Assembly: GCA_038087875.1 (NCBI GenBank)
Contig: CM075988.1
Coordinates: 17,114,001 to 17,178,000 of the forward strand
Direction: 5' to 3'
Source of the DNA: Malacoraja senta
Taxonomy: Eukaryota
Length of the DNA: 64,000 nt
The translations under genes were made by a program, and so were the position numbers. Below, piece after piece: positions 1-64,000 of the stretch (the first letter of the stretch is position 1; each line of letters begins with the position of its first letter). The notes under the pieces are model-generated. The model saw only the letters and a list, made by a program, of their open reading frames with translations. It was not told where the DNA came from and searched no databases.

Positions 1-523
1 TTCACTTTTTAGTTACCTAATTTTTAAAGTGTTAGACAATGGCATTCAATTTTCCTGTGAACTTGATAAGTTTAAAGGGAGCACAGGAAACAAAGCCCTG
101 TTGAGCCGAATGTTAGATCATTGAGATTTCCAAGCAATTGGATAGCAAATTATGAAAGTTTTACAAAGTTACCCTCCCAAGAGTAACTGGCCATGGAAGA
201 ATTTGTGACTTGAAATGATCAAGATCAAACACAGAATATTGTTTTGCAATGCATTTTAGTTCCAAATTGATGCAATATATTCTCCATAGATTTGAAACAA
301 AACCCTATATCTTTTGATATATTTCCTAACTTTTCAAATGGACATTTTATGTGTCACAGTGCACATTGCTAGGATCTAGTTTTATCTATTTCACAAACAT
401 AATCTCAATCATAACTAAAAGGAAAATTGTTAAGAGTAAATTTGACAAAGGGAATAAGTGGCATGATGGGGGTGAACGGATTTAGGGACATCAGTCTCGT
501 GCTAAACACTAATTAAAAATCAC

Positions 524-634
524 CTCTTTCTGACTTTCCGCTTCTTCATCAGACACCGGGAGGTTTTGAAGCTCAGGTTCAGTCCCCTCATCAACATGGT
601 CATGATCTGCATCCTCATCGACTTCAGCACTTTC
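524..634 (-). CDS. CEP164: Probable CEP164 exon (ESAEVDEDADHDHVDEGTEPELQNLPVSDEEAESQKE)
   Basis: Acceptor cattcag|GAA, donor GAG|gtgatt; 111 nt, phase 0, open, acidic, on the gene strand. The gene continues beyond the window start. Confidence 0.8.
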
Positions 635-3047
635 CTGAATGTTTAAGGAATTGTCAAGTGGTGACATCAATGGCGAGTAAAAAGATACAACTTTGTTAAC
701 TCTGGCTAAATGACTAACTTATCTCTAATGTCAAACCTGCATGGATTTGCAACTTTGTCCCACACCCTTAAGATGCATAATTAAGAGCAAAGCAATAACA
801 AGTTTAATTGCTGAAAAACATACCAATCAAAGAAACATTTACAGGGAATTACTGAGAAACCCTGCTTATAATCCAGTGAATACAATTGTGCCAAACTTAA
901 ATAGGCTTATTCCATCGACAATGGATGAAGACCGAAATCCAACTTATACTGTGAGAAATGTTGCCTTATTATTCTAGTAAGTAGTGAAAAATAAGTGAAA
1001 GAACACAAAAGAAAATTCATTCTATTGATTACTGTATCCAAGGAGCAGAGGAGGCCTTGCATTCAAATTGTATCACTCCGCTCAGCGATCTGCGACACCC
1101 AAAATGAACAATAGATGTTTTCATTCACCTTCCCTTGTAAATGAGGGAAATCTCTTGGAGCTCATGCATGCAAGGATTGTTCACTTAGGCTTAGCTCTAC
1201 ATTCTGAATGTTAGGTTGTGAAAAGTAAGTAGATGAAATTCACACACACCCTCAGCAAAGGCAGGCCCGATTGCAGAAAATATATAAAAGGCACTACAGT
1301 ATAAAGATTGATGAGTATTTTTCAAAAGCAATAAACACACCACATGATGGCTAGCTTTTGATAGTACTTTTGAACAGATTATAATGAACTGGTAATGCAT
1401 TTAAACAATCCTGATCAGAATAAATTCTTACAATTTTTTTGTTTTATTTTTTAGAATTACATAATGTAGAACAGTAGCAGGATAAAAGATCTTTTCCTCC
1501 TTCATGTTTCCATTGTTTTACTGACATCTGTTCATATGTTGTACCTCAATCGGTCAACAAAAACAATGGTAAAAATGAAGGCTAGAACATCCATCATCAG
1601 TAGTCAGGTTAGTGCTGTGCAAGCAGATTTATTTTAAAGGGTAGTTTTACATTAATTATTCAAGCCAGATTCAAATTGTACCAAATGACAACAATTTGGT
1701 AATTGAAATAAGTTTAGTTTTTCCATTTTTCTGAGAGCAAGACAAAAGTAGATGAGACAAATTTCTAACCAAGAGCAAAACAATGTACTACAAAAAGAAG
1801 AAACATTGGAAATCTAGAAGAAACTTTTAGGCTGAATGGTTGGAATGAGGAACCAGTCACGTGATAACTGAGGTGAATAACATAATAGCACATGACGGGA
1901 GCCAGATACAGGGAACAAATCGAGGCTTATGCAGAATGGGTTAGACAAAAGGCTCCAGCTTTTTTCCCTCTCCAGAAACCCACCTTGACCAAACCCCCCC
2001 ACCTCCCCCAGCCACCACACCACCCTCCCCTGCCCCCCCCCCCCCCCCCACTCCCCGGCAATCAGTTTGAAGAAGTGCCCTGACCTGAAACATCATCTAT
2101 CCATGTTCTCTACAGATGCTGTCTGACCCGCTGAGATGCTCCAGCACTTTGTGTTGTCTATCATATAGGACCAGTTACATTAAACGGTCTATTCCCTGCT
2201 GAACACTCCACGCAATCCTATGAAATAACTGTCGTAAACTAGAAAGATAATTCTTATTAAATCAAAATTACTTTTCCTTTGTTTACTTGCAATCAATGCC
2301 TTAACACTGGTTAGTGCAGAAAATGCAATATTACTGGCACAACTAAATCATTGACAAGTTATATTTTATAAACCACTAATGGTAAAAGATTTTGCTGAGT
2401 TCTTTCATTTTCTTTTTTTCTCACACATACACCTCAGATAATTACTAAACTGCTCAAGCAACCAGGAATTAATTTGGTGTTGCTTTTTGTGAATCCCAGA
2501 GGGGAAAATCTAATTACTGTTACCCGATTCGTTCTGCCAGCAGGGGTGGTATTTCATCTGTACCACAGCTGGAGAATATACTGGAGATACAATCTTTAAC
2601 CCTGTGAGTAGTAAGGCAATATTAAAAGTATCTACACACATGCCTCAAATAATATATAACGGCTGGAAATTAAAGAAGCAATTAGTGGCTTCACAGATCC
2701 CTATTCTACTCCAACAGTCAATGTTTCAGAATAAATGCAGAGGAAGTAAATGCTATTGTTGCCAGGTCATGCATAGAAAAATGCATCTCCTTTAAAATCA
2801 TTCTTGACATGGATACTCTCCCCAGCTGGAGACTTTATGATCTATTGTGACTCTTCCCATATGAGTGTCTGAAAACAGAAAGTCAATCACACTTAAAGGG
2901 AAGATACGAGCACCTTCACGTAGCTAAACGTACATGAACAACTGCGCATTCCCTTTGTCTGGCTGAGCAGAAAGCCTCTTCATTCTTTGCCTGCCTCTTC
3001 AACTTTACCCAAGGAATCTCATGTAATAAACACTCTACCCATGCTTG

Positions 3048-3342
3048 AATGGGCGACCGCGCCTTTGCGGTTGCAGCTCCTAGACTGTGGAACAGCATCC
3101 CTCTTCCCATTCAAACTGCCCCCTCCATCGACTCTTTTAAGTCGAGACTTAAAACTCATCTTTACTCTCAAGCCTTTCTTGACATCCTCTGAGGTAGGGC
3201 TATATGTATGTCTTTATGTATGTACTTAATCTATGAACCACTGTTGTATAACGTTAGTACCTCTACCAATGTAAAGCACTTTGGTCAACGAGAGTTGTTT
3301 TTTAAATGTGCTACAGAAATAAAAGTGACTTGACTTGACTTG
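3048..3342 (+). mobile_element. L2-clade LINE 3' fragment (same family as 53709-54431)
   Basis: ggcgaccgcgcctttgcggttgcagctcctagactgtggaacagcatccc...; gacttgacttga tail. Confidence 0.85.
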
Positions 3343-3476
3343 AATGTTTGCTCAAAAATAGTTTTTCAGCACATTCTTCTTGAAACCATCATGTGAAGGT
3401 ATGACAATATGTTCCACATGTATTGGTCACATCCAACTTGCTCACATTGTTGCTTCACGACCCATCTCTTGGTAGC

Positions 3477-3762
3477 TCCACCAGAGGTCATAGCCCCAGA
3501 ATTAAAGGGCTCTCTTTTAGAAAGGAAGTGAGGAGAAACTTCTTTAGTCAGAGGGTTGTTAATCTGGGGAACATTGCCACAGAGGGCTGTGGAGGCCGTC
3601 AGTGGATATCTTTAAGGCAGAAATAGACAAATTTTTGATTAGAATGGGTGTCATGGGTTATGGGGAGAAGGCAGGAAAATGGGATTAGGAAGCAGAGATC
3701 AGCCATGATTGAATGGCGGAGTAGCCTCGATGGACCAAATGACCTAATTCTTGTGAACTTGT
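3477..3762 (+). mobile_element. CR1 LINE 3' fragment
   Basis: TRGHS...RRNFFSQRVVNL and a 3' UTR like that of 13413-13560. Confidence 0.8.
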
Positions 3763-3849
3763 GAAAAGAGGCTAGAAATGTCATTGAGGAAAAGAGGGGC
3801 TTTGGTATAAAAAGCCAAAAATTCATGAAGGTAGCAAGGTAACAATCTT

Positions 3850-4460
3850 AGATAATGTTGTTAAGGAGATAGATGTAGGGGATGCTGCCTTTCCTTAGTC
3901 AGAGCATTAAGTACAAGAGCAGGGAAGTTATGCTCCAACTTTGTGAAACATTGCTTGGATCTCAGCTAGAGTAATTCACACAGATCTGATCACCACACAA
4001 TAGGAGAGATGTGATAGCACTGGAAAGGTGCAGAGATTCACTAGGATGGAGCACATTAGTTATGAACAATGAAGCATATGAGTTATGAGCAAAGACTAGT
4101 CTGTTATCCATGATGTGGTGGAGATTAAGAAGGGATATGTTTGAGATACTTAAAATTATGAGAGGTATAGATAGATAGGGTAGCCTGCAGGAATCTTTTC
4201 CCCTTATCAGATTTAACAATAAGTACTTGAGGACACTTATTGAGGGTAATGGACAAGAACCGTAGAGGGGATTTGCAAGGAACCTTTTTCATCCAGAGTG
4301 TCAGGTACCTGGAATGAACTGATTGAGAGAGTGGTGAAGGCAGAGTCGCTAACAGAATTTAAAACGTTGAAACTACAGCAGGTGCTGGATTCTTATGGAT
4401 GGGTGCACACAGGTCTGTGCAGGCATGGTGGGCTGAATGGCCTATTTCCATTATGTATGG
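3850..4460 (+). mobile_element. Old CR1 LINE fragment
   Basis: Degenerate ORF2 end (agtacaagagcagggaagttatgct, RG.MFE..KIMRG.DR). Confidence 0.65.
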
Positions 4461-4515
4461 GAAAGAACTGCAGATGCTGGTTTAAAGCGAAGGTAGACAC
4501 AAAATGCTGGAGTAA

Positions 4516-4825
4516 GTCTTAGTAGGTCGTGATGGTAGTCGTTGGTAGTCGTAGGTCGGCAACTGGCCCGAGAAAAAAAATGCAAACATGACATCAATTT
4601 ATCATGTGATCATTTTCCACTCATAGCTAGTCGTAGTTGGTCTTAGGTGTGGAAGACTGAGGTCGAGGGGGGTCGTAGGAGGTCGTAGACATAGTCGTAG
4701 GTCGTCATAGACATAGTCGTGGGAGGTCTTTTACTTCGGCGAGTCAACACGACCTTGACACTTTTTTCAACTCGTCTAGGATCCTCTAAACTCATGGATT
4801 AGGTCGTCCAAGTGGGACAGGCCCT
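4516..4825. mobile_element. Partial Harbinger-type MITE with internal gtcgtag repeats
   Basis: Right end AAGTGGGACAGGCCCT|TAA resembles the TIR of 55442-55661; left TIR not seen. Confidence 0.6.
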
Positions 4826-5214
4826 TAAACAAACTGACAACATCCAGATAAAGTAACAAAACCTGTGGTACAATCTAGTAGATAGCAGAAATAGCAAATA
4901 GTGAACTGAAACATATGGAGTCAGGCCTCAAGGAGGCAGAGGGATTGCTGGTATTGCCAGGCTTCCACTGATGTTAGGTTCATAGCTGGGATGGCAGATT
5001 TGCAGTTTCAATTCCTTTTTAAGAACAGAAAATAAGCGCATTGTTCCGAAGTCATAAACTGATAGCATCAAAATTAAATCACAGAACTGTCTCAAATCAA
5101 AGCTATTTATAAATGGGGCCCAGTGTGATATAAATATGTGATCTATTATTAAAAGCAACATAATGCTGGAATTGAATCAAACACAAGTTAGATTACAGTT
5201 ATGGGCAGCACACC

Positions 5215-5650
5215 AAAGGATGTGCCAACGTTAGAGAGGGTACAGAGGAGATGCAAGATGATATTGCTGCAGTTTGAGAACTGCTGTGAGGAGAGTAGGT
5301 AGGCTGGAGAGGACTTCTTTGGAATAAATGACTTGAGGGAGGATTTAATTGAAGTGCATAAAATGATGTGACATCTAATAGAATGGTCGGCATGAATCCT
5401 TTTCCTTTATCAGAAAGGTCAACACTCAGGGGCATGGATTTATGAGTGGTAGGATTAGAGAAGAATCGAGGAAGAAATGTCACCTATTGAATAGTGGGAA
5501 TCTGGAATTCATTGCCTGAGAGGATGGCGAGGCAGAAACTCTCATCACATGTAAAATAATGAGCAACCAAAGAACCATAATCAACAAGGTACAGACAAAA
5601 TCCTGGAAAATAGGATTCATTTAAATAGCACCTTTATTGGCTGGGATAGT
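5215..5650 (+). mobile_element. Old CR1 LINE fragment
   Basis: agagagggtacagaggagat, ttgagggaggatttaattgaagt, ggaatctggaattcattgcctga. Confidence 0.55.
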
Positions 5651-8600
5651 CATCTTGAATCAAAAGATCTTCTCTCAATACCATACATTCAAAAGCTAGC
5701 AATGATATTGATACATGGAAAAAATTCATTTGGAGTTATCACATCTATCCTCTCTTTCAATCATGATTCTAATCAATTAATACAGAAGGATATCCCAAGT
5801 ACTACAGTCTTTGGATTGGAGAAAAAGACCCAAGAAAGTAATCGCAGCTGCTGCCAAATATATATAAAATAGAAATAAGCAAGTTGGAGCCTCTGAGTTA
5901 TAGTTATTCAATGCCATTAATCTGATATCAGGGCTCAGATGATGGCCATCTGAGGCCTGATAAGATTTCCAAGCTTAAACATATGCCTCAAACATTGCTG
6001 ACATCTGATTACTCCCAACATTAATACTTAGCGACCAAACAGTGAGGGATATACAACCTTACAGGAACAATTTAATCATAACTGTTATTCTTATGGCATT
6101 TATATTATTTGATATCCATCAGTACACAACCGGACACTTGAACAATCGGGCACTCAAACACTTAAGAACGAAGGAGGCCACAGAAAGTGGAAGACATTGT
6201 CCAGTTTATCACGAGTACTTACCTCTACAAGGAGCTCTGCCTCAAGAAGTCGGCTAATATCATCAAAGACTCACAATACACTAACAACACTCTCAACTTG
6301 CTGCCAGAAGGTGGTACAGGAGCCTTAGAGCTATCAGTACAGGTTCAAGAACAACTTCTGCTCATCAATCATCAGATTCATGAACCACCCGACAGAAGTC
6401 TAACCATGAGCCCAGCTCAACCCTGCTGAACCACTACACACTTCACTCCACTACGGTTGATCTACATCATTTGTATTTTTGCACTACCACTGCCTGTTAG
6501 AATAACTGTTTGTTTGTTGTATATTCAATGAAGTTGCGTCTAATATGCCTGTTAAACTGCAGCAAGTAAGAATGTCATTGTTCAGGTTCATATCTGGTGC
6601 ATATGACAAATAAACACACACTCTCTCTCTCTCTCACATTGTTATCTACATGACAGCCATCTTCAGTGGAAGGGGTAAAAGAAAAATCAATTCCAATACA
6701 CTTCATGGCACACATTAAAAACATTGAAGCATTTAAATTACAGTTAAACCACTCATGCTTTGTTCTTGCTTACATCAACATTTAAAAGCCATTGCTCAAC
6801 AAACGTCTTAAATTATACATGTTGTGCACTGAATTCAGACATCAAATAGAACAATAAGCCACCAGTAACCATACTGGGCAATTGTCTTTCATATATCTCA
6901 CTATCATATTTTTCTGCAGGAAACAAATTTGAAGAAAACAATTGACACCAAAGTCAGTCAACAGACTCAATTGCAGAAATAAATTTAAAATTATAATGAC
7001 AATCCCTTTGAATATTAAATGCTTATTTCCATACTAATTTACATATTTAGTAATGTTAATTGTCTCTCATGTATAATGATTTCTTGCAAGCCTTTTTAGA
7101 ATTTATTAAAGTCAGAGGCTGTGCAATCATTAAGCCACTTTTTTTAGCACAGCTGAGGTGTGCTGTGAGATACCAGACTATTAGGCCCATTTTCCAATTC
7201 CCTCTTTCTCAGCAAACAACCATCTAGCCCACCATCACTCCTCTTTCAGATCTCTAACAATCATTCTTTGCCACAGACTAGAACCATGCAAGGTGCTGAG
7301 GGATGTATTAAAGCTAGGTACAGCTTCTACAAGGCCTTGATGGAGAAACACAGGTGTTCACAGTTCTTGCCAGTGGGTATTGAGGGGCTGGGCCCTGTGT
7401 AATAAATTCTTATGATTATCGCAGATGGAATGAAAAGAAGGCACTATGCTGATATAATGTAAATAGTGTAAGCGAATGTAAAGATATGATTAATGAGAGC
7501 AGATAAACTTTCATGATTAATGTTTGAAACAAAATGTAACCCTTCTTAACGAAGGTAGAGGCGCAATAAAAATCGCAAAAACCTAACAACTTAAATAAGA
7601 TACCGTGTGCCTTGAATTGGCCAATACACACAAGACATAGTCCAACTATTTTCTGCCTCTCACTACGTTAGACCTCTAACAATATTTAACAAGAGTCTAC
7701 GCAATGCTTGACTGGGTTGTGATTCAGAAGCATCAGAAATACAATTGAGATAATTACTTGTGGCACATAAATTATTTTATATCAAATAGTAATTAGGTTA
7801 TCTTAATTCTTGCATGATTCAGTAAAAACAAAATACTTTATGGAGTTTCAAAGCCAATTCTGTGCCGAGGAAACCATTGAAACATTAGCTGCATTATCAA
7901 TTGAAATGTCATATTTTAGCCAATGGAAGGATTCCAAATCTTGCGTTTTTTTGGTTGCAGCAGGTTTAAGAATCTCAGTGAGAGAACTGTAGGGAGATCA
8001 AAAATGATCCACGTCTGAAGACTGTGTTCAGAAGCCTCTACCTGCCTGAGGGAATATTCTAGTCCCTTACTTCAATACAAGGCAGAAGGAATGCTGCATT
8101 GTTGGAAATGTAATCTTGCAGATGAGACACTAAACTCCGCCACCATCTGCTTACTCAAATTGCAAAATTCAATCCAGCAATACTTTGACAGTGTTTTCCT
8201 GGCATCTGTCCGAGGTAACATCCTTTCTCAACAAACACCATCAAATAATTGACATTTATGAGTCTGCCATATGGAAACCAGCACATATTTACCCGAAAAC
8301 ATTAAAGTCGGCATCAAAAGTAATTAACCGATTAAGGGGGACTTTGGGTTATGCTGGCTGGATAAAATCACTGAGCAAATATTAATTTTCCTGAATGATA
8401 AATTCTTTACACCTGATTCTTGTAACCTTTAGTTTTACCCTCTATTAATGAAACCTTCCGTTGTCATCTCCAGAGTTGGCGTCCTAATGATCTGGCATTT
8501 TTCACCTATTATAAACTACAGTTTACCCACACCTCTACTGTGTGTAATAAATACAAGAACAGGTCACACATCACACCTTTGCTCGCTAATACTGGTCCAG

Positions 8601-8877
8601 GTCAACCAGTGCATCATACTTAAAATGTACATTTTTGATTAAACAGCTTCCATTTTTCTTTTGTTATGCATCTGAACTTCGACTGGTATTTTGTACACAG
8701 CCAGTGGCTGCGCAATACCCACCTGGGTACCACTGAATGGAACTCCCTTTCTAAATGAATTGGACTTTTTACCCCTCTCTTCTTTAATAAACTCCAAATG
8801 CACTTTTGGGTACAAGTTATTGATGAGCATTTTTAAACTCTCCTCTTTGGGTTTGCTGTTTGCTTTGCCTTTCATGT

Positions 8878-9165
8878 TCGTAAGTGATAGGAGCAGAATA
8901 AGGCCATTCGGCCCATCAAGTCACCTCCACCTTTCAATTATGGCTGATCTATGTCTCCTTCCTAACACCATTTTCCTATCTTCTCCCCATAACCCCTGAC
9001 ACCCGTACTAATCAAGAATATATCTATCTCTGCCTTAAAAAGTATCAATTGGCTTGGCCTCCAGCCTTCACTGGCAATGAACTCCACAGATTCACCACCC
9101 TCTGACTAAAGAAATCCCTCCTCATCTCCTGAAGGAACATCCTTTGATTCTGAAGCTATGACCTA
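8878..9165 (-). mobile_element. CR1 LINE 3' fragment
   Basis: Similar to the reverse complement of 3520-3750. Confidence 0.75.
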
Positions 9166-11614
9166 TTTTCTCTCGTATCACAGTAAAATGAATAATATTT
9201 TCTATCTTATTCATGTAAGATATAAGTGCCACCATATAGATTCAACATCCAATGAATTACTTGAACATAATGTTAGCCTCAAGTTAGTAATAGATATAAA
9301 TTCAGAAATAATTCATCCAACTCACTGATGGCTGTGGCTTTGTTCATTAACTTTTACTGCTATGAAGAGGATAGTAATATAGATTGCTCTGTCAGTGGGC
9401 ACTATTTGGTGTAGACCTGATTGAAGAGGTTTACCTGCTGTTTGCAGCATTTAATACAAGCTTCCAGTATTGAGGGGTTATCCACTGCATAAACTGTGTT
9501 GTACACAGAACATAACATAAGAAAATTAATACCACCAAACTCTGAAAACCTGCAGTATGATCCATTCCAAACAAACTACATTAAAACATATTGGATGCAG
9601 GTATTGGATATTATGGATATTGGATGTGGTTATTGGATGTGGTTTATCTGGACACTGCATCTGTTGTTATATACTCAGCAACATTCAAGTTTGCTGACAA
9701 GATATGATGAGTACACATTCGTAGCAGGAATCCTCAGTGTCACCATGACCACAACACCACACACATATGTAGTGCCTTTAATGCAGTAAGATCCCCTGGA
9801 TACAGCTGTGTGTAGGGTATTTTGCTTGGAGGGGGGGAGGGAGGATCAATACTGAGAAGGGGGATAGCATCAGTATAGCTTGTAAAAGTTAATGTCAGAG
9901 AGAGATATTGAAGACAATTTGTAACGTGGAAAGAGATGCTACAAGGACAGAGGCAGCCCTGATATCGCCAGTGGAGCTGGATAGACAGATATGTCTGATT
10001 TAAGAGCAGCGCAGTGCACCCAGGGGGGAAAGAGGCCCGGTATAAAACAAACACTTAAAAACTACATTTTCACTTTGTTACAAAGAAGTACTCTAATAAA
10101 TGCATTCCCAATTTTTCCTTCACTATTATACATTCCCACTGTCTGCTATTCCGGATACAACCACCTTTCATGATCAAAGCACAGCGAGGGAGAAAGAACA
10201 GAAAGTACACAAGGACAGAGGGAGGTAGGTGAATACCAGAAGTATCTTTCAAACATACTGAAGGGCCTTTTTAGATGGGAACACCTTGATGCCTCAAAGA
10301 ACTTATGATACAGACCTCAATTGGCAAATCAAAATCACCAAAATAGCAAGATAAAATAATGTATCTTAGAAGATGGTGTACACTTCTTAATTCCTGATGG
10401 GAACAATGACACACATATACTTAAATATAAAAAAATATCCACAGTGCTGAATAATCTGTGGCTACTATGAACAGATAGTATATAAAGTTGGAACTGACAA
10501 ACAAGGTAGCTACAACAAAACGCAACAAGAAGAGTCGGACATGGCAGTTATTAGCACAAAGTAAAGGGGATGAAGGTAAAATGACAACTGGCTTTGCTTG
10601 ACTCTACAACAAATGTATATTGATTATGATGGGACTTTGTTCTCTGTTTTATCTAAAAAGCTGCACAAACAACAGATGGCAAACTCTCAAAGCCGTAGGT
10701 TAGACAGTGCCCGATCTGAACAATGTTTCCCAGTTGTGTCCTACTGCCCTCTGCTGGAAGTTTTGGTCCAAAATTGTTTTCAGGGCAAGAGAGAATAATA
10801 AGCAATTGTAAGCAATCATGCGTTATCACATGGAACCATTCACACCTCGGCTAAAAGTCAGGGCTATTTCTGCCCCAATGAGCTTTACAACTTGTAGTGT
10901 TTTTTACTGAGCACAGCTTGGCTCATGGAGTGATGTAGTGAATAAGAAATCTTCTAGTTCTTGAGGGCATCTTTAAAAATCTGTTTTATTTACCCACAAT
11001 GAAGCTTTCACTTAACAATATCCATTTTCAGCTTCTCAACAGAAATGGAACTCTATATATAATCTTTTAAAGTTAATGAGTAGGTTTGATAATTACCCCC
11101 AGTGCATTTTGTCAGTAATCAGTTCCTAGGAAGCAAATAAAACTTGCAAACACAATATTACTAAATCAAGCTGACACGCAGATCCCATGCTGTCTCTGTC
11201 TGCTTCATCTTCTTTTAATGTATACAACTCCACTGCTCAGTACACATAACACACAAATAAAGCTAGTTTGCTTCTTTGAATGCAAAGCAAATTATTTTAG
11301 CACCAGATTCTTGCTGCCAAAGTAGTTTAATGGCTTGATACAATTTTCAGCATTCCACCTTCTAAAGTACAAAAACATATCAGAATTATCAGTATTTATT
11401 ATTTTAAAATGGCATTCCTTCCCATAAGTTGGAAATGGCTGTTTTGTGGATTTGCTGAGTTTTATAACTGAAGCTGGATTCATGTGGTTTAGTACACTAT
11501 TGGAATTGAAATAAATTATTAACTTAAAACACCGCCTGTCATTGGTTTCACATTATCGTTAATGTTGTATTCAGCCTTTGCAAATTCAGCATTTGTGATG
11601 CAGGTCTATACTGT

Positions 11615-12195
11615 GCCTGTTATAGAAGATCAAACTGTTGGAGAAACAGCAGATAAGGCAGCGTATGCAGTAGGAATCGGACAGATGATGTTTCGGGCAA
11701 GGAACCTTATTCAGATCGATGGAGTAGAGAGGAGATAGCTGGTGGAAAGTGGTAAGGGAAGGGGTGGGGAAAGAGCTAGCAAGTGATGGTGGGTTCAGCT
11801 GAAGAGGGGATAGTCGGCAGATGCGTCCGCTGGGGGAAAAGGATGGGGATGGAGCAGACCAAAGGGTGCAAATGGCAGAACCTGATAAGGTAGGAAAGTG
11901 GGGAGTGAAATATTGATCGAGAGGATAAGTATGATGGGGGGGGGGGGGGGGGGGGAGAAAAATTGGGAAAATGGGGTTGGGAGATGAGTGGATGGACGAG
12001 GTGGTTGACATTTGCCACGCATCTTCCCCTCATCTCTTTCAACTAGCTACCCATCTCTAGTCTCACCTTGAAGAAGGGTTCAGACCCATAAGGTTGACTG
12101 TTCATTTCCCTCCACAGAGGCTACCTGACCCATTGAATTCCTTCAGCAGTTTGTATTTTTTGTTCAAGATTCAGCATCTGCAGTCTCTCGCGTCT
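11615..12195. mobile_element. Older Penelope-terminal-repeat-derived element with inverted arms
   Basis: Degenerate versions of the same terminal motifs (gaagaagggtt...gaccc; cagcatctgcag) flanking a purine-rich tract. Confidence 0.55.
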
Positions 12196-12572
12196 CTATT
12201 ATGTAAGCAACTTGATTGAAAATTAGGTCACGGATTGGGAAAAGGTTAGAGAAAGCCATCGAGTCCTTCAACATATTGGAATGAGGGGAAATATCAGCAG
12301 CTATTGCAACATAATGTTTCAATATTTCAGATTCCCACGATCAACTATAATTTTGTTAAAGATTCCATACAGTCTGACCCTCCCTTGGGACTAAGGGGAT
12401 TTTGTGGACTTTGTACTTGGGCTACGACTTTAGAATGAATCTCATAAAATCTCAACCATAAAATAATTCCATGATTCCATAAAATAAAAATTAAATTTAA
12501 GACAATACAATCAGATTTTGATTTCTGATAGAGAGGTTGGGCTTCAAAAGGAAAACTGAAACATTGACTTAC

Positions 12573-12650
12573 CTCATACTCAAAACCAATACCAAGGGAT
12601 CCCACGTCTAAGTGGAGGTTTTTCATAAGCTGAGCAGTATTGGGACCACT
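12573..12650 (-). CDS. CEP164: CEP164 exon (SGPNTAQLMKNLHLDVGSLGIGFEYE)
   Basis: NLHLD.G.LG..FEYE signature; acceptor gttcccctag, donor GAG|gtaagt; 78 nt, phase 0. Confidence 0.93.
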
Positions 12651-12887
12651 CTAGGGGAACAAATTATTTAAAGAATTCTTTATTGATATGAAATTCTCAA
12701 AGAAATCAGCTAGCATCTTCTTTAACGGACTTTTCTTGGATATTAATAATAACACAAAACTAAGCAGCAATAGTCAAGATACCTTTCTTGAAATCTGAAG
12801 TTTGAAAGATGCTATTTTTGACCACAAATACCATCCCCAGACACATCAAGCCAAATTGCATTAATAATGTTTTTGATATTAACATTC

Positions 12888-13412
12888 AGGGTAGTGAGGG
12901 GAGCAGAGAAGATCATTGGCGTCTCCCTACCCTCGGTATAAGAACTGTTCCTGAGCCGCTGTCGGAAAAAAGCTCAGAGAATTGCTAAGGCAAACTGCAC
13001 CCCCTCCACATACACCTGGATCTCCTGCCATCAGGCAAGAGATATCGCAGCATCAAAGCCCGGACTACAAGACTTCTAAACAGCTTCCTGCCATATGCTG
13101 TGAGGCTGCTAAACAGCCACTCTGTACTCACAGTCACCTGATTCTGCGGCTTGGCACGGACACTATAATAACTGGCACTGGCCACTTCAATAACTGGCAC
13201 TGGCCACTCAAATCAGCCACGTTGTTTAACGTTGTTTTTATCTATTTTAACTTTATACTGTTCCATCAGGGACTGGATTGTTTTTAGTGTCATTATGTGT
13301 GAAATGTTTTAAACTTCATGTGTGATGCTCCGGTATTCCCTGGGAAACGTCTTTTCGTTTTGCACTGCACAACTGTTGCTTGCAAGATGACGATAAAGGA
13401 ATTGAATTGAAT
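12888..13412 (+). mobile_element. Rex1/Babar-like LINE 3' fragment
   Basis: AEKIIGVSLPSV...LLPSG.RYRSIKARTTRLLNSFLPYAVRLLN; (ttgaa)n tail. A more degraded relative lies at ~6170-6615. Confidence 0.7.
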
Positions 13413-13817
13413 TGAAACATAGAAACATAGAAATAGGTGCAGGAGTAGGCCATTCGGCCCTTCGAGCCTGCACCGCCATTCAATATGATCATGGCTGATC
13501 ATCCAACTCAGTATCCTGTACCTGCCTTCTCTCCATACCCCCTGATCCTTTAGCCACAAGGGCCACATCTAACTCCCTCTTAAATATAGCCAATGAACTA
13601 GCCTCAACTACCTTCTGTGGCAGAGAATTCCAGAGATTCACCACTCTCTGTGTGAAAAATGTTTTTCTCATCTTGGTCCTAAACGATTTCCCCCTTATCC
13701 TTAAACTGTGACCCCTTGTTCTGGACTTCCCCAACATCGGGAACAATCTTCCTGCATCTAGCCTGTCCAACCCCTTAAGAATTTTGTAAGTTTCTATAAG
13801 ATCCCCCCTCAATCTTC
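13413..13817 (-). mobile_element. CR1 LINE 3' fragment, young
   Basis: RGDLIETYKILKG...TRGHSLRI...FFTQRVVNLWNSLP; (gaaacata)n tail. Confidence 0.9.
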
Positions 13818-15183
13818 ATCATCCAACAACTTATTTTTCATAAGAACCGTCTGATCAAGGTTCACTACTTGTCTCATGGTCCAGTGGCAAAACCCTACAT
13901 TCATCTCTATGGCACAGAATTTAAACCAAGTGGCCTTTCCACACTTCTCTTCCCGATTTTTATCTGAAAAAGAAAATTGAGCACAATTTTATGCTGTTTA
14001 ACTTTATCACAAACACCCATTGCATATCCAGGCACCACTTACAAATACTTGCAGGTGAAATCTTTCAAGAATTATGAGTTTTCAAACATTATATACTGGA
14101 AAAAACATGGGATGTTAATAAGTGAGAAAATTAATTTTAAAAAATCAATGCAAATCACATACGTAAACCTTTTTTGAACCCGTTTTGGGTAAAAGAGCAT
14201 AAGAAATTTGGCTATGATTTGAAAAATATGTTCAAAATACAACATTTACTGTAAAATCAAGGTATAAAAAGTATGACGGTTGAAATACATTATTTTGACT
14301 AGTTTATTTGATGAAAATTGCAAAATAGGTTTTATCAGTTATTGAGTTTATTATTACCATTGCACAACATGACATTATCAACACGTATAACATTATAACA
14401 TAATTAGGACTGCTGAAAATTGTCACCAATTGTGCAATTCCAAAAGTTAATTGCAATTTTAATTGCATTATAAAATAATGATGGAATGCCAGTATTATTG
14501 GAAGGAAAACAGAGGGAGGCCAGCAAAAAGGAGATGGTACAGAAGGGAGGGGTGAGCAGAAGAGAGTTAGTGAGGGGAGGAAAGGGAGAGCAAGGGAGCA
14601 GATGGAGGGGAAAACGAGGGAAGCAGATGAAGGGAAGGGGGGGGGGTGAGAGGGCAGGAGAAAGGAGGGAGAGCCAGGGGAACATGCACATTGAGGGATA
14701 GCGAGGGGACAGGAGTATTAATTCTCAGCAGATTCCATCCTTTGAGGGGAATGGGGGAAGAGGGGTTCTGGGCCACGTGCACCATTGGAGATGAGGGGTG
14801 GCACCAAGATTCTAGGCGGGTGCAGACAGGATGCCTTGAAAAAATGTTAAGACCATAAAATGGCTAAATATGAAAGCAGAAGCTTTGGCAGGTCTTCCTA
14901 TAGTCATCCTGAAACCCAACTACAGTATTTTAAAGATAAGGTTCTATCCCTTTTCATTCAATGCATTCTTTTTTTAAACTTGGTTTTGGCTTTGGGTGAT
15001 GCCAGCAAATATTGTCTTTCATGGATTGGTTTAAGGAACAGTGATCTCTTTTCATTTGTAATTTTATTCTTTACAACTGTTTGGGCCATTTTGTAGGACG
15101 CATGACCCACCACATCATGTGGAAATGGAGCCAGGCTTGGCCAACGATGTAAGCTTTCTTCTAGTTGGTATTTAAGGACAATT

Positions 15184-15569
15184 TAGACAATAGACAATAG
15201 ACAATAGGTGCAGGAGTAGGCCATTCGGCCCTTTGAGCCAGCACCGCCATTCAATGTGATCATGGCTGATCTTCCCCAATGAGTACCCCATTCCTGCCTT
15301 CTCCCCATATCCCCTAACTCCGCTATCTTTAAGAGCTCTCTCTTGAAAGTATCCAGAGAACCGGCCTCCACCGCCGGCAGAGAATTCCACAGATTCACAA
15401 CTCTCTGTATGAAAAAGTGTTTCCTCATTTCCGTTCTAAATGGCTTACTCCTTATTCTTAAACTGTGGCCCCTGGTTCTGGACTCCCCCAACATCGGGAA
15501 CATGTTTCCTGCCTCTAGCGTGTCCAAACCTTTAATAATCTTATATGTTTCAATAAGATCCCCTCTCAT
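15184..15569 (-). mobile_element. CR1 LINE 3' fragment
   Basis: Same CR1 ORF2 C-terminal motifs; (gacaata)n tail. Confidence 0.9.
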
Positions 15570-15720
15570 TTTGGTGGCCGTTTTATAGCCTTTCTGATGA
15601 TCTTACTGCTTCACAATTTCCTTCTCTTAACCTCATTATTTGCCTCAGTGGGCTTGGCATACAATCAATCAATGCTCAACAGCTAGTTTGGCATTATAGC
15701 CATTCCACTAATGTAGATAC

Positions 15721-15831
15721 CTTCTCTCCACTCAAGTCTTCTTCATCCTCACTGAGGTCAGCTAGGTTCAGGGATATCTTCTCTTCAAGTGCTCCCAGAA
15801 TGCCTTTTGTAAGGCCACCTGTTTTGGGGAT
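15721..15831 (-). CDS. CEP164: CEP164 exon (IPKTGGLTKGILGALEEKISLNLADLSEDEEDLSGEK)
   Basis: Resembles the CEP164 TKGLLG...E.K..LSL...acidic segment. Donor AAG|gtatct. The acceptor (ctgaag) is weak, so the 5' boundary is less certain. 111 nt, phase 0. Confidence 0.8.
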
Positions 15832-16145
15832 CTTCAGTGCCACATATGAACAAAATGGTTATTAGGCAGGCAATAACATTGTATTGAAATATTTAAACCC
15901 CTTTATCAAACTTGGATTACATTTATAATTACACAATGCCTGCCAATACAGACCAGTTTTCTTTTGACAGAAAACAATGGTAGAACACCAGTTTGATAGC
16001 TTCTGCTGAATATTTCATTAAATTGCTTTAACAAAATCAGAAAACTGGAGATTGCAAACCTCAACAACCTCTCCTAGATTTAATATTTAAAAGGTCACAT
16101 TTCAGAATTCTATGGGGTTTCTTAAGTGTATTAAAGCATCCTGTG

Positions 16146-17580
16146 GTAGACATAAAATGGCGGAGTAACTCAGGCAGGTGAGGCAGCATCTCTGGAGAGA
16201 AAGAATGGGTGACGTTACGGGACGAGACCCTTCTTCAGACTGATGTCAGGGGAGGGGGCGGCACAAAGATAGAATGTAGTCGGAGACAGTAAGACTAGTG
16301 AGTGAACTGGGAAGGGGAAGGGGATGTAGAGAGAAAGCAAGGGCTATCTGAAGTTAGAGAAGTCAATGTTCATACCGCTCATGTAGCGGAGGTTGAGTTC
16401 GGGGATAGAGCCAGTGTACGCCTGGAACAGGGATTGTTCCACATACTCTACAATGAGGCAGGCATAGCTAGGGCCCATGCGAGTGCACATAGCTACGCCT
16501 CGGATTTGGAGAAAGTGGGAGGAGTCGAAGGAGAAGTTGTTGAGGGTAAGGACCAGCTCTGTTAGGCAGTGAAGAGCATTGGTAGACGGAAATTGGCTAG
16601 TTCTCTGGTCGAGGAAGAAACGGAGGGCTTTAAGACCCTCCTGGTGGGGGATGGAGGTGTAGAGTGACAGGACATCCATAGTAAAGAAGAGGGAGTGGGG
16701 GCCTGGAAAATGGAAGTCGTTGAGGAGAAGAGCGTGTGAGGTGTCTTGGACATAGGTAGGGAGGGATTGGACCAGGGGGGATAGGATGGAGTCGAGGTAT
16801 GTGGAAATTAATTCGGTGGGATATGAACAAACAGAAACAATGGGTCTGCCAGGATAGCTCTGTTTGTGGATTTTGGGGAGAAGATAAAATTGGGCCATGC
16901 AGGGCTGGGGAACGATAAGGTTGGAGGCTTCAGAGGGCAGAGTGCCGGAAGTGATTAAATCAGTAATGGTGCTTGAGATTAAGGCCTATTGCTCGTCTGT
17001 GGGGTCATGGTCCAAGGATAAGTAGGAGGAGGTGTCGGAGAGTTGTCGCCTGACTACCTCGCGAGCCAGACTACCACGGCACCTCCCTTGTTGGCAGGTT
17101 CGATTATCCAGTCAGGGTTGCCGCAGAGTGAGTGGGGGGGGGGGGGAGAGGTTAGAGTGAGTAAGTAGAGTGGAAAATTTGAGGCGGTTGATTTCACGCC
17201 GGTAGTTGGAAATAAAAAGCTCTAAAGAAGGTAAAGGGCCATCCAGGGGAGTCCAAGAGGAGGGGGTTCGTTGGAGACGGGAGAAGAGGTTATCACTGGG
17301 TGGTGAGGACTACTTCCCATAGAAAAAAGGCACGGAGGCAGAGGCGACGGAAGAAGAGCTCTACATCGTGGTGGACTCGGAACTTGTTGAGGTGGGGGCA
17401 GAGGGGAACAAAGGTGAGGCCTCTGCTGAGGACAGACCGTTCCGTATCAGAAAGTGGGAAGTCAAGGGGGTGGGGATGGAGAACACAAGGCAAGGTTGGG
17501 GTTGGGGTCGGATGAGGGCAGGTGAGTAGGTGAGCGAGTCCATCTAGGAGGGAAAATTCTGATTTAAAACCTCCACTGCC
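16146..17580 (-). mobile_element. Penelope-like retroelement, deleted (partial RT plus pseudo-LTR)
   Basis: FYLLPKIHK..PGRPIVS, TMDV.SLYTSIPH.EG, GVAM.TRMGPSYA and VLSRGLTFVP are Penelope RT motifs. The RT is joined directly to the terminal repeat at ~16380. Confidence 0.9.
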
Positions 17581-18189
17581 GTGTGGCCATATCCAGTCAT
17601 GGAAAAGGCTCCAGGAGTAAACCTCAAGAAAACCCGGAGTCGGAGCCCCTAAGGCAGTTCGTCGTTGTCTACAACCTCGCTCTGGCAGCTCCTGCGATGG
17701 CGCTGGTGTCAAACTGTAACGGCCCTGCTGTTCCTTTGGATCGATCAGCGACGTGGAGAGGGGGGACGTGCTGCATGGGCAACAGCCTGTCCTCCAAATG
17801 ACATCGCCCAGATTTGCATCCGACCAGGATGCATCACCCATGGTCAGTCATGACCGAGAGGGGCCTACTACTACTATGACAAGGTAGGTATTATTGGGAG
17901 GCCCCAAGCAGAGCCAAAGCTGGTCCAAGACTCCTCAAACTGAAGCAGTAATTGAAACTCAGTCTGAATAAAACTACGCACTTTTTTAGAAAAGTACAAT
18001 GCTGCTGAAGGCGGCCTAAAGTTCAGTGAAGAAGAAGTTCCACAATGGTTGGTCTAACTTTGGCAAAAGTAAAACATCAGTTGGCAGCAAGCTCTCCTTT
18101 GAATCAAAAGGATCCAAATTCAAATCTGTCGTGTGAGATTTGTGCACAAATACCAAGACTGACACTCCAGGCAGTATTGTAGACGGTGC

Positions 18190-18342
18190 GGTCTTAGGAG
18201 GAAACCAGAGCACCCGGAGGAAACCCACTCAGTCAAAGGGAATATGTGCAAACTCCACACAGACAACACTCGAGGTCAGGATCAATGACAAGCCTCTGGT
18301 GCTGTGAGGTAGTAGCTCTCTCAGCTGCAACACTGTGCTGCC
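18190..18342 (-). mobile_element. Partial V-SINE
   Basis: Reverse complement of the head/core: gagcacccggaggaaaccca...gtgcaaactccacacagaca. Confidence 0.7.
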
Positions 18343-18432
18343 CTATGTTATGAGTGCCATTCATAGTCAATTTCTGTGTATAGTTCTAACTCTGAAATAA
18401 ACCAACCTACAATGTAATCTGGCATTTATTAC

Positions 18433-18600
18433 CCCAAATGTGGGAGAACTTCCGAGCGAACTCTTCATCAGCCCCCTGGTCGTTGCAGATGTATTGCCCA
18501 ATGACCCACAGAGCGTACTTGCTGAGAACTCCCCAAGGCCACGAAGTGGAGCAAGGCTTCCTTGAGGTGCCATCACCAGCATCGGTGGAATATTCAGTGC
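18433..18600 (-). CDS. CEP164: CEP164 exon (ALNIPPMLVMAPQGSLAPLRGLGEFSASTLCGSLG...SSPTFG)
   Basis: Acceptor tttttcacag, donor GGG|gtaata; 168 nt, phase 0; LAPLRGL motif as in CEP164. Confidence 0.9.
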
Positions 18601-19035
18601 CTGTGAAAAATAAAGATAGAGACACGGGTGATAGCATTGTGACAATCGCACAAAATGGATGATAGAAAGCTTAGAAGTATGTGACCTAGTACCAATGTGT
18701 TAAAAGTCGTGCTGTTAAATGATATCCATACCAAAATCTATGTTAAACCAAACAAATCTAAAACACTTATATTTCTACCATCTGTTCCCAACAACATTAA
18801 CTTCTACCCAGACACTATACAAAACATACAAAGAATTTACCCATACCTATTACCCATGAAGAATTGGAAGACTTCAATTCACAAGGCTATTCAACGATAA
18901 AGGAAAACTCATTGTAAAGCCTGATCCTGCCTATTGCATGCACCTGCTGCAAGCTCTGCATTAAAGTAGGATTCAGAAGTTATTTTCTGGACCGAACACA
19001 GAAATCCTTGAACTGACTATTGGATTGTTTAATTT

Positions 19036-19256
19036 AAGAAAGAACTGCAGATTCTGGAAAAATCGAAGGTAGGCAAAAATGCTGGAGAAATTCAGTGGGT
19101 GAGGCAGCATCTATGGAGCGAAGGAATAGGTGACGTTTCGGGTCAAGACCCTTCTTCAGACACTTGAAGAAGGGTCTCGACCCGAAACGTCACTTATTTC
19201 CTTCGCTCCATAGATGCTGCCTCACCCGCTGAGTTTCTCCAGCATTTTTGTCTACA
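19036..19256. mobile_element. Palindromic non-autonomous element made of inverted Penelope-type terminal repeats
   Basis: Arms ~19070-19160 and ~19164-19256 are reverse complements and share sequence with the 16146-16245 end of the Penelope element. Confidence 0.8.
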
Positions 19257-20366
19257 TTGGATTGTTTAGAATCGTCACTACATGGGGCACAGTTTTCACA
19301 ATTATAAAACAATCTCTGGCGCAGACAGGATTTCTGGAAGTCCTACACACTTGCAAGACATTGATTGCTGAACTATTGTGGATTCTTGCATTCCGACCTA
19401 CACTTCATGGCAGTTAAAACTCACCTCCCTGGAGCGCTGAAGTTTTGCACATTATGGCAAACACAATTGACTGGTTTTCTTGAATTCTACAGCCTGAATT
19501 GAAGTCGAAGTAAAATCAGTACAGTAACTATCATTCTGTGATCAATAAGTTGTATTATCGATTAAACCCAAATGCTAAATTATCTTTCTCCACTATCCTG
19601 CTGTAGGGAGTATCTCCTGGTTTTAGTTTGGATTTCTGACACCTGTCATTTTTTTATTAACCACTTATTGTGAAATGGAAATCTGACAGCAAAAGTTGAA
19701 AATCAATAAAACTGCACGTTTGAAATAAAAACAGATAATGCCAGAAAATCAACCAACATCAGAGCTGACTTTTTCTCTTTTCACTGATGTTTCCTAACCT
19801 GCAGAGTGTTTCCACCATTAAATAAAACACTATGAATAAGAACCATTTCCATTTACATGGTTAACTAGTCCATGCAGTGTATGTATACTCATGCCACAGA
19901 TTAATAGTCTTAATGTTTAAATCAAATATCAATCTGCTAAATGACCATATCAAATAGGCTGCTTCATCACCTAATTATTCTCAAGTCGAAAAGCACATTC
20001 AAAATTATGGCTCGTCCAATCTGTACTTTGAAACCTGTTCTTACTCTGGGAATGCTTCCTTACCCCTTCATATTTCAGAGACTAAAATCTTCACTGTTGA
20101 CACACAGAGGGTTGAGATAGATACATGTTTCCAAATAGATCTCTATTACTGCCTGAACATTCAGAATTCATCACACATACTTAGGTCAAAGCTTTGCTGG
20201 ATTTGCCCAGTAGGTCACATCATCGGTTTGCTAACTATCAGGTCTGAATTAGTCTCTTTGCCCTTGCCTACCCTCCTTTCACCCAAGATAATAGCTCCCT
20301 GTTTGGGTGTGATCAAATGCAAATAACAATTTGTTTCAAAGACAGACACAAAATGCTGGAGTAACT

Positions 20367-20402
20367 CAGCAGGACAGGCAAACTAAATATTTTAATTTAT
20401 AT

Positions 20403-20436
<34 letters not shown>

Positions 20437-20464
20437 TAAAATATTTAGTTTGCCTGTCCTGCTG
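20367..20464. repeat. Near-perfect 98-bp palindrome centred on (AT)n
   Basis: cagcaggacaggcaaactaaatattttaatttat-(AT)n-ataaattaaaatatttagtttgcctgtcctgctg. Confidence 0.9.
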
Positions 20465-21366
20465 TGTGTGTGCATACTCTGATCAATGGTCTTTCATCTG
20501 AAATGGAAACATATTCTCCCTCCACAGATGTAATGCAGTCTTGTTAGATCTTTTGAGCATTTCCAATTTTACTTTATCTGTCCAGCAGCTGCAGTATTTT
20601 TATAATTCTTATGCAGTAATATCTCGAACAAGTGTCTGTGGAAAACTGCTGCTTAATTTCTCTCTATTTAACCTGAAAGTGGTGAGACATTGCTAATTAC
20701 AATGTCCTCTATTGTTGCCACGATAGAGGCAAGTTGCTTCAGTCCAAGGATGAATGTGGAACTTTGGTGGTTTGCTGGCTCAGCAACATATGGGGTTAAA
20801 TTGCTTCATCACTGGGTAAAGCAAAGAAACATTTTCTAAGTAGGTTAATGCACTGCAGCATATTTCACAAGTACAGATCGGAAACATAACCCAGATAAAA
20901 TGTTGAGTAGTGAGGGTTGGAGTTAGATAATTTGATCAGTAATTACACGGCTAGGCAGTACATTACTCAGTATTCAGTCAATCCATTAAAATACTGCAGT
21001 CCAATTTTTCGTACAGCAGACTGTTTTAAATTTGCCTTCTGCATTATATGGGGAGCAATTAATTTACCAGATTTTAAGTCCCTTCAATCTTGCAATAACA
21101 ATTCAGGAAATGTATTCTACACAATGGGTTGTTATTATGATTCAACTAAATGAAGATGGGCATTGATGTTGGCATAACAACCCACAGGAGAAAAGCATCA
21201 TTTGGGAACATAGCTTTGTTAGATAATGAATCAATGACACATCAGTGTGAGTTGAACCTCTGTTCAGAGTTAGCTGTCCTTTGGCGAGATGGAAAGAGGT
21301 GCAATGGCATTATGACATTTACAAATCTGCCCTTACACATGGAAAAAAGGAAACTGAGGTCATACC

Positions 21367-21519
21367 CTTTAAAAAATCTGACAATGTGCCCTTAACCACA
21401 CGTGATTTTTTTCTATCACAAATCTCAAAGTGTGTACAGAGGCAAATAAACAAATCTCAGAGTACAGAGGCAAATAAATAAATGATGGGTCTTTGTCCCA
21501 AACATTATGGAGGGCACTG
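21367..21519. mobile_element. Isolated TIR fragment of the same Tc1 family as 27329-28778
   Basis: Reverse complement of the 27329-27460 TIR, ending ...ATTATGGAGGGCACTG|TA. Confidence 0.8.
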
Positions 21520-21790
21520 TAAATAGGCCCTTTGACCCAACTTGCCCATGCCGACCAAGATGCCCCATCTACACTAGTTCCACCTGCTAGTGTTTGGCCC
21601 ATATTCTTCTAAACCTTTCCTATCCATATCCAAATGTCTTTTAAATGTTGTTATACTACCTGGCTGAACCACCTCCTCTGGCAGATCATTCCATTTCCCC
21701 ACCATGTGTGAAAAAACATTCCCCTCAGGTTCCTATTAAGTTTTTTCCCTCTCACTTTAAACCTATGTCTTCTGATTCTTGATTCCATTT
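21520..21790 (-). mobile_element. CR1 LINE 3' fragment
   Basis: SRIRRHRFKVRGKKLNRNLRGMFF in ORF 21651-21944. Confidence 0.7.
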
Positions 21791-23967
21791 GTGAGGAATT
21801 GTTTTTCAGGAGCAGGCATGGGAGAAAATCTTGAATAAAATGGGCAAATGATTGTAACAAGTTCTTGTTCCATTCCTTCACAGAACCATCAGTTATTATA
21901 AATGTGCAAAATGGATCTGCAGAACCAGCCCATTTGCTCCACACCTAATTCTGAACTATCTCGACTGGTGTCAGTATAATTCATTGGAAACAGAACTCTC
22001 CGCTTGGAACATTTATCTGACTGTTTGTCCAGTATCCACTAAAAATGTACTCCAACTAAATATTGCGTACCCAAAAACTGTTGTGTTCAGATTTCCCAAA
22101 ACTCCGTAAAGAGCGTGGGAGCGGGGGAGATCAGGCACCCATATTTAAACCAATCCGACCCTAAACCATTTTATTCCCTACCTCTTGCATCCTTCTCACT
22201 TGTTAACACTACAAAATGGATTCTATTCCTGATCCATCAAAGACATTTCTATCTCTTGTACTTCATCATCCTTGTTCAATAATGTCACTCAAATATCTTT
22301 TCCCCCTTATCTTGTGCACATGAATGTTCAGAATATTAAGTGCCTGATTCCATTCTTAGCTGGCAGCTGATGTTAGTTAGCACTTTTGTATAAGATTTCC
22401 AAAGAGCAATTTGTGGCTGCAGCTCATCAGCCTTATTCGTCACCTTGAGTTTACACATGTGTGCACTTCAAAACTGTCTCCATGGCCCATCATCACTTTT
22501 AGCACAACTGCCTACACGAGTGTGAACTTTCTCACTCCTTAAGTGTGTTCTATTCCTCACTTCTGTGCCAGTGTCCATGCCTTGTGTCCATCATCTAGCC
22601 AAATTTATCTCACCACACTATTGACCTACCTTATTTTTTCATCCTTCTTGAGGAAGGTGACTTCAGATTAGAGAGGCTCTTCAGTGCCTCCCACGCACAA
22701 AGCGAGACAACCCAAATGCAACATCCAAATATCACTCCAACGATTGGACAATTTTGTTTCCTATACCACAAAAGGATCCCATTTCTCTGTTCGCTAAACA
22801 TTGTCTCTCATAATTTTGTCAGCTCATCCAGAAATTGTAGCGTAATTGAAAGTATCTTTCTAGAAAAAACATTCCTGCTTCACTATGTAATTCCGGAGGG
22901 ATTCCATATACTGAGAAAATAAGTGTTAGAAGGCTTCTCACGCATGGATGCAACCACTGCCTAGCTGGGCCCCGTCTTCAGGAAGAATTAGCGCATATCA
23001 TTCGAGTATAGAAATGCTGGCTGCGCTTACCTCAGCATCATGAAGCCAACTGCACCTTCACAATGTGTAGGAAGATACTGCAGATGCTGGTTTACACTGA
23101 AGCTGGACACAAAATGCTGGAGTAACTTTTGACCCGCTGAGATACTCCAGCATTTTATCTGCACCTTCACAATGGCTGCCTCTTGCCAAGATTTCCATAA
23201 TTTGAAACAAAATTGCACAACTCTCAGGTCTGATGAGATTATGGATTCTCCAGGCCCCAAAAACACAATGAAAAGAGTTACAAGGCTAGAAATTATCACT
23301 GGCAGCAGGAGGTAACTACGGTGATATAACGTTGGTAGCATAGCATTTCACCTTCACAAAGGAGTTGATCCATTTAATTAATTATATCTATTTTTAACGG
23401 TTTCTTCCATTATTATAGTATATACTTCAAACTAGAGGCTCATTGATAAGTTTTTGACAGCGATTCACTTGGAATATGCTCCTGCAGTTTACAAATGGAA
23501 ATCTGAAATGAAATTACTGTCCTATAATTATTCATTACTATTTAGCACCTACCATGTATTATACCTCATTTAAAATCAATATTTGCAATTACCAGACAAT
23601 TACATCAAAAAGGCTAAAAATACACTGTCAGATGCACGTACAGGCAATACATACGATGAAATATATGAAAGTCGATCTAATTCAGTCGGTGTCAGCTATG
23701 GTGACAATAGTAGTACCACAATATCTAAAATTTTGTACACCAAGAATAAACAATGTAGCCGGAAATCAAGAACAAATACCAAATTCTGCAAATATTCGGA
23801 TTAAAGAGAAGAGAACGGAAGTTTATTGGGGAAAAAACTGCTGGCAAGAAGTGCTGGTTCAGCTTTGAGCTGTCCAAATTGCAGTAAGTCTCAGACTTAT
23901 GAACAAGCGTGTGATGTACTGACTGCCAAATGGCATTGCATCTGTCATGGCTTGTTGTTGGACTATA

Positions 23968-25553
23968 CAGTGCATTCAGAAAGTATTCAGACCCCTTCAC
24001 TTTTACCACATTTTGTTACTTTGCAGCCTTATTCTAAAATTGATTAAAAAAATTTGTTATCATCAATCTACACACAATACCCCATTATAAAAAAGCGAAA
24101 ACAGGTGTTTAGAAATTTTTGCAAATTAAAAACTAATAACTGAAATATCACATTACATTCAGACCCTTTACTCAGTACTTCGTTGAGGCATCTTGGGCAG
24201 CGATTACAGCCTCAAGTCTTCTTGGGTATGACGCAACAAGTTTGGCACACCTGTTTGTGGGTAATTCCTCCCGTTCTTCTCTGCAGATCCTCTCAAGCTC
24301 TGACAGGTTGGATGGGGAGCGTCGATGCACAGCTATTTTCAGGTCCCTCCCGAGATGGTCTATCAGGATCAAGTCTGGGTCCTGGCTGGGCCACTCAAGA
24401 ACATTCACAGACTTGTCATGAAGCCACTCCTGCATTGTCTTGGCTGTGTGCTTAGGGTCGTTGTCCTATTGGAAGGTGAACCTCCGCCCCAGTCTGAGGT
24501 CCAGAATGCTCTGGAGCAGGTTTTCATCAAGGATCTCTCTGTACTTTGCTGCGTTCATCTTTCCCTCGATCCAGACTAGGCTCCCAGTTCCTGCCGCTGA
24601 AAAACATCCCTACAGCATGATGCTGCCACCACCACCGTAGGTATGGTAATGGCCAGGTGATGAGTGGTGCCTGGTTTCCTCCAGACGTGACGCTTGGCAT
24701 TCAGGCTAAAGAGTTCAATCTTGGTTTCATCAGACCAGAGAATCTTGTTTATCATGTCTTTTGGCAAACTCCAAGCGGGCTGTCATGTGCCTTTTACTGA
24801 GGAGTAGCTTCCGATTGGCCACTCTACCACAAAAGCCTGATTGGTGGAGTGCTGCAGGTATAGTTGTCCTTCTGGAAGGTTCTCCCATCTCCACAGAGGA
24901 ACTCTGTCAGAGTGACCATCGGATTCTTGGTCACCTCCCTGACCGAGGCCCTTCTCCCCCGATTGCTCAGTTTGGCTGGGCGGCCAGCTCTATGAAGAGT
25001 CCTGGTGGTTCCAAAGTTCTTCCATTTAAGAATGACTGAGGCCACTGTGCTCTTTGGGTCCTGCAATGTTGCAGAAATTGTTTTATACCCTTCCCCAGAT
25101 CTGTGTCTCGACACAATCCTGTCTCGGAGGTCTACGGACAATTCCTTCCTCTTCATGGCTTGGTTTTTGCTGACATGCACTGTCAACTGTGGGACCTTAT
25201 ATAGACAAATCATGCCTTTCCAAATCATGTCCAATCAATTTAATTTACCACTAGTGGACTCCAATCAAGTTGTAGAAACATCTCAAGGATAATCAATGGA
25301 AACAGGATGAACCTAAGCTCAATTTTGAATGTCATAGCAAAGGTTCTAAATATTTATGTAAATGTGATATTTCAGTTATTTCTTTTTAATTACTTTGCAA
25401 AAATTTCTAAACACCTGTTTTCGCTTCTTCATTCTGGGGTATTGTGCGTATATTGATGATAAAAAAAATGAATTTAATCCATTTTAAAATAAGGCTGTAA
25501 CGTAACCAAATGTGGAAAAAGTGAAGGGATTTGAATACTTTCTGAATGCACTG
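23968..25553 (-). mobile_element. Tc1-family DNA transposon (long IR/DR-type TIRs), degenerate transposase ~24172-25156
   Basis: TA|CAGTGCATTCAGAAAGTATTC...GAATACTTTCTGAATGCACTG|TA; ~200-bp TIRs; fragments MKRKELSVDLRDRIV, ILWSDETKIELF, LEWPSQDPDL; frameshifted. Confidence 0.95.
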
Positions 25554-25822
25554 TACAAATTTTACTGGGTCTAAGTAGCCATTCACTCCCTACACGAGAT
25601 CCAAGGATTAAAAAAGGAATTTTTAATATATTTTTCATGTCTGATTTTAACTTTTAATAGATCTTTGACGTCGCCAACTGTCGAGAAATCTAGAAACTAC
25701 TGAAATGTCTCGAGGAACAAGGATCCTTCCCCAGGTTTGCCTGCTAGTGCACGTCAAAGGCATTTCTGCTAATGGAGACCTAGTCACTCCTAGATCCTGC
25801 TGCCATGATAAATGTGTGTAGA

Positions 25823-25967
25823 GAGTGGCGGACTGGCCAGGGTGTCAGCTTGCCCGATAGCAAGTGGGCCCCTGATGAAGTGGGCCCCCTATATCAAGTG
25901 GGCCCCTGATGAAGTGGGCCCCCTTTGTCTCCTGGCAACCAATATTTTTAGACCCAGTCCACCACTG
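25823..25967. mobile_element. Short hAT-like MITE
   Basis: Ends gAGTGGCGGACTGG / CCAGTCCACCACTG; flanks tgtgtaga and tgtgagga (6/8 match); three internal AAGTGGGCCCC-type repeats plus a fourth copy. Confidence 0.6.
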
Positions 25968-26039
25968 TGTGAGGAGCCAATGCAACCAGCCACAAATGGT
26001 GGACATGTACGACTATAGCATTCTTCATACTTGTTCTGG

Positions 26040-26400
26040 CAAGTACACCCAAAGTATAGTTGGCATTGTATTGTAAAAAAACAACACAGCTAATTTTCAC
26101 ACATCAAACAAAAAAAAATCCACACAACAAACAAAAGCATAACAATGGCTAGATAATTTATTCTGATATTTTGTTGAGGGAGGGATAAATATTGGCTAGG
26201 TCACAGCGGATAATTAATTTGCTTGGCTTGGTTATTGTATCATTGAACTTTATGTTCAATTGAAAGACCAAAAGCTGTCTCGGCTTAACCCCCCCCCCCC
26301 CCCCCTCCTCTCCCAATCCCCAAATAGTGTTGCACTGGGAGTATCTGCATAGACTTTTCATCTCAAGTCTAAAGAGTCCAGACTAAGGTATTCATCTCAG
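26040..26400 (-). mobile_element. Ancient Deu-domain-like SINE remnant (similar remnant at ~8080-8350 on +)
   Basis: gagggataaatattggctagg and flanks resemble the DeuSINE core; highly degraded. Confidence 0.45.
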
Positions 26401-27328
26401 TCACATCATGATGCAAAGCTAAAAAGCAGTCACTGTCCCCCAGTAAAGTTTTTAAAAAATGACACAATCTGCACTCTCACAAGTTGTCTCGGGTCAATTT
26501 TATAAAATGACGTGTGTCCAAGGACATCAGAGTTTGGGGAGAGTAAAATTCTGATAAATAAGTTTAATTTATTATTGTAAACTGAATGAACTATATTCAA
26601 AAATACTAATGGAAAAGAGAACAATTTAACAGTTTACAATAAACATTACTATGTAGTAATGTTTGAATCTATTTAGAAATCTTGTTGCAACGGTTTAAAA
26701 TACGTTTTACAAGCTTCAGCAACATACACGATTCTAAATTAATTAGAATTCTATTAGTTCTTGTGTACACAGTAAAGCTTGGACCACTAAATATAGATTA
26801 ATTAAATAGTATCTCATTTCATACTGATTGCTGAAGCTCATAATGTAACAGCGTTCATCCTACAAATATGTTAGCACAAATTCAGTTTTCTTTACGACAG
26901 ACAATGCTGTGTTTTCCTGTACCATAACAAGCAGCAAGCAGTGCCAAAGAAACTTGTGATTTTAGTGCTTACAAGAATGTAGTTTCTAAAATATATCCCG
27001 GAAATGGCAAATTTTGCAAATGGATAACTGACCATGGGACGTAGATTATTTTGAGGATAGGATCAAATGAAGGAGCATCGCTTTCACATCGCACACTGAT
27101 TGTTAATCAGTTGAGGATCACAAATTGCTATGTCGTAAAGGAAAGATGTTATTTGACATACTCTATCAGCTTTGTGGCTCTAGGTTTATGAAGCAGCACA
27201 GCAAGTCAATTTCAGAGCCTGGACTGAAAGGATTAATGCTGCTTGATGATGCTGCACTAATGATGCCTAATCAAGCTAAAACTTTAATCTATGCTGATAA
27301 TATGTATAATTTTCCAAAACTAAAAATA

Positions 27329-28778
27329 CAGTGCCCTCCATTACACGTTTGTGACAAAGACCCATCATTTATTTATTTGCCTCTGTACTCCACAATTTCA
27401 GATTTGTAATAGAAAAACATCACATGTGGTTAAAGTGCACATTGTCAGATTTTAATAAAGGCCAATTTTACACATTTTGGTTTCACCATGTAGAAATTAC
27501 AGCAATGTTTATACATAGTCTCCCCCTCCTCCTACTCCCCCCCCCCCCCCCCCCCCCACACCCCAATCCCCCATTTCAGCGCACCATAATGTTTGGGGCA
27601 CAGCGATGTCATGTAAATAAAAATAGTCATGTTTAGTATTTTGTTGCATATCTTTTGTACGCAATGACTGCTTGAAGTCTGCTATTCATGGACATCACCA
27701 GTTGCTGGGTGTCTTCTCTGGTGATGCTCTGCCAGACCTGCATTGCAGCCATCTTTAGCATCTGCTTGTTTTGGGGGCTAGTCCCCATCAGTTTTCTCTT
27801 CAGCAAATAAAAGGCATGCCCAATTGGGTTCAGATCAGGTGATTGACTTGGCCACTCAAGAATTGACTATTTTTTAGCTTTGAAAAACTCCTTTGTTGCT
27901 TTGGCAGTATGTTTGGGATCATTGTCTTGCTGTAGAATGAACTGCCAGCCAATGAGTTTTGAGGCATTTGTTTGAACTTGAGCAGATAGGACGTGTCTAT
28001 ACACTTCAGAATGCATTATGCTACTACCGTCAGCAGTGGTATAATCAATGAAGTGAGCCGGTACCTTCAGCAGACATACATGCCCAGGCCATAACACCCC
28101 CACCACCGTGTTTCACAGATGAGGTGGTATGCTTTGGATCTTGGACAGTTCCTTCTCTCCTCCATACTTTGCTCTTGCCATCACTCTGATATGTTATTCT
28201 TCGTCTCATCTGTCCACATGACCTTTTACCAGAACGGTGGTTGCTCTTTTAAGTACTTCTTGGTAAACTGTAACCCGGCCATCCTATTTTTGTGGTAACC
28301 AGTGGTTTGCATCTTGCAGTGTAGCCTCTGTATTTCTGTTCATGAAGTCTTCTGCGGATAGTGGTCATTGACAAATCCATACCCGACTCCTGAAGTGTGT
28401 TTCTGATCTGTTGGACAGGTGTTTGGTGATTTTTCTTTATTATAGAGAGAATATTTTTATCATCATCTGTGGTGGTCTTTCTTAGCCTGCTAGTCCCTTT
28501 GCGATTAGTAAGCTCACCAGTGCTCTTTCTTCTTAATGATGTTCCAAACAGTTGATTTTGGTAAGCCTAAGGTTTGGCTGATGTCTCTAACAGTTTTATT
28601 CTTGTTTTTCAGTCTCATAATAGCTTCTTTGACTTTTAGTGGCACAATTTTGATCCTCATGTTGATAAACAGCAATAAAAGTTTCCAAAGGTGATGGAAA
28701 GACTGGAGGAAAGACTAGGTGCTGAGAGCTCTCTTATACCTGCATTGAGGAGGCATTTAGACACACCTGAGGGCACTG
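27329..28778 (-). mobile_element. Second Tc1-family transposon with degenerate transposase; right TIR mostly deleted
   Basis: TA|CAGTGCCCTC...GAGGGCACTG|TA; fragments MRIKIVPLKVKEAIMRL (ATG 28660), QQDNDPKHTAKATKEFF, LEWPSQSPDLNPI. Confidence 0.9.
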
Positions 28779-28846
28779 TAGATGCAATGTGGCCCTGCTA
28801 CATTTATTTGTGAGTTGTAGTCGATAATCAAACAGCTAATTAACAA

Positions 28847-29132
28847 GGGGCATGGTGGCATAGCAGTAGAGCTAGTGTCTTACAGCGCCAGAGACCCGAC
28901 TACGGGTGCTTTTATGTATGGAGTTTGTGCGTTCTCCCCGTGACCTGCATGGGTTTTATTCAACATCTTCGGTTTCCCCCCCCACACTCCAAACACATAC
29001 AGGTTTGTAGGTTAATTGGCTTGGTATAAATGTAAAATTGTTCCTAGTGTGTAGGATAGTGTTAATGTGCAGGGATTGCTGATCAGCGTGGACTCGGTGG
29101 GCCAAAGGGCCTGTTTCTGCACTGTATCTCTA
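28847..29132 (+). mobile_element. tRNA-derived V-SINE (HE1-like)
   Basis: tRNA-like head, core ggagtttgtgcgttctccccgtgacctgcatgggttt, and CR1-like tail ggccaaagggcctgtttctgcactgtatctcta. Confidence 0.8.
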
Positions 29133-29744
29133 TAATAATAATAGATAATAGATAATAGACTATAGGTGCAGGAGTAGGCCATTTGTTGCTTTAGCAGTAT
29201 GTTTGGGATCATTGTCTTGCCTCTACACTAAACTATGCTAAAGGAAGGAGATTCCAAGAATATCCCCACCCTCAACAATGGCTGAACACAACTTGAAACT
29301 ATATTTAAGCATTTGCAAACAGCGTTCGCCCATTTGATCCAAATAGAAGATCCATATTGGCTTCCTCCTGAGATCTCCACCATCACAGACACCAGATTTC
29401 AAGAAACAGATGACGGCATTTGAACAGAAAAGACTATTGGACCAGACACCATTTCAGCCACAGCACTGAAGACCTCCACCTGCCAAGCTGCTCCAGTACA
29501 GTTACACCACTGGCACCGACTTCCGAAAGTAGAAAATTGCCACGTACGTCTTGTCCACAAAAAAATTGGACAAATCCAATTTGGTTAATTACTTCCCAAT
29601 CAGTCTACCCTCAATAAACACCAGTGACAGAAAGGATCATTGACAGTGCTATCAAGCAGAACTTACTCTTCAGTCCTCTTGTTACCAATGTCCAATTGGA
29701 GTTTGGTATAACTTGACTTGTGGGGTTGACTTGTCCAATATACC

Positions 29745-30232
29745 AAATTTTTCTGTCATCCACAAACTTACTAACCTTGCCAACTAGACTCTCATCCAAA
29801 TCGTTAATATGGATGACGAATAATAGTAGACCCAGCACCGATCCCTGCAGCACACAACTGATCACAGACCATCAATTTGAAAAACAACACCTCACTGCTA
29901 CCTTTAGACACCTACTGACAAGTTACATGGATAGGACAGGTTTAGAAAGATATGAACCATATGCAGGTAGGTGGGACGAGTATAGATGGGACATGTTGGC
30001 CGATAAAGGCCTGTTTCCATGCTGTAAGACTCTATGACTCTTGTCAATTTTGTATTCAATTGGCTAGTTTGTGCTGAAACCCATGTGATCTTCCAGACCA
30101 GCATAACATGTGGAACCTTGTCAAAGGCCATGTTAAAGTCCAAATAGACATGTCTACTGCCCTAGACTCGTCAGTTCGCTTTGTGACCTTCACAAAAAAC
30201 TCAAATCATGAGACATGATTTCCCATGTGTAA
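29745..30232 (-). mobile_element. CR1 RT fragment with a nested short CR1 tail on + (~29920-30040)
   Basis: QGSVLGLLLFVIHINDLD...SKFVDD and DFNMAFDKVPH motifs. Confidence 0.75.
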
Positions 30233-31849
30233 AGATGGTAGAAAGAAGGAGGGATGTCCAAGCATTTAGGTGCTAAGATCCTAAATTCTTCCCCGAATCT
30301 CTTCATCTTTCCTGCGTCTTTGCCTGTTGGCTATTTTGTCCTTTTATGCCTCTGTGAAGCACTGTGGGTGATTTCCTACGTTATTAACAAGTACGTGGTG
30401 CTGACCAGCTTGTTATTGTCACACTAAAATTAATATTCCATGTGGATTGAAGAGCCACAGCTGGCTGTTGCAATTTTAATGTACCCAAACTAAAGTCATA
30501 AAAAGTGTCAATTCCCATTTTTATTATAGGTGGGAATGAGCTCAGCTGTAATGCTGTTCACTTCCTACAAGATTGAAGAGGCTGCCAACATTTTCTCACG
30601 AAAGCTCGAACATGAACAGTGTTCGTGGAAGAAAGAGGAGGAAAGTCCAAAGACTGGAACAGCATTTCCAGTGCTTTGCTGTAGTTCCTGTAGAACCTTG
30701 TCTATGTTTTCAAGGTTAAGGTTTTTACCATTTCACCAAGGCCCTGTTCCACTACAATAATCCTTTCAGAATTTTAAACTCACAGTACATCTACAACGTA
30801 ATTCCATTCAATGCAGCAACTATTTGGAATACTAACCATGTTCAAATTCAGCAACTGTTCCGAGACTCTGAATTGGCCTTAAATGAACACAATGAAACAC
30901 ATTATCTCGTTGGGCCATTTCTGGCAAAGATAAGACACAAAGTGCTGGAGTAACTCAGCGGGTCAGTTGCTTTCTACACAGTCCTGGCATTGGCTTTGCT
31001 TCTGAAATGTCTTCTTCAAAGATGCTCACTGAGCTAGTGTGTGTTTATAGTGGTTTATTTTGGATTTCCTACAACTTGTTTTTGCACTCCAGCTGCCATT
31101 TGCACCTTCTACTCAAAGTGGAATAGAGCATCATTTGGGGTGGAAAATGGCCCAGTTGGAGGAAATGGTTATTTCACTTCCATGATTCTGAATGTCGAAA
31201 ATATATAGGTAGCAGGGACCCTTTGCTGAAAAACTGGTACTGTTCATCTTCACCTTTCCACTTCAGCACTGGGTGTGAATACTGCCGTATTTGTATTAAA
31301 CCAGCCTCAAATAGAAAAATAAGAACTTCTTTGGATGAACATAATAATTTTTTTTTAAATGATGGCCTGTTTCTTTCTTTCATACCAATGAACAAAAAGC
31401 ACAGGCACTTTAACAAAGCATGGTGGATTTTTGCATTGTAACTTCCTGCGATTATAATCAACATCATGGCTCACTCAGCAAAGAAAACCTAGCAAATAGG
31501 ACAAGCATGGATTGAAGAGTCTTTACCAAGACGCACAGCAGCAAGCATTTGGCCTTGGCGTCAGTGCTGAATTCACAATGTCTAAACACATGTATGTTGT
31601 GCTCCAATTCTAAAATTGGTTCTATTTAAGTCCAAACAGCAGAGCTGCATAAACTCATTTTGTGCATATTGTAGGTTTAGCACAAACTGTTGAAAACAAC
31701 TTTTTAACCCAATGTACACAAACATGTTTACTTAGTGCAATCACATGCGGAAGCCAATAAATAAGGTGAATTTGGGACATGATTGAGATAAAGGAGTAAA
31801 AAGTTTTTAAAACTTGCAAAATAAATTGCAAAAATAAATTTATTATTGT

Positions 31850-32390
31850 TAAACTTTATTTCAGACTCAAGGTCCAGACAAGAGACATTACATAAAATAC
31901 ATTGCATATCAAAACACCATAAAATATATATAAAAGCTTAGTAAATTATTTATAAGAGCATCATAAATTATATACAAAAACACAATACACGATTTAAAAT
32001 CCAGAATAAAAAGAAAGATCAGTGTCCTACAAAGAGACAACTATAACAATGTCTCCACAAGTGCGATTGGTAGTGTGTAGTGCTAAACCTTATGTTTGAT
32101 AAGACCAAGATAATTACATTTTCAGTCATTAATCCTGCAAATAAATGTATACATATGATTTCTTACGATAGCTTCTAAAGTACTGACTCCTGCAGCCACA
32201 AACATTTCACTAGCACTACACCATCTAGGTTTCCTTAGCAGCATTCTCATGGCATCATTATAAGCTACCTTTAATCTCTATAAACTTGTCTTTCTGTAGT
32301 TTGACCACAAGTGTGCAGTATAGATTGGTGTACCATATGCTCTAAACAGAGACATCTTCACCACATCTGTATACGCACCGAACATGGTTT
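31850..32390 (-). mobile_element. RTE-X-like LINE 3' fragment
   Basis: Minus-strand translation includes LKVAYNDAMRMLLRKPRWCSASEMFVAAGV; ends near an AATAAA-type tail. Confidence 0.55.
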
Positions 32391-33026
32391 CATAAATTAT
32401 AAATGTGAAAGTGTACAGCCAGTAATGAACACATTACACAATTACAATTTCACCTCTATATGGGTAACATATTTAAAGAGAACCAATAGGCAATTATGAC
32501 TTTTTATCCTTCATGTGTTCAAATGTAACCGTTTAGAGACACTGCTGGGATAGTTTCTGGAGGGGCAAGCAATTTAGCCAGAAACTTTCTAATGCCTGCA
32601 TACAACAAAGCAGTGATAGTCAGTGGAGGGTGTTGACCGGTTTATTTGTTAATACCAATGATTACAGATATCCTTAACTGTCATTACTAATGCAAAGTCA
32701 GAGCTATTGCATGTAAATAGTTAAACTCAACATCATGACATGGAGTAAAAAAAAAATTGCATAATTAAAACACTGCATTGGTATTTAACACTTCACCAAA
32801 AGAGATCACTTTTGCTACATGAAAGGTGCTGTATAAATGTGTTCTTGCTTTCTTTCGCGCAAAACAGCACTGTTAAACCAGCTTTATCTTTAATTTTAAT
32901 TCCTTGAAAAACAGCAAAAGAAAAATATTCCAAATGTCTGAAATTTGGATTAAAAAAAAAGTATTTGCAGTGTCAAGAGACTGAATCTGGAGCAATAAAC
33001 AAACAAACTGCTGGAAGAGATAAAAT

Positions 33027-33400
33027 GTGTAGGAAAGAACTGCAGATGCTGGTTTAAATCAAAGATAGACACAAAATGCTAAAGTAACTCAGCGGGACAG
33101 GCAGCATCTCTCTCGAGAGAGAGAAGGAATGAGTGATGTCTCGGGTCGAGACCCTCTTCAGACTGATGTCAGGGGAGTGGGCGGTACATAGATAAGAACG
33201 TGTATAGATAAGGAAGTGCAAGGTGTGAAAACAGGACCACGGGAATGGAGATCAAGGAAAATGTAGAATAGATTATTAGTTGGGAGAAGGTAACAACAAA
33301 GCAGAGATAAAATGTAGTCGGAGACAGTAAGACTGGTCGGAGAACTGGGAAGGGGGAGGGGATGGAGAGAGAGAGAAAACAATGGCTACTTGAAGTTCGA
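33027..33400 (-). mobile_element. Penelope 3' terminal repeat fragment
   Basis: Similar to 16146-16360 (cttcagactgatgtcagggg...aatgtagtcggagacagtaagact). Confidence 0.75.
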
Positions 33401-34889
33401 GAACTACTTGAAGAATTTAGCAGGTTAAGCAGCATCAGTGGAACCAAAGGGATGATCGGAATTTTGTGTTGAAATTCTGCATCCGGACTGCAGAAATGTT
33501 ATCTTGACCTGATGCAGGATCTCAACCCGGAACACTGACCATCTTCTTGCCTCCACAAGTGCTTGACCCGCTGAGCTCCTCCAGCAGTTAGTTTATTTTC
33601 TAAGATATAAAATTTATTCCACTATGTGGTAAGTCCTGCATGGCCTGTAGACCAAAAATCAAATTAACATCTGTCTGTTTACAGCCAAACTGTTATCAGA
33701 TTACTAACATTGTCCAGCAAGTCGCTTTTTATTCCTCGAGTTCAATATTAATGTTAAGAAATGAAACAAAAAATAAATCATATTTTCAACTGTGAATAAT
33801 ACAGAGCTTTAAATCACAGCCTCTGCTGTCAATCACACGCAAAATACCCTAATAAGTAGGTCGGTCATACTGGGTAAATCAGAAAGTAACATTGTGCATA
33901 ACAGAGTGAATGTGTACGTACAGAGCGACATGCATCAATGAGGTATTTCACATCAATTCTTTCAAAGCCTGAGGTAAATACGTTGCTGGATAAGAGGAAA
34001 ATATATTAAAAGAGAAAGAAACTGTAAAAGTGAGGGATTCCTGAAATGGATAGGGAGATTCGAGTTTAGTGGAATTGCTTTTGGCACTTTATCATGCTCT
34101 GCCTTCATATCTACTGCAGTAATCCTTTATTCTTCAAAACGTGAAGTAAAATGAAAGCAAAGGGAAGGGGTGGAGGAATAAATTTGATGTCTTACTCAAA
34201 GATTTTTTTAACTTATGTAAGCATCAAACAAATTTCGTAAAAATTTATTTCAATAATTCAGAAGTTGAGAAATGATTTTTAAAATTGCACCAATGTGATT
34301 TGGTCCTTCAAGGACAGGTATCCAAGCATAAAGCAGACTGGGACACAGAAATAATATATTTCTGCAATCAGCGTATTCTCCGAGCTGAGAGCAAGATGCA
34401 GCATTGAAGAAGAAATTTGTTTTGTGAAAAATGTAATGCATCTATAGCAGAAAGGGTCTGAATCTTGAATAAATTACTTTAGTTTAGTTTGGTATCAATA
34501 TTCTTCAAAAAAAAATCTGAACTTAAAAAAAAATTATAGCAACTTCATTGAGCAATTATAAATGTAGAGTTTATATTCTCAATGTATATTGAATAATTTA
34601 AGATGCAACTAAATTGAACAAGGAGAAAGAAAATTAATTGCTGCAGTCTACAATGAGAATGTGATACTAACATTTGTAAAATCAGCTCATTGAAACCTCA
34701 AAAATTCATATTTCACATTTTGTTTAATGATTTTTTTAAATTAAAAAAATTAAAAATTGTTTTGCTTTGATAAAAAGAGATGCAAAATGAACCATGAAGC
34801 CCTGACAAAGTTCAAGTTAAAATGGTCAGTAACTTGTAGAGGTAAATAGGAATGAACCATTGTTGGCAAAACAACAGTTATAACTAGCA

Positions 34890-35203
34890 GGTAGACAAAA
34901 ATGCTGGAGAAACTCAGCGGGTGAGGCAGCATCTATGGAGCGAAGGAAATAGGCAACATTTTGGGTCGAAAACCTTCTTCAGACTGATGTGAGGGTGGGG
35001 GGCGCGGGAAGAAGAAAGGAAGAGGAGGAGCCAGTGGGCTGAGGGAGAGTTGAGAAGGGGAGGAGAAAGTAGGGACTATCTGAAATTAGAGAAGTCAATG
35101 TTCATACCGCTGGGGTGCAAACTCCAATTTACGGTAGTCCTCACTCTGGCCATGGAGGTGGCCCAGGACAGAAAGGTCGGATTCGGAATGGGAGGGGGAG
35201 TTG
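34890..35203 (-). mobile_element. Penelope 3' fragment interrupted by the ERV (continues at ~40813-40835)
   Basis: Shares gagaagtcaatgttcataccgct and terminal-repeat motifs with 16146-16380. Removing the ERV restores ggagggggagttg|aagtgctgagcc. Confidence 0.75.
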
Positions 35204-35739
35204 TGTGAATGGAAATCCTGAATCAACGCTGTAAGATTGTTCTGTAAAGGTAAAATGGTTGGCCAGGTAGACTGGATTAAAACATAAAATGGCTGCTGAC
35301 CAGGCTTGCTGGAACTGAGGCTGCAGGTTTCAGGAAGGGAATACACAATCTTGCAGTTACTGCATAAACATGAATAGGGGATCACCCTCCCCGTCTGACA
35401 AGATTGAGGAATATACAATCCCCCTCGCCGGGAAGACTAAGGAATGTACCGGTCTGAGCTCTAGTGTGGTTTCTCTAACTAACATCTCCTTATATGTACA
35501 TACCTGTTGTCCTGTATTTTGCGTACGTGTCGGTTCTTTGATTGGGGAATGTGGGAGGTGCTAAGCAGTGACATTAAAATATAAAAGGCATTGCAATTAA
35601 GGGCAGAGAGCTTGACTCTTTGCTAGGTTGTTAACCTGTGTGAAGACTCAGTGCTGAATAAACGTACGTTTAAAGCAACCCCGGTGTCTGGTCGATTATT
35701 GTCGAAACAACCGATGTGAGAGAAAAACATGAATCAACA
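35204..35739 (+). repeat. ERV 5' LTR (536 bp)
   Basis: TG...CA; TATAAAA at 35580; AATAAA near 35658; direct repeat of 40299-40812. Confidence 0.95.
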
Positions 35740-35741
35740 TT

Positions 35742-35759
35742 TGGTGTCAGGAGTGGGAT
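35742..35759 (+). promoter_or_regulatory. Primer binding site complementary to the tRNA-Leu(CAG) 3' end
   Basis: TGGTGTCAGGAGTGGGAT, 2 nt after the 5' LTR. Its reverse complement ATCCCACTCCTGACACCA is the vertebrate tRNA-Leu(CAG) 3' end. Confidence 0.85.
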
Positions 35760-36458
35760 GTCAACCAGCGACTGATCGAGCCGGCGAGTGAATCCACTGG
35801 GCGACAGGATCGATGTGAAGGAGGTACCGCCAAGTGAGTAGATTTAGTTAAATCACCTCTTGGTCCTTCCTCGTATCCCGGCATAGCAGGGTAATTCGCT
35901 GGCTTGCGTCAGTCGGTGGGACGACATCCGAACGTTCCGGTTGTGGGCACGGGGATAGGGCCGTCTCGAGGATTGTCCTAGTCTGATCGAGCGGATAAAA
36001 CACCCCGTAGAGGGGGACCGTAGACGGTATATAAGAGGAGTGCACTGGGGATAGGATGGGAATGTGATGGTTATTGAATCGTCGGATTAACAAGTATTGA
36101 GACGTTAACCGAGACCAAGGTACCCCCGTATCTCACAGAAAGTCTGCCTTAGACTGGCGAAGTCAGGAATTGAAGTGACCGAGTGAGATACGGCGGAACC
36201 AAGGACTCATGGTTAACCCTGAAATATTGGTGTGTAATAGCATAAGTATAAATTGAATCGTCGGATTAATAAGTATTGAGACGTTAACCGAGACCAAGGT
36301 ACCCCCGTATCTCACAGAAAGTCCGCCTTAGACTGGTTGTTGAGAGGAAATCCTCCACGCGAAGGTCAGGAATTGAAGTGACCGAGTGAGATACGGCAGA
36401 ACCAAGGACTCACGGTTAACCCTGAAATATTGGTGTGTAATAGTATAAGTATAAAAAA

Positions 36459-37300
36459 ATGGGTAATGGTATGGACACCAGTTGTCACCCGGACCGGCCA
36501 TTACATCAGCTATGTTTCTTGCATCCAGAAATGGAGGAGACCTTCAGGCGTATGTCGGGAGGACTCATTCATAAACTGGGGAAGGATGAATGGCCTGAAG
36601 GGGGTTCCAAGGATATGGGTGTGTTATCAAGGGCCCAGAGTGTAATATGGAAAAAGGATTTAAAAAAAAAATATATAAAAAGGCCATTCAGTTGTGGATC
36701 GATCATTGTAACGGAGAAAAGGCACGGTCTTTAACGGCCAGTTGGCAGAGTAATGCCTTGAAACTAGGAATACCCCTGACCGAGGGGGGTCAGGAGAAGT
36801 CGGTGACCGTATTAAAACAGGAATGTAGGCATGCTAAGGAAAGTAAGGATCGTCAGGAGAGAGAGAGACAAAATAAGGCCGAGGTAGATAAAGACTTACG
36901 TAAGTCGGTGGCTGGCATAGATTTGGGAGGTGACGACGAGGAGGAGGTAGAGGATTATCATTGGGGAGTCCGTGGAGCACCCCCGCTGAACCAGTCTGCC
37001 CCCGTTGCCAGTCCCGTGTCCGCTCGTCCAATTCCCGCTACCCGATCCAAGATTAAAACTCGCCCTTCACAGATACCAGTTTCCAAATCTCCCGTACCCT
37101 CGCTGAACCCCAGAAGACGGTCCCATTCAGGGGGGACCACAGGGAAGACAGTTTCCCCTAGTGCCCCTCCAGCAGACCGACCTCCTCCGTATTCTCCTGC
37201 TGCCCTACAATCTACCGACTCCGTGGGAGGCAGAACTAAGCTGAACCCCCGGACCAAAACCAGAAAGAATATGGCACAGCGGCGAACCCAATCCCTCTCC
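36459..37300 (+). pseudogene. gag: ERV gag remnant (matrix and late-domain region; capsid/NC deleted)
   Basis: Myristoylation-type start MGNG; WPEGGS matrix motif; frameshift in the A-run near 36660-36670; PSAP and PPPY late domains in ORF 36647-37339. Confidence 0.85.
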
Positions 37301-39605
37301 TACAGTATACATGGACCAAATAGCCACCGGGCTTTGTAAACTCGCCGACCCTATTTTCTGGTTGTCTGCAACAGCAATTACAAAACCTGCAGTTACCTGA
37401 GGGGTCTGCATTGATCCAGTACATCGATGAACTTTTTGTGGCTAGTGAAACGGAGGAGCAGAATAGGGAAGCTATAATTTTGTTGTTGAACTTTGTAAAG
37501 GCATTGGGGTACGTTGTGTCCCCCTCCAAAGTACATGTCGGACAAAAGGAGGTGAAATTCCTCGGAGTCATAATCTCAGCAGATGGCCGTCGGTTGGACG
37601 AGAGCCGCACGGACCCTATTTACAGGAATTACCCCCCACATCAGCCAGGGGAATGCGACAGTGGTTGGGAATGATACCTGACTCTCCAGCAGGACATTAC
37701 TGGATATTCCTCCCACTCCGTGACCGCCCTACTGGGACAGCTCCAGACCCAGCATTTGACTTCAGCCAGACAAAATAAGTATGAGATCTACCTGTTGAAT
37801 AATCCCTAGCTACAGTTCCGGCACTGCACCACTATCAACCCTGCTGCGTTTCTCTGCTCTCCTCCTGATCCCCTCGCTCCATGCGACCATAATTGCTTTG
37901 AGGCTATTCTCGCGGATACCAGTACGCTGACCTTAGCGATCAACCTCTAGCCTCTTCATTTTTGATCCTCTATACCAATGGAAGTTCATCCATCGACGAG
38001 CAGGGACGCCGTCTGTCAGGCTTTGCGGTAGTTAAACAAGATGGAACCTTGCTGGATTGTGGCAGTTTTGACCCACCGTTTTCAGCTCAGCAGGCTGAGT
38101 TGTTTGCCCTCACCCGAGCATGGGTTCTCGTGGAGGGGCGCTCCGTCAATATTTACACCAACTCCCAATACGCATTTGGAGTCGTTCACGATTTCGGACA
38201 GTTATGGAAAAATAGGGGATTCCTCACCTCGACGGGCCATAAGATTGCCAATCAGATCCTGGTCTCTGACCTGTTGAATGCTATCCTTCTGCCCTCTGCG
38301 GTAGCCGTAATCAAATGTGCGGCCCACACGACAGGAGATTCCCCGGTCCAAATCGGTAACAGGTTGGCTGACGAAGCGGCTAAGTGTGCTTCACGCGGTA
38401 GATTTAAAGTGGTGGGTAGTATGATGAGGCAGGTGAAAAGCCTTTATATGGGCTCGTCTGAATCTGAGAAACCTATGCCAACCATGAATGATGTATTGCA
38501 CTTACAGGGGGACGCCTCTGTTGATGTTATAATGGAATGGGAGCAGCTGGGCTGTCGGAAGGCTGACTCTGGATTGTGGCTCACGCCGGCCGGACAGACC
38601 TGTATGACAGACCAGTTAGCGACCTGGGTTGTTGATTGCCTACATCTAGCCACTCACTGTGGGGCCACCTTGCTAGTAGACGCTCTCTTACAGGCATAGT
38701 GGCATCCTCGACTTAAGGTTTTGGCAGCCCAAACTAGTGCACGGTGCCTCACCTGTGCTACACACAACCCTGGTAAAGGAGTTGTCTGCCAGACGGGTCG
38801 TACTCCATTACCTACTGCTCCGTTTGAAACCTTATAGATGGATTTTATTGATTTGCCTAAGTGTCAGTGTTATAAACATGTGCTTGTTATTGTTGATGTG
38901 TTTTCTAGGTGGATTGAAGCCTTTCCAACCACTGATTGCACTGCTTCTACGGTGGTGTCTATTTTATTACGGCAGTTTGTTCCTCGCTTTGGGGTTCCAA
39001 ACACCATCAGTTCGGATAACGGCCCTCACTTTATTGCCGCTATCAATAAAGAATTGTACCGACAGCTGGGCATAAACCAGCGGCTGCATTGTGCTTATCG
39101 CCCACAGGCTGCAGGAATGGTGGAACGCTTGAACCAGACCCTGAAGACCAAGCTTGCCAAGCTGGTGGACCAATCGGGCTCCACCTGGGTTAAAATGTTA
39201 CCTGTCGCCTTGTTTCAGATCAGAGTCCTTCCAGCAGGGAAGACAAGGTTGTCTCCTGCAGAGATCATCTATGGCCGACCCCTGCGCACCCCCTGGACAG
39301 ACATTATCCCGGCCACAACAAAATTGCATCATATGACGGAGGAGATGGTCTCTTACGTCCTTGCCCTTACAAGGGCCCTGCATGAGATTCATGGGGAGGT
39401 CAAGGCCGCTTATGTGGGCGATATAGATTTTCCCGTTGATGGACGGATCATATGTGTTGATTAAGAATTGGATTCGTAAGGACACCCTTTCTCCTTGATG
39501 GTTGGGCCCCTTCCAGGTTCTCCTCACCACCCCCACCGCGGTAAAGGTAGAAGGACGATCAGCATGGGTGCATTTGCACCATTGTAAAGTGGTTGGTGAC
39601 ACCAA
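37301..39605 (+). pseudogene. pol: ERV pol remnant (partial RT, tether, RNase H, integrase)
   Basis: QYTWT..P.GFVNSPTLF and LIQYIDELFVAS (RT); INPAAFL (tether); YTNGSS, SAQQAELFALTRA, YAFGVVHDFG (RNase H); MDFIDLP, SSDNGPHF, YRPQAAGMVERLNQTLK (integrase); [15 protein letters not shown]. Several stops, frameshifts and deletions. Confidence 0.95.
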
Positions 39606-39741
39606 GCAAAGGGGGGAGGTAGAGGTCAGGGAGGGGGATCCGGTCCACGAAAAGCAGGGTACGAATTAATTTTGCTATGAAATTGCACGTTCTTTTCTTT
39701 TTCCCTCCCTTGTGTTCGCAGATACGAAATAAATCGCTAAG

Positions 39742-40267
39742 ATGAGGGTCTCCGTGGCATTAATATGTGTGGCGACCACAGCAGGGTTAATCGTTTCGGT
39801 TGGAAATGGACAAAGCCTGAATACGGACGGAACAAACGAGGAAAGAGAGGGGAACGAGAAAACTCCAATTTATTCATCCAGGCACACAACGAGCTATTCG
39901 GGAAGGGGCAGGTGGTTTGTTATCCACGAATGACATCAGTTACCTCCCTGTTTACCCCATCCCCTGCATGGGGCAGAACTGAACGACTGGTGAAGTGCCA
40001 GGACAAAGAAACGGTCTCTGTCAAGCCCGATTAATGGTGGCCTTATTGGGTTTGGGGACCACCCCCGAGGAAACTAAACATTCTGTACGAATGATGATCT
40101 TAAAGCGTGAGCAGGAGAGACTGTTACCGTTCCCCAACGACAGCGAAAACAATGAAGTGAGTGAGGAAGCAGAATTGGGGGACAAAGGTCGGACGGTCCA
40201 AGAAGCCTTGGCCAGGGAACTAGAAGGTTACGAGATTCGGCGAATGGGACTTTTAAATGGACTATGA
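39742..40267 (+). pseudogene. env: ERV env remnant (signal peptide/SU start fused to presumed cytoplasmic tail)
   Basis: Strong splice acceptor (pyrimidine tract ...gttcgcag at 39721) precedes hydrophobic MRVSVALICVATTAGLIV. Lies between integrase and the PPT. Most of SU/TM is missing. Confidence 0.65.
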
Positions 40268-40298
40268 GTGTTGCCATAAGAATGGCAAAAGGAGGGAA

Positions 40299-40812
40299 TG
40301 TGAATGGAAATCCTGTATCAACGCTGTAAGATTGTTCTGTAAAGGTAAAATGGTTGGCCAGGTAGACTGGATTAAAACATAAAATGGCTGCTGACCAGGC
40401 TTGCTGGAACTGAGGCTGCAGGTTTCAGGAAGGGAATACACAATGTCTTGCAGTTACTGCATAGACATGAATAGGGGATCACCCTCCCCGTCTGACAAGA
40501 TTGAGGAATATACAATCCCCCTCGCCGGGAAGACTAAGGAATGTCTGAGCTCTAGTGTGGTTCCTCTAACTAACATCTCCTTATATGTACATACCTGTTG
40601 TCCTGTATTTTGCGTACGTGTCGGTTCTTTGATTGGGGAATGTGGGAGGTGCTAAGCAGTGGCATTAAAATTAAGGGCAGAGAGCTTGCTCTTTGCTAGG
40701 TTGTTAACCTGTGTGAAGACTCAGTGCTGAATAAACGTACGTTTAAAGCAACCCTGGTGTCCGGTCGATTATTGTCGAAACAACCGATGTGAGAGAAAAA
40801 CGTGAATCAACA
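40299..40812 (+). repeat. ERV 3' LTR (514 bp), preceded by PPT aaaaggagggaa (40287-40298)
   Basis: Direct repeat of the 5' LTR with about 7 substitutions and 4 indels by manual alignment. Confidence 0.95.
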
Positions 40813-41503
40813 GTTGAAGTGCTGAGCCACCGGGATATATGTTATAACTAGCATACTCCTGGAAGACAAATGTATTATTATTACCAAGGATGGGTCTGCT
40901 AACCTGGCTTCACAGCAGAAGGAAGATTCACCGAATCAAATTAGATTGTGAACACAGATTTGCAGATTACTGGCACTCAAAATCTAGGGTAAATCCTTAG
41001 TCAAATTACTAGGTTTAGTTCAAAAACCGCATTCAAATCCTATTGCCTAATTCCACTTAAAAAAAACAAAAAAACTGTTAAGTGAAGGTAGAGTCCCAAC
41101 ATCACTAAGGACAAAAAAGTAAAAGTGTGAGCAAATTAAGACATGATTACCTAATACTAATTTATTGGGCTGGGAAGAATGTGCTCATTTGTGACTGCTT
41201 TCAGAACAAACTTGAAATCAATACACAGAATGATGCTTTATCACTGGAAAACAGACTATTTCATCAAATGCCGTGCAACGTTACATGGTCTTGTCTCAAA
41301 AATGGCACAACTATCACCTAACCCGAGGCAACTGCACTTGTAAGTGCTTGTCACCCACATAACTATAAGGCTGATGCTATCAATGCTCACTGCATAACTA
41401 CTTCCATGAACTGCACACTTCTCTGCTGCCTAATATACAGGAAAGCCTGATTTTATAGTTCAACGACTCTCGACTATCTTTAGGCACGAACCGTCTTACT
41501 TAC

Positions 41504-43318
41504 CGTCTCTGCTGGCTCTCCATTACTCTCTTTGTGTCGCTCCTCAGTTCCAAGACTCCAGTTAGAAGTGTTACATGCTTCTTGATCAGCATTCCTATTA
41601 GGCTTTTCTGGTTCTGCCAATGCTGGGACAATCTGGCCAGGCTGGTGGTAAAATTGGGGGTTCTGCAAGGCTAATTCTTCAGACCCCGAACATTCAACTG
41701 CTTCCTGCAGCTCTTCCATTGATCCTGCTACTCCATGATCTATTCTAATAATTTCTTCTTCACAGTGTGAAGTAGGTGAAAGAATGGGTTGATTCTCATC
41801 ATTGTAAACAAATGAATCAAAGCCATCAGCTATACCTTCATTTTGTTTTGTGTATACATTAGGAGTTTGTCCTCTTATCATGTGCTCTGCATTTTTAGAA
41901 AAGTCTTTATTTTCACGATTTGCTTTAACTTTTTGAAGTATTTCCTGGTAAAATCTCTGTTCCTCTGAATAGGATGACTCCCCACATTTCTTGCGAGATG
42001 GAATTTTACGCCAGTTATCATATGCAATAGCAAGATTTTGTTTCAGTGACGAATATGAAGAGGGCAATGAGTCTATTTCTTTATCTGAATGGTTCAAGGT
42101 CTGATCAATACAAGGGTTAAAAGCATCTATGTTGTTCAACAAGATATTTTTCTCTGACTTAAAATCTTCAGTCTGTTCAGCGATGTCATTTACACCTTGT
42201 TTGTCTCTCTTTGGCTCATTATTTTTCAAACAATTTTCAGCATTAATCTGGTTCGGAGAGTTTACCTGCCCTTTCTCAGTAATTATTTTGCAAATGATTT
42301 CACAAATATTTGCTTCAGGAATTTTAAGATTGCCCACTATTCTCTTAATGTTGTCTCCTGTATCACAAGAAGTTCCTGCAGTTAAGACTTCACTTAAGAG
42401 GCTAAATGGCTTAAGGGTGGCATTTACTGATCCTACATTTGCAAATAATTCTGTGCTTTGTCCATTTTCTATTGCTTTAGTGTCGGGCATGCAGGGGTCA
42501 CATATTACCATATTAAGTTTGCATTGATTAGCTTGTACCTTTGTCGACATTTTCTGCTCCTCAACATCAAAAGTTGACATTATTTGATTATCAGCACTAA
42601 AGCAAAAGTAATTTTCCGTGTCACAAACTGGCAATACTACAAACCCTTCACTGCACTCTGGCAAGTGTTCAGTTTGCGTGTTTTCTTCTATATTACTTTG
42701 TGGCATCTCATCAATTGACTGATTATTCTGAACTGAATTACCTTCCTGCAGATTTTCAATTGAACATTTCTTATTTTCTATGTCACTGAATACAATTACC
42801 TGCTCCTCAAGTGCAAATGAATTTTTATTGTTGTGAGACAGTCGAGGTTCGGCAGCTTTATATTCTACTATAGGCTTCTTTGGTATGTTAGCTGGTTCTT
42901 TATTTGTTAAATGTCCCAAGATTACTCCATCCATATTGGATTCAAAGGAACTGAAGAATCTACCTGCCTCAGCGGCCATTCTGGCTTCTTCTGGTCTGTA
43001 CAGATCACGAGCTAGAAGTTTATGACCAAAAGGGAGAGCTCTTCCTAGAATTTTCTCAACATCTGAAAATATTTTTCGATGACAGCTTTCCCTTTTTAGA
43101 GGTTGTAGATTACTCAGGAAATTACCGGCTATACATTTATTGAATTGCACTGGCTTCAAAGATGGCTGCGAGGCACTAGCCTCTATTTGGTCTGTATCCT
43201 CAGGCTGGGTATTGTGCAAATACTCAACACTTGTAAAATGATGGAGTGGATCATGAGAGGAGCAAGCTACGCTAAAGTAAGACGGAGAAGGAAGTATTCC
43301 TGCTTCTAACGGGCTTCC
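41504..43318 (-). CDS. CEP164: Large phase 0-0 cassette exon of CEP164 (605 codons, acidic, probably disordered)
   Basis: The 579-aa ORF extends upstream without a stop to acceptor tcctttgtttag|GGA (AG at 43319-43320) and ends at donor ACG|gtaagt. Length 1815 nt is a multiple of 3. Same strand as, and between, phase-0 CEP164 exons. No TE domain recognised. Confidence 0.8.
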
Positions 43319-44730
43319 CTAAACAAAGGATAAAAAAAAGGCTTAAAACAAAGTGAAGTTTACCTAGGATTTATATTAAATATTTTGTGTCCCACATGGG
43401 AATAACACTACATCTTCCACGCTATTATTCTTGAGAATACTAATAAAGATTATTTGCAGCACTATGTGTCCTCCCACACTGTAAGTGGACCTACACAAAC
43501 CATGCTTGCGTGTGCAACCCTAAAGAATATGAAAATCATTTGAAATAATAGGATACTGTACAATAATGTTCCAGGTTACGAAGTGGAGAAAACCTGGACA
43601 CATTACTAATGCATGTTACTGAGTTTACTTATCCCATGTGTATTGTATTTTAAAAGTAGATGATTCAAGCATAAAAACCTAACAGATGTGCAAGGAAATG
43701 CAAACTATCATTACTATTAAACACCATTGATGTCATTCCCTTCCTACGAAAAGATTATTTTTCCTTTCACTGTTTCTCACCATTCATAAAACGCATTTTC
43801 ATATTTCCGATCTGAATACAAAAATATACTTTTTTAACGAGCTTGTTTTCAAGCTCTTACAGTTCAACACGTTTTAAATATTTTAAAACCACATTTTAAC
43901 ACTTCCAATAATGTACAAATGTGAAAAAGCCCCACACAACATTTTTCTCATACTTTATGACATAATTTATCCCAAATGGTATGATACTATTTACACCAAA
44001 TTTTGTAAGATTTCTTCAATGGAAATACAAACATTAGTGTGTCCTTACCTTCTGGAAATTAATGGTTAAGTTCATCTTGATTAAATATTCACTATGGAAA
44101 TTACTGGAGTGCTAGTGGTAGCTGAAATAGTTGCAGTAAATGCTGAAGAGGATGTTAAAGCAATGATGCAAAATAACTACATGTAGATTTCAATTACATA
44201 AAACTTTAGTGCATCAAAAGAGCCTTAAGAAAGAATGTGACTGATCGCTCGTCCCACTTATACAATGAAGAGCTGAACCATAGCAACAAGGCGCACGTAC
44301 AGATACAGAAAAGATGCAAAAGAGTAACAGTAGAATCTGCCCAAATGGTTGCAATGGTATTTACCCACCACAAATGTAATCATGGCCGTGCCAAATTACT
44401 TCTGTCATTGCCAAGTTACAATGCCTAGAGGTAGGAAAGACAGGGCAGCACAAATTGCTGGGTTCCCATTCCAAAATTATAATTCTATGAGTTTGTAAGT
44501 GCGAATAGCGGATGTATCTGGCAAATAACTAGCTCTTATTTATTCTGAAAGCTCATGTATGTGCATTTGCTCAAGATGGTAGCCAGAAAAACAAACCAAA
44601 TGCAACAGGAATCAATGCCCTCAGGAGAAGAAAAATAAGCTTAAAAAGGTAAGAAAGATAGGATTTCTATATTACTACATTCTGCTCTACGTAGAAAAAC
44701 TTACTGTATTAATATTAAGTGGATTATTAC

Positions 44731-44929
44731 CATATTAAGTGGATCTTTTTCTTTCTTCTCCTTCTTCTCTTTCTTCTTTTTCTTTTCTTTCTTTTTGCTT
44801 CCACCTGGAGTGTGCAGTTTGTCACGTTCCATAGAAACCAGGTTTCGGTATTGCTCATCACATGGATGGTCCCAGGTTGACTGGCCCGATACAAAATTAA
44901 AGTAATAGACATCACCTGTGACGTCTTGG
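44731..44929 (-). CDS. CEP164: CEP164 coding exon 3: WW domain and Lys-rich tract ([28 protein letters not shown]...[22 protein letters not shown])
   Basis: ORF 44701-44952 carries the WW motif YYFN...S.WDHP. Acceptor tag at 44930-44931, donor ATG|gtaata. 199 nt; cumulative CDS 393 nt, phase 0. Confidence 0.96.
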
Positions 44930-45439
44930 CTACCTCGAGAAAAGTAAAGCATTCATTTAAAATTATAATTTTCAAACGATATTCAAAAAGCCATTATAAA
45001 TCTTGCTTATGCTCCTACATATATTATGCTAAACATCCTTGATAAAAAGAAATCTGAAAGCAAAATACTGAATGCTGGATGCAGAGTTAATATTTCAGGT
45101 TGATGATCATTTATCAGTGCTGATGAAAGGTAATTTCTTTGAAAAATTAACTCTGTTCCTGTCTTCACAGATCTTGCGTGACCGGTTTAGTATTTAGAAT
45201 TTTCTGTTTAGTAATTGTAAAGAGCAAGCGGGATAAGATGTTTTTATGAGATTAAATAAAATTAAACTGCGAAAATAGTGACACACATCTCAAAGGATAC
45301 TCCAGTCAAGTGATCTAACAATTCAAAATCAAAATTGATTATTCTGAGAAATAGTACTGAATAATATAAATAAGATGGGAAGATTCTAACAAAGAAAACA
45401 GATTGGGAGCTTCAGATTAACATTTTGAAAGTGGAGGAA

Positions 45440-45865
45440 GGTTTACACTGAAGATAGACACAAAATGATGGAGTAACTCAACGGGACAGGCAGCATCTCT
45501 GGAGAGAAGGTATTTGGTTCGAGACCCTTCTTCAGACTGAGACTCGCGATCAGTTCGCTTTGCTCAGTCTGCCTCGGCCAGTGCCAACACCTGGTTGCTA
45601 AACACTAGCTCTCCCTCGCATACTGACCTTTCTGTCCTACACTGTCAGTGTAGAGTGAGGCCAAATGCAAATTGGAAGAATAGCACGTCATATTTCGCTT
45701 GGGCAGCTTACAACCCAGCGGTATGAACAATGATTTCTTTAACTTCAAGTAACCCTTGATTTCCCTCTCTCTCCATCCCCTCCACCCGCCCCTGTTCACC
45801 GACTAGTTTCACTGTCCTCCTGATTAATTTTACTGTTTGTATGCCTCGTTGTCACCTTCCTCATA
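45440..45865. mobile_element. Penelope-derived fragments in inverted arrangement
   Basis: Terminal repeat at 45440-45540, then the element 3' coding end on + (caacccagcggtatgaacaatgatttct). Confidence 0.7.
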
Positions 45866-47757
45866 GCTGCCGTTTTCATGCTACTCTCAACCAAATGCAG
45901 TTGACCGACATTTAGATCAGCTGCACCAACAGCTCAAGTTCAAATCAAACTGTTTTAATAATGTATCTCCGAAGTAGTTCAGATGTTTTGTAATGTTAGC
46001 AAGGATTACAAACATTAATCCTTGTTATCATCATAGCATTACATCAATGGAGACAAAAATCATTTCCTCAGACTAATACAAGGAACTGGAATTTTAATGA
46101 AAGACCTGGTTAATTTGAGTTAATCCCCAAAAGTTAAAAATAAAGAACACAGTTAACGATAAATAATGGTCATTCCAACTGGTTGCAAAATTTAAATACA
46201 AACTATATCTTTCTAGAATTCAAGATCAATGGTATTCTATTGTCATGTGTAGCCAAGTACAGTGAATTTCTTGTTTTGCATATAGTCCAGTAATAATCCT
46301 GCTAAGTATAAGTGTAAGATAGTAGACCACACTGAGTCCGTACACAAGAGTCACCACATTTTAGGCGCCATATTGGACCATTCGAGTGAAAAGGGGAAAC
46401 TATACTTACAAAGTTACAAACATTTCCTCAAAGATGATTAATTCATAGATAATGGCCACCAACAAAGGACAAAATAATCATGAACATTTATCAGGTATTG
46501 TTTGAAAGCAAGGTGAATTCCACGTACAAATAAAGGTCAGAGGAAATTGGCTGAAATGTGGAATTCTTTTTTAATGCCACTTCCTCTTGGCAAGGTCTTG
46601 ATCACAACATTAGTCCAAACAGAAAAAGCTGAGAATCTAGAGTTCAGTGAGAAGCACCATGACTATAATTTTTGAAAAAGCTTAACTGGCCAAGCAGCTT
46701 GTTTCTGTTCCCTGACAAAAGATGACAGAAGAAGATATCCTTAATGACAATTCATTAAAGATTTAGTTTAATTGAAACACAACCACTTTTAAAAGTTAAT
46801 TCACGAAAGAAATTTAAATTTTAGATCAAACTTTAATGGATTGTCATTGAAGACCAATTCATCACAATATAAAGATACCATATTTTAGATCAAATTTTCC
46901 TTAAGTGGATTATGACCTTATTAAAGCTGATTTTTATGTAGGCTCTACTGAACTTTAAAATGGTTCATTTATGATTAAACAAACACTGCCTACTCTTCGC
47001 AGAATCCTATAATTAAGCAATAAATGTCGGTAGCCCCAAGTGCACAAAAGAATAAATGGCTCCTGTGCGCTACGCGGCATTTAATCATCAGGCAGCAGCT
47101 GTTTTTATTTTTTGCCAAGCGAACCCTGGACTGCCAACATTTGTTTCACATTACTTTTTGTTCGAGGTAACATGCATTGTTTTAATAAACTGGTTAAAAT
47201 ACAGACATTGAAAAAAGGTCTATGGGACTCTATTTCCTTCAAATACATGGTGCATTCACACCAAATTTAGAAACATTGTCAAACTCCCCCCATCCAAACA
47301 CTTTCACTCTTTGCTCTGTAGATCTCCCTTGATATCTTCAATGGAAGTGATCTTGCAGAACTTTGTAAATTGCATTGTTTAGTTAGGATCTGATAAAACA
47401 AATGATGCATACAAAATAGGAGAGTAGATATTTTACAATGAGACATTCTTCAAATTGTTTTTTTTCGGCACAGTGCACTGTATCCAATAATTTGTAATAG
47501 AATAGTAAAGTATAAATTGGATGAACAAAAAAGATAAAATGAAATATCAAAATAACCTTCGTTCATATGGAATAATATTTAAGTAAGCTGGTACACTCTT
47601 TGCCTTTTAGAGGCAAAAAGATAACAAAATAGTTCTTCTGAACACAATGAACACAGTTAAAGTTAAATAATGGCCCAAATGGCCACTAACATTTCATATG
47701 CATCTTTATACCTTACTGAAATCACATCCCAAACTGTGAAATCTACTGCCATCTTAC

Positions 47758-47869
47758 CAAGGTTTCCATTCCTGGGGTAAAGGTGCCACTATGCCCTCCC
47801 TGGCTAACCACATCAACTCTGGTTCAGTTTCAGGGTCAATTCCAATCTCCCGGGCATATTCATGGATTT
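47758..47869 (-). CDS. CEP164: CEP164 coding exon 2 ([37 protein letters not shown]), start of WW region
   Basis: ttctttttcag acceptor and TG|gtaaga donor; 112 nt; phase continues from the previous exon; [17 protein letters not shown] is a CEP164 signature. Confidence 0.96.
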
Positions 47870-50557
47870 CTGAAAAAGAAAAGTTACATATAAGAGGTTA
47901 TAATTTTTTTGTGAATTTATAGAGGTACCACAATGCACATGAATGTTGAGTATTGTGAAACTCTGATGGGACACCATGGCAATTGGATGTCTCCAAATGA
48001 CCAAAGGATAACATTCAGAGTTAATGCATTCATCTCCAACATGTCATGATATGAATCGATATTTACCGAGATTACTCGATATTATCCTTCTTTCATTATT
48101 TAGTCATCTAAAACTTTAAGACAGTTATGCTCACATTCTTTTTTTGCAAGAGGGGCAGGTTGACAATCCAAATCATTTCTGACGGTTACTCGCACAACAT
48201 GAAAACTCATGGAGTTCAATGACACAAGACTGACTTTCTGTTGTTTCACAGCACTTGCGCTGTAGCATTGTACCAGTACAGGTTTAGCAGCTCCAAGCAC
48301 TTCGCTGCAGATCAACGGCTCCGAAGGGGAAGTAACATTTATATTTTGAGTTGAATTCAATGTATTTAAATGTTTTTTGTTTATTTTGGTTGTAATTTTT
48401 TTCAATTTTAATAGTCTTTTTGAAATATATACTTCCAATATGCTATTTTAAATAGTTTTAAATGTGTTTTTTTTTAAAATATTTCTGAATAATAGATATT
48501 CAAAGATATTCAAAGCCTGGGACATGGTTTAACTAGCTGTCAAAGCATTTTTTTTGAGCAGGGTTATCAATTTTAATGCATACGGTTCCCATTTAAACTT
48601 GTTGCAATAACTCAGGCATCAGTGGTTAAAATGGGAATAGTGCGTATTAAAAATTAATAATGCAATCAGCAGTGTCAGTTATTTCTTGAACTTCCACGAT
48701 ATTGAAGTCTTCAGCTCAATTTAGAGACAATCGCTTGCTACACGAGAAAATCTCAAAGTCGGATTGAAACTAGTTTGTGTCAATTGAGAACAAAACTAAA
48801 ATTAATTGAATTAATTATTGGGTTGGCTTGAAATATTTGATTCGGGGAAAAATATACATGTTTAATACATGTGAATTAAGTAACTATGAGGTAAAATTCC
48901 TCGTAAAAGAGTGTTGGAATTCTCACCAACACTGTACTTGGGTAGAGATGGGTTCTCATTTTTCACTGACCAAACCAAACATCCAGCATTGTTAGATGTG
49001 ACCTGCAGGTTGCATGTTGTGCATCACTGCTTTATGCCCAAAATGAATTCTGGACTGAAAATAAAGTGACCATATGGAACATTCATTTTCAGATGTGGCC
49101 GGATATTGATAATCTCAGACGAGCCAATTGAAAATGAAAGCTCTACCCTGTACATTATTTCAATGAAAAACTTTGAAATATATAGCAAATGTCCCCTCCT
49201 GGATGAGACTGAATGCATCACAAATGATTCACACTGTGAACCATGGGAACGTCTGTAGTCTTCAAACAAATGCAAAGCAGCACATATTCCCTCTAGAGGC
49301 TCCAACAATCATCATCAGTCAGCATTAACCATTGCTAAGAGATCTATCTATTGACAGTTGCATTACTGATTATGCCATTCTTGTGCAGAAGAAAACTCAA
49401 AATCCATTTCTTACTACTGGAAATCACAGCTTCACAGTGGTCTATTATGCAAAACAAAAGAATATTAATCCCTCGTGTGAAAACAGAAATAGAATGGTGA
49501 AACTAAAATTCAAACTGTAACAAACTGATTAACTAATTATGGCAAAAAAAAGTTTAATTTGTTTATATTTCTTGGTTTACAAGAACTTCCTCAAAAGCCT
49601 TGTTCATAATGTCACACCCTTTCTTCCCACTGTCAGTCTGAATCAATTAAAAGCAATATAAAATACACTGCAAAAACATATGTTACAATGAGCAGAACAG
49701 AAGAGGAGGGGGGGGGGGGGGGGGAATAAGGGAACAAATATATCCCAAGAAGTTATTCTCTTGAAGAGAAAAAATATATAAAATTACATATTAAAATATG
49801 TCATAGAAAGATACAGCATGTAAATAGGTGCTTCGACACAGCATCCATACTAACCATCAAGCACTCATTTATAGCAATCCTACATGAATCACATTTTTAT
49901 TAAATTACCGTATTTTTGCCATAAGAGTGAAGATTTATTGTGCCGATTACATCACTATTTGTAAGGCAGTTAAAGTATAACCATTATTTGAACAATACTG
50001 CCCTCTACTGCACTTCACAGAGTCCCTTTGAAATGCTGGGAATACCAGTAACATAAAGTTATATCAGTTATAAATATTTGTTCACAAATTAATTACAAAA
50101 TATTTTGGCTTGCACATGTTCTGACTTAATATGGACAATTTCTTTGACAAGTAACTAGTTTGGAAAATATCTAATTTTTGTAAGGTGCTTGGGAATGTTC
50201 CAAAGCTAGGCACAGTAAACATTAGTTAAGTTTGCTTCTCTAAAAAGATAATGCAAATATTATTGGGGAAAATGAACATAAATAAGTTGAAGCATTACAC
50301 ATATTTAAGAACACTGTTAATTCTGGCCAAATTGGAGTTGCCAGGACACTAAAAATGAGTAAAGGTTTCTGTGCTGCTAGGCCATTTGGTTAATTTAAAT
50401 GTGCCTTCTGCAGAACTGGGACAAGCTGCTAAATGGTGCAAGTTTGTCTGGAGCCTAGATAAGAACTGCAGGGAAAGAATGGGACATCTGCAGATTCTTA
50501 CAATTAGGTGTAAATTGCATGAAACGAATTGGGTGAATGCAAACCAGACATACACAT

Positions 50558-51079
50558 TGTAAATAATGATGCAAAGCGTAAACTTTGCAAGATGTTGATT
50601 GGGTTAAGTGTTGAGCCTTGTCTGGGTTTCTTGAATATCTAGGCAAATGTTGCTATGTTTGCTTCCTTCCAGAAGCTCCTTTTTCGAATACAATGTATTA
50701 GTTACTGTATTATTGGATTAGGGAACTGTCTATCATGTACTGTGTTAATCGATATTTGTTATTGGACTGCAGAGACACCACCCCCATGTGGTTCAGTCCC
50801 ATGGTTCGAGGACCTATAAAAGGTAGCTCCCACAAGGTCCGATGTCGATCTTCTGGAAGAACGCTTGGGACTGCGTGACCTTTTGGAGTGTCTCTGCTTG
50901 CACGAGGCTAGGAGGGCTTGGCCAAGCAGATACAAGGATCGAACCCACAGTGGTTAGGTATAGTAGAGGGGAACTGTTACTGTGTTTTTCCAAAATAAAG
51001 TTTAGTTGCGCAAGTGCTTGACTCAGTGTTTTATTGACTGAAACTAGACTGGGGGGAAGCTTAGAACGAGCTATTTACA
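50558..51079 (+). mobile_element. Probable solo LTR of a second LTR/ERV family
   Basis: TGTAAATA...TATTTACA 8-bp terminal inverted repeat; TATAAAA near 50815; AATAAA near 50994; LTR-like size. No clean TSD at this left end. An alternative left end at 50743 has ACTG on both flanks. Confidence 0.6.
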
Positions 51080-52009
51080 ACTGCACATTTAAATTAAAGG
51101 CAACAAGGAGGCAATGCCCAAGCAGTTAATATCAGGAACTCATATTGTTTTTAAAATGCTTACACATCATTATTGGTCATGAAATATGTTCATTTCAAAC
51201 CAATTTCACATCTTCATAGCATTCTGAAGGATTTCACAGCCAATGGGTTGGTACCTGTACGGAATCTCTATTTATTTCCATTAATGTACCAAACATGGCC
51301 TTCTCTCTAAATTTTATGGAAATATTAATGTGCAGCAAGAGATGATTTAGTTTGAGAAATACAAGAACTGATACAATATCTACAAAGATAAGTTGCAAGA
51401 AGCATTGATGAAGTCATTGATGAAGCCTGATATTTTAAAAAGCCTAACTGTTAAAGAGCAGCAATACAGAAGAAGTAAAGACTCAGCTTTGGAACAGATT
51501 GGATTAGAGTTCAGCTGATTTGCTGTGGTGATTACTAAAGCTTCACTTGTATGAATGTAGCATCATAAACATGAATCAGTGCAAGTGTAGTGTGAGATTT
51601 AGAGAGAGCAGCTGGAATTCATTTCAGTGCAGAATCGGTACCATAAGATCATTAGTTATATTTATTCAGCTACAGTTCATTGGCATTATTTTTTTCAAAT
51701 AGCTCAGCCTTTTCAATTTCTCTTTTCCCTTCCACTACCATTCTTGGTTACAGGATCTGGTCCAAGACTGAATGTTCCTTTAATGATAAAGAAAATTGCT
51801 AATATCAGTTAGAGCCTCCAGCAATACCTCTATGCCTCCACCAATTATTTGTTTTTTAATTTTGAGTTAAAATTTTGCTTTCAAAGGAAAATGGAACCGA
51901 TAAAGTATGGAAAATAAAATCTGCTGAACAACTGCTTTCAGTGGACCACAGCTCTTGCCTGATTAACCATAACAACATACAACATTAAGGCAAATTTTGA
52001 CTCGAAGTA

Positions 52010-52215
52010 GAAACAGAGAACTGCAGATGCTGGTTTATACCAAAGATAAACACAAAGTGCTAGAGTAACTCAGCGGGTCAGGCAGCATCTCTGGAGAAAA
52101 AGGATGGGAGACTTTTCGGGTGAGAAGGGTCCAGACCCAAAATGTCACACATCCTTTTCCTCCAGAGATGCTGTGTGACCTGCTGAGTTACTCCAGCACT
52201 TTGTGTCTATCTTTG
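52010..52215. mobile_element. Palindromic Penelope-terminal-repeat-derived element
   Basis: gaactgcagatgctgg...cacaaagtgctagagtaactcagcgggtcaggcagcatctctggag followed by its inverted copy. Confidence 0.75.
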
Positions 52216-52569
52216 TCTCAAAATAAAATACTATTTGAAGGCCATAACTTATTAGTGGCTGCTCCAGTGATCATTTAATTGCAAACGTTGATCTGCAAGG
52301 CAAAATGTCATTTACTTAATTTAGTTCCCGACTGCACCACTGGGAGTAGAACAATAAATTCTGAATTATCTGCTGCATGCCTAGCTGCCATTAGTTCCAT
52401 TTTGAATAACCATTTAATAGAAAAAGACACATCAGGTGTTTGACAGGCGTTTTTTGTAATTACAGAAGGTGAGGGAGGGTGGTTTGTCCTGGCCAACAAT
52501 CTTCCTTCAGCCATAAGAACAGACACTCTCAGATGTTGTATTTATTCAAAGACCAATATTAGTACAAAT

Positions 52570-53708
52570 GGAGTCATGGAGTAGTTCAGGACCAAAACAG
52601 GCCCTCTGGCCCAACGCCCATGCCGACTAAGATGCTCCACCTACGCTAGTTCCACCTGCCCATGTTCTGCCAATTTTCCTTTATATCTTTCCTATCCATG
52701 TACCGTCAAAATGGCTTTTAAATGTTGTGATAATATGTCAGGCATCTCGTTCCATATACCCATCCTCTCTGTGTGAAAAAATTGCCTTTCAGATTCCTAT
52801 TAAATCTTTCCACTCTTACCTTCAACCTATGTCCTCTGCTTCTCGATTCCCCTACTCTGGGTAAAAGACTCCGTGCATCACCCTATCTATTTCCCTCGTG
52901 ATTTTACGCACCTCTATAAGATCACCCCTCGGCCTCCCGCACTCCAAGGAATAAGGTCTTGCATGCTCAACTTCTCCCTATAAATCAGGCCCTCAAGGCC
53001 TAGCAACATTCTTGTCAATCTTCTCTGCACTCTTTCCAACTAAACCAAACCCTTCCTGTAGCAAGGTGACCAAAACTGTAGAACTGTAAAATAACATCAC
53101 AACTTCTATACTCAATACACTGACTGATGAAGGTCAGTGTACCAAAAACCTTTGACTAATCGATCTACCCGCGATGCCACTTTTAGGGAAGTATGTACCT
53201 GCTCTCCTGGATCTTTCTGCTCTACAACACTCCCCAGGGCCTGCCATTCATTGTGAAGATCCTATCCAGATTTCACATCCCAAAATGCAACACCTTGCAT
53301 TTATCTGCATGATACTCCATCAACAATTCCTCAAGCCCACTTGCCCAGCTGATCAAGATCCTGCTGTCAATTTTGATGACCATCTACACTATCTACAATA
53401 CCACCCACTTTAGTGTCATCTGTTAACTTAAATATCATGTCTTGTACATTCTCATCCAAATTGCTGCCATAAACCACAAACAGCAATGCGCCTAGCACTA
53501 ATTATTGCGGCATACCACTGGTCACAGGGATCCAGTTCGAAAAACAACCTTTCACCACCATCCTCTGCTTCCTTTCATTCAGCCAATTCTCTATTTAGTT
53601 GGCTAGCTCTCTCTGGATCCCATAACCTTCCAGTGCAGTCTACTATGCAGAAACTTAACAGATGTCTTGCGGAAGTCCACATAGACAATGTCTACGACTG
53701 CATCTTCG
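52570..53708 (-). mobile_element. CR1 LINE 3' portion, degenerate
   Basis: RT and C-terminal remnants (ctataagatcacccctc; ttagtgtcatctg) and a 3' UTR like that of 21520-21650. Confidence 0.75.
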
Positions 53709-54431
53709 TCAAGTCAAGTCACATTTATTTATATAGCACATTTAAAAAACAACTCTCGTTGGCCAAAGTGCTTTACATTTGTTATAAGAATAATATAAAC
53801 AAACAAACTACATACATATATACATATAGCCCTCGCTCAGAGGACGTCAAGAAAGGCTTGGGAGTACAGATAAGTTTTTAGTCTTGACTTAAAGGAGTCG
53901 ATGGAGGGGGCAGTTCTGATGGGAAGAGGGATGCTGTTCCACAGTCTAGGAGCTGCAACAGTAAAGGCACGGTCGCCCCTGAGCTTATGCCTAGACCGCG
54001 GGATATTCAGCAACCCCAAGTCGGCCGATCTGAGGGACCTGGAGGTGGAGTGGTGGGTGAGAAGACTTTTAATGTAGGTGGGGGCAAGCCCATTGAGGGC
54101 TTTGTAGACATAGAGGAGGATCTTGAAATGTATACGGAACCGCACAGGGAGCCAGTGGAGAGAGGCCAGGATCGGGTGATGTGGTCCCTTTTTCGGGTGC
54201 CCGTCAGGAGTCTCGCTGCAGCGTTTTGGACCAGTTGCAGGTGGGACAGGGACGATTGGCTGATGCCAGTGTAAAGGGAGTTGCAGTAATCTAGGCGGGA
54301 GGAGATAAATGTGTGGATGATCTTTTCGAGGTCATCAAAGTGTAGGAATTGTTTTATTTTAGCTATCGTCCGAAGCTTTTACCACGGCATTGACTTGTTT
54401 GTCAAATTTCAGTGCTGAGTCAAATATCACG
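53709..54431 (-). mobile_element. L2-clade LINE 3' fragment
   Basis: FRIHFKILLYVYKALNGLAPTYI...RSLRS...GDRAFTVAAPRLWNSIP...FKSRLKTYL; (ttgac)n tail. Confidence 0.85.
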
Positions 54432-54462
54432 TCAACCTTTTAGGCTTCTCGGCTCTGATTCT

Positions 54463-54780
54463 AGGGGCGACACAGTAGCACAGCGGTAAAGTCGCTGCCT
54501 TAGAGCGCTAGAGATCCGGGTTCGATCCTGACTACAAGGGCTGTCTGTACTGAGTTTGTACATCCTACCTGTGACCACGTGGGTTTTCTCTGGATAGACC
54601 AGCTTCTTCCCACACTCCAAATACATACAGGTTTGTTGGTTAATTGGCTTTGGTAAAATTGTAATTCGTCTCTAGTGTAGGATAATGCTAGTGTACGGGG
54701 TAATTACTGGTCAGCGTGGACTCGGTGGGCCGAAGGGCTAGTTTCTGCGCTATATGTCTGAGGTAAAGGACTAAAGTAAA
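54463..54780 (+). mobile_element. tRNA-derived V-SINE (HE1-like)
   Basis: A/B-box-like head (ggttcgatcc); similar to 28847-29132 over its whole length. Confidence 0.8.
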
Positions 54781-55441
54781 GATTCATTTCCCAATCGAAT
54801 GATCTACTAGTAAAATCATTGTGGCTTCCCAAGTGAAAAATGGAGCTGGTCCCAAATTATGTTAATGTCTGACATATTTCTGTACAAAAGTTCATTACTT
54901 TGAGATGATGTCCCTGAATCCTGTGCACTCGGTCCAGATAAAAATCAACAACAATTATCTCCTGATCTCCCCAGAGAAAAGGAAGTAACTTGAACCGTTT
55001 TAACTGAGCACCCACTTGCTTTTTCAGGGCAGACAGGGTTCCAATCATCTTCCATTATTTCAATTAGCAAGTATTAAAATTGCAAAAATCTTCTTAGAGT
55101 GCGAGTGGAAGATAATAATATAGATTCAATCTTACATAAACTGGAAAGTGACATTTTAGGCTTCATACACAACGTAAATCCTTTGAGACCAATAAGTAGA
55201 CAGTGCCGTAATGCGTTGGAAGAGAGGACTTTGGACCTGCAGGTCTCCTCTATGGCAGTTTTTGTTGCCACATGTCAGGGTCTGTTGACATACCACAGAA
55301 GTCTAATTGTGGAGAATTAACAAGTGTCCTACTACATTGTGCATCTACAAGGCTAACAGAATTAGATGAAATTTAGGAGTAAAAATGCCAAGAGTCATTT
55401 TTATTTTGAGATATAAATTGGGCTCTATGACGTCAAACTAA

Positions 55442-55661
55442 TGAGCCTGTCCCACTTAGACAACTTTGTAGGCGACTGCAGGAGACTATGCAGTTGCCAC
55501 ATGTTCACGGGTGGTTGCCGGGGAGTCGCCTTCATGGTCATGAGAAGTTCCCGCATTCTGGGAACTGGTCGCGGCCTCATTATGGTCGCCGGTTTTTCAG
55601 CTACGGCTACGTGAGAGTCGTTGGCAGTCTGCTGAAAAATCACCTAAGTGGGACTGGCCCA
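55442..55661. mobile_element. PIF/Harbinger-type MITE
   Basis: TAA|TGAGCCTGTCCCACTTAG...CTAAGTGGGACTGGCCCA|TAA: ~18-bp TIRs and a 3-bp TAA TSD. Confidence 0.75.
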
Positions 55662-56656
55662 TAAGCGACAGAATGACACAAATCTCATCTGCATAAGTGT
55701 GTAGGCAAATGGAACATTTATTTGGCCGAATTTGTAGGCAAAGCAACCGCAATATGCATGTTAACTAGTGGGACAGCTGCCTCCTCCTCGATCAGGTTTC
55801 TTAATTATTGCTGATGACCACGGAGTTTGGAAAATAAACTTTTCAAGGGAGCACAGTCAATGAGAATGAAGTACGTGCCCCAATTAAAATTCTAATTCCA
55901 CAAACAATTTCCAAATCCCACATAGATAGGACATATAGCACAAACACAGTCTCCTCGGGCCACAATTCCAAACCATCACTTATCTACCTGCACATAATCC
56001 ACATCCCTCCATTCCCTGCATATTTATATGCCTATCCAAAGTCTTCTAAATGCCATTAATGTATCTTGTTCAACCACCAACAGTGGTTGAATAATACCAG
56101 GCATTCAACACCCTCTGTGTAAAAACAAAACTTGTTCCGCACATCTTCTTTAAACTTTGCCCCTCTCACCTTAAAGCTATGCCATCTAGTATTTGAATCT
56201 CAAAGAATATGTTGGAAAAACTATTTTTATATTTTAAGCATTTGCAGTAGTTTATTAATTGTATTGCCTACCATGTGGAGTTTTTCCACTATTTTCTATT
56301 ATCATACCAGATTTCACAGTGCAGTTGCATTGATTCTCACTTCTCAGTTATGCTACCTTTAAGGTAGTGCCATTGAAGCAATTGTCAAACATATATCTTT
56401 GCGATACATGGGCTGCAGAGGTACTAGCAATATGTGCATTAAATATCAATCAAGTCCAAACGCTAATTATAAACCAACCTCAGCGACATGTACCTTATCC
56501 GTGCAGTTCCACTTTTGGCCAAATACATTGAAGGAAAGAACATTTGGTCTTTCTTGCCCAGCGAGTTTTATTACCACACCTTCATCCATCTGCTGTTTGT
56601 AGGGTGTAAGATTCCATCAGCAAGCATGCATACATCGCAAACAGGAGTTCAAATAC

Positions 56657-56738
56657 CTTGTTCACTAGGGATGTAGTTTTCATCGTAATCCTCTTCAAGG
56701 ATTATTTGGTCCCCTATCCGAAGTGCAGTTGCTGTCAT
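56657..56738 (-). CDS. CEP164: CEP164 first coding exon ([28 protein letters not shown])
   Basis: ATG at 56738. Translation matches the vertebrate CEP164 N-terminus as I recall it ([22 protein letters not shown]). Acceptor tttattttatag at 56767-56768, so the exon with UTR starts at 56766. Donor CAAG|gtattt. 82 coding nt. Confidence 0.95.
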
Positions 56739-57028
56739 TTCAGTCTAAAAGTGCGACGGTGCTTCCCTATAAAATAAAGAGCAAACTTATGTGAATTAAA
56801 CCACAGAAGTAAAATTAAAACACAAAACATTTTATTTTAATTTAATTGCTAATGTGACTGCTCAGGATGACTATAGTAAGAAAATAGAATCAAAGTCAAT
56901 AAATTTATTCTCTGAAATATCAAAAGGAATGTCTCACATTTTATTTGAAGGAGGTTGCTTCTCATTAAATAAAGCACACAAATACATCCTAACTAGAGAA
57001 AACACCAGCCTAGTCACCAAACATCCCA

Positions 57029-57029
<1 letters not shown>

Positions 57030-57092
<63 letters not shown>

Positions 57093-57100
57093 CTATCTAT
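57030..57100. repeat. (TATC)n microsatellite; a second tract at ~58157-58203
   Basis: Directly visible. Confidence 0.95.
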
Positions 57101-60100
57101 CTATATTATACTATTAAAACTCTGTGGCTGCCTGACTTGTGTCTGCCATCCGCCTGACTTGTGTCACAAATCCCCTTTGATACCGCCCCAGGCCCACACA
57201 GCACGCGGAGACGCCGATATTTTTTACCATTTCTAAAGAGATTACATTTATCTTTACGAATAGACACTCCTGATTAAATTTCTTCCTGTTTATGTGGAGA
57301 CGCCGATATTTGTTACCATTTCTAAAGAGATTACATTTATCTTTACGAATAGACACTCCTGATTAAATTTCTTCCTGTTTATGTACACATTTTTTTAATG
57401 AAATACATCACCCCCCCCACCCTCACTCACTCATTTTGTCTCCTCCTGCTGGTCACCCACCATAACTGCTGCTGTCGACCGCCACTGCTCCGAAAACGAC
57501 GCCATCTTTTTTTCGCTAGCGATTTTCACCCCGGGGTCTGAAGCACCTTCGGGATCTCACACCCCGGGGTCTTAAGCACGTTCGGTGTCCAGACCCAACG
57601 GGTCTGCACTTGGTCTAGTATACTATTAAAACTCTGTGGCTGCCTGACTTGTGTCTGCCATCAAATCCCCTTTGATACCGCCCTAGGCCCACACATCACG
57701 CGGAAACGCCGATCTCTTTTACCATTTCTAAAGAGATTACATTTATCTTTACGAATAGACACTCCTGATTAAATTTGGTCGTGTTTACGTACACATTTTT
57801 TAATAAAATCCATCACCCCCCCCCACTCACTCATTTTGTCTCCTCCTGCTGGTCAGCCACCATAACGGCTGCTGTCGACCGCCTCTGCTCCGAAAACGAA
57901 GCCATCTTTTTTTCCCTAGCGATTTTCACCCCAGTGTATGAATCATCTTCCGACTCTAAAACCCCGGGTTCTGAAGCACGATCAGTGTCCAGGGGTCTGA
58001 AGCACGTTCTGAATTTTCACCCCGGGGTCTGAAAATGTTCTGGGTTTTTTTCGCTAATGATTTTCACCCCGGGGTCTGAAGCACGTTCGGGATCTCACAC
58101 CCCGGGGTCTTAAGCACGTTCGGTGTCCAGACCCAACGTGTCTGCACTTGGTCTAGTATCTATATCTATATCTATCTATCTATCAATCTATCTATCTATC
58201 TATCTATAAAACTCTGTGGCTGCCTGACTTGTGTCTGCCTGACTTGTGTCTGCCTGACTTGTGTCCGCCTGACTTTCACCAAATCCTCTTTGATACAGCC
58301 CCTGGCCCACACAGCGTGCGGAAAGGCCCATATTTTTTACCATTTCCAAAGAGATGACATTTATCTTTACGAATAGCCACTCCTGATTAAATTCGGTCGT
58401 GTTTATGTACACGTTTTTAAAAATAAAATCCATCCCCCCCTGACCCCCACGCGATTTTCTCCGATTGTCTCAGATTTTCTCCAAAAACGACGCCATTTTT
58501 TTCCCGCCGATTTTCTCCGAAAACGACGCCATCTTTTTTTCGCCGATTTTCTCCGATTTTTCCGAAAACTACGCCATCTTTTTTTCGCAGATTTTCACCC
58601 CGGGGTCTGAAGCACCTTCGGGAACAACACCCCGGGGTGTGAAGCACTTTCGTGGACCAGACCCAACGGGTCTGCACTTGGTCTAGTATTATATTAAAAC
58701 TCTGTGGCTGCCTGACTTGTGTCTGCCATCCGCCTGACTTGTGTCACAAATCCCCTTTGATACCGCCCTAGGCCCACACCCACACACCATTTCTAAAGAG
58801 ATTACATTTATCTTTACGAATAGACACTCCAGATTAAATTTGGTCGTGTTTGTGTACTTTGTGTACAATTTTTAAAATAAAATATTTTATACCATTTCTA
58901 AAGAGATTACATTTATCTTTACGAATAGACACTCCAGATTAAATTTGGTCGTGTTTGTGTACAATTTTTAAAATAAAATACTACTCCCCCCCCACCCCAA
59001 CATTTCAAAATGTTAAAAAAAGAGCTCTCAGCCATAGAATGTTAGTGCCATTTCCATTGTGTGATGTCACAATGCCCGATGCTCACACATGTCCAATCGG
59101 AATGGATCCATTTACATATGCCTTTGCAGCAGCCCCAGCCACAGCCCCTCCCCCCCAACCTCACAGCCTGTGTCGAAGGGTGTCGTCACGTGTGTGGGGG
59201 TGATAGGGAATGGGGACATTTCAAAATGTTTTTTAAAAAAGCTCTCAGCAATAGAATGTTAATGAAGGTTCCGTTTTGTGATGTCACAATGCCCAATGCT
59301 CACAGATGACAAATCGGAATGGATCCATTTACATATGCCTTTGCAACAGCACCAGCCCCTCCCCCCCACCCCCGCAGCCTGTGTCGAAGGGCGTCGTCAC
59401 GTGTGTGGGAATAGAGAAAGAGGATTGGGGGTGATAGGGAATGGTGAACAGATGGACTGTCCCTACCCCTCCTACTTCCACGCTCCCTCCCCACTCTTCC
59501 CCCTCTCTCCTCTCCCGCTCCCTCCCCTCCAACACCCTCTCTTCCCCCTCCACAACTCCTCTTCACCCCCATCTCCCCCCCACCCACTTCCCCTCTCACT
59601 TGAACCACTCCCCGCTACCCCTCACTCCCCACTCTTCACCTCTACCTCCCCCACCTCTCTCCCTCCACCCTCCCTCTCTCCCTCTCTTCCCCCTACTCTT
59701 CTCCCCTTCCCCCATCCCCTCTCTCCAACTCTAACAACCCCTCCCCCCCTCTCCCCCCTTCCTGCCCTCCCCGCTCTACCACTCCCCACTCTCCTCCCCC
59801 TCCCTCGCCCCCACCCTGCTCTCTTCTCCCTCACCAATCTCTCCCCTTTCCTCCTCCCCCTCTCCCCTCACTCCACCTCTCCTCTTCTCTCCCCACCCCG
59901 TCTCCCTCTCCCCTCTTCTCTCCCCACCCCGTCTTCCTCTCCCCCCCTCCCGCCCCCCCCCCGCCTGTGTTTGGGGGGTGGTTAGTGTGAGTGTGATGCC
60001 GCAGCATCCCCCCCCCTCAAACGCGCGTTGGGGAAACAGCCCGCCAACAGTCTCTCTGTCTTTAAGACGGAACTGCAGATGCTGGAAAATCAAAGGTACT

Positions 60101-60359
60101 CAAAAAAAAGATGGATAAACACAGCGGATGCAGCAGCATCTATGGAGCGAAGGAAATAGGCAACTCTTTTGGCCGAAACCCATCATCAGACTGGTTTTGT
60201 CCCGAAACGTTGCCTATTCCTTTGATCCATAGATGCTGCTGCACCCTCTGAGGTTATACAGTTTTTTAATGTGTACCTTCGATTTTCCAGCATCTGCAGT
60301 TCCGTCTTAAAGACAGAGAGACTGTTGGCGGTCTCACTGTTACCAGTCTCACTGTCTCT

Positions 60360-60395
<36 letters not shown>

Positions 60396-63300
60396 CTTCT
60401 CTCTTCACAGCCTGCGGATCGAATCATGCACGGCCACTCCAAAAACACCCCCCTCACCTCTCTTCCCCCATCCTCTCCTTCCTCTCTCCACCCCCATCCT
60501 CTCTCCCCACCTTCCTCCCCCCCCTCCTCACAATTTTTTTTCCTAACATTAAATTTTCTCTCTGTGCCCCCCCACCCTCGAGATGCACCTGAGAGGTGAG
60601 GGCTATTCGTCAGTGGATAGGGTGGAGATGGGATTAAAGAAGACAATTAAAATATTAAGATAATATAAAGGGGTGTGATGAGTGTGTATGTTTGTTGGTG
60701 CCATATTCACACCCCACAACCGTGCTTTGGAGGTACAGACCCAACGGGTGGGTGGTTAATTTGACGCCACAGCTCTCCCCCCCCCCGCACGTTGGGGAGA
60801 CAGACCCAACGGGTCTGCACTTGGTCTAGTAATATATTAAAACTCTGTGGCTGCCGGCCGCCTACCGTCCGCCACCCCTCTTCACCCCCATCTCCCCCCC
60901 CCACCTGCTTCCTCTCTCTCTTGCACCACTCCCCGCTACCCCTCTCCCCCTCACTCTACCCCTCTCCCTCCCCCTCCTCTCTCCCTCCCCCTCCCTCTCT
61001 ATCCCCCTCTCTTCCCCTACTCCTCTCTCCCCTTCCACTCATCCCCTCCACCTCTAACATCCCTTCCGCCTTCTCCCACCTCCCCTACCGCTCTCCCCCT
61101 TCCTGCCCTCCCCGCACTCCTCCCACTCCCCACTCTCCTCCCCCTCCCTCTCCCCCCACCCTGCTCTCATCTCCCTCCCCAATCTCTCCCCTTTCCTCCT
61201 CCCCCTCTCCCCTCCCTCCCCTCTCACCCCCTCCCCTCTTCTCTCCCCACCCCGTCTCCCCCCCTCCCCCTGCCTGTGTGTTTGGGGGTGGTTAGTGTGA
61301 GTGTGATGCCGCAGACCCCCCCCCCCGCAAACGCGCGTTGGGAAAACAGTCCGCCAACAGTCTCTCTGTCTTTAAGAAGGAACTGCAGATGCTGGAAAAT
61401 CAAAGATACACAAAAAAAAGCTGGAAAAACTCAGCGGGTGCAGCAGCATCTATGGAGCTAAGGAAATAGGCAACGTTTCGGGCATAAACCAGTCTGAAGA
61501 TGAGTTTCGGCCCAAAACATTGCCTATTTCCTTCGCTCCATAGATGTTGCTGCACCCGCTGAGTTTCTCCAGCTTTTTTTGGTGTACCATTCTCTCTGTC
61601 TCTCCCCTCTCTCTCTCTCTCTCTGCCCTTCTCTCTGCACGCCCGCTCCAAACACCCCCCCCACCTTCACCTCCCTTCACCTCTCTCCCCCATCCTCTCC
61701 TTCCTCTCCCTCCATCCCCCTCCCCCCCTCCAACCGTGCTTTGGAGGAACAGACCCAACAGGTCTGCACTTGGTCTAGATTTCTCGCTCCTGATTAAATT
61801 TCGTCGTGTTTATGTACACGTTTTTAATAAAATGCTTCTCCCCCACCCCCCCCCCCACCCCCGAAATTTCAAAATGTTAAAAAAAAACAGCTCTCAGCCA
61901 TAGAATGTTAGTGAAGGTTCCGTCTTGTGATGTCACAATGCCACAATGCCCGATGCTCACACATGTCCAATCGTAATGGATCCATTTACATATGCCTTTG
62001 CAGCAGCCCCAGCCCCTCCCCCCCACCCCCGCAGCCTGTGTCGAAGGGCGTCGTCACGTGTGTGGGAATAGAGAAAGAGGATTGGGGGTGATAGGGAATG
62101 GGGAACAGATGGACTGTCCCTACCCCTCCTACTCCCACTCTCCCACCCCACTCTTCCCCTTCTCTCCTCTCCCACTCCCTCCCCTCCCACCCCCTCTCTT
62201 CCCCTCCACCACCCATCTTCACCCCCATCTCCCCCCACCCCCTTCCCCTCTCTTGCACCACTCCCCGCTACCCCTCTGCCCCTCACTCCCCAATCTTCCC
62301 CTCTCCCTCCCCCACCTCTCTCCATCCCCCATCCCTCTCTCCCTCTCTTCCCCCTACTCCTCTCCCCTTCCCCTCATCCCCTCTCCACCTCTAACATCCC
62401 CTCCCCCCCTCTCCCCCCTTCCTGCCCTCCCCGCTCTCCTCCCACTCCCGCTCTCCTCCCACTCCCCACTCTCCTCCCTCTCCCCCACCCTGCTCTCTTC
62501 TCCATCACCAATCTCTCCCCTTTCCTCCTCCCCCTCTCCCCTCCCTCCCCCTCTCCTCTTCTCTCCCCACCCCGTCTCCCTCTCCCCACTCCGTCTTCCT
62601 CTACCCCCTCCCGCCGCCTGTGTTTGGGGGTGGTTAGGTGAGTGTGATGCCGTAGCCCCCCCCCCCCTCCCGCAAACGCGCGTTGGGGAAACAGCCCGCC
62701 AACAGTCTCTCTGTCTTTAAGACGGAATGCAGATGCTGGAAAATCGAAGGTACACAAAAAAAAGCTGTATAACCTCAGAGGGTGCAGCAGCATCTATGGA
62801 TCAAAGGAAATAGGCAACGTTTCGGGACAAAACCCGTCTAAGGATGTGTTTCGGCCAAAAGCGTTGCCTATTTCCTTCGCTCCATAGATGCTGCTGCACC
62901 CGCTGTGTTTCTCCAGTTTTTTTTTGTGTACCAGTCTCTCTGTCTCTCCCCTCTCTCTCTCTCTCTCTCTGCCCTTCTCTCTTCACAGCCCGCGGCTCAA
63001 CTCATGCACGCCCGCTGCAACCCCCCTTCACCTCTCTCCCCATCCTCTCCCCACCCCTCTTCTCTCTCCCCGTCCTCCCTCCCCCTTCCTCTCCCCCTCC
63101 TCACAATTTTTTTTTTCTAACATTAAATTTTCTCTCTCTGCCCCCCACCCCCTCGAGACGCACCTGAGAGGTGAGGGCTATTCGTCAGTGGATAGGGTGG
63201 AGATGGGATAAAAGAAGCAAATTAAAATATTAAGATAATATCAAGGGGTGTGATTTGTGTGTGTGTTTGTGGGTGCCAGATTCCCACCCCGCAACCGTGC

Positions 63301-63409
63301 TTTGGAGGAACAGACCCAACGGGTGGGTGGTTAGTGTGACGCCGCAGCCCCACCCCCCCCGCAAACGCACGTTGGGGATACAGACCCAACGGGTCTGCAC
63401 TTGGTCTAG
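57100..63409 (+). mobile_element. Tandem head-to-tail array of six non-autonomous Helitron-like units
   Basis: Units end in hairpin AGACCC-AAC-GGGTCT (single mismatches in two copies), then gcacttggt and CTAG, at 57618, 58156, 58686, 60829, 61778 and 63409. Five units start with TC/TA...TAAAACTCTGTGGCTGCC. No TIR or TSD seen. Confidence 0.8.
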
Positions 63410-64000
63410 TAACATATAAAAACAAATACATTTACACATATATAATATTTACAGCGTTTTGTTTTCTAGACATAACAAGATTACAAAAGGCATGTTTTCC
63501 AATTGCACATCATTAAAATTGTTTCAATTCCACTACTTTTGAAGGTCCAATTTATAATTTTTTGACTTCAGCATCTGTAAAGTTCAATATATATTTCAAA
63601 TCCCCTTTAATTGATATTTCACAGAACTGCGTGTGGGCATGTGCCACCATGTTATTGTACATTTCTATAAATACGTCATAATGGAGTTCATTTTTAATAC
63701 TTGTATGAGTTGAGAATGGCTTTCCAATGACTGAAGATGAGGATGACTTCCCAATTTCTTATCAGGTTGGGGTGATAATGAAACTGGACTGGAAGTATAC
63801 ATTGTGATAAGAGTCAAAAGCATTGGCAAGTGCAAACTGAACCCTTCTTCATTTTTTTAATTCGAAAGACAGCACTTCTGACAGCACAGCACTTAAATAC
63901 TAACTGTAGTGCTGATAGAAGCATGTGTTCAAGTCTCTCAGGTGTGACTTCAACTTGTAACCTTAGGATTAAAGATGGAAAATGCTGCAGTATTAACTAA

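Follow-up and report, generated by a model that had tools for sequence, protein, structure and literature searches.

The window, that is, the whole 64-kb stretch of DNA analysed here, contains a head-to-tail array of six abutting units in the same orientation, which fit non-autonomous canonical Helitrons (HLE1) and which were probably brought together by serial self-insertion, new copies landing in the AT-rich leader of resident ones. This origin is favoured because the preferred target of the element resembles its own leader. The array and its surroundings are as follows.

56657..56766, minus strand: first coding exon of CEP164 (ATG at 56738, acceptor AG at 56768-56767), in opposite orientation to the array
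57031..57099, plus strand: (TATC)n microsatellite at the left array edge (TRF 57031-57104, period 4, 18.8 copies)
57100..57618, plus strand: unit 1, short subfamily, 519 bp, CTAG end, the only intact leader, A|TCTATATTATACTATTAAAAC
57619..58156, plus strand: unit 2, short subfamily, 538 bp, opening with the 8-nt spacer TATACTAT and no TC; one hairpin stem mismatch
58157..58686, plus strand: unit 3, short subfamily, 530 bp with the TATC stretch counted in
58157..58206, plus strand: 50-nt TATC-type stretch after the 58156 junction, TA + TCTATA + TCTATA + (TCTA)n
58687..60829, plus strand: unit 4, 2143 bp, of the long subfamily, with spacer TATTATAT and a C/T-rich tract
60830..61778, plus strand: unit 5, 949 bp, spacer TAATATAT; sequence diverges after GGCTGCC; A, not T, after its end
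61779..63409, plus strand: unit 6, 1631 bp, of the long subfamily and truncated at its 5' end, right array boundary, 83-86% like unit 4
63410..63423, plus strand: host target flank TAACATATAAAAAC, differing from the leader of unit 5 at 2 of 14 nt

Termini and structure of the units

Scanning of the 64-kb window with the 28-nt 3' terminal motif revealed six matches at no more than three mismatches (shuffle mean 0.00, n=100), ending at 57618, 58156, 58686, 60829, 61778 and 63409; four of them were exact and two had one stem change. The 5' motif TAAAACTCTGTGGCTGCC was found as five exact matches (57115, 57627, 58207, 58695 and 60838; chance mean 0.10), and neither motif was matched in the window outside the array. 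The six shared 3' ends, with about zero expected by chance, and the five shared 5' ends reported in the preliminary description are thus confirmed, and its size range of about 0.5 to 2.1 kb agrees with the measured 519-2143 bp. The 3' hairpin CAGACCC-AAC-GGGTCTG has a 7-bp stem followed by 8 nt and CTAG, the stem stopping 12 nt short of the end; the 6-bp stem with a 9-nt spacer given earlier is the same structure counted differently. The stem is perfect in four of the six units and has one mismatch in the other two. When the last 40 nt are folded, this hairpin is the structure of minimum energy in three units, an alternative hairpin being preferred in the remaining three.

The units represent three structural subfamilies, 71-88% alike across the longer shared modules, and their order (short, short, short, long, other, long; 519, 538, 530, 2143, 949 and 1631 bp) is not periodic. 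Units 1 and 2 display 96% identity across the last 112 nt, and units 4 and 6 are 83-86% identical over about 1.9 kb. Unit 1 contains an internal 89-bp tandem duplication (57207-57384), its hairpin being located at 57590-57606. A captured palindromic repeat is present in unit 4 (60038-60334), and palindromic repeats lie in unit 5 (61348-61591) and unit 6 (62693-62932); units 4 and 6 also carry relic inner hairpins (60737-60749 and 63312-63324, respectively).

Element class and related systems

In the Helitron superfamily, the RepHel transposase nicks at the 5' TC and stops at the hairpin-CTAG terminus. All six units end with a CTRR terminus in the form of CTAG, and in five of them TA follows. 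Unit 1 begins at A|TC (57099-57100) beside a (TCTA)n tract, which makes its 5' boundary ambiguous, while TC is absent at three junctions. Terminal inverted repeats were absent: when the first 100 nt of each of the six units were compared with its last 100 nt, the inverted matches reached 5-7 nt at most. Comparison of the right flank with the two candidate left boundaries (57030, 57099) gave no target-site duplication longer than 2 nt; the single 2-nt TA match sits in an AT-rich microsatellite. Judging by these sequence features (hairpin and CTAG, T after five of the six ends, no inverted repeats), the earlier assignment to non-autonomous Helitrons holds.

The three longest ORF-like stretches of the array had no match in Pfam, and Rfam gave no matches in the window. 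The long Pro/Ser-rich ORFs of the array were rejected as genes, as they derive from C/T-rich tracts and had no Pfam match. The exact 3'-end pattern was found in neither viral contigs nor prokaryote genomes (0 in both); three metagenome loci with this pattern were attributed to chance, since they shared only the 19-nt pattern (in two cases up to 28 nt at 93%) amid unrelated flanks.

As far as the available portions of the published descriptions allow comparison, the array units are similar to HelibatN of Myotis (PMC4778049) and to Heli1Xen1, which occurs in Xenopus and further vertebrates (PMC12001565), in the probable TC start with a TA-rich leader, the subterminal hairpin, CTAG, the 3' T and the lack of inverted repeats, and also in very high copy number, subfamilies with captured sequences and abutting copies. 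The hairpin arm TAACGGG of Heli1Xen1 has AACGGG in common with the array hairpin, which is only a lead (PMC12001565). Unlike both families, compared by description, the array is a stack of six copies, drawn from three subfamilies, in which the TC-less spacer has a constant length of 8 nt. The units also share a 3' stem-loop, non-coding nature and short tandem repeats near the 5' end (here a 15-bp unit, 58215-58275) with the DINE-1/HINE elements of the Helentron/HLE2 group (PMC4067079, PMC11417382), but, in contrast to Helentrons as characterized in the accessible part of PMC11417382, they possess a CTAG end, no T|T and no subterminal inverted repeats of 11-18 nt.

As a type, the element is a non-autonomous Helitron of the ordinary kind, and Helitrons that lie in tandem, abut one another or have self-inserted are already in print. 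Abutting Helitrons were reported in Myotis (PMC4778049), and in Fusarium and Metarhizium a Helitron was described as inserted 2 bp from, or within, another copy's 5' end, a fungal three-copy tandem being ascribed either to 5'-end insertion or to rolling-circle replication, with the choice left open (PMC5148889). The fungal elements differ from the array units in being non-canonical FoHeli, and the accessible text of that paper describes neither a leader-mimicking target motif nor a stub-derived microsatellite. No description of such a Helitron family in skates was found in the literature searched (mainly non-subscription, main texts), on which the species family lists in the supplements of PMC11417382 and PMC12001565 may bear; likewise, a search of mainly non-subscription literature yielded no paper on Helitrons in Amblyraja, and for elasmobranchs it brought up a single one, on the whale shark.

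Abundance and the right boundary in public contigs

Public contigs from four of the 22 runs listed, representing four organisms, were aligned to 891 bases of the window. The summed depth in the bin 63380-63409 relative to the single-copy flank reached about 71,500 (run X21), 51,800 (X1), 23,100 (X2) and 3,600 (X7), these depth sums not being copy numbers. In all four runs the depth dropped sharply past 63409, to the level of the flank or near it by 63440-63470, and many contigs with the 3' end had long, poorly agreeing flanks (agreement 0.36-0.40). The 3' terminus is, therefore, a very high-copy, genome-wide repeat, and the view of a locally amplified family has to be abandoned, since this end is repeated genome-wide in four organisms at thousands to tens of thousands times the single-copy depth. 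The expectation that the terminus is kept at other loci proved correct for the 3' end, seen in many contigs with unrelated flanks in the four runs.

X7 record 32 (855 nt) aligns to 63410-64000 only, starting exactly at the T of 63410; it has another 192 letters towards the element on the strand reading made (74 on the other reading) and is a probable empty site in a relative. X2 record 16 and X21 record 24 begin at 63393, within the element end, and the latter, which may come from the source sample, shows 0 differences in the 608 nt that it covers across the right junction. The right junction is common to an organism with about 5% flank difference (31 substitutions in 594); run X1, having zero cover at 63470-63829, is uninformative on the site.

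Junctions and target preference

The three junctions described earlier as direct do abut, at 57618, 58686 and 60829; they are not, however, CTAG|TC joints, each opening with a different 8-nt AT-rich spacer (TATACTAT, TATTATAT and TAATATAT, respectively) without TC. CTAG|TC occurs at none of the five junctions, and that between units 5 and 6 reads CTAG|A, unit 6 being devoid of a 5' end. The intact leader of unit 1 consists of TCTATA, 9 nt and TAAAAC. Positions 58157-58170 read TA, TCTATA, TCTATA, the hexamers starting at 58159 and 58165. The 8-mer spacers are more variable than the 18 nt after them. The same junction exists elsewhere, as 21 contigs of run X21, among the matches listed, show the 5' motif followed by other internal sequence past 63423.

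Among the matches listed, the consensus of loose ends after CTAG-TA displayed TATAT at 3-7 and AAAA at 10-13 in all four runs, with an agreement of 0.46-0.51 over 31-64 contigs per run; these rows (24 among the matches listed, 482 further) are conditioned on alignment stops and come from related organisms. In the control, random draws of 45 A|TA sites from the window matched the pattern in 15 of 2000 cases, the maximum agreement being 0.42. Rows at 63420-63422 were left out of the target preference, because the alignment selects flanks like that at 63410. The host flank at 63410 departs from a leader at no more than 2 of 14 nt, a closeness reached by a single site among the 9623 other A|T sites that the window contains. 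Part of the loose-end rows may represent head-to-tail joints and not host targets.

Proposed origin of the array

By serial self-insertion, the units would have been moved in trans by a RepHel transposase, and the array would have been built by separate insertions, not by one replication run. The target preference on the 3' side would be roughly T-A-x-x-(A)-T-A-T-(T/A)-AAAA, and the element's own leader, TCTATA|TA..TATTAAAAC, would offer the preferred site right after base 6. Helraiser, in the portion of the work available, likewise favours AT-rich targets, most strongly on the 3' flank. Unit 6 would be the first copy, entering host DNA at 63410, and later copies of the three subfamilies, all facing the same way, would each have landed in the leader of a copy already present. 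To the right, every such insertion would leave CTAG followed by 8 nt of TC-less spacer, and to the left a TCTATA/TCTA stub; slippage would then stretch the stubs into (TATC)n. The order of events, the origin of the stubs and A|T at the empty site are what we infer from the present arrangement. The left (TATC)n microsatellite was possibly seeded by leader stubs in this manner, and 58157-58206 is a candidate, recognized post hoc, for a stack of stubs left by nested insertions and subsequently altered by slippage: its TA, TCTATA, TCTATA order is the expectation for three nested insertions, the first stub being split by unit 2.

Several observations speak against serial self-insertion. Unit 1 has 9, not 8, nt after TCTATA, which would imply a T|T cut or a 1-nt indel; slippage within (TCTA)n can itself yield TCTATA hexamers, and the stub count was fitted afterwards. 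The left microsatellite contains no separate TCTATA stub, though one is expected from the insertion of unit 2, the leader of unit 3 is altered, and the CTAG|A junction together with the truncated unit 6 requires an extra deletion.

An unlikely but not negligible alternative is a mosaic, in which one or two insertions were followed by 3'-end bypass (two-unit composite transposition) and by local unequal recombination or duplication. The near-identical tails of units 1 and 2 and the similarity of units 4 and 6 fit it, the internal tandem duplications and the relic hairpins inside units 4 and 6 (at 60737 and 63312) testify to rearrangement and to the extension of ends, and both end bypass and compound Helitrons are documented in those parts of the literature available to us. 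Taken alone, however, the mosaic leaves unexplained why the 8-nt spacers lack TC and differ at all three junctions, as well as the likeness of the host flank to a leader, and the non-periodic unit order does not favour it either; it can coexist with serial self-insertion.

A rolling-circle concatemer, integrated once and diverged in place, appears improbable. Tandem arrays in plants, bats and X. laevis have been ascribed to rolling-circle replication (as cited in the portions available of PMC5876387, PMC11934779 and PMC12001565), and the same-orientation, head-to-tail arrangement of abutting units resembles these arrays, of which those of X. laevis comprise 2-7 repeats; the right junction common to an organism with about 5% flank difference would also have allowed time to diverge. 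However, Helraiser circles are described, in the text accessible, as having precise end-to-end joints, so that CTAG|TC would be expected at the junctions, and one template should give like units, whereas these are heterogeneous in size and structure, with three architectures and differences of 12-29%, well above the flank divergence. The TC-less junctions with three spacers and the 71-88% unit likeness argue, therefore, against one concatemer, and the rolling-circle tandem array implied by the preliminary description is weakened.

Still less probable is a non-canonical 5' end at TA, with which the three 8-nt junctions would be exact head-to-tail joints. The spacer is indeed exactly 8 nt at all three such junctions, and the same register is observed in the 21 X21 contigs among the matches listed, but unit 1 carries the same leader out to A|TCTATA, the 8-mers vary more than the following 18 nt, and the same motif is present in host DNA at 63410. 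An assembly artefact or another repeat class (Helentron/HLE2, MITE, satellite) is very improbable: although, with 891 bases covered, neither a read nor a contig was observed to bridge the array, a false duplication would not give units as dissimilar as these, X21 record 24 passes over the right junction without differences (with the reservation as to its source made above), and the units have no 11-18 nt inverted repeats and end with CTAG|T, not T|T.

Returning to serial self-insertion, one may tentatively extend it to a self-targeting Helitron, a generalization we regard as possible rather than probable. Its transposase would recognize a target's 3' side in the way it recognizes the 5' end of the element, and the leader would act as a landing pad of fixed register; each round would add a unit and a TCTATA/TCTA stub on the left, so that arrays would log the order of insertions, and piles of stubs would seed (TATC)n genome-wide. 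If self-targeting is true, some 10^4 copies, distributed unevenly across related species, would provide material for studying how Helitrons choose their targets and one way in which microsatellites arise. Of modest value is the occurrence, outside bats, of a vertebrate Helitron family as abundant as this one; of some interest is the stacking rule. Junction anatomy offers a countable way to separate serial self-insertion from rolling-circle concatemers.

Position relative to CEP164

The translation of the CEP164 start exon matched human CEP164 (7nwj_A) in phmmer with E 1.4e-08, and the next exons were located at 47757-47897 (E 3.7e-16) and 44704-44952 (E 2.7e-17). The placement of the array upstream of this exon, about 330 bp from its acceptor, is borne out: the gene lies on the minus strand, and its acceptor is separated by 332 bp from 57100 and by 263 bp from the microsatellite that flanks the array. 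With the copy number so high, an intronic insertion near CEP164 is to be expected.

Composition of the array and assignment of its units

The array consists of six Helitron-like units, arranged head to tail as follows.

57100-57618, plus strand, unit 1, 519 bp
57619-58156, plus strand, unit 2, 538 bp
58157-58686, plus strand, unit 3, 530 bp
58687-60829, plus strand, unit 4, 2143 bp
60830-61778, plus strand, unit 5, 949 bp
61779-63409, plus strand, unit 6, 1631 bp

The array is a real feature. Across the 64-kb window, a 28-nt terminal motif (at most three mismatches) matched six times, all within 57591-63409 (chance mean 0.00), and an 18-nt 5' motif matched exactly five times (chance mean 0.10); both were absent from the remaining 57 kb, and the six 3' ends and five 5' motifs of the preliminary description were thus recovered. 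The terminal hairpin, CAGACCC-AAC-GGGTCTG, followed by 8 nt and CTAG, is perfect in four of the six units; when the last 40 nt were folded, it gave the lowest energy in three units, and another hairpin was favoured in units 2, 4 and 6. We are highly confident that the units are Helitrons. Judging by their sequence features (CTRR end, hairpin, dispersed 3' end, absence of TIR), they very probably are non-autonomous members of HLE1, the canonical Helitrons, whereas features of HLE2, the Helentron class, were not displayed. No Pfam match was obtained for three ORF-like stretches of the array. The kind of element is already known, and the array adds a further member; no description of its family was found in the skate Helitron literature, and it may bear a name in repeat libraries. 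Judged by its repeat content, the host is probably a skate or another cartilaginous fish. The 3'-end pattern had no match in viral or prokaryote collections, and its metagenome matches were dismissed as chance.

Units 1-3 form a short subfamily, and units 4 and 6 a long one, 83-86% alike across three blocks; unit 5 has only its first 21-26 nt in common with other units, and what follows is similar to the central part of the long form. Likeness between units amounts to 71-88% in the longer shared modules and reaches 96% between units 1 and 2 in their final 112 nt. The long forms contain a palindromic repeat, which was captured, since further copies (70-90% alike) occur in the window outside the array:

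16144-16242, palindromic repeat copy
19033-19263, palindromic repeat copy
33030-33109, palindromic repeat copy
34889-34986, palindromic repeat copy
52018-52120, palindromic repeat copy

The repeat core of unit 4 (60095-60277) is flipped relative to those of units 5 (61407-61588) and 6 (62749-62930): against unit 6 the match is 92.8% in reversed and 81.7% in direct orientation, against unit 5 it is 89.4% and 82.2%, respectively, while the cores of units 5 and 6 agree best in direct orientation (90.5%). The second arm of the repeat is longer in unit 4. The flip suggests a hairpin-mediated inversion, which perhaps occurred on a single-stranded intermediate.

Junctions and possible origin of the array

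Three junctions had been described as direct; the head-to-tail abutment was confirmed, but not a direct joint of CTAG to an element start, as these junctions consist of CTAG, an 8-nt AT-rich, TC-less spacer, different each time, and TAAAAC. Another junction reads CTAG, TA, TCTATA, TCTATA, (TCTA)n, TAAAAC, and the unit 5|6 junction is CTAG|A, leading into unit 6 with a truncated 5' end.

It is established for the superfamily that its RepHel transposase initiates at TC and ends at hairpin-CTAG, and Helitrons form circles with precise joints and insert at A|T, AT-richness being greatest on the 3' flank (PMC4778049; PMC5876387). The leader, TCTATA|TA..TATTAAAAC, might itself be a favoured target, so that new copies would enter old leaders. 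Such insertion would predict TC-less 8-nt spacers, as observed at three junctions, stubs (leader pieces left behind) toward the left, and an intact leader at the far left only, in unit 1, where the leader is indeed intact with one T extra relative to the prediction. Three nested insertions (5 into 6, 4 into 5, 3 into 4) would pile up three TCTATA stubs, and entry of unit 2 into the first of them at TCTA|TA would give TA, TCTATA, TCTATA, the reading of 58157-58170. The agreement is a post hoc one, and TCTATA hexamers can also result from slippage. The separate stub expected from unit 2 was not found in the tract left of the array, the leader of unit 3 is altered, and the unit 5|6 junction requires an extra deletion under this model. 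Serial self-insertion into resident leaders is the origin that we moderately favour; that the family as a whole is self-targeting, its leader serving as a landing pad where stubs are left, is proposed only tentatively.

A mosaic produced by end bypass and local duplication seems unlikely for the array as a whole. Relic terminal hairpins lacking CTAG lie 65-70 nt inside the true ends of units 4 (60737-60749) and 6 (63312-63324) and look like 3'-end extension via bypass or subterminal duplication; unit 5 terminates with this inner hairpin type. Abutting Helitron copies are described in Myotis (PMC4778049); in X. laevis, tandem arrays comprise 2-7 units (PMC12001565), and fungal copies have inserted beside or within the 5' ends of others (PMC5148889). 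Leader-mimicking targets or stub-seeded microsatellites are not mentioned in the passages of the Helitron literature examined. Derivation of our array, in which no CTAG|TC junction occurs, from a single concatemer is quite improbable, and a family with TA as its 5' start is more improbable still. An artefact or another class of repeat is hardly credible.

Dispersal of the family and likeness of target to leader

Short-read contigs from four of 22 candidate public sequencing runs, each of a different organism (X1, X2, X7 and X21), were aligned over 63110-64000 at 85% likeness; the matches listed comprise 24 loose-end rows, with 482 more beyond the listing, and 32 pieces, with 15,177 more beyond it. 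The summed depth of bin 63380-63409 was about 71,500 (X21), 51,800 (X1), 23,100 (X2) and 3,600 (X7) times that of the single-copy flank, and it dropped sharply past the CTAG end at 63409. These ratios are not copy numbers and indicate no more than an order of thousands to tens of thousands. X21 record 24, possibly from the source sample, spans the right junction from 63393 with 0 differences. X2 record 16 begins at 63393, inside the element end (31 substitutions in 594 letters), and the site is therefore occupied in that relative. The alignment of X7 record 32 starts exactly at 63410 (30 substitutions), and its element-side leftover (192 letters on the favoured strand reading, otherwise 74) is unlike the element; this record probably represents an empty site. 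X1 gives no information here. The family is therefore dispersed and common to related species and not, as the preliminary description had proposed, locally amplified.

The right host flank, from 63410 on, differs from the three junction leaders by 2, 3 and 4 mismatches over 14 nt; of the 9623 A|T sites elsewhere in the window, one comes within two mismatches of a leader. After CTAG-TA, the loose-end consensus among the matches listed had TATAT at positions 3-7 and AAAA at 10-13 in all four runs, although the rows are conditioned on alignment stop points, come from related organisms and may in part represent head-to-tail joints. When 45 A|TA sites of the window were drawn at random 2000 times, the same consensus arose in 15 draws. 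In X21, the 5' motif and then another interior follow position 63423 in at least 21 contigs, and the same junction type therefore exists at other loci.

At 63411, one X7 contig (organism C) runs past CTAG-TA with TGTATTAAAAC and then back into element sequence; as read from its sequence, it is a leader-like joint in another species.

CEP164 and other features of the window

CEP164 lies beside the array on the minus strand, three of its exons matching human CEP164 chain 7nwj_A (E 1.4e-08, 3.7e-16 and 2.7e-17). Its start-exon acceptor is 332 bp from unit 1, in agreement with the approximately 330 bp reported earlier, and from this position the array would lie within a CEP164 intron. Other features are:

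16344-16985, minus strand, 213-aa reading frame adjoining one palindromic repeat copy, no Pfam match
24824-25234, minus strand, Tc1/mariner transposase fragment (Sleeping Beauty HTH, Pfam, E 1.8e-24)
36599-39665, plus strand, fragmented retrovirus-like insertion, Pfam domains in separate frames
37902-38696, plus strand, RNase H of this insertion (Pfam, E 4.9e-17)
38838-39461, plus strand, integrase core of this insertion (Pfam, E 1e-16)
41480-43318, minus strand (that of CEP164), open frame of 612 codons downstream of the WW-domain exons, no Pfam match

A 246-aa frame upstream in the retrovirus-like insertion had no Pfam match. The 213-aa frame presumably resembles a retrotransposon reverse transcriptase, and the 612-codon frame is possibly a large lineage-specific exon of CEP164.
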